Of a DNA stretch of 64,000 nucleotides, positions 1 to 64,000 are shown in pieces; positions within the stretch are counted from its first letter, which is position 1, and every line of letters begins with the position of its first letter. Source of the stretch: Planctomycetota bacterium. Lineage in GTDB: Bacteria; Planctomycetota; UBA1135; GCA-002686595. The translations under genes and the position numbers were made by a program. Under the pieces are notes generated by a model. It saw only the letters and a program-made list of their open reading frames with translations. It was not told the DNA's origin and searched no databases. Location of the stretch: the NCBI GenBank assembly GCA_026692665.1, contig JAPLOF010000028.1:4708-68707 (forward strand), in the 5' to 3' direction.

Positions 1-2985
<2,985 letters not shown>

Positions 2986-3005
2986 GCGTATCCTCCGCAA
3001 GGCTC

Positions 3006-3710
3006 ATGGCAGGTCCCGAAGAACACGACGCGCAGAGCGGATCCGTTCCGGAGACGGGTACGTTCCAGCTGCCCGAGGGCTTCGAGAACGACGAGACGGC
3101 ACAGCTCGTCGCGCGCGCGAAGGCCGGGGACGCGGATGCGCTCAACGCGCTGTTCCAGCGCTACCACCGCATGATGGTCGAGGTCGCGCGGCGCAAGATC
3201 GGTCCGAAACTGAGGCTCAAGGAAGACCCGGACGACCTCGCGCAGACGACGTTTCGCGAAGCCGCGCGCGACTTCCCGAACTACGAGTACCGCGGCGAGG
3301 CGTCGCTCGTGCGCTGGTTCCTCCAGATCCTGCAGAACAAGATCCGCGACAAGGCCGAGTTCTACTCCGCCGGCAAGCGCGACTTCGGCCGCGAGCGGTC
3401 GATGGACGCGCCGGTCTCGACGGGGGAGGACGAGCCCCGCACTTCCGAGCCGGCGAGCGCCGACCTGTCCGTCACGATGCAGGTGACGCGCGACGAGAGC
3501 ATGAGCGTCCTGCGCTCGGCTCTGGAGGAGCTCTCGCCCGAGCACCGCCAGGCGATCACCCTCGTCTTCTTCGAGGGGAAGCAGCTGCGGGAGGCGGGGG
3601 AGATCATGGGCAGCCGCACCGAGGACGCCGTGCGGATGCTCTTGCGACGGGCGGAGCAGCGGCTGGCGGAGATCCTGAAGCGCACGCTGGGCAAGGACCT
3701 GCGGCCCTGA
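3006..3710 (+). CDS. ECF-type RNA polymerase sigma-70 factor
   Basis: ATG 3006. It has sigma region 2 (DPDDLAQTTFREAARDF..LVRWFLQILQNKIRD) and a region 4 HTH (LSPEHRQAITLVFFEGKQLREAGEIMGSRTEDAVRMLLRRAEQRL) joined by a long acidic linker. No anti-sigma ORF is adjacent. Confidence 0.85.
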   Translation: MAGPEEHDAQSGSVPETGTFQLPEGFENDETAQLVARAKAGDADALNALFQRYHRMMVEVARRKIGPKLRLKEDPDDLAQTTFREAARDFPNYEYRGEASLVRWFLQILQNKIRDKAEFYSAGKRDFGRERSMDAPVSTGEDEPRTSEPASADLSVTMQVTRDESMSVLRSALEELSPEHRQAITLVFFEGKQLREAGEIMGSRTEDAVRMLLRRAEQRLAEILKRTLGKDLRP

Positions 3711-3864
3711 GGGGCCGCGCGGGCCTCGACCTCCGGCCGATCCGCCCCCGCAGCGCGTTTCCGTGGTGGCCCCCGGCCCCTGAATTCCGCGCGGCGCGGC
3801 TCGCAGCGGAGGAGATCGGCGCTTGCCACCGGCCGAACCTCGCCCTATCCTCTGCGCCCCCGTC

Positions 3865-3940
3865 GGGCTAGTAACTCAATCGGCAGAGTGCCATGTTCAC
3901 AGCGTGGAAGTTACAGGTTCGATTCCTGTCTAGCCCACCA
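3865..3940 (+). tRNA. tRNA-Val (anticodon CAC)
   Basis: Hand-folded 76-nt cloverleaf: acceptor GGGCTAG/CTAGCCC, D stem ACTC/GAGT, and anticodon stem CCATG/CGTGG with loop TTCACAG. The T arm is ACAGG-TTCGATT-CCTGT, followed by discriminator A and an encoded CCA. Confidence 0.9.
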
Positions 3941-4002
3941 CTCTCCTCCGCTCGCACCGCGCTCGACGCCGAGCTTCCGCGAGCGGTCACCACGAGGCGC
4001 GC

Positions 4003-4500
4003 GTGACGAATCCGAGTCCGGTCGAGCGCGATCCGCGCGAGCGTTCCGTGCAAGAGCGGTTCGCGCCGAGCAGCATCTGCTTCGGCTGCGGACCCGCGAA
4101 CGCGAAGGGTCTCCGCATCCGCAGTTTCCTCGACGGCGAGCGCCTCGTCGCGACGTGGACGCCCGAGAGCCACCACGAGGCGTTTCCCGGGATGCTGAAC
4201 GGCGGGATCTGCGGTGCGCTGCTCGACTGTCACAGCAATTGGATGGCGGCCGTGCACCTCATGCTCAAGTCGGGTGCGGCCGCGCCTCCGTGCACCGTGA
4301 CGGCCGACTTCCACGTGAAGCTGAAGCGGCCGACACCCACGAACGGGCCGGTGACGCTGCGGGCCTGGGTCGTCGAATCGGCCGAGGATCGCGCCGTGAT
4401 CGAGGCCGAGCTCGAAGCCGGCGGCAAGATCACCGCGACGTGCCGCGGCACGTTCGTGGCCGTGCGCGAAGGGCATCCCGCCTACCACCGCTGGGGCTGA
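4003..4500 (+). CDS. PaaI-family (hotdog fold) thioesterase
   Basis: GTG start at 4003. The 165-aa product has an N-terminal CFGCGPANAKGLRIR motif and a hotdog core (GMLNGGICGALLDCHS...VTADFHVKLKRP), as in PaaI/YbgC-like thioesterases. Confidence 0.7.
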   Translation: MTNPSPVERDPRERSVQERFAPSSICFGCGPANAKGLRIRSFLDGERLVATWTPESHHEAFPGMLNGGICGALLDCHSNWMAAVHLMLKSGAAAPPCTVTADFHVKLKRPTPTNGPVTLRAWVVESAEDRAVIEAELEAGGKITATCRGTFVAVREGHPAYHRWG

Positions 4501-4530
4501 TCCACGGGTCCGCGCGCCGCGTCGCGCGCG

Positions 4531-5550
4531 TCAGGGGAAGAGCTCGAGTTGCGCGGCGGATCCCGCGTCCGGCGGTCGGTCGATCTTCGACTCGGTGTCC
4601 GCCAGGCCGACGCGGCGGCGCTGGATCTCGAAGAGGCGCATCAGCGCGTCCCAGCGCGGACCGCGTCCGTGCATGCGGTGGCCGAAGCGCGCGTCCTTCA
4701 ACCCGCCGCCGCGCATCTCGCGCAGGGCTCCCTCGACCTTGTTCCAGTGGTCGGGGAAAGCCGCGCGGAAACGCTCCTCGAAGACGGGCGCGACCTCGGC
4801 CGGCAGGCGGAGCAGCGTCGTGAACGCGCTCGAGGCGCCGTTCTCCTTCGCGCGCACGAGCAGCGCCGGGATGTCGCTCTCGCGGAACCCGGGGATCAGC
4901 GGCGCCAGCGAGATGCCGACCGGCACGCCGGCGTCGGCGAGGAGACGCATCGTCTCGAAGCGCCGGGAGGGCGTGGGCGCGCCCGGCTCGAGCGCGCGCG
5001 CCACCGGTTCGTCGAGGAAGGGGATCGAGAACGTCACGTGGGCGCCCGGGCCCGAGGCGAGGCGCGCGAGCAGATCGACGTCGCGCCGGATGAGCGTGCT
5101 CTTCGTGATGATGGCGACCGGGGTGCGCCGCGCGAGGCAGATCTCGAGGCAGCGGCGCGTGAGCGCGTAGCTGGCCTCGAGCGGCTGGTAGCAGTCGGTG
5201 ACGCCCGAGAAGACGACGGTCTCGCGACGCCAGGAGCGGCGGGCGAGTTCGACGGAGAGGACTTCGGGCGCGTTCGTCTTGACCACGATGCGCCGCTCGA
5301 AATCCGTGCCCGCGCCGAACCCGAGGAGCTGGTGCCCGGGGCGCGCGAAACAGTAGGCGCAGGCGTGCCAGCAGCCGCGGTAGGGGTTCACGCTCCAGCG
5401 GAAGCCGACGTCGGGGCTGTCGTTGGTCGAGAGGACCGATTCGGCCTCTTCCTCGTACACCTCGAGCCGCGCGACGGGCGGTTCCTCGAGCCACTCGACG
5501 TGCGTCGAGCTCCAGGGATTCGGCGGGTTCGAGAGGAGCCGCGGCGGCAT
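4531..5550 (-). CDS. radical SAM protein (PA0069/SplB-like family)
   Basis: ATG at 5550 (MPPRLLSNPPNPW..), 339 aa. It has the CxxxCxxC cluster motif CWHACAYC. The rest of the 1276-aa track ORF upstream is antisense to the DUF1800/DUF1501 genes and unsupported. Confidence 0.8.
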   Translation of the reverse strand: MPPRLLSNPPNPWSSTHVEWLEEPPVARLEVYEEEAESVLSTNDSPDVGFRWSVNPYRGCWHACAYCFARPGHQLLGFGAGTDFERRIVVKTNAPEVLSVELARRSWRRETVVFSGVTDCYQPLEASYALTRRCLEICLARRTPVAIITKSTLIRRDVDLLARLASGPGAHVTFSIPFLDEPVARALEPGAPTPSRRFETMRLLADAGVPVGISLAPLIPGFRESDIPALLVRAKENGASSAFTTLLRLPAEVAPVFEERFRAAFPDHWNKVEGALREMRGGGLKDARFGHRMHGRGPRWDALMRLFEIQRRRVGLADTESKIDRPPDAGSAAQLELFP

Positions 5551-5673
5551 GACCGTGATCCTAGTCTGGGGCGCGGGGGCCACGAATCTCACCCGAGTTG
5601 GGTCTTGCGGCGTTCCGGCGGCGCGGTTCGAATCCGCACGTTCCGTCGCCGCCTGTTCGCCCCCCCCCCGGCC

Positions 5674-7056
5674 ATGACCGCAGTTGCACCGCCCCGCCTG
5701 CCCCTCGGCGGGATCGACCGTCTCCTCGCACGGATTTCGTACGGCTACGACCCGTGGCTGCGCGACCGCGCGCATTCCCTGGGCTGGACGGCGTTCCTCG
5801 AGGAGCAGCTCCACCCCGAGTCGTTCCCCGATCCGCGCGGGGACGCCGTCGTGGCGCGTTTCCCGACCCTGTCGATGACGCCGCGCCAGATCTGGGATGC
5901 GTACGGGGTCAACGGCCAGCACCAGGTCCCGATGGTGGAGCTGCAGACAGCGACGCTGCTGCGCGCAGCGCTGTCCCGCCGGCAGCTGCACGAGCGCATG
6001 GTCGAGTTCTGGGGCGACCACTTCAGCATCGACCAGAGCGATTCGCAGGCCTCGATCCTGAAGACGCAGGACGATCACGACGTCTGCCGCGCGCAGTCGC
6101 TCTCCAGCTTCCCGCTGATCCTGCGGGCGTCCGCGCGCAGCGCGGCGATGCTGTTCAGCCTCGGCAACTACCGCAGCATGGCGTCGTCGCCGAACGAGAA
6201 CTACGGCCGCGAGATCCTCGAGCTGCACTCGCTCGGAGTGGGCAACTACACCGAGCACGACGTGCGCGAGGCCGCGCGCTGCCTGACCGGCTGGGGTTTC
6301 CTCCAGTTCGGTGATCCGAACGCGGGCACCTTCCGCTTCGAGCCCAGCCTGCACGACAACGGGCCGAAGGACCTCCTCGGTCTCGCGATCCCCGCGGGCG
6401 GCGGCATCCTCGACGGCTACAAGCTGGTGCGCCTCGCCGCGCTCCATCCGGCCACGGCGCAGCGCATGTCGCGCAAGCTGTGTCGCTGGTTCCTGGGCGC
6501 GGAGCCGCAACCGGTCGTCGATGCCGCGAGCGCGGAGTGGGCCGCCACGGAGGGCGACCTGCGTTCCGTCCTGCGCATCGTCCTGGCGCCGAGTTCCTTC
6601 GCGTCGGTCCCGGAAGGCGTCCAGAAGACGAAGCGCCCGTTCCACCTGGCGGCGGGAATCCTGCGCGCACTGCCCTTCCAGTTCCCGAATCCGACCCAGC
6701 TGGCGGGGGAACTCGCCGCGATGGGGCATCGGCCGTTCCACTGGCCGGCTCCCGACGGATACCCGGACGCGGCTTCGGCCTGGGTCGGCGGCCTGCAAGG
6801 CCGCTGGTCCTTCGCTTCGCGCCTCTTCGCGAACCAGGTGTCCGGAGTCCGCATCGACGTGGCTGCCGTTTTCGGGACAGCGCCGAAGTCCAGCTGGGCG
6901 CGGCGTGCAGCGTACGCCCTGCGCGGTCCTGGGCCGCTCACGACCGACGTCGATGCCGTGCAGCAGTACGTGGACGGTTTCGCTTCGGCGAGCGATGCGT
7001 TGCGCGCCGAAACTCTGGCGCTCACGGCGTCGGCCCCGTCCTTCCAGGTGTACTGA
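5674..7056 (+). CDS. DUF1800 family protein
   Basis: ATG 5674 (MTAVAPPRLPLGG..). Typical DUF1800 stretches are present (MVEFWGDHFS, ENYGREILELHSLGVGNYTEHDVREAARCLTGWGF). It is followed by its usual DUF1501 partner. Confidence 0.8.
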   Translation: MTAVAPPRLPLGGIDRLLARISYGYDPWLRDRAHSLGWTAFLEEQLHPESFPDPRGDAVVARFPTLSMTPRQIWDAYGVNGQHQVPMVELQTATLLRAALSRRQLHERMVEFWGDHFSIDQSDSQASILKTQDDHDVCRAQSLSSFPLILRASARSAAMLFSLGNYRSMASSPNENYGREILELHSLGVGNYTEHDVREAARCLTGWGFLQFGDPNAGTFRFEPSLHDNGPKDLLGLAIPAGGGILDGYKLVRLAALHPATAQRMSRKLCRWFLGAEPQPVVDAASAEWAATEGDLRSVLRIVLAPSSFASVPEGVQKTKRPFHLAAGILRALPFQFPNPTQLAGELAAMGHRPFHWPAPDGYPDAASAWVGGLQGRWSFASRLFANQVSGVRIDVAAVFGTAPKSSWARRAAYALRGPGPLTTDVDAVQQYVDGFASASDALRAETLALTASAPSFQVY

Positions 7057-7083
7057 GCCGGCACGTTCACGGCCTGGAGCAAC

Positions 7084-8340
7084 ATGAACCCCATCGAGAC
7101 TCACCCGCCCATCGCCGCGAATCGACCCGATCGCCGCGCATTCCTGCTCGGCGGAGCGGCGGCGGCCACGGCCCTGACCCTGCCGCGCGTCACGTTCGCC
7201 GCGGCGACGAGCAGCGCGGTGGACTCGCTCGTGCTCGTCTTCCTCCGTGGAGGCATGGACGCGCTGTCGTTCTGTTCCCCCTATGCGGATCCGAACCTGC
7301 AGTCCGCTCGACCGGGCATCGCGATGCCCGGACCTGGACTCCCGAACGGAGTCCTCTACCTGGACAGCTTCTTCGGACTCCACCCGCAGGCGGCGCCGCT
7401 GATGGCCGCGTACCAGTCGGGACAACTCCTCATCGTGCACGCGTCGGGATCGCCGGCCTCCTCGCGCTCGCACTTCGAGGCGCAGAACCGCATGGAATCG
7501 GGCGCATCGAGCCAGCCCGGTTTGGGGCTTTCCACGGGCTGGGTCGCGCGTCACCTCGCGGTGCAGAGCGGCGCCGGCGTGCTGCGCGGCATGGGCACGA
7601 GCGACACCCTCACCCGCGCCCTGACGGGATCCACGGGAGTCCTCCCGATCCGTCAGCCCGGCCAGTTCCGCATGCCGGGCGCGACGGGAACCGCGTATGC
7701 CCGCCGCGTCGCCCTGGACGGCATGTACCAACAGGCCTCGGCCGAACTCGCCTCGGCGGGGCGCGACACCTTCGCGACGATCGACCTCCTCGGCAGCATC
7801 GACTTCCAGAACTACGCGCCCTCGGGTGGCGCGAGCTATCCGGCGACGCCCTTCGGTGCCCAGTTCCAGGACACGGCGGCCCTCCTGAAGGCGAACGTGG
7901 GCGTGCGCTGCGTCGAGATCGACCTGCACGGATGGGATCACCACACGAACCTGGGAGCGATCGGAGGCTCGTTCGCGGCCCTGACCTCGGAGCTCGCGCA
8001 GACCTTGGCCGCGTTCCGGACCGACATGGGCGGCGCGTTCGGCGGAGTCGACGTGGTCGTGATGACGGAGTTCGGGCGCCGCGTCGCCCCGAACGGGAAC
8101 CTGGGCCTCGACCACGGACGCGGCGGCTGCATGATCCTCATGGGCGGCGGTGTCGCCGGTGGGCGCGTGCTGACCCAGTGGCCGGGGCTCGCGCCCTCGC
8201 AGCTGCACGACGGCGATCTCGCGATCACCATCGACTATCGGGACGTGCTCGGGGAAATGCTCGTGCGTCGATTCGGCTGCACGAACCTGCCCGACGTGTT
8301 CCCGGGGTACACGCCCCAGTTCCGTGGCGTCGCGCTCTGA
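7084..8340 (+). CDS. DUF1501 family protein (sulfatase-like fold, Tat signal)
   Basis: It has a twin-arginine-like signal (PDRRAFLLGGAAAATALTLP). DUF1501-like motifs are present (FLRGGMDALS, DLHGWDHH, TEFGRR). Confidence 0.8.
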   Translation: MNPIETHPPIAANRPDRRAFLLGGAAAATALTLPRVTFAAATSSAVDSLVLVFLRGGMDALSFCSPYADPNLQSARPGIAMPGPGLPNGVLYLDSFFGLHPQAAPLMAAYQSGQLLIVHASGSPASSRSHFEAQNRMESGASSQPGLGLSTGWVARHLAVQSGAGVLRGMGTSDTLTRALTGSTGVLPIRQPGQFRMPGATGTAYARRVALDGMYQQASAELASAGRDTFATIDLLGSIDFQNYAPSGGASYPATPFGAQFQDTAALLKANVGVRCVEIDLHGWDHHTNLGAIGGSFAALTSELAQTLAAFRTDMGGAFGGVDVVVMTEFGRRVAPNGNLGLDHGRGGCMILMGGGVAGGRVLTQWPGLAPSQLHDGDLAITIDYRDVLGEMLVRRFGCTNLPDVFPGYTPQFRGVAL

Positions 8341-8445
8341 GGGCCGGACTTCCCGCTGCATCCGTGAAGGCGTCCGGGAGGTCCGCCCGGGCTCGCGCGG
8401 GCCTCTTTCGTGGCCATCGCACGCCGCCCGAGCAACGCGGCACGC

Positions 8446-10707
8446 TCAGTCGGCGGACGAGGCGCTCCGACCGCGTGGCTTCACGGCGAGATACGGATTG
8501 GGCCAGTGCACGTCGACGCCGGCTTCCGCCGCGCCGTGCAGCGTGAGGTAGGGGTCGGTGAGGTGCGGCCGCGCGAGCGCGCACAGGTCCGCGCGCCCGG
8601 CGGCGAGCACCGTGTTCACGTGGTCGATGCCCTGGATGCCGCCGACCGCCATGACGGGGATGCCGGCCTCGGCGCGGATCTGATCGGCGAACGGGACCTG
8701 GTACATGCGGCCGTACTCGACGCGCGACTCGGGCGTGTTGCCCGCCGACGAGACGTCGACGAGGTCGCAGCCGCGCGCCTTCAGCTCGCGCGCGAACGCG
8801 ACGGAGTCCTCGGCCGTCCAGCCACGCGGATCGAGCCAGTCGGAGGCCGAGATGCGCACGAAGAGCGGCTTCGACGCCGGCCACGCGGCGCGCGCGACTT
8901 CGAACACGCGGAGCGGCCAGCGCATGCGGTTCTCGCGCGATCCACCGTACTCGTCCGTACGCAGGTTGGAGAGCGGCGAAAGGAAGCTCGACAGCAAGTA
9001 GCCGTGCGCCATGTGCAACTCGAGCACGTCGAAGCCGGCGTCATGCGCCAGCTGTGTCGACCGCGCGAAAGCCGCCTCGATGCGGCTCATGTCCGCGCGG
9101 TCCATCGCCTTCGGCGCCGGCCAATCGCGCTTGAACGGATTCGCCGAGGGTCCGAGCGTCCTCCACGCGCGGTCGTCGCGCAGCGGATCGTCGCCCTGCC
9201 AGGGCAGGTTGCACGATGCCTTGCGGCCCGCGTGACCGATCTGGATGCCGATCTTCGCCCTGGTCGAGCGGTGCACGAACTCGACGATGCGCTTCCAGGC
9301 GTCGGCGTGCGCGTCGCTCCACAATCCCGTGCAGCCGAGCGTGATGCGCCCGTCCGAGGAGACGCCCGTCGCTTCCGCGAAGACGAGTCCAGCGCCGCCG
9401 ATCGCGCGGCCGCCCAGGTGGACGAGGTGCCAGTCGTTCGGGATCCCGTCGACCGCCGAGTACTGGCACATGGGCGAGACCACGACGCGGTTCTCGAGCT
9501 GCATGTCGCGGAATCGGATCGGCACGAACGCCGGCGGAGGCGTGTCGCCCTGCGTATCGGGCATCACCCCGTTGCGTGAAGCGAAATCGACCGCGGCGGC
9601 CTTCACCAGCGCGGGATCGCGGCGGGCCAGGTTCCCGTAGGTGATGCGCTTGCTGCGCGTCATCAGGTTGAACGTGAACTCGATCGGAGTCTGCCGCACG
9701 TGGCGCGCGGTGTTCTCGAACCACTCGAGGCTCGTCTGAGCCGCGCGTTGCAGTTTCAGCACGTCGAGGCGCCGTGCCTCCTCGTAGGCCCGGAGGGTCG
9801 CCGGCACGTCCGCCGCGCCGTGCTTCTTGAACGCGTCGACGAGCGCGATCGCGTCCTCCATGGCGAGCTTCGTCCCCGAGCCGATGGAAAAGTGCGCCGT
9901 GTGGACCGCGTCGCCGAGCAGCACGACGTTGCCGTGGCTCCAGCGCTCGCAACGAACCGTCGGGAACGTGCGCCAGATCGAGCGGTTCGACAGCAGACGA
10001 TGGCCGCCCAGGAACGGCGCGAAGATGCGCTCGCAGAACGCGACGGTCTCCGCTTCGCTGGCGTGCTCCAGGCCCGCGCGACGCCACGTGTCCTCGTGAC
10101 ACTCGACGATCCAGGTCGAGAGATCCGGCTGGAAGGGGTAGGCGTGGACCTGGAACACGCCCCACTCGGTCTCGAGGAAGACGAACGTGAACGCCTTCAG
10201 GGGCTTCGTGGTGCCGAGCCACGTGAACTTGGCCTTGCGCCAGTCGAGCGTGGGCTGGAACCAGTCCGCGTGCTTGCCACGGACCGCACTCTGGATGCCG
10301 TCGGCCGCGATCACCACGTCGCTCGGCGGCAGGGCGGATTCGTCGGGCAGGTCCTTCTGGAAGTTCAGCGCGACGCCGAGCCCGCGCGCACGCTGCTGGA
10401 AGATCTCGAGCAAACGCTTGCGCGACATCCCGCAGAACCCGTGGCCGGTCGAGCGGGTCCACGTGCCGCCGATCCACGTCTCGATGTCGGTCCAGTACGC
10501 GAACGCGCGCCGGATCTCGGCGTACGTCTCGGGATCCGCGGCCTCGAAGTGCCCCAGGGTCTCGTCCGAGAAGACGACGCCCCACCCGAACGTGTCGTCG
10601 GCCCGGTTGCGTTCCCAGACGCCGACCTCGGCGTCCGGGAAGGCCCTCTTCATCAGGATGGAGGTGTACAGGCCGGCCGGGCCGCCGCCGAGGATCGATG
10701 CGCGCAT
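8446..10707 (-). CDS. bifunctional FAD monooxygenase / Old-Yellow-Enzyme-type flavin oxidoreductase (salicylyl-CoA 5-hydroxylase-like)
   Basis: 753 aa. The N-terminal half is an FAD hydroxylase (ILGGGPAGLY..., GDAVHTAHFSIGSGTKLAMEDA). The C-terminal half is an OYE-type domain (SPMCQYSA..DG..NDWHLVHLGGRAIGGAGLVFAEAT, HMAHGYLLSSFLSP). Confidence 0.75.
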   Translation of the reverse strand: MRASILGGGPAGLYTSILMKRAFPDAEVGVWERNRADDTFGWGVVFSDETLGHFEAADPETYAEIRRAFAYWTDIETWIGGTWTRSTGHGFCGMSRKRLLEIFQQRARGLGVALNFQKDLPDESALPPSDVVIAADGIQSAVRGKHADWFQPTLDWRKAKFTWLGTTKPLKAFTFVFLETEWGVFQVHAYPFQPDLSTWIVECHEDTWRRAGLEHASEAETVAFCERIFAPFLGGHRLLSNRSIWRTFPTVRCERWSHGNVVLLGDAVHTAHFSIGSGTKLAMEDAIALVDAFKKHGAADVPATLRAYEEARRLDVLKLQRAAQTSLEWFENTARHVRQTPIEFTFNLMTRSKRITYGNLARRDPALVKAAAVDFASRNGVMPDTQGDTPPPAFVPIRFRDMQLENRVVVSPMCQYSAVDGIPNDWHLVHLGGRAIGGAGLVFAEATGVSSDGRITLGCTGLWSDAHADAWKRIVEFVHRSTRAKIGIQIGHAGRKASCNLPWQGDDPLRDDRAWRTLGPSANPFKRDWPAPKAMDRADMSRIEAAFARSTQLAHDAGFDVLELHMAHGYLLSSFLSPLSNLRTDEYGGSRENRMRWPLRVFEVARAAWPASKPLFVRISASDWLDPRGWTAEDSVAFARELKARGCDLVDVSSAGNTPESRVEYGRMYQVPFADQIRAEAGIPVMAVGGIQGIDHVNTVLAAGRADLCALARPHLTDPYLTLHGAAEAGVDVHWPNPYLAVKPRGRSASSAD

Positions 10708-10742
10708 GGGATCATCGTAGAGACAGTGGAACTCGGATCGAA

Positions 10743-11573
10743 ATGCGCGCGCTACACTCCGTCGGATTCGTGGAACCTCTCGCGGACCATCCCCAAGACT
10801 GGATCGAAGCGCTCGCCGCCCTGCGCAACCGCCGCGAGGCGTGCGCGCTCGTCGTCGTGACCCAGGTCAAGGGCAGCGGACCGCGCGATCCGGGGGCACG
10901 CATGGTCGTCAGCGGCGGTCGACTCGCCTTCGGGACGATCGGGGGCGGGAACCTCGAGAAGCTGGCGATCGAGCACGCCAGCGAACTCCTGCGCCGCCGC
11001 ACCCCCGTCTCGGAGACCGTCGCGTATCCGCTGAGCGAGGCCGCCGGCCAGTGCTGCGGCGGCGAGGTGACCGTCTTCTACGAGACGTTTCCGTGGACGC
11101 GGCGGCGCATCGCGATCTTCGGCGCCGGCCACGTGGCGCAGGCGCTGGGGGGCCTCGCACCCTGGCTCTCGGCCGACGTCGTGCTGATCGATCCGCGCGA
11201 GGAGCGCGAGATCCAGCCGGCCCTTCCGGCCCGGCGGCCGTACGAGCTGATGCTCGTCGACGCACCCGAGGCGGAGGTCGACGGCCTGCCCGACGACGCG
11301 CTGCTCCTCGTGATGACGCACAGCCACGCGCTCGACCTGGAGATCCTCGCGCGCGCCGTGCTGCGCGACTTCCCGTACGTCGGGCTGATCGGCTCCGCAC
11401 GCAAGTGGGCGCGGTTCCAGAAACGCCTCGCGCAACGCGGCATCTCCGACGAGCGCATCGCCCGCGTGCGCTGCCCGATCGGTCTCTCGAAGCGCTCGAA
11501 GGAGCCGTCCGCCATCGCGCTGTCGGTCGCCGCGGAGCTCGCGGACGTCATGGCGGCCGAGCCCGCGCACTGA
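10743..11573 (+). CDS. XdhC-family molybdoenzyme maturation/accessory protein
   Basis: ATG 10743. It has an XdhC/CoxI N-domain (ALVVVTQVKGSGPRDPGARMVV) and a Rossmann-like C-domain (IAIFGAGHVAQAL..., VMTHSHALDLEIL). The start is uncertain: the track start at 10698 overlaps the divergent gene. Confidence 0.75.
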   Translation: MRALHSVGFVEPLADHPQDWIEALAALRNRREACALVVVTQVKGSGPRDPGARMVVSGGRLAFGTIGGGNLEKLAIEHASELLRRRTPVSETVAYPLSEAAGQCCGGEVTVFYETFPWTRRRIAIFGAGHVAQALGGLAPWLSADVVLIDPREEREIQPALPARRPYELMLVDAPEAEVDGLPDDALLLVMTHSHALDLEILARAVLRDFPYVGLIGSARKWARFQKRLAQRGISDERIARVRCPIGLSKRSKEPSAIALSVAAELADVMAAEPAH

Positions 11574-11582
11574 CGCCGCTCG

Positions 11583-12422
11583 TCAGCCCGAGGCTCGTTT
11601 CTCGATGGCTACGCGCAGTTCGGCCAGCGCCTTCTCCGCGGCCACGAGCCGCGATTCGACGTCCGTGCCCACCCGCGCTCCCAGCTCGGCGTCCTCCGCC
11701 GCGCGCCGGGACTTCTCCAGATTGTTGAGCACGACCGCGATGAACAGGTTGATGACCACGAAAACCGCGATGACGATGTAGCTCGCGAAGAAGATCCAGG
11801 CCGCTCGCGTGGCGCCTCGGGCTTCGGCCGCCATCTCGACCCAGCCTTCCAACGTCAGGATCTGGAACAGGGACGCGCAGGCGCGGCCGAGCGTGCCCCA
11901 GTGCGCCGGGTCCGCCTCGGCGAAGAGGTGCCATCCGAGCACGCCGTAGACGTAGACGAGGAGGCCCTGCAAGAGGACGACATTCCCCATGGAGGGGATC
12001 GAGCGCAGCATCGTGTCGACGATCAGTCGCAAGTCGGGCAGCGCCGAGATGAGGCGCGCGATGCGCAGGACCCGGGCCACGCGCGCGATCGTCGCGAGCG
12101 GTCCGGCGGCCGGCAGCAGCGACAACGCGACGACGGCGAAGTCGAAGACGTTCCAGCCGTCGCGGAAGAACCGTCCCGGGCGAGGCAGGCAGGCGGCGAT
12201 GCGGATCGCGATCTCGAGGACGAACACGGCCTGGAACGCGGCGTGCAGTCCGCGGAGGACGGATTCGTTCCCGCTGGTGAAGCCCGGATAGGTCTCGATC
12301 CCCATCAGGGCCGCGTTGACCAGGATCAGGCTGATCGTCGCCCGGCCGAAGAAAGGGTGGTTCGCGCAGGTGTTCGCCGCGGTCGCGATGCGCGTCCAGC
12401 GCGCGGGTTCGGACTTGCTCAC
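11583..12422 (-). CDS. voltage-gated ion channel, bacterial NaV/CaV (BacNaV) family
   Basis: 279 aa with a 6-TM layout. The S4 segment has Arg every third residue (RVARVLRIARLISALPDLR). The pore filter is FQILTLEGWVEM, encoded at 11841-11855, and there is a C-terminal coiled coil. The GTG start overlaps the stop of the upstream gene (GTGA). Confidence 0.85.
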   Translation of the reverse strand: MSKSEPARWTRIATAANTCANHPFFGRATISLILVNAALMGIETYPGFTSGNESVLRGLHAAFQAVFVLEIAIRIAACLPRPGRFFRDGWNVFDFAVVALSLLPAAGPLATIARVARVLRIARLISALPDLRLIVDTMLRSIPSMGNVVLLQGLLVYVYGVLGWHLFAEADPAHWGTLGRACASLFQILTLEGWVEMAAEARGATRAAWIFFASYIVIAVFVVINLFIAVVLNNLEKSRRAAEDAELGARVGTDVESRLVAAEKALAELRVAIEKRASG

Positions 12423-13126
12423 GGCGGATCGAGCTTTTCTCCCAGCTTCCAGGCCAGGTTCGACAGTTGACGCCGCAGCAGCTGGACCTCCGCGTGCAGA
12501 TCGCTGATGCGCCGGTCCACGGCGGTGAGATCCGCGGTGGGTGCCGCGGTCGCCACGAGGTCCGACGGCATCGACGCCCGCGCGGAGGGGGCTGGTGCGG
12601 CGGCGGGGGAGCGCGAGGCCGCCGGGTGCGCTCCCGGCGCGATCGTCTGTCCGTAGCTCTCGGCGCGCGAGCCCGGTTGCGGATCCAGGCGCACCACGAT
12701 TCCGCTCGCGAGCAGTGGAGCGAGCGCGTCCAGGAGGGCCGACTGCGACGGGATGTCGACCATGCGCGAGACGCGCGCGCGGAGCTCGCCCGGTTGTTGC
12801 GGGCCGCGCAGGAGGAGCTCGGCGACGATGGCGACCTGCGCGCGCTCGACCCCCAGCATCGGCCCCGCATTGTGGCGGAAGCGCTCGACGCGGCTTCCGG
12901 CCGGATGGACCGAGCCGGCCCAGCCCTTCACGATCAGCTTGCCTGTCGCGGTGTAGATCTCGGACTCCGAGAGGTCCATCACGGGATCGCGATTCGACTT
13001 CTGGTTGCAGCCCGCGGTCAGGGCGTTCAAGGACAGCGGATACTGCTCGGGCGTCGTGAGTTCCTTCTCGACGAGGACGCCCAGCAATCGTGCTTCGATC
13101 GGTTCCAGCCTGCGTGCTTCTTCCAT
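12419..13126 (-). CDS. YceH (DUF480) family protein
   Basis: The N-terminus LEPIEARLLGVLVEKELTTPEQYPLSLNALTAGCNQKSNRDPVM is the characteristic DUF480 winged-helix repeat. A C-terminal coiled coil is present. Confidence 0.8.
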   Translation of the reverse strand: MEEARRLEPIEARLLGVLVEKELTTPEQYPLSLNALTAGCNQKSNRDPVMDLSESEIYTATGKLIVKGWAGSVHPAGSRVERFRHNAGPMLGVERAQVAIVAELLLRGPQQPGELRARVSRMVDIPSQSALLDALAPLLASGIVVRLDPQPGSRAESYGQTIAPGAHPAASRSPAAAPAPSARASMPSDLVATAAPTADLTAVDRRISDLHAEVQLLRRQLSNLAWKLGEKLDPP

Positions 13127-13136
13127 GGTGCTCTCT

Positions 13137-13448
13137 TCAAGCCTCGAGACGGTCGATGGCCTCGGCCAGGTCGAAGTCCAGCGTCGTCAGGCCGCCCGCG
13201 TCGTGCGTCGAGAGCTCGATCGTGACGCGCCCGTAGCCGTTCGACCAGTCGGGATGATGGTCGGCCTTCTCGGCCAGCAGTGCGACGCGCGTCATGAAGG
13301 AGAACGCGCGGCTGAAGTCGGGGAAACGGAACTCGCGGCGTACGCGGCCCTCGGTCAGCGTCCAGCGCGGGAGGCGCTGCATGCGTTCCGCGATCTCGGA
13401 CGACGTGCACGGCTTCGGTCGGACCATCCGCGCCAGGATAGCGGGCAT
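13137..13448 (-). CDS. 4a-hydroxytetrahydrobiopterin dehydratase (pterin-4-alpha-carbinolamine dehydratase)
   Basis: 103 aa from ATG 13448. PCD motifs are present ([27 protein letters not shown]). The start overlaps the stop of the upstream gene by 1 nt. Confidence 0.85.
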
Positions 13449-15715
13449 CAGGGCGGGAGGACGTACGGTTGGCCGGTTGCATAGAGCGCGGCGCGGGCCT
13501 CGACCTCGGGAATCGGTTCGGACGGGCCGTCGCGCCGCAACATCGAGAGCGCCCGATCCGCCAGCGCGCGCGCCTCGTCGAAGCGTCGATTCGCGGCCAG
13601 CACGGCGGCGAGCGTGTCCAGATCCTGAGGTCCGAGGTCTTCGCGACCGAGGTCCGGGGCGACGAACGCGAGCGCCTCCCGCGGATCGCGCGTCGCCTCC
13701 TCCGGGCAGGTGGCGAGCCACCAGGCGAGAGTCCGAGCGAGCCCGCGATCACTCGGCGACCGCCGCACCCACGCTCGAAGGACGTCCAGGCCCTCGCGCC
13801 AGCGCTTGCCCGCGATGAGGAGATCGCTCAATCCGCCGGCGGCGTTCGTCGAGTCGGCATCGATGCGGAGCGCTTCGCGGAACGCGAGTTCGGCGGCCGC
13901 GGCATCGCCCTGCGCCTCGAGGGCGCGGCCCAAGTTCGCGTGCGCATTGGCGAAGCCCGGCGAGAGCTCGATCGCCCGTCGCTGTCTCACGATCGCGCCC
14001 TGGGTGTCGCCGAGGGCCAGGAGCACGTTTCCGAGGCCGGAATTGGCCTCCCAGTCGTTCGGATCGGAGGCGATCGCCGTCTCGAACTCGCGCCGCGCGC
14101 CGGGGAGATCGCCGCTCTCCACCAGAGCGATCGCGAGGCCGCGGCGCGCGACGGCGTTGGCCGGATCGGCCGCCACGGCGCGTCGCAGGGCCTCGAGCGC
14201 CTCGGGGCCCCGGCCCAGCCTGAGCAGCGCGTTGGCGCGCCGTGCGGCCGCGCCGCGCGCTCCGAGGCGCGCCGCGAGCTCGTAGCGATCCGCGGCGGGA
14301 CTCCAGCTCGACTCGGCCATGTACGCGTCGCCGACCTGCATCTGGAACTGGGGGCGGAACGAGTCCGGTGCATCGCGTCCTCCGGCGCGCAGCGCCGCCG
14401 CCGCCGCGAACGAGACGACCCAGGCCGCGGCCACGGCTCCAGCACGTGCGCGCGCGCGATCGAAGTTGCCCACGGCGACGAGGGCCGCCCCGCCGAACCC
14501 GGCGATCAGCGGCACGACGGGCATGCGGTAGCGCGGCGAGTACCAGAACAAGGCCACGACGAGGAACGTGGCGAGGAACAGCAGGATCTCCGGCGCGTGC
14601 TCGCGCGGACGGCGCGCGAGCATCCAGAGCACCAGCGCGGCGGGCACCGTCCACCACGCGACCGGCATCGGCGCGAAGGCCAGCGCGCGGGCCAGCCCGT
14701 CGTCCGCTTCGAGATCCGCGACGTAGACGTCGCCGTAGACGCGGCCCGAGAAGAACCACCACACCTTCTTGGCCGTGAGCTGCAGCGCCTCGACGGGCTC
14801 GGATTTCCAGTACGCGAGGCCGCGCCGCAGGTAGGCGTCGCTCGTCTGCTTCCAGGATCCGTCCGTCTCGCCGCGCACGACGTCGCGGGCGTCGAGGTTC
14901 TGCTTCACGCGGTCGGTCGACACGCCCTCGGCGGCGTGGAAGATCCCCTCCGCGCCCGGTGCGTTGCCGTGGAAGAACCCGAGGCCCGCCTGCGCGCTGA
15001 GCGGGATGAACTCGCGCCCCGCGAGCCAGTTGTGCAGGGTCGCCGGCGCGATCGTCGCCAGCGAGACGGCGGCCGTGAGCACGCCGCGGCGCGCGCTGTC
15101 CACGCGCCAACCGTGCTTCCAGCAGAGCCAGAGCGGGAGGGCCAGGCACAGCGGCGCGAAAGTCGGGTTCGCGAGCGATCCGAGGCCGATTGCGAGTCCG
15201 AGCCAGGTGGCGCGGCGGACGTCGAGGCGCTCCCCCGCGGCGATCGCCCGTTCCCAGATCCACGCCGTCGCGAAGGCCTGCAGCGTGCAGTTCAGCACGC
15301 GCGCGGTGTGGAACGCCGGGTCGCGGAGCAGGAGGTACAGGCCGGCGCCCAGGATCCCCGCCGCCCACCCGAACCGCGCCGACGTGCAGCGCGCGACGAG
15401 CCAGGCGGTCGCGATGTGCAGGGCGATCTGCAGGAATCCCAGCGCCAGGATGCCGCCGCCGAACGCGCGGACGAGCCCGACGACGTACGGATAGAGCGGC
15501 GCCGACAGGAACGGCGTCGAGCCGACGAGTTCGCCGCGCGCGATCTCGCCGCCCCAGTCCCAGTACGCGGCCGCGTCGTTCAGCGGGTTGCGCGCCAGCG
15601 GATTCGCGCGCGCTCCGTCGACGAGCATCCCGATCTGGATCAGGAGTCCGACGAGCAGGATGCCGAGCAGGATCCTTCGCGGCAGACCGCGGGGGATGGC
15701 TTCGTCGATCGTCAC
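13448..15715 (-). CDS. GT-C fold (GT39/ArnT-like) polytopic membrane protein with C-terminal TPR repeats
   Basis: 755 aa. The N-terminal ~450 aa are multi-TM with a PMT_2-like organisation. The C-terminal ~300 aa are clear TPR units ([26 protein letters not shown].., [24 protein letters not shown]..). Confidence 0.65.
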
Positions 15716-15814
15716 GAGACGCGCAGACTACGCGCGGCGGGTCGCGAATGAGAAGCGGGAGCGCGATTCGCGCTCCCGCTCGACGGAACTCGGATGGCTC
15801 CCGCGTCGGCCGGC

Positions 15815-16768
15815 TCAGCCCTTGCGCGCCGCGGCGACCGCCTTCGTCAGCGCGGGCAGGATCTCGAACGCGTCGCCCACCAGGCCGTAGTCGGCGATCT
15901 TGAAGATCGGCGCGTCGGCGTCCTTGTTGATCGCGACGATGATCTTCGAAGTGCGCATGCCGGCCAGGTGCTGGATCGCGCCCGAGATGCCGACGGCCAC
16001 GTAGAGCTGCGGGCTGACCGTCTTGCCCGTCTGCCCGACCTGTTCGCCGTGCGGACGCCAGCCGGCGTCGACGACCGCGCGCGACGCGCCCGTCGCGGCC
16101 GAGCCGAAGGCCGCGGCGAGTTCCTCGATCAGGTGGAAGTGCTCCGGACCGCGCAGGCCGCGACCGCCGGACACCACGATCGGCGCCTCCTTGACGTCGA
16201 GCTTGCCGCCCGACTTCTCCGCGACGGCCGTGACGTTGGCCTTGCCGTCGCTCGAAGCCGCGCGCGTGACGATCTCGGCGGAACCGCCCGACTCGGACGC
16301 GGGGAACACGTTCGGCCGCGTCGTCGCGCAGAAGACGGGAGCCGTCGACCGCAGCGTCGCGATGGCCTTGCCGGCGAGCCACGGGCGGGTGGCGGCGAGC
16401 GCTCCGCCGTCCGCGCGCAGTCCCGTGCAGTCCGACAGCAGCGTCGAATCGAGCAGCGCGGCCACGCGCGGAGCGACGTCCTTGCCTGTCGTGGTCGCCG
16501 CGGCGAGGAAGGCCTTGGCCCCGAGCTCCTTGGCGACCGCCGCGACGTCGCGCGCGACCGCGTCGGCGCTCCAGCGCGCGGCTCCCGTCAGCGCGACGAC
16601 CTTCGTCGCGCCGTACTTGCCCAGGCTCGCGGCGGCCTTGTCGGCGCCGTCGCCGGCCACGACCGCGGCGATCGGCATGCCGGTCGCGCGTGCCGCGGAA
16701 ATGCACTCGAGGCTCGCGCGGCGCGCGACACCATGGGACTGTTCGACGAAGACGAGGATCGTGCTCAT
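15815..16768 (-). CDS. etfA: electron transfer flavoprotein subunit alpha
   Basis: ATG 16768 ([10 protein letters not shown]..), 317 aa. It has the C-terminal FAD-binding signature [19 protein letters not shown]. The longer track ORF is read-through into etfB. Confidence 0.93.
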
Positions 16769-16779
16769 GGGTGCAGCTT

Positions 16780-17532
16780 TCAGAGGATCTTGGCTTCGTT
16801 CTTCAGCGCATCGACGAGCGCGGTGACGCCGGCCACGCCCTCGCCCACGATGCGTCCGGCCTTGCGCGCCGGCGGGAGCTCGACGGACACGACGACCGCC
16901 TGCGCGCCGGAGTCGACGGGCGCCTCCTCGGCGATCGTCTTCGTCTTGACCGCCATGATCCCCTTCAAGCTCGCGCGACGCGGCTCGTTGAGGCCCTTGT
17001 TGCACGTGATGACGGCGGGGAGGTTGCACTCGACCGTCTCGACGCCGTGTTCCGTCTCGCGCTTCGCGGTGACTTTGCCGCCCCCGATCTCGAGCGCCAC
17101 GACTTCCGTCACACAGGCCCAGCCGAGGTACGTCGCGAGCATCGGGCCGACCGCGGCGTTGTCGCGGTCCGTCGCGACGCGACCCGTGAAGACGACGTCC
17201 GCGCCGATTGCCTGGACCTTGGCGGCGAGCGCCTTGGCGGTCCAGCGCGGATCGCGGCCCGACGCCTCGGCGTCCTTCAGGATCACGCCGTTGTCCGCGC
17301 CGCGCGCGAGGAACTCGCGCACTTCCTTGGCCGCGTCGCTGGTGCCGATCGTGAGCACCGTGACGTCGCCGCCGTGCTTCTCCTTGGCCTGGATCGCGGC
17401 CTCGACCGCGAGCTCGTCGTAGAACGAGGCCATGTACTGCCAGCCGGCCGGGTCGAGCGACTTGCCGTCGCCGCCGACCTTGGCCTGGGCCTCGGTCGTG
17501 GGGACGCGCTTGATGCAGGCGACGATCTTCAT
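16780..17532 (-). CDS. etfB: electron transfer flavoprotein subunit beta
   Basis: ATG 17532 (MKIVACIKRVP..), 250 aa. Typical EtfB sequence throughout, lying immediately upstream of etfA. Confidence 0.93.
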   Translation of the reverse strand: MKIVACIKRVPTTEAQAKVGGDGKSLDPAGWQYMASFYDELAVEAAIQAKEKHGGDVTVLTIGTSDAAKEVREFLARGADNGVILKDAEASGRDPRWTAKALAAKVQAIGADVVFTGRVATDRDNAAVGPMLATYLGWACVTEVVALEIGGGKVTAKRETEHGVETVECNLPAVITCNKGLNEPRRASLKGIMAVKTKTIAEEAPVDSGAQAVVVSVELPPARKAGRIVGEGVAGVTALVDALKNEAKIL

Positions 17533-17678
17533 CGGTGGTGGGTTCGGGCCGGACTGGCCGCCGGATGCGAGCCGTTCCGACGCGTTTCGGGGGAGTTTCG
17601 GGGGCGAGCAGGCTACTCGCAGATCCGGACGAGCGGCAAGGGCGCACAGGATCCCGCCCGCCCGGTACCCTTCCGAGC

Positions 17679-17972
17679 ATGATCCAGCGCTTCCAGGGCG
17701 AGTTCGACGTGGTCCTGACCTCCGTCGACTACGTGGAGGGCGAGCTCGCGCGCGAGCTGCTGGAGTCCGTGGGCATCCCTTCGCTCCTGCACACGCCCGA
17801 CTTCGACATCGCCGAGTTCGGGTTCGCTGCCTACCGCCAGCTTCGACACGGCGACGTGCTCGTCCCGCGCGGCGCTCGTCCCGCCGCCCGCGCCGCCCTG
17901 GTCGAAGCCTGGGGCGAGGATGCGGTCGCACGCCACGATCCGCGATCCGAGTCGAGTCGGCCCCAGATGTGA
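17679..17972 (+). CDS. small DUF2007-like protein (putative signal-transducing protein fold)
   Basis: ATG 17679 (MIQRFQGEFDVVLTSVDYVEGELARELLESVGIPSLL..), 97 aa. The assignment rests on general resemblance only. Confidence 0.45.
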   Translation: MIQRFQGEFDVVLTSVDYVEGELARELLESVGIPSLLHTPDFDIAEFGFAAYRQLRHGDVLVPRGARPAARAALVEAWGEDAVARHDPRSESSRPQM

Positions 17973-17987
17973 TGGTCGCGGTCCGCG

Positions 17988-19295
17988 CTACGTTCCCCAG
18001 GCGAACTCGATCCCGTTCGTGAGGTTGAATCCCGCGGGCGTGCAGAACGCGGCGTTGTTGCGGTACCAACCCTGGTAGGTCCGCGTGCCGGGCATCGTCA
18101 CCGCGCCCATCACCGAGATCGACGCGTCGCCCGGGCTCGGGTACTGGCTGGCTCCCGCACCGTTCAGCTTGGTGCCCAGGCGGCTCACGGCGCCGCCCGC
18201 GCAGCGCAGCCCGTCGCCGAAGACGGTGCCCGCTCCGCCGTTGTGCCGCAGCGTGCCCTGGAAGTAGAGGCACGCGGCGTTCGTCATGTCCGAGCCGAGC
18301 AGGACCACCGTGTCGTTCGCGAGGCTCGCGTTGCCGAACACGCGCAGCTTGCCGCCCTTCCCGAGCGAGTTCAGGCATCCCACCGCGTCACCGACGCTGG
18401 AGTTGTTGCCGCACGGACACTGTGTGTGTGTCGGCCCGCCATCTCCCGCGCAGAACGCGGTCTGCGGCAGGAACGGCTCGCACGCGGTGCCGTACAGCCG
18501 GAGCTCGAAGCCTGCGAACGGATTCCCGCCGAAGAACGCGCAGCCGTACGCCGGACCGCCCGACAGGTCGGTGATGCGGAACGAGTCGCGATTGCCCAGG
18601 CCGGTGCCCGGACCTGGATTGCCGGTGAAGTACGTGCCGGCGCCCTCGGCGCAAACCGCCGGGTTCCCGGCGATGACCGGCCCGGTCTGCGTGCCCGGAG
18701 CCGTCGACGTCATGCCCCAGGCGAACCGGTCCGCCGTCGTCCCGCCGGTGTACTGACCGTCTCCATCGGCGGTCAACACGAACGAGCCGCCGCCGGCGCC
18801 GGTGAGGTCGATCGTCACCGTCCAGCACGTGAGTGCCCCGGCCGCGCTGGAGGGCAATCCGTTCAGCGCGATCGTCGCCGTCGGGGTGATGCCGAGGACC
18901 GGGGAGCAGGCCGGATGGTCCGCGTAGAACCGGTGCGTGTAGGTCCCGAAGCTGCTCGGCGTCTGGTCCGTGCAGTACGAGAACGTGAAGCCGTCGACGC
19001 GGTAGTACGTGGAGCAACCGACGGGCGGAGGCGCCGACGGACTCGGGATGCGGCCTTCGTCCACGTACGTGAACCCCGAGAGGGCGCTGTAGTACCCCGA
19101 CGGACACGTGTTCTCGTAGAGCACGTCCGGGCCGAGCGTCGCCTGTTGCGCGCGACGGGTCCACGTGCCCGTTGCGAGGTGCAAGGTGCCCGCGTCGCGC
19201 ACGGCCGTTGCGGGGCGCGCCGTGGCCGGGGCCTGCGCCTCGGCGAGCGGGAGGTGAGACGTCAGGGCGAGCGCGGCGATCAGGGAGGTTCTCAT
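17988..19295 (-). CDS. secreted protein, unique N-terminal region plus shared Cys-rich C-terminal domain (CTD family member 1)
   Basis: ATG 19295 with signal peptide MRTSLIAALALTSHLPLAEAQA, 435 aa. The last 154 aa (17988-18452) carry CAGDG..CPCGNNS..GCLNS..LYFQG..FGDGLRCAGG..YQGWYRN..FCT..FNLTNG..W-G-T-end. Confidence 0.8.
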   Translation of the reverse strand: MRTSLIAALALTSHLPLAEAQAPATARPATAVRDAGTLHLATGTWTRRAQQATLGPDVLYENTCPSGYYSALSGFTYVDEGRIPSPSAPPPVGCSTYYRVDGFTFSYCTDQTPSSFGTYTHRFYADHPACSPVLGITPTATIALNGLPSSAAGALTCWTVTIDLTGAGGGSFVLTADGDGQYTGGTTADRFAWGMTSTAPGTQTGPVIAGNPAVCAEGAGTYFTGNPGPGTGLGNRDSFRITDLSGGPAYGCAFFGGNPFAGFELRLYGTACEPFLPQTAFCAGDGGPTHTQCPCGNNSSVGDAVGCLNSLGKGGKLRVFGNASLANDTVVLLGSDMTNAACLYFQGTLRHNGGAGTVFGDGLRCAGGAVSRLGTKLNGAGASQYPSPGDASISVMGAVTMPGTRTYQGWYRNNAAFCTPAGFNLTNGIEFAWGT

Positions 19296-19492
19296 CAGGG
19301 ATGTCCGTGGAAGATGAGTGCGGCACCAGCTCGGCTGCGAATCCCGGGTGCGTAGTCTCCGGTCGCGCGGTCGTTGCGCGGATTCTCGGAACGAAATCCG
19401 GCTGGGTTTGCAGCCTGGCGCTCGCTCCAACCGGGTAGACGGGCCGTTTGCCCGCAAGGTTCCAGGATTCGCTCCCCGTCGGGGCGAAGTCG

Positions 19493-21304
19493 ATGCCGAG
19501 AAGTCCGGGCGCTCGTGGCCCGCGCGTAGAATCTCTCCACGTGTTCGCGAACCTGCTCGCTCCGGCCGAGGCCGTTCCCCAGCGGCCCACGCGGCGCGCG
19601 TGGGGGATCCTGCTGCTCTTGACCGCGCTCGTCGCGGCCTTGCACCTCGTCGGGCTCGATTGGCACCTGCCGCACCATCCGCAGGGCGACGAGAAGGTCC
19701 TCTGGCTCCAGGTGGCGATCGCGCGCGGCGAGGAGGTCACGCCGGCCGAGAGGCTCCTGGCTCGCTGCTATCCGTCGCTGCTCGGTCGCGCGGCGGACGC
19801 GCTCGTGTCCGAGACCCGTCCAGCGGCGCCCGGCGACGTCGCCGCACTGCGCGAGGCCGCGGTCCACGAGCTCTACGGCATCCGTCTCCTGGTCGCGATC
19901 CTCTCCGCGGGAATCGTCCCGGCGACGTGGCTCGTCGCGCGGTGGTTCCTGCGCGAGCGCTGGGCGTTCCTGGCGGCGGCCCTCGCGTCGACGAGCACGA
20001 TCGCCGTCTGGTACTCGTCGATGGCGCGGCCCCACGCGGTCGTCGTCGTGTTCCTGACGGCGACGGTCGCGGCGAGCCTGCGGGCCCGCGCGACGGGGCG
20101 CATCCGCGATTTCTTGCTGGCGGGCGCATTCGCCGCGCTCGCCGTCGGCACGCTGCACAGCGGGGCGTGCGCATGCGCCGCCGTCGCAGCCGCGTGGGCC
20201 TGGAACGCGCGGCCGCGGTTCGGAGCTCCGCTCGTCGGAGCCGTCCTGGCCGCGGTGCTCGTCCTCGTTTCGCTCTTCGTGTTCCTGCGCGGCGAGCCCC
20301 TGCCCGATCTGGCGGGCGGAGAGAAGCCCGGAAACGCGCTGCTCTCCTTCTTCGGGATGGGCGTGCACAACGTCGATGCGGGCTTCTTCGACGGTGGCGG
20401 CTTCGTTCGATTCGCACGCGCGATGCGCGACTGGGAGCCGATCCTCGCGCTCGGCGCCGCGGTCGGCATCGCGTGCTTGATCGGGTCCGTACTCCGCGGC
20501 GGCGCCGATCGGACGCGCCGAGCGGTGTTCTGGACCGTGGCCGCGCAGCCTCTGACGCACCTCCTGCTCTTCGGCGCCTACAGCGACAGTTTTCAGCGCT
20601 TCTGGCTGCCGCTGATCCCGTACCTCGCGATCCTCGCCGTGGTGGGTGCGGTGTCGTGCTGGAACGCGGCGCCGGTTCGTGTTCGACCCTTCGTCGCCGG
20701 CCTCTGCACGACCCTGGCCCTGGCCCAGCTCGGGATCGCGCTGCAGATCGCGCGGTTGCGAGTCCGCGACGACACGCACGAGCTGGCGGCGCACTGGATC
20801 GAGACGCATCCCGCGAACGGGCCGTTCTTCATCGGCCCGACCGTGCGCGTGCCGCTCGTCGCCCGGGACCCGGCGTACCGCGCCGAGCTCCTGACGAGCC
20901 GCATGTACTTCGTTCCCTGGGTGCTCGCACTGACGCGGCTCGATGACGCCACGCGCGATGCCGCAGGGATCGATCTCCGCGATCTGCCGCTGCGGCGTCT
21001 GGACCAGCGCAACCAGCTCGAGTTGCAACCGGCCCGCTTCGTCGACGGACTCGGGAAGGGCTGCGTCTTCCTGGAGCGCATCCGCGACGATCGCCGCAAG
21101 ATGTTCCGGGTGCTGCGCGAGGAGCTCGTGCGGCGCGGCGAACCTCTGGCCGCGTTCGACCCGCGACCGCCCACGATTCCCGGCGCTCAGCCGATCGACT
21201 ACATGCTCGACGGCCCTGGGGCACCGGAGGCCTGGTTCGCATGGAGCCTCGTCTGGGTCGAGCGGCTGGGGCCTTCGATCGAGGTCTTCAGCACCGGGAA
21301 CTGA
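19493..21304 (+). CDS. polytopic membrane protein, putative GT-C fold glycosyltransferase
   Basis: About 10-12 predicted TM helices, then a soluble C-terminal ~190 aa. The first loop has an acidic motif (HHPQGDEKVLW). The start is uncertain (ATG 19493 or track start 19448). Family assignment is by architecture only. Confidence 0.45.
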   Translation: MPRSPGARGPRVESLHVFANLLAPAEAVPQRPTRRAWGILLLLTALVAALHLVGLDWHLPHHPQGDEKVLWLQVAIARGEEVTPAERLLARCYPSLLGRAADALVSETRPAAPGDVAALREAAVHELYGIRLLVAILSAGIVPATWLVARWFLRERWAFLAAALASTSTIAVWYSSMARPHAVVVVFLTATVAASLRARATGRIRDFLLAGAFAALAVGTLHSGACACAAVAAAWAWNARPRFGAPLVGAVLAAVLVLVSLFVFLRGEPLPDLAGGEKPGNALLSFFGMGVHNVDAGFFDGGGFVRFARAMRDWEPILALGAAVGIACLIGSVLRGGADRTRRAVFWTVAAQPLTHLLLFGAYSDSFQRFWLPLIPYLAILAVVGAVSCWNAAPVRVRPFVAGLCTTLALAQLGIALQIARLRVRDDTHELAAHWIETHPANGPFFIGPTVRVPLVARDPAYRAELLTSRMYFVPWVLALTRLDDATRDAAGIDLRDLPLRRLDQRNQLELQPARFVDGLGKGCVFLERIRDDRRKMFRVLREELVRRGEPLAAFDPRPPTIPGAQPIDYMLDGPGAPEAWFAWSLVWVERLGPSIEVFSTGN

Positions 21305-21337
21305 TCCGGCGCTCCGTCGAGTTCGGCTCCCGCGCGC

Positions 21338-23329
21338 TCACCACCGCAGCGAAGCCCGATCGCTCACCGCTTCCCAGGCGCTGCCCTCGCCGCGCGAACC
21401 CGGATTCAGGAGCCGCGCGGTCGCGCTGGACCAACGGCGGCCCTCCGGGTGCGTCGGGATCCGCACCCGGCACAGTTCGATCTCGCGGCTCCCGCTGCCG
21501 TACAGGAGCAGCCCGACGCGGGCTCGCGCCCGGCACGCGGGGTCGAGCTCGCCGTTCGGGCGGACCGTGAAGGCCCGTTCGTCCTCGTCGATCAGGCGCA
21601 ACTCGAGTTCGGCGAGCTGGGGCATGCGCGTCTGGCGCAGTCCCACGCGGACGGTACCCGCGTCGAGGCGCACGTCGAGCCTCGGACGCTGATCGAGGCG
21701 GATGTTGCGCAGCAGGAGGAACGGCTCCCGCCCGATCGAGCCGCCCTCCGGCATGAAGTCCTCGACGGGGACCGTGATCAGCTCGTACCCGGCGAGCGAG
21801 CTCTCGATGGCCGCGATCCGGTCGGGATCCTGCGCCCGATCGTCCAGTCCTTCGCCCCACGCGCGCGCCAGCTCCGCGGGCGTCGGGGGCCTGGCCCGCG
21901 CCGCCGCGTACGGCACGACGAAGTCGTCGTCGCGCCGGAGGGCGGCGACCACGTCCGTCCGCACGCGCCGGGACCAGGGATTCGGTCGGCTCGTGGCGTC
22001 GGCGGCATCGGTGCGGCCCAGGACGTCGTGCACCGCGAGCCGCGACAGGTATCCGATCGAACCCGGCCACGGCGTCAGCACGGTGGCCGTCGGCTCGGCG
22101 TTCTCGCGCAGGAAGATGCCGGCCTTGCGCAGGCGGCGCCCGACCTCGATCTCCTCCTGGAGTCCGAGGCGTCCGAGGGGCTGTTCGCAGTCGAAACGCG
22201 CGGAGGCCGACGGGCGCAACCAGGCCTCGTGCAGTCCCTGGAGGGGAAGGGGGCCGAGGTCCGCGGGCGTGCGGCTCCCGAGCGCGGAACCGATCAACGC
22301 CAGCCCGAACACGACGAGCGTGACCCTTCGACGCAGCCTCGACACGCCGTCGAGGGCCGCGATCATGCCCTCCTGCACGGCGAGGCACAGGAACGGCAGC
22401 GCGGGCACGAAAGCGACGTGGAACGGCAACGGGCTGCGCCCCGAGACCGCCATCAGTCCGCACCACGCGAGGGCCAGGAAGACGGCGTGCGCGCCGGTCC
22501 GCGAGAGCGAACCCAGGACGAGCCAGGCCGCCGGGAACACGAGCAGCAGCGGCGTCACCCCGACGATGGCGAACTCGCGCACGCTCTGGAGGCCGTCGCG
22601 CAGCTGGCCCGGCGCCGGGTGGATCCAGGCGTGGAGTTCCGGCGAGAGCACGAAGCCCGTCGCGATGTTGCGCAGGATGGCCGTCCCCGCGAACACGCCG
22701 ATCGGGGCCGCGAAAGCGATCCAGCCGACGCGACGCGCCGATCCCTCGTCGTCGTTCGGTCGGCCGAACGCGCGGATCGCCGCCATGGCGAGGACGAAGA
22801 GGATGCCGAGCGGGTGCGCGAGCACCGCGAGGGACGCCAGGGCCCCGAACCATGTCGGTCGGCCGCGTTCGAGCGCGAAGAACGCGGCCAGTGCAGCGAG
22901 ACCGAACGTGCTGAGCTCGAGCCCGCTCGCGGCCCCCGCCGCGAAGGCTCCGCTCGTCGCCAGGAAGAGCGGCGCGATCAGCGACGCCGTGCGGTCGGCG
23001 CGGAAGCGCGAGAGCAGGACGATGCTCGCCAGCGCGGCCGCGATCCCGATCGACTGGACCTGGATGTTGGTGGAGAGGTGCAGCGTCGGTCCGACGCGCT
23101 CGGCGAGGGCGCACACGGCGACCCACACGAGCGATGGATAGCTCTCGAACGCCGCCGTGCCCGGATTCCAGGCGAGCTGATCGTCGTAGACCAGGTTGCG
23201 CGCGAGCCGCATGGCCGCGTAGGCCTGGTCGTAGGGGAACGCGAAGCGCCCGAAACCGTCGTCGTGGATCGCGAGCGCGTGCGCGAGGAGCATCGCGAGC
23301 GCCACGAACAGGGCGATGACGCGGTTCAT
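21338..23329 (-). CDS. polytopic membrane protein, putative GT-C fold glycosyltransferase (arabinofuranosyl/mannosyl-transferase-like)
   Basis: 663 aa. The N-terminal multi-TM region has a DD motif in the first loop (AIHDDGFGRFAFPYDQAYAAMRLARNLV), followed by a soluble C-terminal ~270 aa. Confidence 0.45.
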   Translation of the reverse strand: MNRVIALFVALAMLLAHALAIHDDGFGRFAFPYDQAYAAMRLARNLVYDDQLAWNPGTAAFESYPSLVWVAVCALAERVGPTLHLSTNIQVQSIGIAAALASIVLLSRFRADRTASLIAPLFLATSGAFAAGAASGLELSTFGLAALAAFFALERGRPTWFGALASLAVLAHPLGILFVLAMAAIRAFGRPNDDEGSARRVGWIAFAAPIGVFAGTAILRNIATGFVLSPELHAWIHPAPGQLRDGLQSVREFAIVGVTPLLLVFPAAWLVLGSLSRTGAHAVFLALAWCGLMAVSGRSPLPFHVAFVPALPFLCLAVQEGMIAALDGVSRLRRRVTLVVFGLALIGSALGSRTPADLGPLPLQGLHEAWLRPSASARFDCEQPLGRLGLQEEIEVGRRLRKAGIFLRENAEPTATVLTPWPGSIGYLSRLAVHDVLGRTDAADATSRPNPWSRRVRTDVVAALRRDDDFVVPYAAARARPPTPAELARAWGEGLDDRAQDPDRIAAIESSLAGYELITVPVEDFMPEGGSIGREPFLLLRNIRLDQRPRLDVRLDAGTVRVGLRQTRMPQLAELELRLIDEDERAFTVRPNGELDPACRARARVGLLLYGSGSREIELCRVRIPTHPEGRRWSSATARLLNPGSRGEGSAWEAVSDRASLRW

Positions 23330-23372
23330 GCGGCTTCCGCCTCGCCGCGGTACCGAAAGGCAGTCCGCGTGC

Positions 23373-24434
23373 TCATCGCGCGACCGCCGTCGGTACGACT
23401 CCGAGCTCGATGCGCGAGCGGGGCGTCACCTCGAACTCGCGCGCGTACGTCGCGCTGCCGGCCCGTGCCTGCAGCGCGTAGTGTCCCGGCGGCAGCCCGC
23501 GGAACTCGAACTCGCCGCGTGCGTCCGTCGCCACCGGAGGCCACGGACGATCGGGTCTGCCGGTCGGCGTGATCAGGACGAACGCGCCTTCCAGGCTCCG
23601 GCCTTCCGTATCGACGAGGCTGCCCGTCGCGCTCCCGGCGAGGAGCTCGATCGAGAGCGGCGCCGATCCGTCGGCCCGATGGACGAACGTGAGCGCGTCG
23701 CCGGGCGTGGGGGGCGCGGCGTTGTCCGTGGCCTGCGCGGTGTTCACGGGCCGCGCGATGTCCGGCCACGATCCGCCGCGCGCCCAACCGGGGATCACGG
23801 CGACGCGGTACTCGCCCGCGACGAGTTCCTCGAACTCGAACCGGCCGCTGGCGTCCGCGCGCGCTCGGCGCGGCAGCGGCGCGTCGAGGGTCTCCGGAGG
23901 CGAGGTCGGCGTGAGCACGACTTCGGCGCCATCGAGCTCCTGGTCCGCGGACCCGATGAGCGTCCCGACGAGCCGCGCGCGCTCCAGCGCGGGCACCACG
24001 GGACCCGTGCGGCGCGCATCCGGGAGGCGCACTTCCTGAGCCACGCCGGTGTCGCGCAGGACGAGAGCGTGCGGCCGATGGTCCTCGGCCAGCACGCGCA
24101 CGTCCCACGGCCCGCGCTGCAGGCCGTCGAGCCGGAACGTCCCGTCGGCCTTCGTGTTGGTCCAGCGCGGTTCGTCGCCCGAGAAGAGCCACACGAGAGC
24201 ATTCGCCTGCGCGACGCCTTCCGCATCGACGACTCGGCCCTCGAGCAGGCGCACGCGCGCCGGCAGGGGGATCTCCGCCAGGTCCGCCTGCGCCGGGGGC
24301 GTCAGTTGGATCGGGATCGTGCGCGGGGGACGCGGCTCGTGGAACAGGATCGCGGCACCGAACACCAGCAAGGCGAGGAGGGGCACGACGATCGCCCAGT
24401 GCAGGAAGTCAGGTCGCGTCGATCCCGAGCTCAT
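23373..24434 (-). CDS. membrane-anchored protein with carboxypeptidase-regulatory-like (CarboxypepD_reg) domains
   Basis: ATG 24434 (MSSGSTRPDFLHWAIVVPLLALLVFGAAILF, a TM anchor). Three repeats of the G-x-V-x-D..G...A.V......T...G.F.F..L..G.Y type are present (e.g. ADASGRFEFEELVAGEYRV, TDARGEFEFRGLPPGHYAL). Confidence 0.7.
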   Translation of the reverse strand: MSSGSTRPDFLHWAIVVPLLALLVFGAAILFHEPRPPRTIPIQLTPPAQADLAEIPLPARVRLLEGRVVDAEGVAQANALVWLFSGDEPRWTNTKADGTFRLDGLQRGPWDVRVLAEDHRPHALVLRDTGVAQEVRLPDARRTGPVVPALERARLVGTLIGSADQELDGAEVVLTPTSPPETLDAPLPRRARADASGRFEFEELVAGEYRVAVIPGWARGGSWPDIARPVNTAQATDNAAPPTPGDALTFVHRADGSAPLSIELLAGSATGSLVDTEGRSLEGAFVLITPTGRPDRPWPPVATDARGEFEFRGLPPGHYALQARAGSATYAREFEVTPRSRIELGVVPTAVAR

Positions 24435-24445
24435 CGGCGGGCAGG

Positions 24446-25015
24446 CTACTCCCGCGCCGACGCGCGGCCCAGGGCGGCGAGGATCTCGTCGCGCAGGTCG
24501 GCGAGCGCCGGGAACTCGGCGCAATCGAGGCCGGCGACGGTTTCGCGGAACTCGGACAGCCCGCGGTGGCCGGCGCGGTGGTACGCCACGAGCCTGAGGC
24601 CGAGCTGCAGCCGGTCGCAGCACTTCACGAACCGCGCCTCGCGCGTCCCGCCGGCCTTGACCTCGTCCCACAGGCGCAGCGCGTGGTCGGAGAGGGGCCC
24701 GAGGAGCTCGCCGGCGGCACGATCCTCCGCCGCGGCCTTGGCTCCGGCCGGCAGGAGTCGCGCGGCGGTCCGGGGCAGGTCGCCGATCAGCGCCTCGGGG
24801 ACGTCATGGATCAGCGCCAAGGCGACGGCGCGCTCCACGTCGAGGCGCGGCTCGACCCGGGAGCCGAGAGAGAGGACCAGGAAGCACGTCGAGAGCACGT
24901 GGTCTCCGATGGACTCCGGGTCGCGGATCCCGCGCAGCACCCAGCCCGTCCGCGGCAGGTCGTGGAGCGGCTCCAGGGCGAGCAGCGCGTCGAGGAGGGG
25001 GTGTCCGGAGGGCAT
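24446..25015 (-). CDS. HD-domain phosphohydrolase (YfbR-like 5'-deoxynucleotidase family)
   Basis: H..HD..D motif (IGDHVLSTC..., LIHDVPEALIGD). 189 aa from ATG 25015, which has AGGA about 12 nt upstream. An alternative ATG lies at 25054. Confidence 0.75.
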   Translation of the reverse strand: MPSGHPLLDALLALEPLHDLPRTGWVLRGIRDPESIGDHVLSTCFLVLSLGSRVEPRLDVERAVALALIHDVPEALIGDLPRTAARLLPAGAKAAAEDRAAGELLGPLSDHALRLWDEVKAGGTREARFVKCCDRLQLGLRLVAYHRAGHRGLSEFRETVAGLDCAEFPALADLRDEILAALGRASARE

Positions 25016-25187
25016 GGTCGGCGGATCCTGCCAACGCGGCGCGGAGGAAGCCATGCGCAGGGTCCGCGGCCCCCGCTCCCCGGGCCTCGATCCGCCGCTC
25101 CCGAAGGTCTCGCGTTGACGGTCCGCGCCGAGCGATCCATACTCCCCGATTCGCCCTGGGCCCTCGAATCCCCGGGCGACCCCCTCC

Positions 25188-26225
25188 ATGCTCCTGCGCC
25201 TGCGCAAGGCCCTGCCGCCCGAACAACTCCAGGCCGTCCTGGAGCTCGCGCGTGAGCTCGGCTACGCGCCCCACTTCCTCGAGAGCGGCAAGGAGCTGCT
25301 GCGCCTCGAGGGCGTCGGTCGGCCCGAGCACCGCTCGCGCTTCGAGGACCTCGTCGGTGTCGCGGCGATCCTGGACGCGGGGTCCGCGACCGAGCTGCAC
25401 GAGCGCGCGGGCCGGCCCGACACCGTGGTGACGGCCGGCGAGGCCCGATTCGGCGGCGGATCGGTGTCCCTGATCGCGGGACCGTGCGCGGTCGAGAGCT
25501 GGCCGCGGCTCCTCGAGATCGCGCGCGAGGTGCAGAAGCACGGCGCGACCCTCCTGCGCGGCGGCGCGTGGAAGCCGCGCACGTCGCCGTACTCGTTCCA
25601 GGGCATGAAGGGCGACGGGCTCGAGCTCCTGCGGCGCGTGCGCGCGGAGACGGGCATCGGCATCGTCACCGAGGTGCTCGATCCGCGCGACGTCGAGGCG
25701 GTGGGCGCGGTCGCCGACATGTTCCAGATCGGCGCCCGTTCGATGCAGAACTCGGCGCTCCTGATCGAGGTCGGCCGCTACGGGAAGCCGGTCCTGCTCA
25801 AGCGCTCGTTCTCCGCCACCGTGCGCGAGCTGCTCATGGCGGCCGAGTTCGTGCTGGCTCAGGGCAACCGGCAGGTGATCCTGTGCGAGCGCGGCGTCCG
25901 CGGTTTCGATCCGACGACGCGCAACATCCTCGACGTCGGCGCCGTCGCGCACTTGAAGCGCGCGACGCACCTGCCGGTCATCGTCGATCCGAGCCACGCG
26001 GCCGGACGCAGCGATCTCGTGCGCCCGCTCGCTCGCGCCGGCATCGCCGCCGGCGCCGACGGATTGATCGTCGAGGTCCACCCGGATCCGAGCGAAGTCC
26101 ACTCCGACGGGTCGCAGGCCGTCCTGCCGCACACCTTCGGCGAGATCGCCGCGGACACGCGCGTGATCGCCGCGCTGGACCGCCGGCGCGTCGTCGAGCC
26201 GTCCCTCGCTCCCGCCGAACGATGA
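25188..26225 (+). CDS. aroF: 3-deoxy-7-phosphoheptulonate (DAHP) synthase, type I-beta with N-terminal regulatory extension
   Basis: Core motifs are LIAGPCAVES, KPRTSPYSFQG and VDPSHAAGR. A ~90-aa N-terminal domain precedes the TIM barrel. The stop overlaps the tpiA start (ATGA). Confidence 0.9.
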   Translation: MLLRLRKALPPEQLQAVLELARELGYAPHFLESGKELLRLEGVGRPEHRSRFEDLVGVAAILDAGSATELHERAGRPDTVVTAGEARFGGGSVSLIAGPCAVESWPRLLEIAREVQKHGATLLRGGAWKPRTSPYSFQGMKGDGLELLRRVRAETGIGIVTEVLDPRDVEAVGAVADMFQIGARSMQNSALLIEVGRYGKPVLLKRSFSATVRELLMAAEFVLAQGNRQVILCERGVRGFDPTTRNILDVGAVAHLKRATHLPVIVDPSHAAGRSDLVRPLARAGIAAGADGLIVEVHPDPSEVHSDGSQAVLPHTFGEIAADTRVIAALDRRRVVEPSLAPAER

Positions 26226-26983
26226 GCGCGCGCAAACCGTTCGTCGCCGGGAACTGGAAGATGAACCTGGAGCGCAAGACGGCGCTCGGGCTGGCCCTCT
26301 CCGTGCGGGACTCGGTGGGGCGGCGCGACGACATCGACGTCGCGGTCTTCCCGCCCTACGTCTACCTGGACGAGATCTCGCGCGCGCTGGCCGGTTCGCT
26401 GGTGAAATCGGGCGGGCAGAACTGCTGCGACGAGACCTCGGGAGCGTTCACCGGCGAGATCTCGCCGGCGATGCTCGTGGACGTCGGCGCGACGTACGTC
26501 CTGATCGGGCACTCCGAGCGCCGCCACGTCTACGGCGAGGGCGACGAACTCGTCGGGCGCAAGGTGAAGCTGGCCCTGGAGCACGGCCTCTCGCCGATCC
26601 TGTGCGTCGGCGAGACGCTCGAGCAGCGCCAGGCGAAGCGCACCGAACAGGTCGTGGGGGAGCAGATCGCCCGTGGCCTCGCCGGCGTGGACGGCCGGGC
26701 GCTGCAGGCGCGGGTGACCGTCGCCTACGAGCCCGTCTGGGCCATCGGGACCGGCCTGAACGCGACCCCGGCCCAGGCCGGCGAGGTCCACGCCTACCTG
26801 CGCGGCGTCCTGGCGGGCCTCTACAACGAGGCCGCGGCCGAACGGGCGCGCATCCTGTACGGCGGGAGCGTCAAACCGGACAATGTGCGCGCCCTGATGG
26901 CGGTGCCGGGCGTCGACGGCGTGCTCGTCGGCGGTGCCTCCCTGAAACCCGAATCGTTCCTGCCGCTGCTCGACTACCGCTGA
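26222..26983 (+). CDS. tpiA: triose-phosphate isomerase
   Basis: ATG 26222. Motifs are AGNWKMN, IGHSERR, AYEPVWAIGTG and GGASL. Confidence 0.95.
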   Translation: MSARKPFVAGNWKMNLERKTALGLALSVRDSVGRRDDIDVAVFPPYVYLDEISRALAGSLVKSGGQNCCDETSGAFTGEISPAMLVDVGATYVLIGHSERRHVYGEGDELVGRKVKLALEHGLSPILCVGETLEQRQAKRTEQVVGEQIARGLAGVDGRALQARVTVAYEPVWAIGTGLNATPAQAGEVHAYLRGVLAGLYNEAAAERARILYGGSVKPDNVRALMAVPGVDGVLVGGASLKPESFLPLLDYR

Positions 26984-27005
26984 GCCCAGCCGAGACCCGT
27001 CTTCC

Positions 27006-27344
27006 ATGAACCTCGACCTCGTCGTCACCCTCCTCTACATCCTGTTCATCGTCTCGGCGATCGTCCTGTGCATCGTCGTCCTGCTCCAGGAAGGGCGCGG
27101 CGGCGGCTTGACGGATGCGCTCGGATCGGCCGGCCAGCAGACGTTCGGCGTCGCGGCCTCGGGCATCCACAAGTTCACCGGCTGGACCGGAGCGGTGTTC
27201 ATCGTCAGCGCGCTCCTGATCCACGTGGTCAACCGCAAGTCGGCCGAGTCGTCCGTCGTGCCCGACTTCGACACGACGAAGCCGGCCGTCGAGGCGCCGG
27301 CCGTGCCCGGCCCGGGTGGCACGACGCCCGAGGCCCCGAAGTAG
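27006..27344 (+). CDS. secG: preprotein translocase subunit SecG
   Basis: 112 aa with two TM helices and the LLQxGxGGG motif (VVLLQEGRGGGL). Classic tpiA-secG synteny. Confidence 0.85.
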   Translation: MNLDLVVTLLYILFIVSAIVLCIVVLLQEGRGGGLTDALGSAGQQTFGVAASGIHKFTGWTGAVFIVSALLIHVVNRKSAESSVVPDFDTTKPAVEAPAVPGPGGTTPEAPK

Positions 27345-27396
27345 CTCGAACCACGGGCCCAGCTTTCCATCGATCCACTCCCAGAGAGGGCCGACG

Positions 27397-27999
27397 ATGA
27401 CCGCCGTCATGGACCGCGATCGGATCCTGAGTCTCTTCCGCGAGACCGGGGCGATGCTCGAGGGGCACTTCATCCTCTCGTCGGGCAAGCACAGCGACCG
27501 CTACTTCCAGTGCGCGTTGCTGCTCGAGCACCCGCAGAAGGCCGAACAGCTGGCGCAAGAGATGGCGCGCCGTGTCCGCGCCGTGCACGCTCAGCCCTAC
27601 GATATCGTGATCGGGCCCGCGATGGGCGCCGTCACGTGGGCCTACGAGGTGGCGCGCGCGATGGGTACGCGCGCGCAGTTCACCGAGCGCAAGGGCGAGG
27701 AGATGGAGCTGCGCCGCGGGTTCCAGGTGAAGCCGACGGACCGGATCCTGGTCGTCGAAGACGTCATGACGACCGGCGGGTCCGCGCGCGAGGTCAACGA
27801 GCTGCTCCAGAAGCTGGGCGTCCGCCCGCAGGCGATGGGCTGCATCGTGAACCGCTCGGGGGGCAATCCGTTCGAGAAGGACGGCCTGCCGCTCTTCGCG
27901 CTGGCCGACGTGAACGCGGTCGCGTGGGATCCCGCCGATTGCCCGTTGTGCAAGTCGGGCTCGAAGGCCGTGAAGCCCGGCAGCCGGCCGGGAGCCTGA
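27397..27999 (+). CDS. pyrE: orotate phosphoribosyltransferase
   Basis: ATG 27397 preceded by GAGAGGG. It has the PRPP-binding motif ILVVEDVMTTGGS and an N-terminal GHFILSSGKHSDRYF. Confidence 0.9.
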   Translation: MTAVMDRDRILSLFRETGAMLEGHFILSSGKHSDRYFQCALLLEHPQKAEQLAQEMARRVRAVHAQPYDIVIGPAMGAVTWAYEVARAMGTRAQFTERKGEEMELRRGFQVKPTDRILVVEDVMTTGGSAREVNELLQKLGVRPQAMGCIVNRSGGNPFEKDGLPLFALADVNAVAWDPADCPLCKSGSKAVKPGSRPGA

Positions 28000-28004
28000 T
28001 CCGC

Positions 28005-28892
28005 ATGCTGCGCTCGATGACGGGCTTCGGTGCCGCGGCCGCGACGGCCGGAGGCGCGGAGGCGCGGGTCGAGATCCGGTCGGTGAACCACAGGCATCTG
28101 CAGGTGAAATCGCGGCTGCCGCAGTCGCTGGCGCACATGGAATCGCAGCTGGAAGCGCTGGTTCGCACCAAGCTGTCGCGCGGCTCCGTCACCATCAGCG
28201 TGGACGTCGAGCGGCCGCGCGGGACCGCGGCGCGCATCGACGCGAAGGCGCTGCGCGCGTGGTGCGAGGAGATCGCGCGCGCCTCGAAGGCCGCCGGCCT
28301 CGAGGCCGAGTACGGGCTCGACACCCTGCTGGGCCTGCCCGGCGTCCTGGCGAGCAACGCGGACGACGACCGCTCGGAGGCCGACGAGGCGCTCGTGCTC
28401 GGCGCGCTGACGGGCGCGCTCGAAGGACTCGACTCGATGCGGATGCGCGAGGGCAAGGCGCTCGCCGCCGACCTGCGCAAGAACGGCAAGACGATCCACG
28501 GGATCGTGAAGAAGCTCGAGAAGCGGATGCCGGTCGTCGTGAAGGAGCAGCACGCGGCGCTGAAGAAGCGCCTGGCCGAACTGCTCGACGGGACGGCCAA
28601 GGGCGGTCGCGCACCGAGCGACCAGGACCTCGCACGCGAAGTCGCGCTGCTCGCCGACCGCATGGACGTGTCCGAGGAGTTGACGCGCCTCGCGAGCCAC
28701 CTGGCTCAGCTCGAGGCGCTCGTCACGGGCGCCGCGCCGGCGGGACGACCGCTCGACTTCCTCGTGCAGGAGTTCTTCCGCGAGGCCAACACGATCGGCT
28801 CGAAGTGCAACGACGCCGAGGCGTCGCACCTCGTCGTCGAGCTCAAGACGCTCGTCGAGCGTCTGCGCGAGCAAGTCCAGAACGTGGAGTGA
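28005..28892 (+). CDS. yicC: YicC/YloC family endoribonuclease
   Basis: ATG 28005 (MLRSMTGFG..). It has a YicC-like N-domain and a DUF1732 C-terminus (FREANTIGSKCND). It sits upstream of gmk, as in many bacteria. Confidence 0.88.
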   Translation: MLRSMTGFGAAAATAGGAEARVEIRSVNHRHLQVKSRLPQSLAHMESQLEALVRTKLSRGSVTISVDVERPRGTAARIDAKALRAWCEEIARASKAAGLEAEYGLDTLLGLPGVLASNADDDRSEADEALVLGALTGALEGLDSMRMREGKALAADLRKNGKTIHGIVKKLEKRMPVVVKEQHAALKKRLAELLDGTAKGGRAPSDQDLAREVALLADRMDVSEELTRLASHLAQLEALVTGAAPAGRPLDFLVQEFFREANTIGSKCNDAEASHLVVELKTLVERLREQVQNVE

Positions 28893-28896
28893 AGCC

Positions 28897-29478
28897 ATGG
28901 CGGATCCGACCGGCCGCATGCTCGTGATCTCGGGCCCCTCGGGCGCGGGCAAGAGCACGATCTGCAGGAAGCTGCTCGAGGACCCGCGCGTGGAGTTCAG
29001 CGTGTCGGCGACGACGCGCAAGCCGCGGCCGGGCGAGGTCGACGGGCGCGACTACAAGTTCATCCAGCGCGAAGATTTCCGGCGCATGATCGCCGAGGGA
29101 GCGTTCCTCGAGCACGCCGAGGTCTACGGCAACCTCTACGGCACGCTGCGCGCGCCGGTGCGCGACGCGCTGGCGCAGGGCAAGGTCTACCTGCTCGAGA
29201 TCGACGTGCAGGGCGCGAACCAGTTGCGCCAGCTCGGCGAGCCGGGCCTGTACGTGTTCATCGCGCCGCCCGACTTCGAGGAGCTGCGCAAGCGTCTGGT
29301 CGGACGTGGGACCGAGGCGCCGGAGGTGCTCGAGCGCCGTCTGCACAAGGCCGAAGACGAGTGGCGCGAGCGCGTGAACTACAACCACATCGTGGTGAAC
29401 GACGACCTCTCGCGCGCGGTGTCCGAGGTGCGCCGGCTGGTCGGGCTCGACGCCGCCGCTCCGGCGCGGGGGCGCTGA
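28897..29478 (+). CDS. gmk: guanylate kinase
   Basis: P-loop GPSGAGKST, plus SATTRKPRPGEVDGRDYKF and the lid region. Confidence 0.95.
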   Translation: MADPTGRMLVISGPSGAGKSTICRKLLEDPRVEFSVSATTRKPRPGEVDGRDYKFIQREDFRRMIAEGAFLEHAEVYGNLYGTLRAPVRDALAQGKVYLLEIDVQGANQLRQLGEPGLYVFIAPPDFEELRKRLVGRGTEAPEVLERRLHKAEDEWRERVNYNHIVVNDDLSRAVSEVRRLVGLDAAAPARGR

Positions 29479-29498
29479 GCCGCGGTTCGCCGCGACCG

Positions 29499-30590
29499 CT
29501 AGCGCAGGGTCCAGTCCACGACGTGCTTCGGGTGCGGGCCTGTCGCGACGAAGAGGTGTGTCTCATCGTTTGCGACGAACCACGTGCAGGCCGCGGCACC
29601 GTCGGGCCCGACTCCCGCGGAGCGGGCCATGTCCTCCAGGCGCGTCGGCCAGACCCCGAACTCACCGTGGTGCGCGACCGCGGCGAGCGCGATCCGAGCG
29701 TGCGCCATGCGCAGGCCGCTCGTGCGCTCGACGTCGCTCGTCATCGCGGTGGCGAGGAGGCCCGGGAACAGGATGTCGGGGACCGAGGACGCGCCCGCGT
29801 CCAACTCGTCGAGCCGCTGCAGCGCGCGTTGGCCGATCTGCCAGAACTCGAGCCGCTCCGAGAGCGTGTTCGCGCGGTGCCCGGCGACCAGCCACTCGAC
29901 GGCCTCCCCGCGCAGGCTCGCCGCGAACCGGCGCGGGTCCACGGCCCGCTCGAGCCGTGGAGCGAGGAGCGCGCGGAGCGGATCGAGATCCACCGTTCCC
30001 GTGGCCAGCATGCGCCCGAGGGCGTCGAGCACGATCCCGTCGACGGCCGCGACGATCATGGCGTCCAACGCGGAGGGCCCGAACTCGACGTGGGACAGGT
30101 CGAGCGCCTGCGCGAGCCGGCGGGCGGCCTCGGCGCCGTCTCCGTCGCGGGCGTCGATCAGCGCGCGGGCGCACAGCAGGTTCGTTCGCGATCTCGTCCA
30201 CATCAGCGAGGTTCGCTTCTCGAGCCGCGCGCCGCTCTCGAGCACGCGCCCGAACGCCGGATCCGCGACGAGCTCGTCGACTTCCGCGTAGAAGTTCGCG
30301 TACCAGGCGACCTCGGCGCGCAGGCTGTAGTCGGATCCGGGTCCCCACTTGCCCGGGACTCCTGGGTTCTCGTCCGAGGCGTCGCAAGACTCGAGGAGCG
30401 CGTCCACTCGCGCCAGCGCTGCTCCGACGCGGCGCGAGTCCTCCGTCACCGGCCGCGCGGCGTCCAGCGCGCGCGTCTCTCGCTCGACGACGTCCTCGAT
30501 CCGCGCCTCGTGACTCCAGGCGTAGAGGCCGAGTCCTCCGACGCCGGCTGCGACGAGCGCGACGATCACGAGCGCGGGGGAAGTCCTCAT
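29499..30590 (-). CDS. hypothetical membrane-anchored protein
   Basis: ATG 30590 (MRTSPALVIVALVAAGVGGLGLYAW is a signal anchor), 363 aa, mostly helical-looking. No family recognised. Confidence 0.5.
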   Translation of the reverse strand: MRTSPALVIVALVAAGVGGLGLYAWSHEARIEDVVERETRALDAARPVTEDSRRVGAALARVDALLESCDASDENPGVPGKWGPGSDYSLRAEVAWYANFYAEVDELVADPAFGRVLESGARLEKRTSLMWTRSRTNLLCARALIDARDGDGAEAARRLAQALDLSHVEFGPSALDAMIVAAVDGIVLDALGRMLATGTVDLDPLRALLAPRLERAVDPRRFAASLRGEAVEWLVAGHRANTLSERLEFWQIGQRALQRLDELDAGASSVPDILFPGLLATAMTSDVERTSGLRMAHARIALAAVAHHGEFGVWPTRLEDMARSAGVGPDGAAACTWFVANDETHLFVATGPHPKHVVDWTLR

Positions 30591-30684
30591 GCCCGGCCTA
30601 TCGGCCGTTCTCCGAGGTCCCCTCGAATCGACGGATCTCCGCGCGGGCTGGACCCCGTCCCGGGGCCCCGGCGATGATGTCCGC

Positions 30685-31227
30685 ATGGCACACGTCCTCC
30701 TCGGCGCGAGCGCGTCCGTCGCGGTCTACAAGGCTTGCGACCTGGCCAGCAAGTTGACTCAGCGCGCGCATGTGGTGCGTGTCATCCTCACGGCCCGCGC
30801 AGCGGAACTCGTCAACCCGCAGCTCTTCGAGGCGGTCACCGGCCAGCCGGCGCACGTCGACGAGTTCGGCGCCGCGCGTCACGCGGCGATGGACCACATC
30901 GAGCTCGCGCGCTGGGGCGACGTCCTCGTGATCGCGCCGGCCAGCGCGGACCTCGTGGGGCGGCTCGCCAACGGGATCGCGAACGATCTGCTCACGACGG
31001 TCTCCCTGGCGCTGGCGCAGAACAAGCCGCGGCTGATCGCGCCCGCCATGAACCCGGTCATGCTGCTGGCGCCCGCCGTGCAGCGCAATCTGCGTCAGCT
31101 TCGCGAGGACGGTTGGCGCGTCCTCGAGCCCGACGAAGGGACGATGGCCTGCGGGGATGTCGGTCCCGGCCGCCTCCCCGAGCCGGTCCGCATCGCGGAC
31201 GTGCTCGAGTCCATGCTCGTGCGCTGA
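30685..31227 (+). CDS. coaC: phosphopantothenoylcysteine decarboxylase (stand-alone flavoprotein CoaC)
   Basis: ATG 30685 (MAHVLLGASASVAVYKACDLASKL..), 180 aa. It has the PAMN motif (IAPAMNPVM) and CGDVGPGRL. It stops before any CoaB domain. Confidence 0.88.
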   Translation: MAHVLLGASASVAVYKACDLASKLTQRAHVVRVILTARAAELVNPQLFEAVTGQPAHVDEFGAARHAAMDHIELARWGDVLVIAPASADLVGRLANGIANDLLTTVSLALAQNKPRLIAPAMNPVMLLAPAVQRNLRQLREDGWRVLEPDEGTMACGDVGPGRLPEPVRIADVLESMLVR

Positions 31228-31233
31228 ATCCTC

Positions 31234-31977
31234 GTGGCGCCGCGGCCCCGACTCGCGAGCGCGCTGTTCCAGAGCCTCGATTGGCGCGCGGCGCTGCGCC
31301 AGCCGCGGACGTGGGGGATCCTCTCGCGGCACATGATCCCGGTGGCGGGCGTGCTGTTCCTCGGCTGGTCGGGGATCCAGGCGATCAGCCTGGTCGCGCT
31401 CGACACGCTGGCCGGCGTGTGGTGCGTCGTCGCGGTGGCTTCGGTGCTCGTCGCGCGCGAGCAGTGGTACGCGGAGCGGAAGGACCTCTACAGCGCCGTG
31501 GTCGGCGGAGTGTTCGTCTTCGCGCTCGTGGCGGGCCTCATGACCTTCATGGTCGGGGTGGTCACGTTCGTCCTGGGCGGGAACATCCTCGCGAACGCCG
31601 ATCTCGAGCCGCGCGAGCTGCTCCAGGACGGCTGGATCTTCTGGGCGTTCGGCGGGCTCCTCGCGATGCAGGTCCCGCACTTCCTGACCTTGTCGGCGGG
31701 GATCACGGAGAAGACGGCGAAGAGCGTCCTCGAGCCGCGGATCGGCTACCTGCTGCGGCGCCTGATCCTGGCCGGGATGGCGTGCAGTCTCCTGGCGTTC
31801 CTGTGGGGGAAGTTCGCGCTGGTCGGAGCGCTCCTCATGACCCAACTCGTCCTGGCGGCGCACGAGGTGTTCGGCGACAAGCTGCACGCGACGCTGTTCC
31901 CCGAGGTCGCGCCGGCGACCCCGACGCCCGCCGTGGCTCCACCGAAGAGCCGGCGTCGGCGCGGCCGGCGCGGGTGA
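31234..31977 (+). CDS. hypothetical polytopic membrane protein
   Basis: 247 aa with about 6 hydrophobic helices and a basic tail (KSRRRRGRRG). It lies between coaC and coaB with 6-nt and 68-nt spacers. No family recognised with confidence. Confidence 0.55.
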   Translation: MAPRPRLASALFQSLDWRAALRQPRTWGILSRHMIPVAGVLFLGWSGIQAISLVALDTLAGVWCVVAVASVLVAREQWYAERKDLYSAVVGGVFVFALVAGLMTFMVGVVTFVLGGNILANADLEPRELLQDGWIFWAFGGLLAMQVPHFLTLSAGITEKTAKSVLEPRIGYLLRRLILAGMACSLLAFLWGKFALVGALLMTQLVLAAHEVFGDKLHATLFPEVAPATPTPAVAPPKSRRRRGRRG

Positions 31978-32045
31978 GCGGCGCGCAGGGCCGCTGGTAC
32001 GGCACGCCACCGGGAACTGGACGTTCGAATCGTTAGGATCGACCC

Positions 32046-32717
32046 GTGCCGAATCGAAACCCCGAGCGTATGCGCGTCCTCGTCACCGCCGGCCCCACGC
32101 GGGAGCGCATCGACCCAGTGCGCTTCCTGACGAACGATTCCAGCGGGCGCATGGGCTTCGCCATCGCGGAGGCGGCCGCTCGCGCGGGGCACGACGTCGT
32201 GCTCGTCGCGGGGCCTGTGTCTCTCGAGACGCCCAAGGGCGTGCGGCGCGTCGACGTCGAGAGCGCACGGGAGATGCTCGCGGCCTGCAAGAAGGAGTGG
32301 CGGGCGACGAACGCGCTGTACATGGCGGCCGCAGTCGCCGACTGGCGTCCGGCGAATCAGCTCGCGGGCAAGTGGCGCGCGAAGGACGGCGGCGCGCAGA
32401 CTGCGCGGATCGAGCTCGTGCGCAACCCGGACGTGCTCGCGACGCTGACCGGCGGGAAGCGCGACCCGGATCGCATCGTGGTCGCGTTCGCGCTCGAGAC
32501 GGGTGACGGCGAGCGTCGCGCGCGCGCCAAGCTGGCCAAGAAAGGCGCGGACTGGATCGTCCTCAACGGACCCGGCGCCCTGAACGCCGAGACGACACGG
32601 CTCGTCGTGCTCGGCGCGAACGGGCTCTCGATCACGATCCCCGAGCGCACGAAGAAGGCCGCCGCGCGCGACCTCGTGGCGCTCCTGCGTCACGCTCCTG
32701 CAGTGGAGCAGCCGTAG
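32046..32717 (+). CDS. coaB: phosphopantothenate--cysteine ligase (stand-alone CoaB)
   Basis: Motifs are [38 protein letters not shown] and KKGADWIV. 223 aa. Confidence 0.88.
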
Positions 32718-32763
32718 GTTCCTCGGAACGCCAGCTGCCGCGCCGCGACCGGAACTCCCCGGA

Positions 32764-35700
32764 TCACTCCGCCTTCGGGGCTTCGGCGTGCTCGCGCCCC
32801 GCGGCGAGTCCCGGTAACGCGCTCGCGTCCCAGCCTCCGCCGAGCGCGCGGACGAGCAGGACCGCGTTCACGAAGCGTCGGCCCTGGAGTTGCGCGTAGG
32901 CACGTTCGGCCGCGAGACGGGCACGGGCGCCGTCGACGACGTCGAGGAAGCTGACGAAGCCCGCGTTGAAGCGCGTGAGAGAGAGGTCGGCGACGCGTTT
33001 CGCGGCGACCGTCGCGCGTTCTTGGGCCACTGCCTGCTCGGACAGGAGCTTCGTCGCGGTCAGGGCGTCCTGCACCTCGCGGAACGCGACGAGGACCCGC
33101 TGGCGGTAGAGCTCGACGCCCTCGTCGTACGCCGCGCGCGCGCGCGCCTCGTCGGCTTCGAGACGTCCGCCCTGGAAGATCGGGATCGAGATCGAGGGTG
33201 CGAGGCTCCAGATGCGGCTGTCGATCTCGAACAGGTCGTCGATCTCGCCGCTCTGGAGGCCGGCGCTGCCCGTCAGGCGGATGCTCGGGAAGTAGGCCGC
33301 CTCGGCGACGCCGATCCGGGCGTTGCGCGCGGCGAGCTCGCGCTCGGCCTGCGCGACGTCGGGGCGTCGCTCGAGCAGCTCGCTGGGCAGGCCGGCCGGG
33401 ATCTCGGGCGGTTCCGCGGCGAGCCACGCGCCGACGTCGATGTCGAACGAGCTCGGGGGCTCGCCCGCCAGCACGGCCAGCGCATTGCGCAGGGCGGACC
33501 GTTGCCGCGAGACTTCGGACAGGTCGACCTCCGCGCTCGCGAGCTCCGTCTCGACGCGCGCGAGGTCGAGCTCGTTCGACGTTCCGGCCTCGACGCGCGA
33601 GCGGACGATGTCGAACGCGTTTCGCCGCACCTCGACCGACCGGTTCAGTACGGAGACTTCCGTCTCGAGCGCACGCAGGGAGAACCAGCTCGCGGCGACT
33701 TCGGCCTGGATCGAGAGGCGCAGCGATTCGTACGCGGCGGCCAGCGCGTCGGTCTCTCGCTCGCCAGCCTCGACGGCGCGACGCACGCGGCCCCACAGGT
33801 CGATCTCCCACGAGAGATCGATCGGCACGCGAATGTCCGAGATCGTCGCGGACGAGAAGGGGAGTCCCGCGTTGGGCGAGTACTCGGTGCGCGTCCACGT
33901 CGGGTTCGCTGTCACGCTCGGGTACAGCGCGGAGCGGACGGCCTTGGTCGAGGCGAGTGCTTGCTCGATGCGCGACAACGCGGCCTTCAGGTCGTGGTTC
34001 TCGGCGGCGACGCGCTCCTGGAGCGCGTCGAGACCCGGGTCGCCGAAGAGCTTCCACCATGCGCCGCGCGGGATCGCTTCCGGCGCCGGCTCGGAGCCGG
34101 TGGGCGCATCGCGCCAGGTGTTCGCGGAGGGGGTCTCCGGTCGGACGTAATCGGGGCCGACGGCCGCGCAGCCCGCGAGCAGGAGGATCGGCGCGAGGAG
34201 GAGCGCTGCCGCGTGTCCGCCGGCGGCCTTCAGGCCGTGGCCACCGGCTCCGTGATCGGGAGTCGGCTCGGCATCGTGCTTCGGTGCCTGCGCGCGCTTC
34301 CAGCCGATGCGCAGGAGCAGCGCGTAGAAGAGCGGCGTCAGGAACAGGCCGAAGTTCGTCACGCCGATCATCCCGGCGAACACGGCGACGCCCATGGCGC
34401 GGCGCATCTCGGAGCCCGCGCCCGTGCTGACGACGAGCGGGAAGACGCCCGCGATGAACGCGATGCTCGTCATGAGGATCGGGCGCAGGCGCAGCTTGGA
34501 CGCCTCCACCGCGGCGGAAGCCGGATCCAGGCCCTCGTCCTGCTTCACCTTGGCGAACTCGACGATCAGGATCGCGTTCTTCGCCGCCAGGCCGATCAGG
34601 ACGATCAGGCCGATCTGCGTGAACACGTTGTTGTCGCCGCCGGTGAAGTACACGCCGGCCATCGCCGAGAGCAGCGACATGGGGACGATCAGGAGGATCG
34701 CGAGCGGCATCCGGAAGCTCTCGTACTGCGCGGCCAGCACGAGGAACACGAGCAGGATGCACAGCGGGAACACGTAGATCGCCGAGTTGCCCGCCAGGAT
34801 CTTCTGGTAGGTGAGGTCGGTCCACTCGTACTTCATGCCCGGCGGGAGGTTCTCCTCGGCGAGCTTCGCCATCGCGGACTCGGCCTGGCCCGAGCTGTAT
34901 CCAGGGCCGGGCGCGCCCAGGATCTCGGCCGCGGGATAGCCGTTGTACCGGCTGGCGCGGTCGGGTCCGTACGACTCGCGGACCTCGACGAGTGTCCCGA
35001 GCGGGACCATCTGTCCGCGCTCGTTGCGCACCTTGAGGCGCGTGATGTCCGACGCCTCGTCGCGGAACTGCGCGTCGGCCTGCGCGACCACCTTGTAGGT
35101 CCGACCGAACCGGTTGAAGTCGTTGACGTAGACCGATCCGAGGTTCACCTGCATCGCGTCGAAGACGCTCTGCAGCGGGACGCCCTGCGTCTTGGCCTTC
35201 TCGCGGTCGACGTCGGCCTCGAGCTGCGGGACGTTGACCTGGAAGCTCGAGAGCCCGCCGGAGAGCTCGGGGTTCTGCGCCATCCGCCCGATGAGGCCCC
35301 AGGTCGCCGCGAAGAGCGCGTCGTGGCCGGCGTCCGCGCGATCCTCGACGAACAGCTTGAAGCCTCCCACGGTGCCCAGCCCGTTCACGGGCGGCGGGGG
35401 GAAGATCGCGACGTACGCGTCCTGGATCGCGGCGAACTTCTGGTTCAGGGCGCCCGCGATCGCGAGTCCGCCGAGCTCGGGCGTCTTCCGCTTCTCGAAC
35501 GGATCGAGCGTGACGAAGACGATCCCGGCATTCGCGCTGACCGTGAAACCGTTGATCGACAGGCCGGGAAACGCCACGCACGACTCGACGCCGGGATGGG
35601 CGAGCGCGATCTCCGACATCCGGCGGATCACGGCGTCCGAGCGGTCGAGCGAGGATGCGTCGGGAAGCTGCGCGAACGCCACGAGGTACTGCTTGTCCTG

Positions 35701-37422
35701 CGTCGGGACGAATCCCGTGGGGACGCGCTGGAAGACCCACCACGTCGCTCCGATCAGGCCGGCGTACACGACGAGCGCGACGATCGCGATGCGGATGACG
35801 CCGGCCACCGCGCGGCCGTACAGGGCCGAGCCGCGCTCGAAGATCCAGTTGAAGGGTCGGAAGATCCAGCCGAACAGGAAGTCGATCGCCTTCGTCACGA
35901 CGTCCTTCTTCGCGCCGTGCGGCTGGAGCAGGAGCGCGCTGAGCGCCGGCGAGAGCGTCAGCGAGTTGAACGCGCTGATGACCGTCGAGATCGCGATGGT
36001 GATCGCGAACTGCTTGTAGAACTGGCCGGTCAGCCCGCTGATGAACGCGGTCGGGATGAACACGGCCGACAGCACCAGCGCGGTCGCGATGATCGGCCCC
36101 GTGACCTCGGTCATGGCCTTCTTCGTGGCCTCGACCGGAGACAGGCCGTTCCGGATGTTCCGTTCGACGTTCTCGACGACGACGATCGCATCGTCGACGA
36201 CGATGCCGATCGCGAGCACGAGCCCGAAGAGGGACAGGGCGTTGATCCCGAAACCCAGCGCGTTCATGACCGCGAAGGTCCCGACCAGGGACACGGGCAC
36301 GGCCGCCAGGGGGATGAGGCTCGCCCGCCAGGTCTGGAGGAACAGGACGACGACGAGCACGACCAGCAGGATGGCCTCGATCAGCGTCACGACGACCGCG
36401 TCGATCGAGTGCTGCACGAACACCGTCGGGTCGTAGACGATGCGGTACTCGAGGCCGGCGGGGAAGTTCGACTTCAGGGCCTCCATCGCCGCGTGGACGT
36501 TGGCGGAGATCTCGATCGCGTTGCTGCCCGGCAGCTGGAAGATCGGGATGCCCACCGCCTGCTGGTTGTCGAGCAGCGAGCGCAGGGCGTAGTCGCCTGC
36601 TCCGAGCTCGATGCGCGCGACGTGCTTCAGCAGCACCTTCTCGCCGTTCGGGCCCTGCTTGACGACGATGTCGCCGAACTCCTCCTCGTCGACGAGGCGG
36701 CCTTTCGCGCTGAGCTGCAGCTCGAAGTCGACGGCGCCCGCCGTGGGTTGCTGTCCGATCGCGCCGGCGGCCACCTGCACGTTCTGCTCGCGGATCGCCG
36801 CCACGATGTCGCCGGCGGTCAGGCCGCGCGCCGCGACCTTCTCGGGGTCCAGCCACACGCGCATCGCGTAGTCGCCGCCGCCGAAGATCTCGACGGCGCC
36901 GACTCCGGGCAGGCGCGCCAGCACGTCCTTCACCTGCAGCGACGCGTAGTTGCGCAGGTAGATCTCGTCGTATCGCCCGTCGGGCGACAGGAGGTGCACG
37001 ACGAGGGTGAGGTCGGGCGACTGCTTGACCGTCGTCACGCCCAGGCGCCGCACGTCCTCGGGCAGCTTGGGCAGCGCCTGACTGACGCGGTTCTGCACCT
37101 GGACCTGGGCCTGGTCCACGTCGGTGCCGAGCTTGAAGGTGACCGTCAGCGTCATCACGCCGTCCGAGGTCGCCTGCGAGAACATGTAGATCGAGTTCTC
37201 GACCCCGTTGATCGCCTGCTCGAGCGGTGCGGCCACCGTCTCGGAGATCGTCTTCGGATTCGCGCCCGGGTAGGCGGCGCGGACGACCACGGTGGGCGGC
37301 GTGACCTCCGGATACTCGCTGATGGGCAGGCGGCCCATCGCGAGGAGGCCGAGCAGGAGGATCAGCAGGCTGAGGACGCCGGCGAAGATCGGGCGTCGGA
37401 TGAAGAAGTGCGAGAAGTTCAT
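32764..37422 (-). CDS. RND (HAE1) multidrug efflux permease fused in frame to a NodT-type outer-membrane factor lipoprotein
   Basis: One uninterrupted 1552-aa ORF. Residues 1 to ~1045 are AcrB-like (MNFSHFFIRRPIFAGVL.., 12 TM). Residues ~1064-1085 form a lipoprotein signal (LKAAGGHAAALLLAPILLLAGC, Cys codon at 34168-34170). The remainder is a NodT family OMF (CAAVGPDYVRPE...). There is no stop and no in-frame ATG/GTG/TTG at the junction. Confidence 0.8.
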   Translation of the reverse strand: MNFSHFFIRRPIFAGVLSLLILLLGLLAMGRLPISEYPEVTPPTVVVRAAYPGANPKTISETVAAPLEQAINGVENSIYMFSQATSDGVMTLTVTFKLGTDVDQAQVQVQNRVSQALPKLPEDVRRLGVTTVKQSPDLTLVVHLLSPDGRYDEIYLRNYASLQVKDVLARLPGVGAVEIFGGGDYAMRVWLDPEKVAARGLTAGDIVAAIREQNVQVAAGAIGQQPTAGAVDFELQLSAKGRLVDEEEFGDIVVKQGPNGEKVLLKHVARIELGAGDYALRSLLDNQQAVGIPIFQLPGSNAIEISANVHAAMEALKSNFPAGLEYRIVYDPTVFVQHSIDAVVVTLIEAILLVVLVVVLFLQTWRASLIPLAAVPVSLVGTFAVMNALGFGINALSLFGLVLAIGIVVDDAIVVVENVERNIRNGLSPVEATKKAMTEVTGPIIATALVLSAVFIPTAFISGLTGQFYKQFAITIAISTVISAFNSLTLSPALSALLLQPHGAKKDVVTKAIDFLFGWIFRPFNWIFERGSALYGRAVAGVIRIAIVALVVYAGLIGATWWVFQRVPTGFVPTQDKQYLVAFAQLPDASSLDRSDAVIRRMSEIALAHPGVESCVAFPGLSINGFTVSANAGIVFVTLDPFEKRKTPELGGLAIAGALNQKFAAIQDAYVAIFPPPPVNGLGTVGGFKLFVEDRADAGHDALFAATWGLIGRMAQNPELSGGLSSFQVNVPQLEADVDREKAKTQGVPLQSVFDAMQVNLGSVYVNDFNRFGRTYKVVAQADAQFRDEASDITRLKVRNERGQMVPLGTLVEVRESYGPDRASRYNGYPAAEILGAPGPGYSSGQAESAMAKLAEENLPPGMKYEWTDLTYQKILAGNSAIYVFPLCILLVFLVLAAQYESFRMPLAILLIVPMSLLSAMAGVYFTGGDNNVFTQIGLIVLIGLAAKNAILIVEFAKVKQDEGLDPASAAVEASKLRLRPILMTSIAFIAGVFPLVVSTGAGSEMRRAMGVAVFAGMIGVTNFGLFLTPLFYALLLRIGWKRAQAPKHDAEPTPDHGAGGHGLKAAGGHAAALLLAPILLLAGCAAVGPDYVRPETPSANTWRDAPTGSEPAPEAIPRGAWWKLFGDPGLDALQERVAAENHDLKAALSRIEQALASTKAVRSALYPSVTANPTWTRTEYSPNAGLPFSSATISDIRVPIDLSWEIDLWGRVRRAVEAGERETDALAAAYESLRLSIQAEVAASWFSLRALETEVSVLNRSVEVRRNAFDIVRSRVEAGTSNELDLARVETELASAEVDLSEVSRQRSALRNALAVLAGEPPSSFDIDVGAWLAAEPPEIPAGLPSELLERRPDVAQAERELAARNARIGVAEAAYFPSIRLTGSAGLQSGEIDDLFEIDSRIWSLAPSISIPIFQGGRLEADEARARAAYDEGVELYRQRVLVAFREVQDALTATKLLSEQAVAQERATVAAKRVADLSLTRFNAGFVSFLDVVDGARARLAAERAYAQLQGRRFVNAVLLVRALGGGWDASALPGLAAGREHAEAPKAE

Positions 37423-37444
37423 GAGCGTTGATCTCGAGCGCTTC

Positions 37445-38620
37445 TCAGCGGCCTTCGGGCTTCGGCTGCGCGTGTTCCGGCGTGACCGGAGTTCCGGGGC
37501 GGATGCGCTGGAGGCCGTTCACGACGATCTGTTCGCCGGCGCTCAACCCCGTGCGCACGATGCGCAACCCGTCCACGACGGGGCCCAGCGTGATCGCGCG
37601 GTACTGCGCGACGTTGTCGGCCCCCACGACGTACACGAACTTCTGCGACTGGTCCGTGCCGATCGCGCGTTGGTTCACGAGCACGGTCGGCTGCTTGGCC
37701 GTCGTGGGCATGCGCACGCGCGCGAACAGGCCCGGGAGGAGGATCCCGTCGTGGTTCGGCACCTGGACGCGCATCAGGATCGACCCGGTGCCCGTGTCGA
37801 GCCGGTTGCCCAGCGACTCGACGACGCCCGCGCGCGGGAATCCGTCCTCGTCGGCCAGCCCGACCTCGACCTGCACGCGGCCCTCCGCGTCGTGGGGGAG
37901 CTCGTTGGCCCGCATGAGCCTCTGGAGGTGCAGCAGCGAGTTCTCGTCGACGTCGACGTACACGAAGATCGGGTCGACCGACACGATCGTGGTGAGCAGC
38001 GTGTTCGCGCTGGGGATGCCGCTGACGAAGTTCCCGGGCGTCACGAGGGCGCGGCTCACGCGCCCGTCGACGGGCGCGACGATGCGCGTGTATTCGACGT
38101 CGAGCCGCGCCAGGTCGCGCGCCGCCTCGGCCGACAGGAGTGCCGCGCGCGCTTCCGCCTGCCGGGCCGTGCGGCCCTCCGCCTCCTCGATCGAGATCGC
38201 GCGGGCCTCGAGCAACTGGGCCGAGCGCGCCGCCTCGCGGTCGGCGGTGTCGAGCTTCACCCGCGCCTGGACGATCTGGGCCTCCGCCGCGGCGAGGTTG
38301 GCGCGGTAGTAGCGCGCGTCGATCGTGAAGAGCGGGTCACCGCGCTTCACGAGCTGGCCGCTCCGGAAATGCACCTCGTCGACGTGGCCGCTGACGCGCG
38401 GCCGGATCTCGACGTCGTCGACCGCCCCGAGGCGCCCGGTGAACTCGGTCGTCTCGGCGATCTCTCGTCCCTCCGCCGGGGCGATGGTGACGGCGGGCGG
38501 CGGGGCCTGCGGCGCCGAGGCCGGAGCCGCTTCCGAGCCGGACTTCCCGCGCTGGATCAGGAAGGCAGCCCCCGCGGCGACGGCGAGGACGATCAGGACG
38601 GTCAGAGTGCGGGACTTCAT
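37445..38620 (-). CDS. RND efflux periplasmic adaptor (membrane fusion protein)
   Basis: Signal anchor MKSRTLTVLIVLAVAAGAAFL, with the alpha-hairpin, lipoyl and beta-barrel pattern (IRPRVSGHVDEVHFRSGQLVKRGDPLFTID.., YTRIVAPVDGRVS). It lies 22 nt upstream of the RND gene. Confidence 0.9.
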   Translation of the reverse strand: MKSRTLTVLIVLAVAAGAAFLIQRGKSGSEAAPASAPQAPPPAVTIAPAEGREIAETTEFTGRLGAVDDVEIRPRVSGHVDEVHFRSGQLVKRGDPLFTIDARYYRANLAAAEAQIVQARVKLDTADREAARSAQLLEARAISIEEAEGRTARQAEARAALLSAEAARDLARLDVEYTRIVAPVDGRVSRALVTPGNFVSGIPSANTLLTTIVSVDPIFVYVDVDENSLLHLQRLMRANELPHDAEGRVQVEVGLADEDGFPRAGVVESLGNRLDTGTGSILMRVQVPNHDGILLPGLFARVRMPTTAKQPTVLVNQRAIGTDQSQKFVYVVGADNVAQYRAITLGPVVDGLRIVRTGLSAGEQIVVNGLQRIRPGTPVTPEHAQPKPEGR

Positions 38621-38701
38621 GGGGCAGAGGGGCTGGAACTGGGCTGCGAGTTGACTGGTCGTTCTAGTGATCGTGGAGGGCGAGTGTCCGATCCGCCGAG
38701 G

Positions 38702-39307
38702 TCAGACGCGCTGGGGCGCCGGAAGAGCCTCGAGCACCTGCTCGCGCAGGCCGCGCAGGACCTCGGGATCGTTCGCGACCTTGGCGTGGACCATCAGGCC
38801 GAGCGCGAGCGCGTGGAGCGCACGGGCCTTCGCCGCAGGGTTCGCGACGGTCAGGGATCCGTCCTTCTGGGCGTCGCGCAGAGTGCGCTCGATCTGGAAG
38901 AGCCCGCGCTCGAGCAGGTCCTCGACCTTGCGGCGCAGGCGCTCGTTCTGGGTCCCCATCTCGGACCCGATGGATGCGAAAGGGCAGCCTGGAACGTGTC
39001 CAGAGGCCTGAAACCGCGCTTTCTGTTCCTGGTAGATCGCGTCGCACCAGGCCTCGAGCCGCTCGAGCGGCGCCCGGTCGGGATGGAAGACGCGGTCGAG
39101 GATCGGCTGGAGATCGCGCTGCCAGTGCTCCTCGCAGGCCGCGACCGCCAACTCCTCCTTGGAAGGGAAGAAGTGGTAGAAGCTGCCCTTCTTCACCCCC
39201 GCGGCCGTGCAGATGTCGTCGACGCTCACGGATCCGTAGCTGCTCGTCCAGATCCGGTCGAGCGCGGCGGAGAGGAGCCTGTCGCGCGTGTCGGAGGGTC
39301 GTGTCAT
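38702..39307 (-). CDS. TetR/AcrR family transcriptional regulator
   Basis: ATG 39307 (MTRPSDTRDRLLSAALDRIWTSSYGSVSVDDICTAAGVKKGSFYHFFPSKEEL is the TetR HTH), 201 aa. It heads the efflux operon. Confidence 0.88.
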   Translation of the reverse strand: MTRPSDTRDRLLSAALDRIWTSSYGSVSVDDICTAAGVKKGSFYHFFPSKEELAVAACEEHWQRDLQPILDRVFHPDRAPLERLEAWCDAIYQEQKARFQASGHVPGCPFASIGSEMGTQNERLRRKVEDLLERGLFQIERTLRDAQKDGSLTVANPAAKARALHALALGLMVHAKVANDPEVLRGLREQVLEALPAPQRV

Positions 39308-39825
39308 GGGGTCCAGGAAGGGCTGGCTGCGTGCCGCACCGGGCACGTCGAGGGCCCGGGAGTCTATCCGAGTGGACCGATCGGTCAAGTCGCTTTCCAG
39401 GCGCGAACCGGGGATCCGGCGCGGGCGCGGAAAGGGTCCCGGCGGACGCGGGAACCGGGGGGGGGCCGCCCCGATCCCCAGGCTGCGGCGGGCGGATTCG
39501 AGCTCGGCTTGCTCGGCCGTCACCCGCGTCCGCCCTTTCGCCGCGCGCGACCGGATGCCAGCTCGGTTTTCGCCAGCCGGCCGTCACGCGCCGGTCTCCG
39601 CGCGGCGGCGGATCCGGACGCGCGCTCGCCGCCGCGCCCGCGGCATCGCCCTCCATCGCCTTGGATTCACCTGGGCGAATTGGTATTCCGCATTCGAAGC
39701 CGCGTCCGAGGGGGACGCTCCGCGTCGCGCCGATCCCGGCGGCGGAGCTCAGCGCGCGCACCGGGCCAAACGCCCGCGCGACGCTCCCCAGACGCTGCTC
39801 GAGGCCGAGGCATCGACGGGGGGGC

Positions 39826-42615
39826 ATGGGACGCAAGCGCAAGGCCGACGAAGAGGCCGACGAACTCGAATTCGACGCACCGCGCGCGGGGACTCGCTCC
39901 ACGGGGCGATGGAACCGCTCCGCCGGTGGCGCGCGGACCGAGAAGAGCTCCGCGCTCGGCACTCGCTGGCGCGAGGTCGCGCGCGGATTCCTGTTCGGCA
40001 AGGAGGTCGACGAAGCGACGAGCTCGCGTCTGCGCGAGATCAGCGGCATCGCCATGGTCGGCTTCGCGGCGTTCCTGATGCTGGCGCTCGCGACGTACGC
40101 GACGCCGTTCGATGATCCCGCCCACCGGAGCTGGAACTGGGCCGGGCAGGTGGGCTTCTACCTCGCGAACGGCGTCAAGATCGCGCTCGGCAACGCGGGC
40201 TTCTTCGTCGTGTTCCTCGTGGGCGCGTGGGGGCTCGTCCTGATCGGCGGACGGTCGGTCTCCTTCGTGTCCCTGCGCGTATTCGGCGCGATCCTGTTCC
40301 TGTTCTCGTTCGCGTTCCTGCTGCAGCACATCGCCGGTCCCGCCGTGGCGGACGTCGGCGCCGGTTACGACAGCCGCATCGCGCCCTACGGCCCGGGCGG
40401 CTGGCTCGCGCTGACCTGGAATCCGTTCCTGGTCGAGAAGTTCGGGAACCTGGGCCTGTTCCTGCTGCTCGTCCTCACCTCGCTCGTGTCGTTCCTCCTG
40501 GCGACCGAGATCGCGTTCCTCTCGGTCCTGAAGAGCTTCGGCGCGTGGCTGGACAAGCGTCGCGAGATCCGCGGCGAGAGCCTGCCGTCGGCCGTCTTCG
40601 GTTACCTGCGCTCGACCGTGTCGGGCCTGTGGTCCTTCGTGCGCGGAGAAGACCTGCGCGGCCGCCTGGCAGCCGAGGGCGGAGCGGTCGTGCTCGACGA
40701 ACCGTCCGCGCTCGTCGACCAGAAACCCCAGCGCAAGCCGCGCGCGAAGAAGGAGCCCGACCCGGAGAACCCGGACGGCCTGCCCGAACTCGACGAGGAC
40801 GACCTCGAGGACGATTTCGAGGAGGAGCTCGAGGAGGACGCCGAGTACGGCGAGGACCTCGACGAGGCGACGCTGGCCGAGCTCGAGGCCGAGGAACGCG
40901 CCGAACTCGCCGCCGCGGGCCTGCTCGAGGAAGCGGAGGAGTCCGACGAGGACGAACCCGCCGAGGACGAGGAGGCAGAGGGCACCGTGCTCGTCCCGCC
41001 TCCCGCCGCGGCCACGTCGAAGCCGACGCCCGTGAAGGCCAAGGTCGCGCAGATGGTCTTCGACCCGCCGACGCCGCCGCCGGGTCCGTGGACGTTCCCG
41101 CCGATCGAGCTGCTCCTGCCGCCCGAGGGGAACCTGGGCCACGACGACAAGGCTCTCGAGGAGTCCGCCGCGAAGCTCGAGAACGCGCTCCGGAGCTTCC
41201 GCGTCGACGCGCAGGTCGTGTCGGCGCAGGTCGGGCCGGCGGTCACGCTGTTCGAGTTGACCGTCGCGCAGGGCACGCGCATGAACAAGGTCTCCACGCT
41301 CAGCCAGGAGATCGCCGCGGCGCTGCGCGCGCAGTCCGTCCGCGTCATCGCGCCCATCCCGGGCCGCGACACGATCGGCGTGGAGGTCCCGAACCTGAAG
41401 CGCCGCGTCGTGCGCATCAGCGAGCTCGTCAGCCAGAAGGCCTACGACCCGAAGTACATGGGTCTGCCGCTCTTCGTGGGCATGGACGCCGAAGGCCGAC
41501 CGATCGTCGAGGACCTGGCGAAGATGCCGCACCTCCTGATCGCCGGCACGACCGGCTCGGGCAAGTCGGTGTGCATCAACACGATCCTCGCGAGCCTCCT
41601 GCTCACGCGGTCGCCGCACGACGTCAAGCTGATCCTGATCGACCCGAAGATGGTCGAGCTGCAGGCCTTCGCGACCGTGCCGCACATGATGTGTCCGGTC
41701 GTGACGGACGCGCGGCAGGCGACGGGCGTCCTCCTGTGGGCCGTCGAGAAGATGGAGGGGCGGTACGAGCTCTTCAAATCGGCCGCGGTCAAGAACGTCA
41801 AGGGCTACAACGCCCTGGGCGAGGAGGGTCTCAAGAAGGTCCTCGGCGACGACTTCGACCCGGAGCGCACGCCGCGCCACCTGCCCTACATCGTGGTCGT
41901 CATCGACGAGTTCGCCGACCTCATGGCGGTCTCGAAGAAGGAAGCCGAGCTGGCCATCACGCGCCTGGCGCAGAAGTCGCGCGCGGCGGGGATCCACGTG
42001 ATCGTCGCGACGCAGCGCCCCTCGACCGACGTCATCACCGGCGTCATCAAGGGCAACCTGCCGACGCGCATCGCGTTCCAGGTCGCGAGCCGCGTCGACA
42101 GCCGGGTCATCCTGGACGAGACGGGCGCCGACAAGCTGCTCGGCTACGGCGACATGCTCTTCATGCCGCCCGGCGGCGGGAAGCTGAAGCGCGTCCAGGG
42201 CGCGATGGTCGAGGACTCCGAGATCACGAAGCTCGTCGAGTTCGTGTCGTCCACCTCGGCGCCGAACTTCAGCCAGGAGCTCATTCAGGTCGCGACGGGC
42301 GAAGCGCGCCCGACCGGCGGCGGGCTCGTCGACGGCGAAGCCGACGAGGACCCGCTCTTCGACGAAGCCGTGCGCGTGGTGCTGAAGAGCAAGCGTGGCT
42401 CGGCTTCCTTGCTGCAGCGCGCGATGGGCGTCGGTTACACGCGCGCCTCGCGCCTCATCGACCTGATGAGCGAGCGCGGCATCCTGGGGCCCCACAAGGG
42501 CAGCAAGGTGCGCGACATCCTGGTCACGTTGGAACAGTGGGAAGAGCTACACGGCCCTTCCCCCGCTGGAAGCGGCGGAGCCTCGGAACGCACGGGAGCA
42601 ATGAACGATGACTGA
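39826..42615 (+). CDS. ftsK: DNA translocase FtsK
   Basis: ATG 39826 (MGRKRKADEE..). It has an N-terminal 4-TM domain, an acidic linker, a motor with Walker A (GTTGSGKS) and Walker B (VVVIDEFADL), and a C-terminal gamma winged helix (SASLLQRAMGVGYTRASRLIDLMSERGILGP). The track start at 38974 is antisense to the TetR gene. Confidence 0.93.
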   Translation: MGRKRKADEEADELEFDAPRAGTRSTGRWNRSAGGARTEKSSALGTRWREVARGFLFGKEVDEATSSRLREISGIAMVGFAAFLMLALATYATPFDDPAHRSWNWAGQVGFYLANGVKIALGNAGFFVVFLVGAWGLVLIGGRSVSFVSLRVFGAILFLFSFAFLLQHIAGPAVADVGAGYDSRIAPYGPGGWLALTWNPFLVEKFGNLGLFLLLVLTSLVSFLLATEIAFLSVLKSFGAWLDKRREIRGESLPSAVFGYLRSTVSGLWSFVRGEDLRGRLAAEGGAVVLDEPSALVDQKPQRKPRAKKEPDPENPDGLPELDEDDLEDDFEEELEEDAEYGEDLDEATLAELEAEERAELAAAGLLEEAEESDEDEPAEDEEAEGTVLVPPPAAATSKPTPVKAKVAQMVFDPPTPPPGPWTFPPIELLLPPEGNLGHDDKALEESAAKLENALRSFRVDAQVVSAQVGPAVTLFELTVAQGTRMNKVSTLSQEIAAALRAQSVRVIAPIPGRDTIGVEVPNLKRRVVRISELVSQKAYDPKYMGLPLFVGMDAEGRPIVEDLAKMPHLLIAGTTGSGKSVCINTILASLLLTRSPHDVKLILIDPKMVELQAFATVPHMMCPVVTDARQATGVLLWAVEKMEGRYELFKSAAVKNVKGYNALGEEGLKKVLGDDFDPERTPRHLPYIVVVIDEFADLMAVSKKEAELAITRLAQKSRAAGIHVIVATQRPSTDVITGVIKGNLPTRIAFQVASRVDSRVILDETGADKLLGYGDMLFMPPGGGKLKRVQGAMVEDSEITKLVEFVSSTSAPNFSQELIQVATGEARPTGGGLVDGEADEDPLFDEAVRVVLKSKRGSASLLQRAMGVGYTRASRLIDLMSERGILGPHKGSKVRDILVTLEQWEELHGPSPAGSGGASERTGAMNDD

Positions 42616-44599
42616 GCGGAAATCCCTGTCCGGGGGTGATTGGCTGGCGATCGGCACGTTCCTCGTCGGGACACTCGTGGCGGTGCTGATGGCCTACGGG
42701 TTGTGGACCGGGGCCGGCGGCGCGGCCGGGACCGGAGCGATGGCGGCGGCGATCGCCGGGGCGGTCGGTCCCTGGCCCGCGCTGATCGGCGGGGCGGGCA
42801 TCGCGCTCCTCGGAGCGCGCGGCTTCCTGACCGGCGAGCGCGCCGGCCTGCTCGCGGGTGTCCTGGGCGTGCTCGGCGTGGCGGCGGGACTCTCGGTCGT
42901 CGCGGGCGCGCTGTCCGAGCTGCGCGGCGGATCGTTCGGCGCCGGGACCGGAGGCCGCATCGCGGAGATGGCGCACCCGGCCGTGGGCGTGCTGCTCGGC
43001 GCGATCGTCGCGTTCGGAGCGGCCTACTTCGCCTGGATGCGCGAGGATCCGGCCGCCGCGGCTCGGCTCGCGCCCGCGCGCCGACTGACGCCCGCGCCGC
43101 CGAAGAGCGACGACGGCGTGACGGCGGCCGAGTCCGCGATGCTCTTCCCCGCCGAGGAGGACGAGCTCTCGCCCGCGCGCCCCATCCCGCCGCCGGCGAA
43201 GCCCGTCAAGCCGCTCTATCCCGAAGACGTGCGCCTGAAGGGCGAGGTGCCGGCGGGCGCGAAGCCGCTCACGCCGCCGATGGCCTACTCCGACGCGCCG
43301 GCGATCCCGGTGGTCCCCGAGCCGGCGGTCTACCGTTGGACGGCGCCGCGCGCCGCCGCGGATCCGACGCGCATCGCGCCCGAGGAAATCGAAGCGCTGG
43401 CCGACACCGAACCTTCGAGCCCGGCGTTCACGCCGTCCGCCGCGGTCGATGCGAACGCGGACGCCGCGGAGGAGGTCGAGGAGCGCCCGATGCCGCCGCG
43501 CCCGACCTGGGAAACCACGGGACTGACCGAGGACGACGAGCCCGTCGACGCCTACGGCACGCCGCTCTCGCTGGTCGAGAAGGCGCGTCGCGATCGCGAC
43601 GAGGTCGAGGACGAGGTCCGCGAGGTCGAGCCCGTCGTCGCCGCGCGGATCCCGCGCGAGATCGGCGAGGTCGACCCGGATGCGCTCGCCGGGGATCGCC
43701 TCGAGGACGAGGAGCAGGACGAGGACGAACCGCTCGTCGTCGCGGACGTGGTCGTGATCGAGGTGGAAGAGGATCTCGCGGCCGCTGGCAAGGCGGAAGC
43801 CGAGCCCGCCGTCCTCACCGTCTCGGACGAAGCCGCCGCGCGGAGCGAGGTCTCGGCACTCCTCGCGCAGCAGGAATCGCTGCTCCAGGAGCTGCGCGCG
43901 AACAACGCCGCCCTGCGCGCCGACCAGGACGTGCAGGACGAGTACGACGAGATCGAGGCCGAGGTCGTGTCCGCTTCGTCGGAGGTCGAGCCGGTCGCCG
44001 TGCTGGAGGCGGCGTTCGACGAGGAGCTCCTGGACGAAGAGGACGAGGTCGAGGAAGAGGTCCTCGAGGTCGTCTCCGTCAGCGTCTCCGAAGGCGAGCT
44101 CGAGGACGAGGCCGAGGAGGCCTTCGAGCTCGAGGAGGAGACCGAACCCGCGCAAGCGGAAGTCGCTCCGGTGCCGGAGCCCGAGCCGGAAGAGGCCGAC
44201 GAGCCCGCGCCCGTGGTCGCCGCGGCGCCGGTCGCGGCCCCGCGCGCGAAGGTCGCGGTCGCCGCTCCGAGCCTCTTCGACGCCGTCGAGACCGAGCCGC
44301 AGGTCGTCCTGCAGCCCCAGGCCGCCGTTCCCGCATCGCGCGCCACGAAGGCGCCCGGCCGCGGCATCGATCCGGAGAAGAAGCTGCTCGTCGAGGTCGG
44401 TTGCATGTTCGTCGAGCGCGGCCGCGTCGCGGTGTCGATGCTGCAGCGCCAGTACGACATGGACTTCGACCAGGCCTGCCGCGTGCTCGACGACCTGCAG
44501 GAGATGGGCCTGATCGGTCCGTACATGGGCGGGAAGAACCGCGAGATCCTGCTCTCGAAGGACCAGTGGCTGGAGAAGGTCGGCGCGGCCGTCGACTGA
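42608..44599 (+). CDS. FtsK-like protein lacking the motor: N-terminal multi-TM region, long acidic linker, C-terminal FtsK-gamma domain
   Basis: ATG 42608 overlaps the ftsK stop by 8 nt. There are 4-5 Gly/Ala-rich TM helices (aa ~10-150), then a ~400-aa Pro/Glu/Asp-rich region. The last ~70 aa (LLVEVGCMFVERGRVAVSMLQRQYDMDFDQACRVLDDLQEMGLIGPYMGGKNREILL) match the FtsK gamma wHTH. No Walker motifs. Confidence 0.7.
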   Translation: MTERKSLSGGDWLAIGTFLVGTLVAVLMAYGLWTGAGGAAGTGAMAAAIAGAVGPWPALIGGAGIALLGARGFLTGERAGLLAGVLGVLGVAAGLSVVAGALSELRGGSFGAGTGGRIAEMAHPAVGVLLGAIVAFGAAYFAWMREDPAAAARLAPARRLTPAPPKSDDGVTAAESAMLFPAEEDELSPARPIPPPAKPVKPLYPEDVRLKGEVPAGAKPLTPPMAYSDAPAIPVVPEPAVYRWTAPRAAADPTRIAPEEIEALADTEPSSPAFTPSAAVDANADAAEEVEERPMPPRPTWETTGLTEDDEPVDAYGTPLSLVEKARRDRDEVEDEVREVEPVVAARIPREIGEVDPDALAGDRLEDEEQDEDEPLVVADVVVIEVEEDLAAAGKAEAEPAVLTVSDEAAARSEVSALLAQQESLLQELRANNAALRADQDVQDEYDEIEAEVVSASSEVEPVAVLEAAFDEELLDEEDEVEEEVLEVVSVSVSEGELEDEAEEAFELEEETEPAQAEVAPVPEPEPEEADEPAPVVAAAPVAAPRAKVAVAAPSLFDAVETEPQVVLQPQAAVPASRATKAPGRGIDPEKKLLVEVGCMFVERGRVAVSMLQRQYDMDFDQACRVLDDLQEMGLIGPYMGGKNREILLSKDQWLEKVGAAVD

Positions 44600-44786
44600 A
44601 GCTCGGCGGACGGGTCGAACAGCGGCGCCGGCGAGAGATCGCTGGCGCCGTGCATTTCGGAGGTGCTGCGCTCGGCACCACGCGGACAGTTCGAGTCGAC
44701 AGTTCCTCGCGGACCGTCCCGCGTCGACCGCGCGCTCCGTCGAAAGCTGCGTTCCCCGAGCGCACCGCACTCGGTAGAAGGGACGC

Positions 44787-45464
44787 ATGCACGTCGTCAG
44801 CGCGCTCCTGGCCGGGACTCCCGGCCTCTCCCACGCGTTCGGCACGCGCAGCGAGCCCATCCCCGAGCCGTTCCTCGCCGACTGGCCCGAGCGTTTCCCG
44901 GCCTGGAAGCAGGTGCACGGCGTCCGGATCGCCGAGGCGCGAGCCGCCCGCGAGGACCTCGGCGAGTGCGACGGGATCGTGTGCTTCGCCCCCGGTCCGC
45001 CGATCGCCGTCACGAGCGCCGATTGCGTGCCGATCCTCGCTGCCCGTCGTGACGGCCGTGCCGTCGCCGCGCTCCACTCGGGTTGGCGCGGCACGTTGGC
45101 GGGAGCGAGCACCGCGCTCGTGCGCGAGCTCGTCCGGCGCGGCGAGGATCCGTCGCGCTGGAGCGCCGCTGTCGGTCCCGCGATCGGTCCCTGCTGCTAC
45201 GAAGTCAGCGTCGAGCTGGCTCGGGATTTCGAGCGCGAGTTCGCACCGATGGGGGACTCGTTCGCCGTCCCCGCCGAGCGTCGGCTCGACCTTCCGGCGA
45301 TCAACGCCTGGCAACTGCGGGACTCCGGGATGGGCGAAGTCGAGATCCTGCGCGCCTGCACGCGTTGCGCGGCGGACGAGTTCGGGAATCCGCTCTACGC
45401 CAGCTATCGCCGCGAAGGCCGCGGGCTGCAACAGCGCTCCGTGATCGTCGCCACCTCGATGTGA
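44787..45464 (+). CDS. pgeF: peptidoglycan editing factor PgeF (YfiH/DUF152, purine nucleoside phosphorylase/laccase-domain family)
   Basis: Motifs are SADCVPI, LHSGWRGT, GPAIGPCCYEV and SYRREG. Confidence 0.85.
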   Translation: MHVVSALLAGTPGLSHAFGTRSEPIPEPFLADWPERFPAWKQVHGVRIAEARAAREDLGECDGIVCFAPGPPIAVTSADCVPILAARRDGRAVAALHSGWRGTLAGASTALVRELVRRGEDPSRWSAAVGPAIGPCCYEVSVELARDFEREFAPMGDSFAVPAERRLDLPAINAWQLRDSGMGEVEILRACTRCAADEFGNPLYASYRREGRGLQQRSVIVATSM

Positions 45465-45688
45465 CGGGAGCACGCCGGCTCGTTCGCGGACCGCGGACTC
45501 GCACTCACGGTCGCTGCATGAGCGCAAGGACCCGATCGCCGTGCGGATTCCGCCGTGGGCATGGCGCGCATCGGCGATCCGCCAGCCCCGATCTCGTAGA
45601 CTCCCGCGGCCGACCGGGGCCCACTCCGCTTCGCGGGCGATCGGCCGGTCGCCGTACACCCGCCGCTCGTAGAAGGACATCTCGCTCC

Positions 45689-46036
45689 ATGGATAAGCTC
45701 GCAGTCGTCGCCCAGGTCGTCATCGCCGTGTCGGTCCTGTACGTGTGGGTCTTCCGCTACGACAACATCGTCAAGGAGTTCCGCGAGTACGGGTTGTCGG
45801 ACCTGTTCCGCTCCATGGTCGGCGCGGCGAAGATCGCGCTGTCGACCCTGTTGCTCGCGGGCATCTGGTATCCCCAACTCGTGCTCGTCCCGGCGCTCGC
45901 CATGGCGGCGCTGATGGCCGGCGCGCAGGCTTCGCACTTCAAGGTGCGGCATCCGTTTCCCGCCTTCGTGCCTTCGCTGGTCCTGCTGCTCCTCTCCCTC
46001 TTCGTCGCTGCCGTGCGCGCGGGACTGATCGCCTGA
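45689..46036 (+). CDS. DoxX-like small membrane protein
   Basis: ATG 45689, 115 aa, four hydrophobic helices, with the DoxX-like motif FREYGLSDLFRSMVGAAKIALSTLLLAG. Confidence 0.6.
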   Translation: MDKLAVVAQVVIAVSVLYVWVFRYDNIVKEFREYGLSDLFRSMVGAAKIALSTLLLAGIWYPQLVLVPALAMAALMAGAQASHFKVRHPFPAFVPSLVLLLLSLFVAAVRAGLIA

Positions 46037-46384
46037 TTGGAGCTGCGAACTCTCCTCGTCGTCGGATCCAGCCTGGCGTTCCTCGGTTACGGCGTTCACT
46101 GCCTGCGGTCCGACTCGATGCGCAGCGAGTTCGCCCGCTACGGCCTGGCGCACCTGCGCGTGCTGACCGGCGTGCTCGAAATCCTCGCCGGAGCGGGACT
46201 GCTCGTCGGCCTCTACTGGCCGCTCGCGCTGCAGGTCTCGTCCGGCGGGCTCGCGCTGCTGATGCTCTTCGCGCTCCTGGCGCGGATCCGTGTCCGCGAC
46301 GCCGTCCTGCTGTGGCTGCCGGCATTCACGCTCTTCGTGGTCAACGGGTACATCCTCCTGGATTCGTTGGGCACGCTCGGCTGA
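46037..46384 (+). CDS. DoxX-like small membrane protein (tandem paralog)
   Basis: TTG 46037 immediately follows the TGA of the previous gene. 115 aa with the same architecture (FARYGLAHLRVLTGVLEILAGAGLLVG). The start codon is uncertain. Confidence 0.55.
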   Translation: MELRTLLVVGSSLAFLGYGVHCLRSDSMRSEFARYGLAHLRVLTGVLEILAGAGLLVGLYWPLALQVSSGGLALLMLFALLARIRVRDAVLLWLPAFTLFVVNGYILLDSLGTLG

Positions 46385-46532
46385 TCGTCGCTCGGCCTCC
46401 GAGCGCCTCCACGGATCACTGCCGCGCGAGGGCGCGTGTCGCGGTCCCCGGCCTCCGAGCGTGGCCGGAAAACGTCCCGTCCCGCTGCTTCTCAGAATCG
46501 GCTCGAATTCCCGCGGTGACCGCGCGTGCCCG

Positions 46533-48197
46533 TCACGGAGTCCACGACACGCTGACGCCGTTCGTCAGGTTCGAGTGCGCTCCGCCGCAGAATCCGGACA
46601 CGTCGCGGTACGCGAGCTGGTAGTGACGCAGCGCGCCCGCCGCCGGGATCGATCCCGCGGCCGAGAGCGGCGGGTCGCCGGGCAACGGGTACGTCCATCC
46701 GCCGCTGTTGGCCGGGCGGGTGGCGATGCGCAGCAGGCTGCCGCCCACGCATTGCACGCCGGCCCCGAAGGGAGCGGCGGGGACTGTCGAGGAACCCTGG
46801 AACAGGACGGCGGTCGTCGCGAGCGGGAGGCCGCGCGCGCGCAACACGAGGCTCACCGCGGAGAGGTTCGCCGACCCGGTCGCGACGAGCTGCGTCCCAC
46901 AGTTCAACGCGCTGTTCTCGCACCCCGAGCCGGCGATCAGCAGGCTGTCGTCGTAGCACGGCGCGCATAGGTCGTTGCTCCAGGTGGCCACGCAGATCGA
47001 CGGGTAGGTGGCGGGCAGCAGCCGGAATTCCCACACGCGTCCCGTGCCCAGGGCTTGCGGCGTGCCGAGGAACACGCGATCGCCGACCAGCAGCGTCGGA
47101 CCCATGTAGCTCGACGTGGCGAGCGCGTCCGGCGCGACGATCTTCGTCTGCAGCGACCACTGCCCGGCCTCGCGTCGGAACACGTAGATGGAGCCCATGA
47201 ACGCCCCGGCCTCGTCGTCGCCCCGGCTGGAGACGATGGCCGTGTCCTGATCCAGGTGCACGTCGCTCGCGAACGACGTGCTCGGCCGGCAATCCCGCAG
47301 GGACATGTCCTCGGCCCAACCCGAGGGACCGTGCTTCCAGAAGAACGCCCCGCCCTCGTCGGTGCCGACGAAGTCCGCGCCGCTGCAGCCCGCGAGCAGC
47401 GTGTCCTGCTGCAGCGCGATGGACGACCCGAGGCCGTCGCCCGCGAGGCGCGCGGGGAGGAGCTTCACGTCCAGGAGCCAGCTCGTCCCCGCCCAGTCGT
47501 AGAGGTAGACACCGCCCGGCATGGGGAACAGGGTCGAATTCGCGCCGATCGCGAGCCGCGGTCCGTCGCTGGAGAGCGTCTGGCCGAACCACAGGTTCTG
47601 CACCGGGTCCGGCGGGACGATCGTCTGCCCGAGGACCCAACCGCCGCCGACATGGTCGAAGCGGTACACGACGCCGGCTCCCGAGTTGCCGTTCGGCGCG
47701 CTGACGAGGATGCGCTCGTCGAGGACGACGACCTGGGTTCCGAAGAGCGGATTCGTGTCCGCCACGGGGACGGGGATGGTCGCCTCCTGCGTCCAGGTCG
47801 TGCCCGTGCGGCGGAACACGTGCACGCGACCGAGCGGATTTCCGCCCGGCTGGTGGTGCGGAGACCCGACGGCCACGAGGTCACCGCGGATCGCGACGGA
47901 GGAGCCGAAGGAGTCCTGCGTGATCCCGTTGCCCGGAACGAGGCGCGCTTGTTGGCTCCACGTGCCTCCCGCGCGGACGTACACGTACGCCGCGCCGGTT
48001 CTCGCCACGACGCCGTCCGCATTGGCCGCGCCGACGATCAGCGAGTCCTGGTCGACGGCCAGGCTGCCGCCGAAGAACTCGAGCGTGGCGGCGGGATCGA
48101 AGTGGTGCAGCACTTCCGAACTCCACTGCGCGGTCGCGCGGGGGAGCGGGAGGAGCGTGGCGATCGCCAGATAGGTGATCCGAAGCGAAGCGTGCAT
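46533..48197 (-). CDS. secreted 7-blade FG-GAP-like beta-propeller protein with shared Cys-rich C-terminal domain (CTD family member 2, divergent)
   Basis: ATG 48197 preceded by GGAGG, with signal peptide MHASLRITYLAIATLLPLPRATAQ. Seven repeats of the FGxSVA..GD.LVVGA....G..G.VYVF.R.G..W type are present. The last 153 aa (46533-46994) are C..CAPC..GCENS..LFQGS..FGAGVQCVGG..YQLAYRD..FCG..SNLTNG..W-T-P-end. Confidence 0.8.
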   Translation of the reverse strand: MHASLRITYLAIATLLPLPRATAQWSSEVLHHFDPAATLEFFGGSLAVDQDSLIVGAANADGVVARTGAAYVYVRAGGTWSQQARLVPGNGITQDSFGSSVAIRGDLVAVGSPHHQPGGNPLGRVHVFRRTGTTWTQEATIPVPVADTNPLFGTQVVVLDERILVSAPNGNSGAGVVYRFDHVGGGWVLGQTIVPPDPVQNLWFGQTLSSDGPRLAIGANSTLFPMPGGVYLYDWAGTSWLLDVKLLPARLAGDGLGSSIALQQDTLLAGCSGADFVGTDEGGAFFWKHGPSGWAEDMSLRDCRPSTSFASDVHLDQDTAIVSSRGDDEAGAFMGSIYVFRREAGQWSLQTKIVAPDALATSSYMGPTLLVGDRVFLGTPQALGTGRVWEFRLLPATYPSICVATWSNDLCAPCYDDSLLIAGSGCENSALNCGTQLVATGSANLSAVSLVLRARGLPLATTAVLFQGSSTVPAAPFGAGVQCVGGSLLRIATRPANSGGWTYPLPGDPPLSAAGSIPAAGALRHYQLAYRDVSGFCGGAHSNLTNGVSVSWTP

Positions 48198-48378
48198 GGC
48201 AGGACCTCCAAACCGCGATTGTCGGCCTGCGGCCGCGATCCAGCCATGGGGCGATGTGGGTACCGCGCCGCTCCGCTCTGGACGGCGCGTGGATCGCCTG
48301 CGCCCCGAGCGGCGCACGGGATGCCGCTCGGGCCCGAGCCCGGTGGGGGCAGGCCTTTGCGAGGCCCGCTCGCATCCC

Positions 48379-51102
48379 TCAAGCCGACCAGAGCACGGAG
48401 AGCCCGTTCGTGAAGTTGAATCCCGACGGCGTGCAGAACGGCGCGCTGTTCCGATACCAGACTTGGTAGACGCGCGTTCCAGGCGTTTGGACCGCGCCTC
48501 GTACGTGGACAGCGGGATCGCCGGCGACGCCGAAGCCGTACTGGACGGCGCCGTTCGTCGCCGATCGCACCACGAGTCGCATGACCGTGCCGCTCGCGCA
48601 ACGAAGGCCGTCACCGAATACCGCCGGGTTCGACGTCGTGCCCTGGAACACGAGGCAGCTCGCGGAGCCGGGCAGAGAGTGCGCGCGCAGCAGCACCTGG
48701 TCGTAGCTCAGGCTCGGGACACCGCTCAACTCCAGGCGTGCTCCCGCGCCCGCGTACAGGGCGTCGGACTGAGAGTGCTTGCAGCCCGCTCCGGGCGCCG
48801 TGCTCGTGTTCGCGCACGGACAGGGAAGCCCGGTGCCGTCGCCGACGCAGACCGGAATGCCGCCCTCCGTCGTGCAGTCCGCGCGCAGGAGCCACGCGGC
48901 TCCGTTGACCGGAGCCGGCGGCAGGCTGTTCAGCTGGAGGTTCGCGAGCTGGATGAACCCGCCCACATTGGCTGCAAACCAGGCTACAGCGAGGGTCGGA
49001 GGCCGGCATGAGCTCGAGTCGACGGGCGCGGGCAGGCTCCCGTTGGCACTCGGCAGCGCCGCGCCCACGAAGTAGACGCCGCTCAGGACCAGCGGCTGGG
49101 GGAACGTGAACGTCGTGAAGGCGTCCGTGGCCGAGTTCAGGACGACACCCGAGACCGTCTGCACGAGCACCGCGTTGGAGGGGTCTCCATCGTCGTCGGG
49201 GTCGTCCCAGACCGCGACGACGCAGGGCGTGCCGTTGGAGGGTTGCGCGGAAGAGACGGCCGGAGAGCCGAACGCCGTCGACACGGAACGCACCGTCGTC
49301 GCCGTCCCCGGGGCTCCGTAGGCGTGCATCCACAGCACACCGCCGGCGGTCAGGTAGAGGCCGCCCGCCGTCTCGCTGGATCCGTCGTCGTAGCGACAAC
49401 CCGGCAGGGCGGACTGGAGCTCCACCGTGAACGCTCCGACCACGCCCGGAGGGTTTCCGAACCCCGTCCCGATCTGGATCGTGTACGTGACGCCGGCATC
49501 GCCCTGGAAGCACGCGCGGGACTCGGACGAGCCGGCTCCGCACTGCGCCGTTCGGCTGCAGCCGATCGCGTTGTTCGGCGCCGGGCATCCGACACCCGAG
49601 TAGATGGCGACCTTCGTGTTGCTGCCGCCGGCGAGCCCGCACGTCGAAACCTCGTAGGCTCCGGTCGAGGGCGCGGTCCAAGCGAACCACCGGTCGCGGT
49701 CGAACACGTCGAAGGGCGTGCCGCCGCAGATCGGATTCGATTGTCCCGCACAGCCCGCCGTCGCCGACGTGGTGTCGAAGGCGTGCGGTCCGGGACCGGC
49801 GATCACGAGCGGGGTCGAACAGTCGTCGTTCGTTCCGCTGCCCGAAGAGCCGATCAGGACGAAGGTGCCCGTCGGGAGTCCGGCGGCTTGCACCGCGCCG
49901 ATCTGGATCGTGTACGTCGCGCCCTGGATGGCGTCGAAGCAAACCTCGCTCTGGATGTTGCAGCCGTTGTCATCGCAACCCAGAGCCGACTGCGGGCTCG
50001 GACACCCGAAACCCTGGTACACGGCGATCTTCGTGTCGATGCTCGGCGCCGTTCCGTTGCACGTCGACAGCGACGTGCGCCCAGTTGCGCCGGCCGTCCA
50101 CACGAACCACGCGTCGCGCTGGATCGATGGGCCGGACGTCGTCTGGCACGCGGACTCGTTCTGTCCCTCCGTGCCCGTGGTGGCGAAGCTGAGGTCGAAT
50201 GGGTGCGGCCCTGGGCCGCTGACCGCGAGCGGGGTCGCGCACGAGTCGTTGACTGGAGGTGTGAAGACGTCGAGCTGGAACGTCCCCACGTACGCGGTCG
50301 AGTTCCTCTGACCGACTTGCAGCAGATACGCGGCTCCAGCCGTCACCGCGAAGGAAACGCGCGCTTGCAGGCCGCAGAAGTTGTCATTGCACGCCAAGAG
50401 CGTCGAAGTCGCGCAATCCGGCCCCGTCCTCACGGAGAAGATCGAATCGGCCGTCGTCGCGCCACAGGACTGCAGGACGGCGACACCCGTCTGGGGCGCG
50501 ACCCACGAGTACCAGACATCCGCGAGCGCCGGGTCGCATCCCGACTGGGGCAATCCGGGCGTGGCGCCGAGGGTGGTGACCGGAAACGTCCCCGTGCCCG
50601 CGATCGGAGTGGCGAGCCCGCAGCTGTCGTTCGGGGTCAACGTGTTCAGGTAGACCGAGAGTTGCCCGGTCACGTTCGAGGATCCCACGGCTCCCACCTG
50701 GATCACGTACGTCGTGCCCGCGTTCGCGGCGAAGATCACTTCGGAGCCCACGCCGCACCAGAAGTCGTTGCACGCGACGGGAGGCTGCGTCGGACAGCCG
50801 TTCGCGACATAGACGGCGAGCACCGAATCACCGCCGGCAAACGTGCACGTCTCGATCCGTCCCTCGCCGGATGCGCTCGGCGTCCAGCGGAACCAGACGT
50901 CCCGCGCGATGGTCGCGCAGGGAGGCAGCACGGATCCGAGCGACGCGTTCGTCGTGTCGACCTGGAAGAACCCTGGGCCAGGCAGGACCTGCGCGTTCAG
51001 GCAGTCGTCGCTCCCGCCGGTCCGCGCCGAGGCGAAGGATCCCAACCAGCATCCCGCTGCGACCAGAGCGGTACGCGACCAGAGAACAGAGACGTGGTGC
51101 AT
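48379..51102 (-). CDS. secreted protein with four tandem ~125-aa Cys-containing modules, a ~190-aa domain and the shared Cys-rich C-terminal domain (CTD family member 3)
   Basis: ATG 51102 preceded by GGGAGG, with signal MHHVSVLWSRTALVAAGCWLGSFASA, 907 aa. The modules start at (N)D(D/S)C..A/P.....G.G. The last 156 aa (48379-48849) are CVGDG..CPCANTS..GCKHS..VFQGT..FGDGLRCASG..YQVWYRN..FCT..FNFTNG..W-S-A-end. Confidence 0.8.
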   Translation of the reverse strand: MHHVSVLWSRTALVAAGCWLGSFASARTGGSDDCLNAQVLPGPGFFQVDTTNASLGSVLPPCATIARDVWFRWTPSASGEGRIETCTFAGGDSVLAVYVANGCPTQPPVACNDFWCGVGSEVIFAANAGTTYVIQVGAVGSSNVTGQLSVYLNTLTPNDSCGLATPIAGTGTFPVTTLGATPGLPQSGCDPALADVWYSWVAPQTGVAVLQSCGATTADSIFSVRTGPDCATSTLLACNDNFCGLQARVSFAVTAGAAYLLQVGQRNSTAYVGTFQLDVFTPPVNDSCATPLAVSGPGPHPFDLSFATTGTEGQNESACQTTSGPSIQRDAWFVWTAGATGRTSLSTCNGTAPSIDTKIAVYQGFGCPSPQSALGCDDNGCNIQSEVCFDAIQGATYTIQIGAVQAAGLPTGTFVLIGSSGSGTNDDCSTPLVIAGPGPHAFDTTSATAGCAGQSNPICGGTPFDVFDRDRWFAWTAPSTGAYEVSTCGLAGGSNTKVAIYSGVGCPAPNNAIGCSRTAQCGAGSSESRACFQGDAGVTYTIQIGTGFGNPPGVVGAFTVELQSALPGCRYDDGSSETAGGLYLTAGGVLWMHAYGAPGTATTVRSVSTAFGSPAVSSAQPSNGTPCVVAVWDDPDDDGDPSNAVLVQTVSGVVLNSATDAFTTFTFPQPLVLSGVYFVGAALPSANGSLPAPVDSSSCRPPTLAVAWFAANVGGFIQLANLQLNSLPPAPVNGAAWLLRADCTTEGGIPVCVGDGTGLPCPCANTSTAPGAGCKHSQSDALYAGAGARLELSGVPSLSYDQVLLRAHSLPGSASCLVFQGTTSNPAVFGDGLRCASGTVMRLVVRSATNGAVQYGFGVAGDPAVHVRGAVQTPGTRVYQVWYRNSAPFCTPSGFNFTNGLSVLWSA

Positions 51103-51219
51103 CGAATGCCCCTCCCTTCCCAATCCTAGCAGTACAGGACCGAGTCGGGCTGCGAAGGGGGAGCGGGGCCGATCGTTCCCCTGGAGCCGCTGGATCGGAC
51201 CAGCCGCACGGCCCCGCGT

Positions 51220-51717
51220 TCAGCCGCTGCCCTCGAACACGCCCGTCGTCTTGTCCTTGCGCACGCTCTCCCAGCGCAGGAAGCGCCCGTTCATCGCGAC
51301 ATAGGTGCCGACGGGGAGCGACTGGGCGAACGCCAGCGCGCTGCCGAGGTTGAAGAGCCCGTCGGAGCTGCCGAACGTGTAGGGCACCATCGCGCCCGTG
51401 AGCACGATCGTCTTCGCGAGTCCGGCGGCGCCGAGTGCGCGGGCAGTGAGCTCCATCGTGTCGGTGCCGTGCGTGATCACGATGCGCGCTTCCGGCGCGC
51501 GGCGGCAGGCCGCGAGGATCGTCGCGCGGTCCGCATCCGTCATCTCGAGGCTGTCGATCAGCATGAGCTTCTCGACGACGATCGGCAGCCCGCAGCGCCC
51601 CAGGCGCAACATCTCGGGCACGTGGGTGTCGCGGAAGTGCAGGCGCCCTTCGATCTCGAGGTAGTCCTTGTCGAAGGTCCCGCCCGTGGCGAGCACGCGG
51701 ATCGGTGCAGATTGCAT
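51220..51717 (-). CDS. asparaginase-domain protein (N-terminal catalytic domain only)
   Basis: ATG 51717 (MQSAPIRVLATGGTFDK..), 165 aa. It has the TGGT and HGTDTM motifs of the asparaginase/glutaminase fold. The C-terminal domain of full-length enzymes is absent. Confidence 0.7.
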   Translation of the reverse strand: MQSAPIRVLATGGTFDKDYLEIEGRLHFRDTHVPEMLRLGRCGLPIVVEKLMLIDSLEMTDADRATILAACRRAPEARIVITHGTDTMELTARALGAAGLAKTIVLTGAMVPYTFGSSDGLFNLGSALAFAQSLPVGTYVAMNGRFLRWESVRKDKTTGVFEGSG

Positions 51718-51816
51718 GTCCGGGGCATGGTACCGCGACGCCGCCGAGCCCAAACGCCAGGCCTTCTCCCCGGCACGCTCTCGGCCTCACGGCGCCCCGC
51801 GAGTAGTCTGTCCGCC

Positions 51817-52524
51817 ATGCGCCCCACTGCCCTCGCAGCCCTCCTCGTCGGCCTCGTCGCCTGCCGTGCCGGATCCGATCCCGCGCCGGGCGTGGTCTCG
51901 CCCGCGCCGCTTTCCTTGTTCAACGGCCATGATCTCTCCGGCTGGCACGCCGACGTCCCCGGTTCCGATGGCCAGACGAACGTGCCGCCGTCGTTCGTCG
52001 CGCGCGGCGGGATGCTCGTGAGCCTCGGGTCGCCGGAGGGCCACCTCATCACGGACGCGTCGTACCGCGACTACCGCCTGGTGGTGGAGTACCGCTGGGC
52101 GGGCGAGCCGGGCAACTGCGGCGTCCTGGTGCACGCCTCCACGCCCCGGCGGCTCTACGGCATGTTCCCGCAGTCGATCGAGTGCCAGATGCACGTCGGC
52201 AACGCCGGCGACTTCTGGTGCATCGGCGAGGACATTAGCGTGCCCGACATGGAGGCGCGTCGCGGACCGAAGGAGCAGTGGGGCGTCGACGGCGACAAGC
52301 GTCGGCGCATCCTGAACCTCACGGACGGTTCGGAGAAGCCGCCCGGCGAGTGGAATCAGATGGTGATCGAGTGCCGTGGCCGCTCGATCGACGTGTGGGT
52401 CAACGGCGAGCTCGTGAATCGAGGCACGGACTGCACGGCCGACAGCGGTCAAATCGCGCTGCAGGCGGAGGGTGCTCCCGTGGAGTTCCGGAAGCTCGAG
52501 CTCGGCCCGCTGACGGGCGGCTGA
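51817..52524 (+). CDS. DUF1080 (3-keto-disaccharide hydrolase-like) lipoprotein
   Basis: ATG 51817 with lipobox LLVGLVAC. DUF1080 pattern is present (LFNGHDLSGWH..., YRDYRLVVEYRW, KPPGEWNQMVIECRG..VWVNGELV, FRKLEL). Confidence 0.8.
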   Translation: MRPTALAALLVGLVACRAGSDPAPGVVSPAPLSLFNGHDLSGWHADVPGSDGQTNVPPSFVARGGMLVSLGSPEGHLITDASYRDYRLVVEYRWAGEPGNCGVLVHASTPRRLYGMFPQSIECQMHVGNAGDFWCIGEDISVPDMEARRGPKEQWGVDGDKRRRILNLTDGSEKPPGEWNQMVIECRGRSIDVWVNGELVNRGTDCTADSGQIALQAEGAPVEFRKLELGPLTGG

Positions 52525-52762
52525 CGCCCCGTAGCGCACGCGGAACCGTCGGGCCGTTCCCGGAGCACCGTTTGGACCCACGTCGCGAGGTATGGCACGT
52601 CCTCGGCCTTCAACATCTCGAACGGCTGGTCGATCCTCGGGGGCGCCTGACGCGGGTGCCCCGTGGCTGGCGGCGGAAGGCGGTCCTGTCCCGGATCCCG
52701 ATCCCGCGCGGCGGGGATCCGGCCCGCGCGGTATCGTCTCTGCCCCTCATTCGGATCGAACC

Positions 52763-54124
52763 GTGCCCAAGCGACCTCCCTACGTCACCCTCGTCCACCT
52801 CGGCTGTGCCCGGAACCTGATCGACTCCGAGGTCCTGCTCGGCCGCATGGCCGAGGAAGGGCTCGTCGTCACGGACGATCCCGATTCCGCGCACACGGTC
52901 GTCCTCAACACGTGCTCGTTCATCGGGCCGGCGCGCGAGGAGTCGGAGGGCGCGATCCGCGACCTGCTCGCGAAGAAGCGCAAGGGCGACATCGAGCGCG
53001 TCGTCGTCGCGGGCTGCCTCGTGCAGCGCTTCCGCCACGACCTCGAGGCGCAGTTCCCCGAGGTGGATCTCTTCTCGGAGATCTCGGACTACCGCGCGCT
53101 GGCGCAGGGCGTCCGCGCGCTCACCGAAGGTCGTGCCGGCGTGCCGCGCTACCTGGAAGGCCCGGAGACGAAGCCCGCCGACCGCGAGGGCGCGCGCCTC
53201 CTCTCCACGCCCAAGAGCTACGCGTACCTGCGCATCAGCCACGGCTGCGACCACCTGTGCTCGTTCTGCGCGATCCCCTCGATCCGCGGGAAGCACCGCT
53301 CGAAATCGCTGGCCGACGTCGTGAGCGAGGCGCAGGAGCTCGTCGCGAGCGGCGTGAAGGAACTCGTGATCGTCGCCGAGGATTCGACGGCCTGGGGCCG
53401 CGAACTCGGGCTCGAGCTGCCGGACCTCGTCGAGGCCGTGGCCGCGGTGCCGGGATTGCTGCGCGTGCGCGTCATGTACGCCTACCCGAACCGCTTCCCG
53501 TGGCGCCTGACCGAGGTCATGCGCGCGAACCCGGTCGCGATCCCGTACCTCGACATCCCGATCCAGCACATCGCGACGAACGTGCTGCGCGCGATGCGCC
53601 GCCACGGGTCGGGCGATCAGGTGCGCCAGATCCTCGACAGGCTGCGGAACGAGGTGCCGGGCATCGTGCTGCGCACCACGGTGCTGATCGGATTCCCCGG
53701 CGAAACCGACGCGGACGCCGCGGAGCTCGCCAAGTTCGTCGAGGAGTACGAGCTGGGCCGGCTCGGCACGTTCACGTACTCGCCCGAGCAGGGCACCAGC
53801 GCCTGGGGCATGGCCGGCGAGGTGCCCGCGAACGTGGCCCGCGAGCGCGAGAAGACCGTCCAGGAGGCGCGCGACCGCGTGCTCGTGAAGACGCAGAAGG
53901 CGCGCGTCGGGACCGAGGTCGACGTCCTGATCGACGAGGTGCACGAGCGCGGCAAGGTCCTCGTCGGCCGTCCGGCGAGCGACGCGCCCGAGGTCGACCT
54001 CGTGGCCGTGGTGCGCGGCTCGAAAGCGACGGTCGGTGACGTGGTGCGCGCGAAGGTCGAGGCAATCGACGCGGAGTCGAACCTCGTCTGTCGCGCGCCG
54101 GCGGGCTCGCGCCGGACCGGCTGA
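52763..54124 (+). CDS. rimO: ribosomal protein S12 methylthiotransferase
   Basis: MiaB-like N-domain (VTLVHLGCARNLIDSE, NTCSFIG), radical SAM motif CDHLCSFC, and a C-terminal TRAM domain. The GTG 52763 start is chosen for typical length (453 aa). The track start ATG 52592 is possible. Confidence 0.88.
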   Translation: MPKRPPYVTLVHLGCARNLIDSEVLLGRMAEEGLVVTDDPDSAHTVVLNTCSFIGPAREESEGAIRDLLAKKRKGDIERVVVAGCLVQRFRHDLEAQFPEVDLFSEISDYRALAQGVRALTEGRAGVPRYLEGPETKPADREGARLLSTPKSYAYLRISHGCDHLCSFCAIPSIRGKHRSKSLADVVSEAQELVASGVKELVIVAEDSTAWGRELGLELPDLVEAVAAVPGLLRVRVMYAYPNRFPWRLTEVMRANPVAIPYLDIPIQHIATNVLRAMRRHGSGDQVRQILDRLRNEVPGIVLRTTVLIGFPGETDADAAELAKFVEEYELGRLGTFTYSPEQGTSAWGMAGEVPANVAREREKTVQEARDRVLVKTQKARVGTEVDVLIDEVHERGKVLVGRPASDAPEVDLVAVVRGSKATVGDVVRAKVEAIDAESNLVCRAPAGSRRTG

Positions 54125-54425
54125 CGCAGGACAGCGGGTTCTGCGGAACGCGACCTTGCGGCCATTTCGTCCTGGGGTCCGGCCAGTTCCGCCGTCGGGG
54201 AGCTGCATACCATGCCGTCAATTTGCGGCGTAAAGTGACGACAGGCTCGGCGGACCGTGCAGTCGCCGTCGTGCGATGCCGCGACGCTCCGGATGGACGC
54301 TGGCCCGAACTTCCCAGCCGATTCCGGCGTCCCCGGCTCCGCCGAGGATCGCCCCGGTCCAGCGGGGAGAACCTCCCGCTCACCAGGGTGGTACGCGGCC
54401 CCGTATCGCGGCATCCTGTACCCCG

Positions 54426-55040
54426 ATGGGCGTCTTCCAGTACTGGCCGAACCGGATCACGGCCCTGCGCTTCGTCGGGGCGCTGGGCGTGTTCGCGATC
54501 CTGGCCGCCGAGGGCAACCGTGAGGCCATCCTCGTCCCGCTGGACCGCTCGTGGATCCGCCTCGCCTTCTGGGCGTTCGTCGTCGTCGCGGTGTCGGACG
54601 TCCTCGACGGCTGGCTGGCGCGGCGCGGCAACCACGTCACGGCGTTCGGGCGCATCGCGGATCCGTTCGTCGACAAGGTGCTCGTCATGGGCACCATGGT
54701 CTTCCTGGCCGTCATGCCCTGGTCGCGTCCGTGGTTCCCGGCCTGGGTCGTGGTCGTGATCCTGGCGCGCGAGTTCCTCGTCACCGCCGTGCGCGGCTAC
54801 GTCGAGAGCCGCGGCGGGTCGCTGCCGGCCGACTGGTTCGGCAAGGTCAAGATGTTCGCGCAGTGCTTCGCGGTCGGGATCGTGATGGGCATCCACGCCT
54901 TCGACTTCCCGGCCGGCTTCCATTCGTTCTGCGCGTCGGCGGGACACGTCTTCGTGTGGCTGACGTTGCTCACATCGATCGGTTCGGCCATGGCCTACCT
55001 CACCCGCACGCGCCGCTACCTGCTGGAGACGACGGGTTGA
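54426..55040 (+). CDS. pgsA: CDP-diacylglycerol--glycerol-3-phosphate 3-phosphatidyltransferase
   Basis: ATG 54426. It has the CDP-alcohol phosphatidyltransferase motif DVLDGWLARRGNHVTAFGRIADPFVDK. 204 aa, multi-TM. Confidence 0.88.
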   Translation: MGVFQYWPNRITALRFVGALGVFAILAAEGNREAILVPLDRSWIRLAFWAFVVVAVSDVLDGWLARRGNHVTAFGRIADPFVDKVLVMGTMVFLAVMPWSRPWFPAWVVVVILAREFLVTAVRGYVESRGGSLPADWFGKVKMFAQCFAVGIVMGIHAFDFPAGFHSFCASAGHVFVWLTLLTSIGSAMAYLTRTRRYLLETTG

Positions 55041-55603
55041 GCAGCATCCGGGACGCGATCGCCGGCAAGGCGCGCGAGAACGCGAGCGATCCGAATGCGC
55101 CGCCCCCGCCGGGAGGGCGCTGGGCGAACCGCGCCAAGCTCGCGATCGTCTCGTTCGGGTTCCTGGGGTGCTCGCCGTTCGCGCCTGGGACGGTCGGAAC
55201 TCTGGGCGGCGTGCTGGTCGCCTGGCTCCTGTCGCCGCTGCCCTATTTTCCGGTCTGGGTCGCGATCGCCTGCGTGGCGCTCTACGCGATCACGCTGCCG
55301 CTCGGTCCGTGGTCCGAGCGCTACGCGGGCAAGAAGGACCCCGGGATCTTCGTCGTCGACGAGGTGATCGGCTACCTGATCACCGTGGCATGGATGAAGG
55401 GCCCGAGCCCGCTCGCGCTGGCCGTCGCGTTCTTCGTCTTCCGCTTCTTCGACATCCTGAAGCCGCCCCCCGCGCGCCAGCTCGAGCACGTCGGCGGTGG
55501 ACACGGGATCCTGCTCGACGACGTGGCCGCCGGATTCTGGGGCCTGCTCGTCGTCATGTTGCCCGCCCGCCTCCTGCTGCCGGATCTTCCGTGGACCCTG
55601 TGA
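55037..55603 (+). CDS. pgpA: phosphatidylglycerophosphatase A
   Basis: PgpA pattern is present (GFLGCSPFAPGTVGTLGG, DPGIFVVDEV, FRFFDILKPPP, LDDVAAG). The only plausible start is TTG 55037, which overlaps the pgsA stop (TTGA), so the start is uncertain. Confidence 0.8.
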   Translation: MSSIRDAIAGKARENASDPNAPPPPGGRWANRAKLAIVSFGFLGCSPFAPGTVGTLGGVLVAWLLSPLPYFPVWVAIACVALYAITLPLGPWSERYAGKKDPGIFVVDEVIGYLITVAWMKGPSPLALAVAFFVFRFFDILKPPPARQLEHVGGGHGILLDDVAAGFWGLLVVMLPARLLLPDLPWTL

Positions 55604-55614
55604 GGAACGCCTAG

Positions 55615-57057
55615 ATGGCACGCGGAAAGTCTGCATCGGACATGAAGCTCTCGGGTCCGCGGCTCGCGTCGCGGTTCGCGATCACGATGAGCGTCGCGCT
55701 GGGAGTCGTGATGCTCGCCGCGGGCGCGTTCCTCTATTCGCGCGTCACCGAGGCGGCGTCCTCGATCCAGGAAGCGGCGTTCGTGGACGCGGCGAAGAAC
55801 CAGGGACCGCTCCTCCTGCAGCTCGCCGAGGACCACGATCGCGCGATGCGCGGTCTCGGCCCCGACATGTCGAAGCCGCGGCTCGAGGCCGCGCACACGG
55901 TCGAGAACAGCCCGATCGGCGAGTTCGCCGGGGGCGACGTGAAGCGCCGCGAGGTGCGCTACGGCGAGAAGTACGACCAGCCCGGCTATCTCTACCAGTG
56001 GAAGGACGTCGTCCCGCCGCTCGTCGTGCCGGCCAGAACGAAGGAGAAGGCGGGCGAAGGGCTCTTCGGGCTCATCCTGTCCGTGACACTGACCGTCATC
56101 CTGGTCGGCGCCCTCGTCGCCTACTTCGTCGGGAACGCGGTCGCGCGGCCCCTCGAGGTCATCGTGGAGGACATCGCGCAGATCAGCCGCGGCAACCTGC
56201 GCCACAGGACGCGCGTACGCGCCGGCGGCGAGATCATGCTGCTCGCCAAGTCGATCGATCGCATGGCCGGCGACCTCGACGCGGCTCAGGACGCACAGCT
56301 CGAGCTGAGCAAGCGCGAGCGGGAGCTGGCGCTCGCCGCGGAGGTGCGCGAGGCGCTGGTTCCCGAGTCGACACCGGCCGTCGCCGGCTACGACCTGGGC
56401 GCCCTGCACGTCGATTCGCCCACCCCCGGCGGGGACTTCTACGAGGTCCTGCAGCTCGAGGGCGGCAAGATCGGCCTCCTCGTGTGCGAGGTCTCCGGTC
56501 GCGGCATCCCGGGCGCCATGATCGGCGCGATCGCGCGCTCCTATCTGCGCATCGAGCTCGCGCGCGGCGGCGACATCGCGGCCGCGCTGCACCGCGTGAA
56601 CCGCGAGCTGGCCCGCGACGTGCGGCGCGGGATGTACGTCACGGCGCTCTACGCGCTGATCGACCCCGCCGAAGGGCGCGCAACCGTCGCGTGCGCGGGG
56701 CACAAGATGCCCCTCGTGCGCTATGCCGCGGCGGAGAAGAGCATCCGGCTCGTGCAGCCCGAGGGCATCGCCCTGGGCTTCGACAAGGGGCCGGTGTTCG
56801 ACCGCACGCTGAAAGTGGTCCAGGTCGCGCTCGAGCCGGGCGATCGACTGCTCCTCGCGAGCACCGGGCCCGTGCGGGTCGTCGATTCCGCTGGCGCGGA
56901 GATCGGGGAAAAGTCCTTCTACAAGCTCGTGCTCAAGCACGCCTCGCTCACGACCGACGCGCTGCTCGCGAAGCTCGACTCGGACCTCCGCAACCACGCC
57001 GGCGAGACCCCGTTCCCGAGCGACATCTCGATCCTCTCGATCGCACGGGTGAGCTGA
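55615..57057 (+). CDS. membrane-bound HAMP-domain PP2C/SpoIIE-type serine phosphatase
   Basis: Two TM helices flank a ~130-aa periplasmic loop. A HAMP domain follows (RPLEVIVEDIAQISRGNLRHRTRVRAGGEIMLLAKSIDRMAGDL), then a PPM/SpoIIE domain (GGDFYEV..., LVCEVSGRGIPGAM, D.LLL.S.G). Confidence 0.85.
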   Translation: MARGKSASDMKLSGPRLASRFAITMSVALGVVMLAAGAFLYSRVTEAASSIQEAAFVDAAKNQGPLLLQLAEDHDRAMRGLGPDMSKPRLEAAHTVENSPIGEFAGGDVKRREVRYGEKYDQPGYLYQWKDVVPPLVVPARTKEKAGEGLFGLILSVTLTVILVGALVAYFVGNAVARPLEVIVEDIAQISRGNLRHRTRVRAGGEIMLLAKSIDRMAGDLDAAQDAQLELSKRERELALAAEVREALVPESTPAVAGYDLGALHVDSPTPGGDFYEVLQLEGGKIGLLVCEVSGRGIPGAMIGAIARSYLRIELARGGDIAAALHRVNRELARDVRRGMYVTALYALIDPAEGRATVACAGHKMPLVRYAAAEKSIRLVQPEGIALGFDKGPVFDRTLKVVQVALEPGDRLLLASTGPVRVVDSAGAEIGEKSFYKLVLKHASLTTDALLAKLDSDLRNHAGETPFPSDISILSIARVS

Positions 57058-57060
57058 GCC

Positions 57061-57345
57061 ATGGAGATCGCCGAGTTCCAGCGCGTCATCGAGGCCATCT
57101 ACGGGGCGCGGGACCGCGCGCGCGGCCTCGCCGGGACGCACATGTGGTTCGGCGAGGAGGTCGGGGAGCTGACGCGTGCCCTGCGGCGGAACCGGCACGA
57201 CGAGCTCGAGGGCGAGTTCGCGGACGTGCTGGCGTGGCTGACGACGATGGCCTCCATGTCGGGCATCGACCTGCAGGAGGCCGCCCGGAAGAAGTACGGC
57301 GCGGGTTGCCCGCGCTGCCACGCGACGCCGTGCGCGTGTCCGTGA
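57061..57345 (+). CDS. MazG-like nucleotide pyrophosphohydrolase family protein
   Basis: 94 aa with the EExGE..E..D motif (FGEEVGELTRAL...LEGEFADVLAWL). The Cys-rich tail is GCPRCHATPCACP. Confidence 0.7.
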   Translation: MEIAEFQRVIEAIYGARDRARGLAGTHMWFGEEVGELTRALRRNRHDELEGEFADVLAWLTTMASMSGIDLQEAARKKYGAGCPRCHATPCACP

Positions 57346-57358
57346 GACACTACGCGGG

Positions 57359-59683
57359 ATGGGCGGGGAGAAGAGAGAGACGGCGCGGTTGCCGTTCGCG
57401 GAGCCGGACGTCGAGGTTCCCGAGCGCGACGTGGCCGCCGCAGAGCCGGCGCAGCCCGCCGGTGTCGCCTACAGGGCTTTCGCCGACGTCGCGCTGAACC
57501 GCCCGGTCCGCACACAGTTCACGTACGCGGTCCCGGAGGAGTTCGTCGCCAGCGTCGCACCGGGCGTCCGCGTCGCGGTCCCTTTCGGACCCCGCCGCGA
57601 GGTCGGCGTCGTCACGGCCCTGCGCGCCGAGGGGCCCGCGCGCGGCAAGGTGCGGCCGATCGCGGCGGTGCTCGACGAGGAGCCGATGATCGACGCGAAG
57701 CTCGTCGAGCTCGCGCGCTGGATGGCCGCCTACTACGGCTCGTCGTGGGGCGAATCGCTCTCGGCGATCCTGCCGTCGGCGCTGAAGCGCGAGGGCGGCG
57801 CGCGCCGCGTCCCGTGGATCGCGGCCGCGGACGGAGTCGGTGTCGACCAGTTGGCCGAGATCGAGTCGTCGAACCCGCGACACCACCGCCTGCTCCGCAC
57901 GCTGGTCGACCTGGCTTCGCCGATCGACATGCGCGAAGTGTGCAAGCGCGTGAACCTCTCGGTCGCGTATGCGCAGTGGCTCGTGAAGAAGGGTCTCGCG
58001 CGCGTCGAGCTGCACGAGGTCGCCACGGACCCGCTGGCCGGTCCGGCACCGGGACGCGAGCGACCCGCGCAGCTGTCGGCGGACCAGGAGCTCGCGGTCA
58101 CGGCCATCTCCGAGCAGGTCGCGGCCGGGAAGTACGCGACGTTCCTCCTGCAGGGCGTCACGGGCAGCGGCAAGACCGAGGTCTACCTGCAGGCCATCGA
58201 ACGCGCTCTGGCGCTCGGTCGCGGCGCGATCGTGATCGTCCCCGAGATCTCGCTGACGCCCCAGACGGTCGGCTGGTTCCGTTCGCGCTTCGGCCGCATC
58301 GCGATCCTGCACAGTCGCATGGGCGAGGCCCGCCGTCGCGACGAGTGGCTCGCCGTGCGCCGCCGCGAAGTGCGCGTCGTCGTCGGCGCGCGCTCGGCGA
58401 TCTTCGCGCCCGTGCCGGACCTGGGCGTCGTCGTCGTGGACGAGGAGCACGAGCCGTCGTTCAAGCAGGAGTCGACGCCGCGCTACCACGCGCGGGACGT
58501 GGCCGTCGTGCGCGCGCGTGCGGCCGACGCGGTGTGCATCCTGGGTTCCGCGACCCCCTCGCTGGAATCGTGGCACAACGCGCGCACCGGCCGCTACCGG
58601 CACGTGAAGCTCGGTTCGCGCATCGGCACGCGCCCCATGCCGAAGGTCGAGATCGTCGACATGCGCTCGGAGCCGCGCGAGGCCGGGGAAACGCCGCTCT
58701 TCTCGCGGCGCCTGCTCGAGCTCCTGCGCCAGGGCCACGAGCGCGGCGAGCAGTCCATCCTGTTCCAGAATCGCCGCGGTTACGCGCCCGTCCTGTGGTG
58801 CCCCTCGTGCGGCGAGACCGTGCGCTGCGTTCACTGCGACATCGCGCTGACCTTCCACCGGCGCGTCGACCGCGCCGTGTGCCACAGCTGCTGCGAGGAG
58901 ATCACGCCGCCCAAGCAGTGTCCGAGCTGCACCGCGCCCAAGCTGCGATTCCTGGGCGCGGGCAGCGAGCGCGTCGAGGGCGCGTTCGCCCGCCTGCTCC
59001 CCGGCGCGCGCGTGGCGCGCATGGACTCGGACACGATGGTGCGGCGCGAGGACTACGAGGACGTGCTCGACCGCTTCGGCCGCGGCGAGGTCGACGTGCT
59101 CGTGGGCACGCAGATGATCGCGAAAGGGCTCGATTTCCCGCGGGTGACGCTCGTGGGTATCGTCACCGCCGATTCTTCGCTGCACCAGCCCGACCCGCGC
59201 GCGGCGGAGCGCACGTTCCAACTGCTCGCGCAGGTCGCCGGTCGCGCGGGCCGCGGAGAGATCCTCGGTCGCATCGTCGTGCAGACGTCGACGCCCGCGC
59301 ATCCCGCGATCACGTTCGCGGCACGCCACGACTTCGAGGGCTTCGCGGCGGGCGAGATGCGCCTGCGGAAGGAGCTCGGCTATCCGCCGTTCGGACGCCT
59401 GCTGCGCGCCGTCTTCGAGGACGAGGACGAGGCGCGTGCTCAGGAAGGCGCGCGCGCTTGCGCCGACGCGCTGCGTCCCTTCGCGACGGAGGGCGCGGTG
59501 CTGCTCGGCCCCGCGGAGGCGCCGATCGCTCGGCTGCGCGGCCGATTCCGGCAGCACCTCCTGATCAAGGCGCCGGCGGGGTCGCCGGCGCTGGCGAAGC
59601 TGCGCGACCGCCTGCTGGAGTGGTCCGAGGCGAATCCCCGGCCGCGGACCGTGGTGGACGTGGACCCGGCGTCGGTCCTCTAG
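57359..59683 (+). CDS. priA: primosomal protein N' (replication restart helicase PriA)
   Basis: Walker A GVTGSGKT, a DEEH box (VVVDEEHE), a Cys-rich Zn-binding insert (CPSCGETVRCVHCD..CHSC..CPSC) and helicase C motifs. The start may lie downstream of ATG 57359. Confidence 0.92.
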   Translation: MGGEKRETARLPFAEPDVEVPERDVAAAEPAQPAGVAYRAFADVALNRPVRTQFTYAVPEEFVASVAPGVRVAVPFGPRREVGVVTALRAEGPARGKVRPIAAVLDEEPMIDAKLVELARWMAAYYGSSWGESLSAILPSALKREGGARRVPWIAAADGVGVDQLAEIESSNPRHHRLLRTLVDLASPIDMREVCKRVNLSVAYAQWLVKKGLARVELHEVATDPLAGPAPGRERPAQLSADQELAVTAISEQVAAGKYATFLLQGVTGSGKTEVYLQAIERALALGRGAIVIVPEISLTPQTVGWFRSRFGRIAILHSRMGEARRRDEWLAVRRREVRVVVGARSAIFAPVPDLGVVVVDEEHEPSFKQESTPRYHARDVAVVRARAADAVCILGSATPSLESWHNARTGRYRHVKLGSRIGTRPMPKVEIVDMRSEPREAGETPLFSRRLLELLRQGHERGEQSILFQNRRGYAPVLWCPSCGETVRCVHCDIALTFHRRVDRAVCHSCCEEITPPKQCPSCTAPKLRFLGAGSERVEGAFARLLPGARVARMDSDTMVRREDYEDVLDRFGRGEVDVLVGTQMIAKGLDFPRVTLVGIVTADSSLHQPDPRAAERTFQLLAQVAGRAGRGEILGRIVVQTSTPAHPAITFAARHDFEGFAAGEMRLRKELGYPPFGRLLRAVFEDEDEARAQEGARACADALRPFATEGAVLLGPAEAPIARLRGRFRQHLLIKAPAGSPALAKLRDRLLEWSEANPRPRTVVDVDPASVL

Positions 59684-59856
59684 CAGCCCGTTGAAAAAGT
59701 CCCTACTGCGGCTTCGCGGGCGCTCGCGCTGCTGCGTCGGGCTCGTCGGGCCGTGCTCAGCGGCCAGGAAGGGCGCCTCCGCCGTCCCTCCGTCGCCCTC
59801 CTTGCATCGCGAGCGCCCGCTTCGCCTCGCTACGGGACTTTCTCAACGGGCTGCTA
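59681..59856. repeat. 176-bp long imperfect palindrome (23-bp terminal inverted repeats plus 13-bp inner stem), followed by a T5 run
   Basis: TAGCAGCCCGTTGAAAAAGTCCC (59681-59703) pairs with GGGACTTTCTCAACGGGCTGCTA (59834-59856), 22 of 23 positions. An inner perfect stem pairs GCGGGCGCTCGCG (59716-59728) with CGCGAGCGCCCGC (59808-59820). TTTTT lies at 59861-59865. The left arm includes the priA stop codon. Confidence 0.75.
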
Positions 59857-59944
59857 GGCGTTTTTCGCAACGGGGAACGCGAGCGTGGCTAGGCTTGTAG
59901 CGTTCCGCTCCTTTCCGCCGCGTACCGATTCCCGGAGTCCGACC

Positions 59945-62671
59945 GTGCGTCCCACCCTCGCAGCCCTCGCGGTCCTCGTCCCCTCGGCAGCAGGCCAGCA
60001 GTGCGGTCAGGCGGCCGACGGATTCCACCTGCCGGGCGTGGACGGTTCTGTGTACTCCTCCGTCGTCTGGGACGACGGCACGGGGCCGGCGCTCTACGTC
60101 GGCGGCCGCTTCGGCTCGGTCGGCGGAGTCCCGGCGAGGAGCGTCGCGCGCTGGAACGGCACGACGTGGTCCGACGTCGGAGCCGACATCAGCGGGTTCC
60201 AGGGCTCGTTGGGGACGGTCCACGCGCTCGCGGCACACGCCGGCGCCCTCTACGCCGGCGGCGTGTTCTCGAGCGCCGGCGGATCCCCCGCGTCGAACAT
60301 TGCGCGCTTCGACGGCAGCACGTGGTCCGCGCTGCCCGGCGGCGGAGTGGGCGGCGATGTCTACGCGCTGGCCTCGTTCCAGGGCCAGCTGTACGTCGGC
60401 GGCTTCTTCTCCACCGCGGGCGGAGTTCCCGCGACGCGCATCGCGCGCTTCGACGGGGCGAATTGGAGCTACCCGACGGGCGGCCCCTACAACGGCCAGG
60501 TGTATGCCCTCGAGGTCTGGGACGACGGCAGCGGTCCCAGCCTCTACGTGGGCGGCGGCTTCATCTACCTGGGCGCGATCTTCGGCACGCTGGCGAACAG
60601 CATCGCGCGCTACGACGGATCGAGCTGGAGTCCGCTCGGGATCGGAATGGGCACTCCGGACGGCACGTCCACGGGCGTGGTCGGGGCCCTCGAGGTGTTC
60701 GATTCGGGCACGGGGCCGAAGCTCCACGCCGCGGGTTCCTTCGGCCAGGCCGGCGGGGGACCGGCCTCGAACGTGGCACGGTGGAGCGGGACGAGTTGGA
60801 GCCCCGTCGGAAGCGGAGTGAACGGCACGGTGACCGAACTGCGTGTCCACGACGAAGGCGCGGGGCCGCGACTGTTCGCCGCCGGGTACTTCACAGTCGC
60901 TGGCGGACACGCGGCGCGCAGCGTCGCGCGTTGGAACGGGGCGGCGTGGACGGCGCTCGGCGCCGGCACCGCGGCCCCCGCCGCGATGCTCGAGTCCTAC
61001 CAGGGCGGGCTCGTGGTCGGCGGAGAGTTCCTCGAAGTCGCCGGGCAGACGATGCGCGGGCTCGCGCAGTGGTCGAACTCGGCCTGGGGGCCCGTCGGAA
61101 CCGGCTTCGGGTTGGTGTCGCCCGTCCTCTCCTTCTGCGCGTTCGACTCGGGCGCGGGGCCGCAACTCCACGCCACGGTCGAGGGCGGGCCCATCGCTTC
61201 GAACGGGCCGCCGCGCGTCCACCGCTGGAACGGGAGCGGGTGGACGGTGCTGGGCACAGGCCCCACGTCGGGCCCCGTCGAGGCCTCGGCGGTCCACGAC
61301 GACGGATCCGGACCCGCGCTGTACGTGGCCGGCAACTTCACCGTGATCGGCGGCGTCGGCGCGGTCGGATTCGCGCGCTGGAACGGCAGCGCTTGGAGCG
61401 CGCCGGCCGCCGCGCCTACGTACCAGGTCCGGCGCTTGCGCGTGCTCGACCTCGGAACGGGGCCGGCGCTCTACGCGGCGAACACGATCCTGACGCTGGC
61501 GGACCACGGCGTGCCCACCGGCAATTACGTGTCGCGCTGGACCGGTTCGAGCTGGCAGCCGCTCGGCCCGGCCTTCAGCAACGACGTCGAGGACATCGCG
61601 GTGTTCGACGCCGGCTCGGGGCCGGCGCTCTACGCGACGGGCGACTTCCAGACGAACGGCGGGACGCAGCTCGGCTTCATCGCGCGCTGGGATCCGGTCG
61701 GATCGTCGTGGCTGCCGATCGGCGGCATGAACTCCTCCGGAGCTTCGCTCGCGGTGCACGACGACGGCAGCGGACCGCAGCTCTACGTCGGCGGCTACTT
61801 CTCGGCCGCGGGCGGCGTCCCGGCGAACCGCATCGCGCGCTGGAACGGCTTCGCCTGGTCGGCGGTCGGCGCCGGACTCGGCGCCACGAACCAGCACGTC
61901 GAGGACATGCTCGTCCACGACGACGGCAACGGGCCGCGCCTGTTCGCGACGGGCAACTTCGACCTCTCGGGGTCGCGCGGTCTCGCGGTGTGGGACGGTG
62001 CGCAGTGGAGCCTGTACCAGGGGCTCACGACGCCCGCGACCTTCCCCTCGGTGCCGCAGGCGCGGGCGGGCGTCACGCTGGCCTCGTTCGACGACGGGCT
62101 CGGCAACGGTCCGGACCTGTGGGTCGGGGGCGAGGTCACGAGCCTGGGTGCCGAGGTCGTCGCGAACGTCGGACGCATCGAGGGCTGCGGCGCGCTCGGC
62201 GCGCCGATCTGCCTCGGCGACGGGAGCGGAACGGCCTGCCCGTGCGGCAACGCGAGCCCGGTCGGCGCGAACGCGGGCTGCGTGAACTCGTTCGGTGCTG
62301 GCGGACGACTCGTCGCGCAAGGTGTCGCGAGCATCGGCGACGACACATACGTGCTCGCCGGCTCGTCGATGCCCAACTCGACGGTCCTCTACTTCTCCGG
62401 CACGACGGCGGCGAACGGCGGCGATGGCGTCGTGTTCGGTGACGGCCTGCGTTGCGCGGGCGGCGTCGTGCACCGTCTCGGGACGGTGACGAACGCGGGC
62501 GGGGCCTCGGCGTTGCCTAACCCGGCCAGCACGACGGCGCTCTCGGTGCGCGATCCCGTCGCGGCCGGCGACCAGCGCGTGTACCAGGCCTGGTACCGCA
62601 ACGCCGCGGCCTTCTGCACGAGCGACACGTTCAACCTGACGAACGCCTGGCGTGTGAACTGGTCGCTGTAG
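59945..62671 (+). CDS. secreted protein with 13-14 tandem ~50-aa propeller-type repeats and the shared Cys-rich C-terminal domain (CTD family member 4)
   Basis: GTG 59945 gives the signal peptide (M)RPTLAALAVLVPSAAGQQ; the track start is GTG 59885. The repeat unit is V.AL.V.DDGSGP.LYVGG.F..AGGV.A..IARW(N/D)G..WS.LG.G. The last 153 aa (62210-62671) are CLGDG..CPCGNAS..GCVNS..LYFSG..FGDGLRCAGG..YQAWYRN..FCT..FNLTNA..W-S-L-end. Confidence 0.8.
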   Translation: MRPTLAALAVLVPSAAGQQCGQAADGFHLPGVDGSVYSSVVWDDGTGPALYVGGRFGSVGGVPARSVARWNGTTWSDVGADISGFQGSLGTVHALAAHAGALYAGGVFSSAGGSPASNIARFDGSTWSALPGGGVGGDVYALASFQGQLYVGGFFSTAGGVPATRIARFDGANWSYPTGGPYNGQVYALEVWDDGSGPSLYVGGGFIYLGAIFGTLANSIARYDGSSWSPLGIGMGTPDGTSTGVVGALEVFDSGTGPKLHAAGSFGQAGGGPASNVARWSGTSWSPVGSGVNGTVTELRVHDEGAGPRLFAAGYFTVAGGHAARSVARWNGAAWTALGAGTAAPAAMLESYQGGLVVGGEFLEVAGQTMRGLAQWSNSAWGPVGTGFGLVSPVLSFCAFDSGAGPQLHATVEGGPIASNGPPRVHRWNGSGWTVLGTGPTSGPVEASAVHDDGSGPALYVAGNFTVIGGVGAVGFARWNGSAWSAPAAAPTYQVRRLRVLDLGTGPALYAANTILTLADHGVPTGNYVSRWTGSSWQPLGPAFSNDVEDIAVFDAGSGPALYATGDFQTNGGTQLGFIARWDPVGSSWLPIGGMNSSGASLAVHDDGSGPQLYVGGYFSAAGGVPANRIARWNGFAWSAVGAGLGATNQHVEDMLVHDDGNGPRLFATGNFDLSGSRGLAVWDGAQWSLYQGLTTPATFPSVPQARAGVTLASFDDGLGNGPDLWVGGEVTSLGAEVVANVGRIEGCGALGAPICLGDGSGTACPCGNASPVGANAGCVNSFGAGGRLVAQGVASIGDDTYVLAGSSMPNSTVLYFSGTTAANGGDGVVFGDGLRCAGGVVHRLGTVTNAGGASALPNPASTTALSVRDPVAAGDQRVYQAWYRNAAAFCTSDTFNLTNAWRVNWSL

Positions 62672-62770
62672 ACGCGACCGCGCCGCGCAGTCCGTGCGGC
62701 GAGGGTGGCGCGCCGCACAGCGGCGCCACCACGGTCTGGGAGGCCGTCAGATCGAATTCTCGACGGACGG

Positions 62771-63919
62771 TCAGCGCGCGCCGACCGTCGTCTTCCGGGA
62801 GTTCTCGACGAGCTCGCGGAAACGACGGAAAAGGTGCGCGCTGTCGAGCGGTCCGGGTGCCGCCTCGGGGTGGTACTGCACGCTGAAGACGGGCGCCTTC
62901 GTCGAGCGCATGCCCTCGACCGTGCCGTCGTTCAGGTTCACGTGCGTGATCTCGAGGCCCTTCGGCATCGACGCCGGATCGACGGCGTAGCTGTGGTTCT
63001 GCGAGGTGATCTCGACGCGCCCGGTGACGACGTCGCGCACGGGATGGTTCGCGCCGTGGTGGCCGAAGGGCATCTTGTGCGTCTTCGCGCCGAGCACGAT
63101 CGAGAGGATCTGGTGCCCGAGGCAGATGCCGAAGATCGGCTTGCGTCCGACCAGCTTGTCCACCGCCGCGATCGCGGGCTTCACGGCGGCCGGATCGCCC
63201 GGGCCGTTCGAGAGGAAGATCGCGTCAGGGTCGAGGCCCAGCACGGTGTCCGCGCTGGTCGCTGCGGGCACGACGGTGACGTCGAAACCGTCGTGGACGA
63301 GGCTGCGCAGGATGTTGCGCTTCGCGCCGAAGTCGTAGGCGACCACGCGGAAGCGGCGGCCCTCGATGGGGGACGCGAGGCCGGGGTACGACGTCTCGTA
63401 GCCCTCGCTCCAGGCATAGGGCTCGCGGCACGTCACGCCCGTCGTGAGGTCCCGTCCGTCCGTCGACGGGGTGGCGCGCGCCTTGGTGACCAGCGACTGC
63501 GCGTCCCCGTCGATCGTCGAGACGACGCAGCGCAACGAGCCGTGCTCGCGCACGATGCGGGTCAGCTTGCGCGTGTCGATGCCCTCGATCGCGACGACGC
63601 CGTTGTCCGCGAGCCACTGCGGCAGTGTTCTCGTCGACCGGTGGTTGCTGGCCACCGCCGACATTTCACGCATGACGAAGGCCTCGGCCCAGGCCGCGGC
63701 GCTCTCGGCGTCCTCGTCGGCGATGCCGTAGTTGCCCATGAGCGGGTAGGTCATGATCACGACCTGACCGGAGTAGCTCGGATCCGTGAGGATCTCGTGG
63801 TAGCCCGTCATCGCGGTGTTGAAGACGAGGTCGCCGCCCTTCTCGCCGCGTGCGCCGACGGATCGGCCCTCGAGGACGAGTCCGGATTCCAGCGCGATCC
63901 AGGCCTTGCCACCGCTCAT
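62771..63919 (-). CDS. carA: carbamoyl-phosphate synthase small (glutamine amidotransferase) subunit
   Basis: ATG 63919 preceded by GGAAGGAG. It has the CPSase small-chain N-domain ([20 protein letters not shown]) and a class I GATase with catalytic Cys (GICLGHQ) and HPE. No carB lies directly downstream in this window. Confidence 0.93.
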
Positions 63920-64000
63920 CGAGTCGCTCCTTCCGTCCGTCCAGCATGCCGTGCCCCGCCCTGCGCGCGCGCCGCCATGCGCGCCGCCGCGAAGCCGGCT

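Follow-up and report, generated by a model that had tools for sequence, protein, structure and literature searches.

A conserved in-frame fusion of RND permease and outer-membrane channel genes, predicted to encode a polyprotein precursor of two tripartite pump subunits

Gram-negative bacteria owe their intrinsic drug efflux mainly to tripartite RND pumps. Pump and channel both work as trimers in a 1:1 ratio (3:3 in the assembled machine); the C-terminus of AcrB and of MexB is cytoplasmic, and the N-terminal lipidated Cys of OprM sits, according to established structures, in the inner leaflet of the outer membrane. In systems of the MexAB-OprM, MexEF-OprN and OqxAB type, the genes of the three components usually follow each other in the order adaptor, permease and outer-membrane channel (OMF). 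Reviews treat the three subunits as separate gene products, e.g. the 2021 Chem Rev review of tripartite pumps (PMC8277102), and an RND-OMF fusion is not mentioned in the available part of its text. A published description of such a fusion was not found in a full-text literature search either.

For a pump-channel gene in one frame, the closest precedent known to us is an analogous one, the cytochrome b/c1 precursor FbcH of Bradyrhizobium japonicum. In the work of Thony-Meyer, James and Hennecke (PNAS 1991), FbcH is reportedly cleaved at the internal signal of cytochrome c1, and this cleavage is said to have been experimentally shown to be carried out by signal peptidase I and to yield two subunits of one complex.

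Here we describe a fused RND permease-OMF gene in a stretch of 64,000 nucleotides from a Planctomycetota bacterium (GCA_026692665.1, JAPLOF010000028.1:4708-68707), referred to as the window. An ORF scan of the window revealed a single frame of 1552 codons plus stop at 32764..37422 on the minus strand, with no internal stop. It is the second of two genes of an operon that starts with an adaptor gene and has no separate channel gene. The features are as follows.

37445..38620, minus strand: periplasmic adaptor (membrane-fusion protein), 391 aa (Pfam HlyD_D23, HlyD_3, Biotin_lipoyl_2)
32764..37422, minus strand: whole fused ORF, comprising RND permease, linker, internal lipoprotein signal and NodT OMF
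34294..37422, minus strand: HAE1-type RND permease part, residues 1-1043, with the conserved tail ...LTPLFYALLLRIGWKR (PF00873, NF000282)
34234..34293, minus strand: polar linker, residues 1044-1063, rich in Ala, Pro, Gly and His, poorly conserved, presumably cytoplasmic
34168..34233, minus strand: predicted internal lipoprotein signal peptide, residues 1064-1085 (predicted helix, conserved lipobox/A-x-A site)
32767..34170, minus strand: mature NodT/OprM-type OMF, residues 1085-1552, lipobox Cys first (TIGR01845, OprM match)

Both halves of the frame are complete members of their families. The permease half matched Pfam ACR_tran (PF00873) over residues 3-1036 (profile 1-1020 of 1021) and scored above the curated cut-offs of NCBIfam RND_permease_1 (NF000282; 1437 bits, cut-off 1250, profile 1-1027 of 1029) and TIGR00915 (1158.7 bits, cut-off 940), a full-length match that places it among the HAE1 RND permeases. 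Given this end-to-end profile coverage and the known structures of AcrB and MexB, the permease half is likely to span the membrane with twelve helices, its N- and C-terminus both being cytoplasmic. The OMF half aligned through residues 1078-1530 to positions 3-460 of 460 of TIGR01845 (NodT OMF; 406.7 bits, cut-off 210) and displayed the OMF fold with two PF02321 domains. It further matched the structures of OprM, OprN, OprJ, CusC and MtrE with E = 1e-50 to 1e-62 (OprM 1wp1: E = 3e-62 over residues 3-455). The statement in the initial annotation that permease and channel form one uninterrupted 1552-aa ORF was thus borne out by the ORF and by full-length profile matches on both sides.

At the junction, the permease tail reads ...RIGWKR1043 (W1041-K1042-R1043 = 34302-34294) and is followed by a linker of 20 residues, A1044-G1063 (34293-34234). 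The signal-like segment begins with L1064, encoded by CTG at 34233-34231, and reads L1064-K-AAGGHAAALLLAPILL-L-A-G-C1085, then AVGPDYVRPE, a type of motif with which mature OprM-type channels start. It can be divided into an n-region (K1065), an h-region (A1066-L1082) and a lipobox (L1082-A-G-C1085), the Cys1085 codon being TGC at 34170-34168; this Cys is kept in all six species of the genus. The signal thus lies not at an N-terminus, as is typical of NodT-family OMFs, but behind a complete RND permease. Between the LTPLFY motif of TM12 and VGPDY there is no in-frame ATG, GTG or TTG. The earlier description of this region, i.e. no stop and none of these three start codons between permease and lipobox, and a lipobox-bearing signal leading into a full NodT-family OMF, was correct to the base as regards the codons and agrees with the L-A-G-C1085 site and the TIGR01845 match over 3-460 of 460.

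The locus resembles pumps of the MexAB-OprM, MexEF-OprN and OqxAB type in that it encodes adaptor, permease and OMF in this customary order, the adaptor (MFP) gene, of the HlyD family, adjoining the permease. As in these systems, the permease of the fused gene matches HAE1 and OqxB-like profiles at full length, and a lipobox Cys stands at the N-terminus of the mature OMF. In contrast to these systems, permease and OMF share one frame, so that the OMF signal peptide is internal (residues 1064-1085 of 1552) and a processed permease would carry a 13th helix; moreover, no TetR-type regulator adjoining the operon was seen in the window. With FbcH the gene shares the layout of a polytopic inner-membrane protein with a cytoplasmic end, to which the signal peptide and peptidase site of a periplasm-facing partner are joined in one chain. 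The proteins themselves are unrelated, however; the site here is a lipobox (Lsp), with A-x-A in most homologues, and is predicted from the sequence, and the released product would also have to reach the outer membrane.

The adaptor gene ends 22 nt upstream of the fused gene, and the operon is flanked by genes for FtsK and a CoaBC C-terminal domain, both on the opposite strand. In the stretch scanned, which includes the linker, no promoter-like site was found; terminator-like sites amounted to one, on the plus strand, which is below chance expectation. The source genome encodes Lsp (PF01252), Lgt (PF01790) and two Omp85/BamA-type genes. Searches of this genome, which is 90% complete, with PF03548 and PF17131 did not reveal LolA, and its best LolCE-like match falls below the family cut-off. 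As regards the lipoprotein route to the outer membrane, the LolA gap concerns the ordinary split OMF lipoprotein of the same genome equally, and is therefore uninformative for the fusion.

The initial annotation had proposed to look for indels at 34170-34330 and to compare orthologous operons. The window derives from a freshwater metagenome. An independently assembled Logan contig from the probable source run covers 34019-34579 with 0 differences. Two further contigs, one from a drinking-water metagenome (34172-34354) and one from a biofilm metatranscriptome (34160-34414), differ from the window by 9 substitutions each and align without a gap, corresponding to approximately 95-96% identity across the junction. 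No insertion or deletion in 34168-34330, and hence none at 34170-34330, was listed in the contigs from these three samples, which as assembled contigs leave room for minor length variants. In five of seven congeneric species the orthologue is a single frame, about 1545-1720 codons long (68-84% junction identity; one of the five ends at a contig end), with no 1-nt difference that would restore a split. In a sixth species the gene is split across two contig ends, and one further species is without the gene. The congeneric junctions measure 183-204 nt, all multiples of 3, and their alignment gaps are 3, 6 or 12 nt, indicating that selection kept the frame continuous as the linker drifted. A single frame, of 1552 codons in the window, in place of separate permease and OMF polypeptides is thus seen in other samples and in other species. 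The fusion is genuine and kept by selection.

The fused architecture extends far beyond the genus. At least 499 protein clusters (90% identity), each of at least 853 aa, matched the OMF part at E <= 1e-10, a lower bound given that the length window of this search admitted long proteins only. Nearly all of the 120 matches listed carried PF00873 together with PF02321, and the clusters with the architecture belonged mostly to Verrucomicrobiota, some to Planctomycetota and Acidobacteriota. When the search was restricted to the junction, both domains were present in 120 of 120 among the matches listed, which were mostly 1530-1570 residues long and 45-79% identical; those listed with a name came from Planctomycetes, Verrucomicrobia and Binatia MAGs. 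Among the GTDB species-representative matches listed, the fused frame was found in a Planctomycetota MAG, several Verrucomicrobiota and one Vicinamibacterales (Acidobacteriota), and the proteobacterial loci were ordinary split operons. Phylum samples of 401 genomes each, in which 6 candidates per genome were scored and fractions are therefore lower bounds, contained stop-free junction-spanning matches in 3 Planctomycetota, all from the window's own family, and approximately 7 Verrucomicrobiota. The architecture is sporadic among species and common in metagenomes. No cultured carrier was found, the cluster records and a 5.9-Mb contig being MAG or metagenome records only. That both halves are recognised by pipelines is evident from automatic JGI names of the kind 'HAE1 family protein/NodT family ... 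lipoprotein'.

Conservation of the internal signal was evaluated in 111 full-length fused homologues, a kin-related set in which counts are not independent. A lipobox of the form L-[ATS]-[GS]-C occurs 2-3 residues before VGPDY in 40 of the 111. The other 71 have no Cys and carry instead [SP]-A-x-A-G-x-L-T just before VGPDY (Ala at -5 in 60/71, Gly at -4 in 56/71); A-x-A is the classical signal peptidase I site. One or the other site is thus present in 111/111, as is a hydrophobic stretch with a best 12-residue Kyte-Doolittle mean of at least 1.86. Linker length differs among the homologues by whole codons only, and a Met lies within the linker in 8/111. Without cleavage, it would be hard to explain why two distinct peptidase motifs are retained at the same internal position.

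Structural comparison points to the same position. Aligned to mature OprM (PDB 1wp1), V1088 falls opposite chain residue 3, which puts the lipidated Cys1 of OprM within one residue of Cys1085. An AlphaFold (AF2) model of residues 1000-1552 (mean pLDDT 83) comprises TM12, a disordered segment 1041-1066 (pLDDT <50), a 20-residue helix 1064-1083 and an extended N-terminal strand, followed by a complete OMF protomer with four beta-strands and long paired helices, mostly at pLDDT >90. Segment 1064-1085 is predicted to be a 13th membrane helix that passes from cytoplasm to periplasm.

Fused and split forms are closely intermixed in evolution. Split relatives that belong to the RND clade of the fused genes encode the OMF separately, starting from its own Met, and its signals are of the same two kinds, ending in ...S-A-x-A-Q before [IVL]GP[DN][YF] or in a lipobox. 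A tree built from the permease half with 85 rows placed every fusion except the acidobacterial one in one well-supported clade, mixed with split genes. Once two apparently split rows that were contig ends (L063, L074) had been set to unknown, at least 6 changes between fused and split state were required. Forcing the 29 fusions of the clade into one group gave a tree that was rejected (p-AU 8e-7; this group was delimited with the tree already in view, and the test used a quick search and a simple model). A single origin of the fusion was rejected on these two counts. The independent Acidobacteriota fusion (L040) also has linker, hydrophobic stretch and lipobox (...L-A-T-A-C). The ease of interconversion suggests that both forms give the same end products and may be functionally interchangeable.

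The same genome provides a split counterpart (G000 contig 17; RND at 109450-112614, OMF at 112682-114052), which is 45% (RND) and 35% (OMF) identical to the fused gene. It consists of the same two families, with an Ala/Gly/Pro-rich permease tail and a lipobox-ending OMF signal. It differs in that the permease ends with TGA, followed after one nucleotide by the OMF's own ATG in another frame; the OMF starts M-D-V-R-P-F-V-A-V-L-L-L-S-A-G-C, a short lipoprotein signal ending LSAGC. Fused and split states are narrowly apart, as stop loss and a one-base shift would join the two chains via the channel signal peptide.

We propose that the gene probably encodes a polyprotein precursor of two tripartite RND pump subunits, with a predicted cut at the internal signal. 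The ribosome would make one chain, whose 12-helix RND permease would become embedded in the inner membrane, its C-terminus facing the cytoplasm. After the short disordered linker, the OMF's own signal peptide would insert as a 13th helix, cytoplasm to periplasm, and drive Sec-dependent export of the OMF part of roughly 470 residues; such an insertion fits the topology, because the C-terminus of the pump is on the cytoplasmic side, from where signal peptides insert. Cys1085 would be lipidated by Lgt, and signal peptidase II (Lsp) would cut between G1084 and C1085. In the A-x-A homologues, i.e. the majority, signal peptidase I would make the same cut. The released product would be a normal, N-terminally lipidated OprM-like channel bound for the outer membrane, and the permease would keep its C-terminal tail and linker and gain a further transmembrane helix. 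With the adaptor from the gene just upstream, these two proteins would make up an ordinary tripartite pump. The likely gain would be equimolar synthesis of pump and channel at the same membrane site: one translation would give one pump and one channel subunit, which fits the 3:3 stoichiometry. What we infer from these sequence features is the export of the OMF by its internal signal, the cut, and what then becomes of the 13th helix. To our knowledge, no example has been demonstrated in which Lsp cleaves an internal signal located after a membrane protein of 12 helices.

Other explanations of the long frame were weighed against this proposal. The initial annotation had offered three, namely a genuine fusion whose internal signal-like helix may be cleaved by Lsp, a recent 1-nt frameshift, and an assembly indel. 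That a sequencing or assembly indel, or a recent frameshift in a decaying gene, joined two neighbours is conceivable inasmuch as a single indel could create the join in a split operon with a 1-nt gap, such as the one in the same genome, and some long-read MAG copies (L003, L016) indeed have broken frames. Contigs from three separate samples nevertheless cross the junction without a gap, which speaks against an assembly indel, and a recent frameshift is contradicted by the fused frame in five congeneric species, by indels of whole codons only and by the at least 499 protein clusters; both halves, moreover, match their family profiles at full length and above cut-off. An artefact or decaying gene is therefore extremely improbable, and the genuine fusion is the supported reading of the three, cleavage itself being a prediction. 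Alternatively, the OMF might be made separately, by internal initiation at a non-canonical start in the linker, e.g. the CTG at 34233-34231, the long frame being incidental. This CTG precedes the Cys by 21 codons and has GGAG upstream of it; it had been noticed as part of a CTGA that looked like a decayed start/stop overlap. The CTGA is there, but the codon at its position in the five congeneric orthologues is CTC, CTC, GTG, ATC and TTC, so that the decayed overlap was rejected and neither CTG nor another start codon is conserved. The linker in the window is also devoid of in-frame ATG, GTG and TTG, and Met is found in that of few homologues. Separate translation of the OMF would not select for frame continuity, yet linker indels are multiples of three and hundreds of lineages keep one frame. 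We hold internal initiation to be very doubtful.

Finally, the chain may be made as one and stay uncut, with the 13th helix anchoring the OMF N-terminus in the inner membrane and pump and channel forming one covalent polypeptide, as the continuous and conserved frame would allow. However, the mature OMF begins right after the helix; without a spacer to cross the periplasm, the channel of an uncut chain could not reach the outer membrane. Nor would an anchor that stays uncut need the two signal-peptidase motifs that are conserved exactly there, and the free interconversion of fused and split forms likewise argues against it, making an uncut chain quite improbable. The related idea that the covalent link is functional, with the OMF tethered via the 13th helix either permanently or until a regulated, delayed cut, is in our estimate unlikely; if it were true, the channel trimer would assemble in cis on the co-translated pump trimer, giving an obligate self-pairing trans-envelope machine. 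With the polyprotein that we favour, the concern raised in the initial annotation, that a covalently linked inner-membrane pump and outer-membrane channel would be topologically unusual, would disappear, since the chain would be cut.

The pump-channel precursor is predicted to represent an undescribed biogenesis route for tripartite pumps. If this is true, delivery of an outer-membrane protein can start from an internal signal peptide placed after a membrane protein of 12 helices, such internal sites are accessible to Lsp or signal peptidase I, and an RND permease can carry a 13th helix. If Lsp makes the cut, this would be the first case of the lipoprotein pathway acting on a polytopic membrane protein at an internal position. 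Annotation pipelines name such genes 'RND permease' only, and channel genes are consequently under-counted in Verrucomicrobiota and related groups. The fused gene is, moreover, a built-in experiment on the stoichiometry of pump and channel and on the place where the two first meet.

The genome containing the window (G000) also encodes a conventional split RND/OMF paralogue (locus L086, contig 17, 109450-114052), in which a single nucleotide lies between the RND stop codon TGA and the OMF start codon ATG, and in which the OMF carries an ordinary lipoprotein signal (LSAGC). This paralogue serves as a model for the state before fusion. At three further loci (L004, L005 and L006), permease and OMF share one frame but are separated by a stop, which in L004 and L005 is a single TGA located a few codons 5' of the OMF's Met. 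Similarly, matches across the junction in the Verrucomicrobiota genomes G659, G716, G776, G788, G755 and G800 contain one or two stops (TGA or TAA). Stop-interrupted forms of this kind are near to the fused form. Two Verrucomicrobia MAGs have a fused junction in a frame broken at another point, i.e. upstream in L003 and 178 codons past the start of the match in L016; these loci may represent assembly frameshifts or decaying copies.

In a relative (locus L087, on a 5.9-Mb contig, ENA ERZ25039534), the fused gene belongs to the following cluster:

TetR regulator
small unknown gene
adaptor
fused RND-OMF gene
MFS transporter

In contrast to this cluster, which includes the TetR regulator, the window's fused gene has no adjoining regulator.

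With respect to lipoprotein maturation and transport, G000 encodes Lgt, Lsp and several lipoprotein OMFs. No LolA family match to PF03548 or PF17131 was detected in the genome, which is 90% complete, and its best LolCE-like match scored below the cut-off.

Outside the window, a 5.9-kb Logan contig encodes a protein of 913 aa (P0130, a single cluster) that combines a 12-helix MFS transporter and an OMF in one chain, the OMF part being 49% identical to the window's OMF. Its junction follows the design of the window's fused gene, with a polar linker, a hydrophobic stretch, S-T-A-R-A-G and LFTVGPNY in this order. Given that this one cluster shares its junction design with the RND-OMF fusion, the internal-signal arrangement may extend beyond RND pumps.

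Follow-up and report, generated by a model that had tools for sequence, protein, structure and literature searches.

What is a second FtsK-like protein, one without a motor, doing directly behind the gene for the sole FtsK motor of its host genome? The locus that raises this question lies on contig JAPLOF010000028.1 of a Planctomycetota bacterium (assembly GCA_026692665.1), within a stretch of 64,000 nucleotides that is referred to here as the window and whose coordinates are used throughout. The genes at the locus and their junction are as follows.

39826..42615, + strand: ftsK, encoding a complete DNA translocase with 4TM, alpha, motor and gamma domains, from Pfam and third-position GC (GC3)
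42608..44599, + strand: the motor-less FtsK paralogue P0001, 663 aa, ATG start
42608..42615, + strand: 8-nt overlap between the paralogue ATG and the ftsK TGA, read directly from the sequence
44787..45464, + strand: Cu-oxidase_4 family gene (PgeF/YfiH/YlmD-like; Pfam 4.8e-41), co-oriented and downstream of the paralogue

The upstream protein matched FtsK_4TM (3.9e-13), FtsK_alpha (7e-29), FtsK_SpoIIIE (2e-57) and FtsK_gamma (5e-23) in Pfam. Its open frame reaches upstream to 38974, where it overlaps a divergent TetR gene; GC3 climbs from about 39826, and we infer that ftsK starts at this position (MGRKRK). In the paralogue ORF, third-position GC is 0.91-0.94 in frame over the full length, and codon-position GC along the whole ORF gave no sign of a frame switch. 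The 8-nt overlap of start and stop codons, taken together with a GGGAG located 9 nt upstream of the paralogue ATG, suggests that the paralogue is translationally coupled to ftsK. The Cu-oxidase_4 neighbor is not conserved beyond near relatives; the genes found downstream in other family members are a rimO/miaB-like radical SAM gene, pgsA and pgpA.

The C-terminus of the paralogue belongs to the FtsK gamma domain family (PF09397), both by score and by its winged-helix fold.

44372..44593, + strand: FtsK gamma-type winged helix, aa 589-662 (Pfam, phmmer, fold)

Residues 591-649 match the Pfam profile with an E value of 1.2e-11 and 44.6 bits, above the cut-off of 30.6. The domain was matched by phmmer to 2J5P, 5DCF and 2VE8, and its best fold match among 48,161 PDB chains was the FtsK gamma structure 2ve8_A (Z 8.4, 66 of 67 residues aligned). 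Pfam and NCBIfam searches of the paralogue found no match to PF01580, FtsK_alpha or an NCBIfam translocase at E<=0.1, and a regular expression search found neither Walker A nor Walker B. Lacking both the alpha and the beta (RecA-like) domain as well as the Walker motifs, the paralogue cannot translocate DNA, and it falls outside the FtsK/SpoIIIE DNA translocases as defined by their motor. A preliminary description of the locus had anticipated much of this: the 663-aa ORF beginning 8 nt before the ftsK stop codon, the retention of a gamma domain by the bona fide FtsK upstream, the C-terminal match to FtsK gamma (the sequence quoted for it is present) and the missing Walker motifs and motor were all borne out.

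42608..43057, + strand: N-terminal membrane domain, aa 1-150 (AlphaFold, fold searches, hhalign, hydropathy)

The N-domain contains four long hydrophobic helices (residues 9-34, 42-75, 81-102 and 108-144), supported by hydropathy, and its charge distribution is consistent with an N-in/C-in topology. The AlphaFold model of the domain has a pLDDT of 88.8 and a pTM of 0.80, with pLDDT >90 in the helical domain. The best 30 AFDB Swiss-Prot fold matches to this model are all FtsK/SpoIIIE N-termini, as are all 10 family sets among the ESM Atlas matches listed; top matches have TM scores by query of 0.6-0.7. As modelled, therefore, the domain clearly has the FtsK 4TM fold. A direct sequence match to FtsK_4TM was dropped, because Pfam FtsK_4TM (PF13491) gave no match to the domain and a direct hhalign comparison of the subfamily N-domain with FtsK 4TM gave a probability of 8%, which is not significant. 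A transitive hhalign comparison by way of the non-f1 paralogues connected the N-domain to FtsK 4TM with probabilities of 94.5% and then 97.2%, although membrane-helix profile matches can be inflated by composition. The non-f1 paralogues themselves have sub-threshold PF13491 matches (E 0.0005-0.006). The FtsK-like transmembrane N-terminus proposed earlier is supported by fold, where the matches listed are all FtsK/SpoIIIE N-termini, and gives no match to the Pfam FtsK_4TM profile.

Between the membrane domain and the gamma domain lies a long linker with the following features.

43109..43150, + strand: motif 1, DDGVTAAE[AS]AxLxP, aa 168-181 (alignment A1)
43211..43270, + strand: motif 2, PxYPEDVRLKGExPxGxxPL, aa 202-221 (alignment A1)
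43328..43351, + strand: motif 3, VYRWTAPR, aa 241-248 (consensus of A1 and A3)
43493..43582, + strand: motif 4, PPRPxWExTGLxEDDEPVDAYGTPLSLVE, aa 296-325 (alignments A1 and A3)
43613..44287, + strand: polyanionic, length-variable disordered linker, aa 336-560 (composition, pLDDT, alignment)
43820..43981, + strand: predicted long single helix within the linker, aa 405-458 (pLDDT 83-93)
44297..44320, + strand: motif VVLQPQAA directly before the gamma domain, aa 564-571 (alignments)

The linker motifs are invariant over at least 52 sequences. In alignment A1 the invariant residues are G170, V171, E175 and L179 of motif 1 and P202, Y204, P205, D207, V208, R209, G212, P215, G217 and P220 of motif 2. 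In motif 4, P299 is invariant in both A1 and A3, the pair W301 and E302 is fully conserved in A1 and almost fully in A3, and E311-P319 is nearly invariant in the two alignments; a short helix (320-336) is predicted to follow, with a pLDDT of about 75 at 310-330. In the motif preceding the gamma domain, P570 is invariant and E563 and L568 are nearly invariant. The segment from 336 to 560 has a net charge of -61 and is 32% Asp+Glu; its pLDDT is below 50 apart from one helix, and it shows many insertions and deletions in the alignment. The long helix stretch was found only in P0001, P0007-9, P0013 and P0015, the closest relatives. The very acidic middle of the protein is thus as first described, and the acidic runs quoted for it are present. 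A six-frame regular expression search of all 64 contigs of the host genome found the linker motifs nowhere outside the paralogue gene, and the idea that they are docking motifs shared with other genes was rejected on this ground.

Is this a functional gene at all? GC-rich genomes hold many long spurious ORFs, and two MAG orthologues (G256 and G240) each carry a single frameshift in the low-complexity linker, as might be expected if the ORF were mis-called in GC-rich DNA or were the decaying remnant of a duplicated ftsK. Against this stand the in-frame codon signal throughout, purifying selection on both end domains, the invariance of the linker motifs, the size of the family (278 clusters at 50% identity, each of which matches from the N-terminus) and the conservation of position and start overlap. 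Values of dN/dS are 0.08-0.30 for gamma, 0.34-0.45 for the N-domain and 0.7-1.0 for the linker. With values as low as 0.08 (gamma) and 0.34 (N-domain), the paralogue is a real conserved gene and not a pseudogene. The preliminary description had named a remnant as one of two ways in which its account could fail; the remnant or mis-call reading is effectively refuted and deserves almost no credence.

The pairing of ftsK with a gamma-only gene, which had been suggested as an object of survey in related genomes, was found widely. All 13 family genomes have ftsK directly upstream, and the paralogue is the gene immediately following ftsK in every one of the 61 species loci with sufficient flank. The -8 nt overlap occurs in 10 of the 13 (nine as listed, plus G208 with its start set at MSDRDPQ rather than at the listed start, which would give -119); the other three have -1, +5 and +15 nt. 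Of the 53 genomes of the order that have two gammas, about 42 carry the second one 1.2-2.8 kb downstream of the gamma of ftsK, and the pair is also present in two families outside the host's order. Family f3 of the order has no second gamma in any of 15 genomes, and in family f4 the second gamma does not adjoin ftsK; coupling is therefore not obligatory. Non-f1 members have a gap of 87-159 nt after ftsK, and these gaps, with the separation seen in f4, led us to reject a programmed frameshift fusion with FtsK. In a gamma tree of only 68 columns the f1-type clade is supported (97/93), and the tree is compatible both with a single origin of all motor-less paralogues (p-AU 0.49) and with more than one. 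Two cultured members of the Saltatorellus clade, Engelhardtia mirabilis Pla133 and Rohdeia mirabilis Pla163, carry orthologues; in that of Engelhardtia (P0059), as in P0001, gamma is the only domain found. NCBI labels the protein in this clade, including that of Engelhardtia, 'DNA translocase FtsK' although it is motor-less, which exposes a problem of annotation in the public databases. Listings of RNA runs contained none for the window or for the Engelhardtia locus.

Within the gamma domain lies the loop between helices 2 and 3, which in E. coli (residues 1289-1297) contacts both KOPS DNA and XerD (PMC5052618).

44447..44473, + strand: helix 2-helix 3 loop RQYDMDFDQ, aa 614-622 (alignment to E. 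coli FtsK gamma)

This loop aligns with RQFRIGYNR of E. coli. The basic or neutral loop type RxxxIGY[NT]R, which makes the KOPS and XerD contacts, is absent from the paralogue, where only the first Arg is kept. The consensus of 68 family members is RQYxM[DE]F[DE]x, with D or E at the position of G1294 in 67 members and at that of N1296 in 61; where E. coli has R1297, no member is basic. The neighboring FtsK proteins retain the canonical loop RxxG[IV]GYTR in 16 of 16 genomes. R614, the equivalent of R1289, is R in 60 members and K in 8.

These substitutions bear directly on the proposal, made in the preliminary description, of a membrane-tethered, DNA-binding gamma domain. The anchored gamma would bind KOPS-like or other chromosomal DNA and would hold or sense it at the closing septum without pumping. 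A gamma winged-helix fold is present, the wing arginine R645 is invariant across the alignments, and the non-f1 paralogues of G264 and G064 keep a canonical-looking, basic FtsK-like loop; the loss of DNA reading may thus not extend to the wider family. However, the subfamily loop has two or three acidic residues and nothing basic at the R1297 position, the gamma domain has a net charge of about -2, and a tether of charge -61 should repel DNA. R645 and the helix-3 arginine R625, which is variable across the family, could still permit non-specific DNA contact. The acidic loop of the 68 members argues against a DNA tether, which is not supported here and which we consider unlikely; the gamma head has probably been repurposed away from DNA reading.

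The retained arginine invites another reading, in which the gamma head contacts a XerD-like recombinase through R614 and, independently of any motor, either activates dimer resolution at the membrane or competes as a decoy with the gamma of FtsK. In E. coli, residues 1289-1297 of FtsK fused to XerC suffice to activate recombination, with R1289 as the key contact (PMC5052618), and the host genome encodes a XerC-like and XerD-like pair. The remainder of the nine-residue activating peptide is altered, however, and the host XerD-like protein has ER rather than EE at the positions of E183 and E184. Over five families this site reads ER, GR, AP, ER and DV. Covariation between it and the acidic loop was considered and rejected, since no pattern followed the paralogue. 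As the site differs and varies without pattern, the E. coli interface is not transferable, and a Xer regulator seems to us a doubtful interpretation.

The explanation of the whole that we favor, and consider reasonably likely, is that the paralogue serves FtsK as a membrane adaptor or regulator, in a lineage that lacks FtsZ. An FtsK regulator, the other role envisaged in the preliminary description, appears on sequence grounds to be a better reading than a DNA tether, and FtsK probably has in this protein a membrane partner not described before, rather than a DNA reader. The paralogue would most likely have arisen when ftsK was duplicated in tandem and one copy then lost its motor. It would be co-produced with FtsK, with translational coupling fixing the ratio of the two; it would reside in the cytoplasmic membrane, N- and C-terminus both being cytoplasmic, and, to judge from homology and gene linkage, would associate with FtsK at the division site by way of their related 4TM domains. 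Its linear motifs and gamma-like head would then bind protein partners and not DNA, a role proposed because the KOPS-DNA loop is acidic in the subfamily and only the XerD-contacting Arg is kept. FtsZ was not found in the host genome (90% complete). Cultured members of the Saltatorellus clade lack FtsZ, are shape-shifting and use both budding and fission (10.1101/817700); that Saltatorellota preprint makes no mention of FtsK. No dcw gene other than ftsK is reported to combine conservation across the PVC superphylum with essentiality in Planctopirus (P. limnophila) (PMC12283558). In the literature on FtsK gamma/PF09397, paralogues, Planctomycetes and Saltatorellus, we found no published description of a motor-less paralogue.

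A bolder version, to which we attach a low probability, would have FtsK and the paralogue form a mixed membrane ring, with the paralogue as a stoichiometric subunit; the ring would stand in for the FtsZ-dependent scaffold that is missing, and the invariant linker motifs would recruit constriction or envelope machinery. If so, FtsZ-independent division in the Saltatorellus clade and related Planctomycetota would have the paralogue as a core component specific to the lineage. With the adaptor or regulator reading as well, the locus bears on cell division in Planctomycetota that have no FtsZ: a second membrane protein derived from FtsK, coupled to ftsK and found order-wide except in f3, is a concrete candidate partner, its gamma domain would be a case of repurposing, and the two cultured carriers make its role testable.

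Several known systems offer points of comparison. The FtsK of Chlamydia trachomatis is a divisome organizer in an FtsZ-less bacterium and provides a PVC-superphylum setting for the paralogue, one where division is nucleated by membrane proteins of the FtsK type; the chlamydial protein is full-length FtsK, and the abstract of that report describes no motor-less paralogue (PMC11975371). Action on XerD without a DNA pump is known from XerC/D-gamma fusions and the nine-residue gamma peptide (PMC5052618) and is reported for XafT of TLC phage, an unrelated factor (PMC6744903, PMC9226527). For the paralogue such activation is putative: of the nine positions of the peptide, eight depart from the E. 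coli pattern of conservation, R614 and Q615 of P0001 being excepted. The N-domain and linker of E. coli FtsK, likewise a motor-free membrane domain with a linker, are reported in PMC12283558, citing Draper 1998 and Dubarry 2010, to be sufficient for cell division. The paralogue differs in being a separate natural gene beside a full FtsK, in keeping a gamma head, and in belonging to a lineage that lacks FtsZ, FtsA and the majority of divisome partners. With FtsK itself, whether of E. coli, P. aeruginosa or the upstream gene, it has in common the 4TM anchor fold, a long disordered linker, a C-terminal gamma and the R1289-equivalent Arg; it differs in lacking alpha, beta and Walker A/B, in its acidified gamma loop, in four family-specific invariant linker motifs and in an N-domain that has diverged beyond the reach of Pfam FtsK_4TM. 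Bacillus subtilis has SftA, a soluble FtsK-like translocase with motor and gamma and no membrane anchor; like the paralogue it is a second FtsK-derived protein, and it divides labor with the main translocase. The two are reciprocal truncations: SftA has kept the motor and gamma, whereas the paralogue has kept the anchor and gamma.

The 663-aa ORF directly behind ftsK (39826-42615, +) starts with an ATG and encodes an FtsK-derived paralogue that lacks the DNA-pumping motor. Its surroundings are as follows:

32764-37422 (-): single ORF of 1552 aa, a complete AcrB-type RND permease (ACR_tran, residues 3-1036), then an outer-membrane factor (OEP, from residue ~1131)
37445-38620 (-): HlyD-type adaptor
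38702-39523 (-): TetR regulator
38974-39825 (+): open extension of the ftsK frame, 284 codons upstream of its likely start
42608-44599 (+): the paralogue
45083-46384 (+): pair of back-to-back ORFs of the DoxX_2 family, downstream of the PgeF-like gene

As ftsK ends at 42615, it shares 8 nt with the paralogue gene, in agreement with the preliminary description, and the acidic runs and C-terminal sequence quoted there were both located in this ORF. GGGAG is found 9 nt 5' to the ATG. From start to stop GC3 is 0.91-0.94 and GC is lowest at the second codon position; thus the entire ORF is coding in a single frame without frameshift. The RND, HlyD and TetR genes, the latter two lying between the RND ORF and ftsK, are divergent from ftsK. 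The upstream extension of the ftsK frame overlaps the TetR gene on the opposite strand and is a GC-rich artefact, which could inflate automatic ftsK calls (open frame of 1213 aa).

The sole Pfam match in the paralogue was FtsK_gamma at residues 591-649 (E 1.2e-11, 44.6 bits against a cut-off of 30.6), and an NCBIfam search gave no match. This gamma domain is 39% identical to that of the adjoining FtsK and can be aligned to the solved domains of E. coli and P. aeruginosa. The full-length AlphaFold model has a confident winged helix at 589-662, for which the best match among 48,161 PDB chains was P. aeruginosa FtsK gamma (2ve8_A, Z 8.4, 66/67 residues aligned). The proposed C-terminal gamma domain is thus confirmed by both profile and fold. 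Likewise, as had been claimed, no alpha/beta domain, Walker A or Walker B was found by Pfam, NCBIfam or motif search.

The suggested FtsK-like N-terminus fared less uniformly. Residues 1-150 fell below the Pfam FtsK_4TM threshold, and a direct profile comparison of the subfamily N-domain with FtsK 4TM was not significant. The region is predicted as four long membrane helices with a confident fold (AlphaFold pLDDT 88.8, pTM 0.80); its best 30 fold matches in AFDB Swiss-Prot were all FtsK or SpoIIIE N-termini, and an ESM Atlas fold search returned FtsK domains in the 10/10 family sets listed, FtsK_4TM in six (TM by query for N-domain matches, 0.61-0.70). The subfamily profile matches the N-domain of more distant motor-less paralogues (94.5%, E 8e-8), which in turn matches the FtsK 4TM domain (97.2%, E 4e-11). 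Such transitive profile similarity supports homology to FtsK 4TM.

The middle region is disordered, except for one predicted helix. Four proximal-linker motifs are invariant across the alignment:

43820-43981 (+): helix, aa 405-458, 54 residues, pLDDT 83-93, closest relatives only
motif 1: DDGVTAAEAAxLxP
motif 2: PxYPEDVRLKGExPxGxxPL
motif 3: VYRWTAPR
motif 4: PPRPxWExTGLxEDDEPVDAYGTPLSLVE

The helix may be a lineage-specific coiled-coil insertion. After the motifs the protein continues with a variable, polyanionic stretch (-61 net charge here), then a VVLQPQ motif and the highly conserved gamma domain. No linker motifs were found elsewhere in the paralogue's genome.

A homologue search found 57 proteins of identical architecture, every one with PF09397 only; those that are named all come from Planctomycetota MAGs. 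A profile of the N-domain and motifs, searched against 1.84 billion representatives, matched 278 clusters at 50% identity (149 at E<=1e-30), and among the matches listed the aligned part begins within the first 64 residues of the protein. Selection acts on both end domains, as seen in dN/dS between congeners:

gamma: 0.08-0.30
N-domain: 0.34-0.45
motif region: about 0.5
acidic linker: about 1

This regional pattern indicates a gene under selection rather than a remnant and, with the single coding frame, makes the pseudogene considered in the preliminary description highly improbable. Two MAG orthologues have one frame switch each inside the low-complexity linker (locus L035 of genome G256, oriented ~6405-6814; locus L041 of G240, ~5720). 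In both, the coding signal goes on in the new frame; the switches are probably assembly errors in repetitive acidic sequence, not decay.

Linkage to ftsK is tight and conserved, and the survey for a pair of ftsK and a gamma-only gene found it. Every one of the 13 genomes in the window's GTDB family has ftsK immediately upstream, with the exact 8-nt start/stop overlap in 10; among species-representative loci with flanks, the ftsK motor directly precedes the paralogue in 61/80, the contig ending before the ftsK position in the remaining 19. The N-terminal profile, run on 401 sampled genomes of the phylum, matched 12/12 other genomes of this family and essentially nothing else. The gamma-domain scan shows that the arrangement extends beyond the family: 53/71 genomes of the same order have two gamma domains, and the weaker of the two is located 1.2-2.8 kb downstream of that of ftsK, on the same strand, in about 42 of them. 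Within the order, family f3 has one gamma only (15/15 genomes), and in family f4 the second gamma is away from ftsK. Five paralogues examined outside the window's family all have the 4TM-like, acidic linker and gamma arrangement without motor; three adjoin ftsK, two of them from families outside the order. Downstream one usually finds a rimO/miaB-like radical SAM gene, pgsA and pgpA; in the window a PgeF/YfiH-like gene takes that place. The rimO-pgsA-pgpA block follows the paralogue in most families other than f2, where the next gene is dnaB-like by N-terminal sequence (L031 6773-8140, genome G157; L033 5567-6943, G119). Tandem ftsK duplication followed by motor loss is the simplest history. 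The gamma tree supports the clade typical of the window's family (97/93); a single origin of all paralogues is neither shown nor rejected.

The paralogue's genome is a 4.58-Mb MAG, 90% complete and probably from a freshwater metagenome, with one FtsK motor, an XerC-like and XerD-like pair, and no detectable FtsZ. Cultured carriers with the gene behind ftsK are Engelhardtia mirabilis Pla133 (G397, in the same family as the window) and Rohdeia mirabilis Pla163. Both are members of the 'Saltatorellus' clade, which according to a preprint that does not mention FtsK (10.1101/817700) is shape-shifting and FtsZ-less and divides by budding plus binary fission. The Engelhardtia orthologue (922 aa; L045 4045-6810, -; NZ_CP036287; QDU69686.1 / WP_419191888.1) is named 'DNA translocase FtsK' at NCBI and has only gamma by Pfam. 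The label is an annotation transfer that would conceal the motor-less family from keyword searches. We found no description of a motor-less FtsK paralogue in the Planctomycetota literature.

We suggest that the paralogue would be co-translated with FtsK, adopt an N-in/C-in topology and associate with FtsK via the related 4TM domains, while the linker motifs and gamma head would recruit partners. In E. coli FtsK, the helix2-helix3 surface that touches XerD is made up of residues 1289-1297 (RQFRIGYNR), and the same gamma region binds KOPS DNA; R1289 is the key XerD contact, and the nine-residue stretch can activate recombination by itself (PMC5052618). The FtsK proteins adjoining paralogues keep an RxxG[IV]GYTR loop in 16/16. 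For 68 paralogues of the subfamily it reads RQYxM[DE]F[DE]x, which compares with E. coli as follows:

R1289: kept, R in 60 and K in 8
G1294: D/E in 67
N1296: D/E in 61
R1297: never basic

With the loop acidic and the tether at net charge -61, the evidence speaks against DNA binding of a sequence-reading kind, and hence against the membrane-bound DNA tether proposed earlier, which we consider unlikely. This conclusion is limited to the proteins of the f1 (window's family) and f2 types, because the paralogues of genomes G264 and G064, outside the subfamily, retain a basic loop. The conserved gamma head would still require a ligand, most simply a protein. Covariation of the paralogue loop with the XerD E183/E184 site was looked for and none was found. 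A motor-independent Xer regulator or decoy is as doubtful an explanation as the DNA tether, and recruitment of partners beside FtsK is the reading we prefer. Sivanathan in 2006 reportedly identified N1296, R1300 and E1303 as KOPS-blind positions in E. coli FtsK. These correspond to D621, R625 and D628 in the paralogue; R625 is variable among the paralogue family, and the D628 position is Asp in every member.

What the first reader, a model, noticed from the sequence alone, without database searches (positions are those of the whole stretch)
46533..51102. Four secreted proteins share a ~155-aa Cys-rich C-terminal domain I cannot assign to a named family (a tandem pair lies here)
The last 153-156 residues of four products align without large gaps: 46533-48197(-), 48379-51102(-), 17988-19295(-) and 59945-62671(+). 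The shared pattern is:
- C-x-GDG-x(3-6)-CPC-x-N
- GC-x-[NH]-S
- L-[YV]-F-[QS]-G
- FG-[DA]-G-[LV]-[RQ]-C-[AV]-[GS]-G
- R-[LI]
- PGTR-x-YQ-x-WYR-[ND] (YQLAYRD in the divergent copy)
- FC-[TG]
- [FS]-N-[LF]-T-N-[GA]
- W-x-x-end

Everything N-terminal of this domain differs between the four: a 7-blade FG-GAP-like propeller, four tandem ~125-aa Cys modules, 13-14 copies of a ~50-aa propeller repeat, and a unique ~260-aa region. All four have N-terminal signal peptides.

A constant C-terminal module on variable secreted passengers is the architecture of sorting or anchoring signals such as the T9SS CTD and the PEP-CTERM or MYXO-CTERM classes. This one is far longer than the tripartite -CTERM signals, has no terminal TM helix, and carries about 7 conserved cysteines. 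Four copies in 64 kb implies a large paralogous family in this genome.

I see no candidate dedicated sorting enzyme in this window. The function could be surface attachment, a secretion signal, or a ligand-binding lectin-like module.
Basis: partly seen in the sequence, partly recalled or inferred. Interest (0 to 1): 0.8.

Follow-up and report, generated by a model that had tools for sequence, protein, structure and literature searches.

The report
Uncatalogued C-terminal tag on planctomycete secreted proteins
Four otherwise unrelated secreted proteins in this window end in the same ~155-residue cysteine-bonded beta-sandwich domain, which turns out to be a very large, always-terminal domain family missing from the Pfam and NCBIfam copies searched, found so far only in one group of uncultured Planctomycetota, and most likely a shared export or surface-attachment tag.

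Summary
Exactly four ORFs in the window end in a homologous ~155-aa domain (HMM E 1e-72 to 1e-75; most divergent pair BLASTP E 1e-20).

It is not a private quirk of these four. A profile search finds 9,672 clusters (50% identity) among 1.84 billion representative proteins. At least 514 copies occur in representative genomes; the 79 loci fetched all come from 15 high-GC 'Planctomycetota' MAGs, with at least 30 copies in one MAG.

In every case checked (120 + 150 + 129 copies) the domain ends 0-4 residues before the stop codon, once per protein. The one exception looks like a frameshift. The N-terminal parts are extremely varied: propellers, lectins, cupredoxins, proteases, esterases. About 72% of M-starting representative-search proteins over 300 aa show a signal-peptide-like N-terminus.

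Pfam-A, NCBIfam and PDB sequence searches give nothing. AlphaFold2 gives a confident beta-sandwich (pLDDT 94.7) with no significant Foldseek match in PDB or BFVD.

The core is ~125 aa, and a short form lacks the N-terminal cysteine-rich segment.

Best reading (about 0.45): a lineage-specific cargo tag that works like the T9SS C-terminal domain without being a member of that family. No partner machinery was found, so function remains inferred.

The parts
17988..18467 (-). C-terminal domain (long form) of protein p3, ending at the stop codon
   Evidence: HMM match to residues 424-582 of the stop-to-stop frame, E 1.8e-74; alignment A1; AlphaFold2 model of this copy, pLDDT 94.7
17988..19295 (-). 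p3: 435-aa secreted protein with a unique ~260-aa N-terminal region plus the CTD
   Evidence: ORF; no Pfam or NCBIfam hit on the N-terminal part; signal-peptide-like N-terminus MRTSLIAALALTSHLPLAEAQA
46533..47009 (-). C-terminal domain of p1, the divergent copy (lacks GDG; YQLAYRD)
   Evidence: HMM E 4.3e-72; BLASTP against the p3 CTD E 1e-20, 35% identity
46533..48197 (-). p1: 554-aa FG-GAP_2 propeller protein plus the CTD
   Evidence: Pfam PF14312, E 4.7e-41, 5 stretches; identical to database protein P0122 and found on a Logan contig from SRR20698650; signal-peptide-like N-terminus
48379..48864 (-). C-terminal domain of p2
   Evidence: HMM E 1.9e-72
48379..51102 (-). p2: 907-aa protein with tandem Cys-containing GBD_T9SS_assoc-like modules, a spacer and the CTD
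   Evidence: Pfam PF23759, E 5.6e-18, two matched stretches; four modules visible by eye in the translation, three further module starts marked by an [ND]D[SDC]C motif scan; public gene call of 907 aa
62195..62671 (+). C-terminal domain of p4
   Evidence: HMM E 1.9e-71; P0123 match at residues 751-907 of 908
59945..62671 (+). p4: 908-aa DUF5122/Rax2-type beta-propeller repeat protein plus the CTD
   Evidence: Pfam PF17164 and PF12768; full-length relatives at 35-40% identity in L069, L047 and L050

Best explanation
The domain is a lineage-specific C-terminal cargo tag for the secretome of one group of Planctomycetota.

Proposed route (inferred):
1. Each protein crosses the inner membrane through Sec, using its N-terminal signal peptide.
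2. The C-terminal domain folds in the periplasm into an Ig/FnIII-like beta-sandwich, presumably locked by disulfides. Inference gives three: C28-C86 in the core, plus two that tie the N-terminal C-x8-CPC segment to C139.
3. This folded tag, with its free C-terminus, is recognised by a shared outer-membrane export or attachment machinery that has not been identified.
4. The machinery delivers the variable passenger to the cell surface or the medium. The tag then either stays as the tether or is removed.

In function it would work like the T9SS C-terminal domain of Bacteroidota. It is not a member of that family.

Shown: homology, family size, strict terminal position, one copy per protein, passenger diversity, signal-peptide-like N-termini, predicted fold, and absence from Pfam, NCBIfam and PDB. 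Inferred: the disulfide pairing, recognition by a machinery, and surface delivery.
For: - Position: the domain ends 0-2 residues before the protein end in 120/120 word-index hits and 149/150 representative hits. The exception, P0161, has an Arg-rich tail that looks like a frameshift. In genomic DNA it ends 0-4 residues before the stop in 129/129 copies, and never twice in one ORF. The short form follows the same rule, with tails of 0-2.
- Abundance: 9,672 clusters at E<=1e-3; at least 514 genomic copies; 129 copies in 779 kb from 15 MAGs, at least 30 in one MAG and up to 6 genes in 12 kb.
- Passengers are those of a secretome, not of one pathway: PD40, FG-GAP/VCBS, C-type lectin, CHRD, RCC1, TSP3, Kelch, cupredoxin, M12B/S8/S9/C13 peptidases, esterases. 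PF23759, named by Pfam as T9SS-associated, is here joined to this domain instead.
- Sec export: 79/109 M-starting representative-search CTD proteins over 300 aa have a signal-peptide-like N-terminus, against 1/112 cytoplasmic CarA controls.
- The tag is much better conserved than the passengers: 55-68% identity among top hits, six invariant Cys and invariant surface-type motifs FGDGxRC, YQxWYRN, FNLTNG. This fits one common partner.
- Fold: a confident beta-sandwich (pLDDT 94.7, pTM 0.90; short form 88.6). T9SS CTDs are also Ig-like beta-sandwiches required at the C-terminus (PMC4804311, PMC11285876).
- The genes are scattered among housekeeping genes, as T9SS cargo genes are.
Against: - No candidate translocon, sortase-like protease or other recurrent partner gene was found in the window or in 779 kb of related loci. 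Whole-genome co-occurrence could not be computed.
- The domain is about twice the size of a T9SS CTD and has no sequence or significant structural similarity to it.
- T9SS is described as confined to Bacteroidota and relatives (PMC5445135), so a new machinery has to be postulated.
- No 'choice-of-anchor' family was found among 77 passengers.
- Conserved exposed aromatic and polar residues would fit a ligand-binding module equally well.
- There are no proteomic or localisation data.
Confidence: 0.45

Rival explanations
1. The domain is a lectin- or CBM-like binding module. It does not direct export. It binds a common glycan or surface polymer (the cell's own envelope, or a substrate or prey surface), and so concentrates many different enzymes and binders on the same target.
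For: - It is a beta-sandwich with strongly conserved aromatic and polar residues: YQxWYRN, FQG, FNLTNG.
- The weak Foldseek neighbours include LPMOs, a chitin-binding domain, a putative carbohydrate-binding protein and adhesin repeats.
- Passengers include hydrolases and esterases, which are often fused to CBMs.
- No sorting machinery was found.
Against: - CBMs and lectin modules occur at N-terminal, internal and tandem positions. Here about 400 copies are all single and end 0-4 residues before the stop.
- Cupredoxins, propellers and lectins as passengers make little sense as CBM-targeted enzymes.
- No Foldseek hit reaches E 1e-3 or TM 0.5.
Confidence: 0.3
2. The domain is a dockerin-like assembly module. 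It binds a cohesin-like receptor on a scaffold or surface-layer protein and assembles many secreted proteins into a surface complex.
For: - One copy per protein, mostly C-terminal, with dozens per genome on diverse passengers: the same pattern as dockerins.
- The high conservation of the tag suggests a single protein partner.
Against: - No recurrent candidate scaffold gene lies near the CTD genes.
- There is no similarity to dockerin (Pfam).
- It is a beta-sandwich with invariant Cys pairs, not a Ca-binding EF-hand-like fold.
- Dockerins tolerate other positions and trailing sequence, which is not seen here.
Confidence: 0.1
3. The domain is a C-terminal folding or stabilising pro-domain, like the pre-peptidase C-terminal domains. 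It has no targeting role and may be removed after secretion.
For: It is C-terminal on some proteases (M12B, S8, S9, C13), and it is a compact domain with three invariant Cys pairs.
Against: - Most passengers are not proteases, and they have unrelated folds. A single chaperone domain for all of them is implausible.
- PPC-type domains occur in tandem or internally, and they did not match.
Confidence: 0.05

Closest known systems
T9SS C-terminal sorting domain (Por_Secre_tail PF18962 / TIGR04183, type A; TIGR04131, type B) of Bacteroidota
   Same: - A folded beta-sandwich at the extreme C-terminus of Sec-dependent proteins.
- One copy per protein, tens of cargo genes per genome, scattered around the chromosome.
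- Very diverse passengers: proteases, propellers, lectins, cupredoxins.
- The PF23759 passenger module is shared (PMC4804311, PMC11285876).
   Different: - No sequence match to any Pfam-A or NCBIfam model, even at E<=10.
- No T9SS CTD structure among the top 50 Foldseek hits.
- 125-155 aa against about 70-100 aa.
- Two to six invariant cysteines.
- Found in Planctomycetota, where no T9SS is known.
- No PorU, PorV or SprA-like partner identified.
Short tripartite C-terminal sorting signals (PEP-CTERM/exosortase, MYXO-CTERM, GlyGly-CTERM/rhombosortase, LPXTG/sortase)
   Same: A constant C-terminal element on a large, variable, lineage-specific set of secreted proteins.
   Different: - Those signals are about 25-35 aa: a motif, a transmembrane helix and a basic tail.
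- Here there is a 155-aa globular domain with no terminal transmembrane helix, ending W-x-P.
- No exosortase or sortase gene was seen nearby.
Dockerin, CBM, SLH-type targeting modules
   Same: Modular domains that give many secreted proteins a common address.
   Different: No homology. The strict single C-terminal position is not typical of those modules.
Generic Ig/FnIII/macroglobulin-type beta-sandwiches (e.g. 6xi3 adhesin repeat, LPMO AA9/AA10, C3 MG domains)
   Same: Overall all-beta sandwich topology. These are the best Foldseek neighbours.
   Different: TM-scores are only 0.3-0.48, E>=0.005 and sequence identity below 16%. This is fold-class resemblance only.

Membership tests
T9SS C-terminal sorting domain (PF18962 / TIGR04183 / TIGR04131) | Sequence match to the family HMMs | tested here: not met
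   hmmscan of the four CTDs against Pfam-A and NCBIfam at E<=10 returned no T9SS model. Full proteins also gave none.
T9SS C-terminal sorting domain (PF18962 / TIGR04183 / TIGR04131) | Compact 7-stranded (3+4) Ig-like beta-sandwich of about 70-100 aa | tested here: inconclusive
   The AF2 models are beta-sandwiches but larger: about 10 strands in 155 aa for the long form, 9 strands in about 125 aa for the short form. No T9SS CTD chain appears in the top 50 Foldseek PDB hits.
T9SS C-terminal sorting domain (PF18962 / TIGR04183 / TIGR04131) | Located at the extreme C-terminus of proteins that have N-terminal Sec signal peptides | tested here: met
   Tails of 0-4 residues in about 400 copies. Signal-peptide-like N-termini in 72% of M-starting representative-search CTD proteins over 300 aa, against 1% of controls.
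T9SS C-terminal sorting domain (PF18962 / TIGR04183 / TIGR04131) | Co-occurrence with T9SS machinery (SprA/Sov, PorV, PorU, GldKLMN) in the same genome | not testable with these tools
   Only 64 kb plus 779 kb of flanking DNA could be read, and nothing of the kind recurred.
PEP-CTERM / MYXO-CTERM / GlyGly-CTERM tripartite signals | Short motif, then a hydrophobic transmembrane helix, then a basic cluster at the very end | tested here: not met
   The proteins end in a beta-strand...FNLTNG-x-x-V-x-W-x-P, with no terminal hydrophobic helix or Arg/Lys cluster. No NCBIfam CTERM model matched.
Carbohydrate-binding module / lectin families in Pfam and PDB | Sequence or structural match to a defined CBM or lectin family | tested here: not met
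   No Pfam hit and no PDB sequence hit. Foldseek's best hit is E 0.0056, with TM<0.5.
Carbohydrate-binding module / lectin families in Pfam and PDB | Demonstrated glycan binding | not testable with these tools
   This needs experiment (glycan array or pull-down).
Dockerin | Duplicated Ca-binding EF-hand-like segment of about 70 aa (PF00404) | tested here: not met
   No Pfam hit. The predicted fold is all-beta with almost no helix.

The most novel reading that the evidence does not exclude
The domain is the cargo signal of a hitherto unknown outer-membrane protein export and surface-attachment pathway in an early-branching, high-GC lineage of Planctomycetota. That lineage is possibly the Saltatorellus-related clade, whose genomes have about 70% GC (PMC11032199). 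This would be an independent invention of the 'folded C-terminal tag' principle known from the T9SS, using a different fold variant, presumed disulfide locks, perhaps glycosylation of the conserved N-L-T sequon, and new machinery.
Probability: 0.3. Interest if true: 0.85.

Novelty: new variant of a known kind. Interest (0 to 1): 0.62.

Why it matters
Planctomycetota have an unusual cell envelope and a large secretome, but how their proteins cross the outer membrane and stay on the surface is poorly understood.

A single tag that marks dozens of secreted proteins per genome, and nearly ten thousand protein clusters in public data, gives three things:
- a ready-made definition of that secretome;
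- a handle for finding the machinery that reads the tag, by phylogenetic profiling, pull-downs or reporter fusions;
- a large domain family currently missing from the Pfam and NCBIfam copies searched, so all of these proteins are annotated only by their passenger or as 'hypothetical'.

If the tag proves to be an export signal, it would be a second, independent example of the T9SS-type logic outside the Bacteroidota. If it proves to be a binding module, it defines a new family with a near-absolute positional constraint, which itself needs explaining.

Tried and rejected
- Known-family assignment. All of these were negative:
  - Pfam-A and NCBIfam on full proteins and on the CTD alone at E<=10. 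The only marginal hit, TIGR04294 H-X9-DG (E 0.069), rests on a His that is not conserved in the family and is taken as chance.
  - A PDB sequence profile.
  - Foldseek against PDB and BFVD for the long form and against PDB for the short form.
- Dedicated neighbour genes. All-against-all clustering of 526 GC3-filtered ORFs from the window and 79 loci, with Pfam on the recurrent families. Only these turned up:
  - Ser/Thr kinase-TPR proteins, M1 peptidase, sulfatase and nitroreductase;
  - syntenic orthologues;
  - a 9-member 'family' that lies antisense to the CTD coding region and is judged an artefact of high GC.
- 'Choice-of-anchor' test. NCBIfam on 77 CTD proteins found no choice-of-anchor family.
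- An eighth, upstream cysteine as part of the domain: present in only about 29% of copies, so rejected.
- Operon context of the conserved cupredoxin-CTD orthologue: uninformative. A second look-up was not on record.
- Source organism. Exact look-ups of p3 and CarA failed. p1 is on a 14-kb Logan contig from SRR20698650. CarA relatives are all unnamed 'Planctomycetota bacterium' MAGs. Membership of the Saltatorellus clade is suggested only by about 70% GC (PMC11032199) and is not shown.
- Literature searches for a prior description found none in the library searched.
- Disulfide geometry could not be checked because model coordinates are not exposed.
Full report
**1. Observation**

Their last ~157 residues align with few gaps: 33-53% identity to the first copy and 32 invariant columns.

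An HMM built from the four finds exactly these four in a six-frame translation of the 64-kb window (E 1e-72 to 1e-75) and nothing else. The most divergent pair, p1 against p3, scores E 1e-20 by BLASTP. This is homology, not chance.

The window has 71% G+C. Many long spurious ORFs therefore overlap the real genes; real genes were picked by GC3.

The N-terminal parts are unrelated to each other:
- p1: FG-GAP_2.
- p2: GBD_T9SS_assoc modules. Pfam matches two stretches; four are visible by eye in the translation, and a motif scan marked three further module starts.
- p4: DUF5122/Rax2-type propeller repeats.
- p3: no hit.

All four begin with a short basic region followed by a hydrophobic stretch.

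**2. Family size and distribution**

A word-indexed profile search returned 695 hits among the 8,000 candidates scored. An exhaustive HMMER search of 1.84 billion representative proteins gave:

| E-value threshold | Clusters (50% identity) |
|---|---|
| <=1e-3 | 9,672 |
| <=1e-10 | 6,255 |
| <=1e-30 | 1,761 |

 Two of the top three hits are exactly p1 and p4. The third is p2 with a shorter called start.

The best 79 loci all come from 15 MAGs labelled Planctomycetota, Planctomycetia or Planctomycetaceae, with 66-72% G+C among the twelve loci printed. Going by the isolate names, they come from lake, river, glacier-stream and bioreactor samples, among others.

In the 779 kb fetched there are 129 copies. 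At least 30 come from one MAG, and up to six genes lie in 12 kb.

The window's CarA has its nearest relatives (72-94% identity) only in unnamed Planctomycetota MAGs. p1 occurs on a Logan contig from SRR20698650. The ~70% G+C recalls the Saltatorellus clade (PMC11032199), but membership of that clade was not shown.

**3. Position and architecture**

The domain ends close to the protein end in every set examined:

| Set | Copies | Tail after domain |
|---|---|---|
| Word-index hits | 120/120 | 0-2 residues |
| Representative hits | 149/150 | 0-2 residues |
| Genomic copies | 129/129 | 0-4 residues before the stop |

The single exception, P0161, continues into an Arg-rich tail that looks like a frameshift. 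There is never more than one copy per ORF.

There is no long linker. The passenger runs into a G-T-P-F-C junction. An extra upstream Cys occurs in only 29% of copies.

Pfam hits on the passengers of 77 genomic copies include PD40, FG-GAP/VCBS, C-type lectin, CHRD, RCC1, TSP3, Kelch, DUF5122, GBD_T9SS_assoc, cupredoxin, M12B/S8/S9/C13 peptidases and several esterases. NCBIfam adds partial matches to:
- the TSP3 region of the MYXO-CTERM protein MtsC;
- the Mep72 metzincin;
- an extracellular PHA depolymerase.

Of the M-starting representative-search proteins over 300 aa, 72% have a signal-peptide-like N-terminus, against 1% of CarA controls. Several of the rest are visibly mis-called starts. An example is P0121, which is p2 called from an internal Met.

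**4. Anatomy of the domain**

Across 377 distinct copies, six cysteines are 98-100% conserved (HMM columns 5, 14, 16, 28, 86, 139). A seventh is present in 13%.

Other near-invariant elements:
- G7-D-G9
- C14-P-C16-x-N18
- G27-C28-x-x-S31
- F66-Q-G68
- F80-G-D-G-x-R-C86
- R93-L94
- Y128-Q-x-W-Y-R-N134
- F144-N-L-T-N-G149
- W154

The N145-x-[ST] sequon is 99% conserved.

A closed 6.57-Mb relative (ENA ERZ25072999; CarA 74% identical) carries a short form on a LamG protein (L081:17857-18918). This form lacks the first ~30 residues and C139, but keeps the equivalents of C28 and C86. Thirty-three relatives of this short form were found, all again strictly C-terminal.

A profile-profile comparison of long against short gives 99.6% probability and E 1.4e-24 over 122 columns. 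So the core is ~125 aa with one presumed disulfide. The long form adds a C-x8-CPC segment, presumably pinned to C139.

**5. Fold**

| Form | pLDDT | pTM | Secondary structure |
|---|---|---|---|
| Long | 94.7 | 0.90 | All-beta, about ten strands, coil over the first ~35 residues |
| Short | 88.6 | 0.84 | All-beta |

Foldseek finds no hit at E<=1e-3 in PDB or BFVD. The best neighbours have TM 0.3-0.48 and under 16% identity. They are generic Ig/FnIII/MG-type sandwiches: adhesin repeats, LPMOs, the FnIII domain of pectate lyase, and C3 MG domains. A PDB sequence profile search is empty. Pfam-A and NCBIfam give nothing, even at E<=10.

**6. Context**

The four genes sit among housekeeping genes: ligA, DAHP synthase, guanylate kinase, coaBC, priA, carA, an RND pump and others.

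Clustering of 526 ORFs from the window and loci shows no recurrent neighbour that could be a sorting enzyme.

PMT_2-type GT-C glycosyltransferases flank p3. Distant paralogues lie near CTD genes in four other loci. That is too few to call enrichment.

**7. Interpretation**

The near-absolute terminal position, single copy, large paralogue number, secretome-like passengers, Sec signals and a tag far better conserved than its passengers make up the signature of a cargo tag read by a common partner.

The closest functional analogue is the T9SS C-terminal domain. It is also a folded Ig-like sandwich needed at the very C-terminus (PMC4804311, PMC11285876). The system that reads it is described as confined to the Bacteroidetes (PMC5445135).

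Membership of that family fails on sequence and is not supported by structure. The claim is therefore 'works like', not 'is'.

I put 0.45 on a sorting or attachment tag. The rivals are:
- 0.30 on a lectin/CBM-like binding module, which fits the conserved aromatics and the weak LPMO/CBM neighbours but not the positional rule;
- 0.10 on a dockerin-like assembly module;
- 0.05 on a folding pro-domain.

No machinery was found.

**8. Novelty**

No description was found in the library searched, and no model exists in Pfam-A 2025 or NCBIfam 2026.

It is a new domain family.

Noticed in passing
window 32764-37422 (-): One uninterrupted 1552-aa ORF carries a full AcrB-type RND transporter (Pfam ACR_tran, residues 35-1068, numbered on the 1,584-aa stop-to-stop frame 32764-37518) followed by a TolC-like outer membrane efflux protein domain (OEP, residues 1163-1352). 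This looks like an inner-membrane pump fused to its outer-membrane factor, which is unusual. The HlyD-type adaptor gene lies next to it at 37445-38620 (-).
   Followed up: partly
window 13448-15727 (-) and 19439-21304 (+): Two PMT_2 (GT-C, ArnT/PMT-like) membrane glycosyltransferase genes lie either side of the CTD gene p3 (an ETF-like pair sits between the first and p3). The first is fused to TPR repeats. Distant paralogues (27-34% identity) lie within about 6 kb of CTD genes in L048, L016, L031 and L010. With the 99%-conserved N-L-T sequon in the CTD, this hints at glycosylation. The numbers are too small to show enrichment.
   Followed up: partly
L081:17857-18918 (+) and proteins P0377-P0409: There is a short (~125 aa, two-cysteine) form of the same C-terminal domain on a LamG protein in a closed 6.57-Mb ENA metagenome genome, and on 33 relatives. 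It is also strictly C-terminal. hhalign against the long form gives 99.6% probability.
   Followed up: yes
window 17988-18470 (-), residues 75-87 of the p3 CTD: The p3 copy happens to read H-x9-DG (HNGGAGTVFGDG) and gives a marginal hit to TIGR04294, the planctomycete H-X9-DG-CTERM motif (E 0.069). The His is not conserved in the family, so this is taken as coincidence.
   Followed up: yes
loci L021, L001 and nine others (example: L021:1-3417): Large Ser/Thr protein kinase-TPR proteins recur in 11 of the 79 loci. This fits the reported kinase expansions in early-branching Planctomycetota (PMC11032199). It probably reflects family abundance rather than linkage to the CTD genes.
   Followed up: no
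window 18268-18756 (+), 49658-50653 (+); loci such as L020:5736-6377 (-): Long antisense ORFs with high GC3 overlap the CTD-coding regions, and they even cluster as a 9-member 'family' across loci. They appear to be artefacts of 71% G+C and conserved sense-strand sequence, not genes.
   Followed up: partly
window 7057-8340 (+): A DUF1501 protein is present, a family I recall as typical of Planctomycetota and Verrucomicrobiota. This agrees with the taxonomic placement of the window.
   Followed up: no
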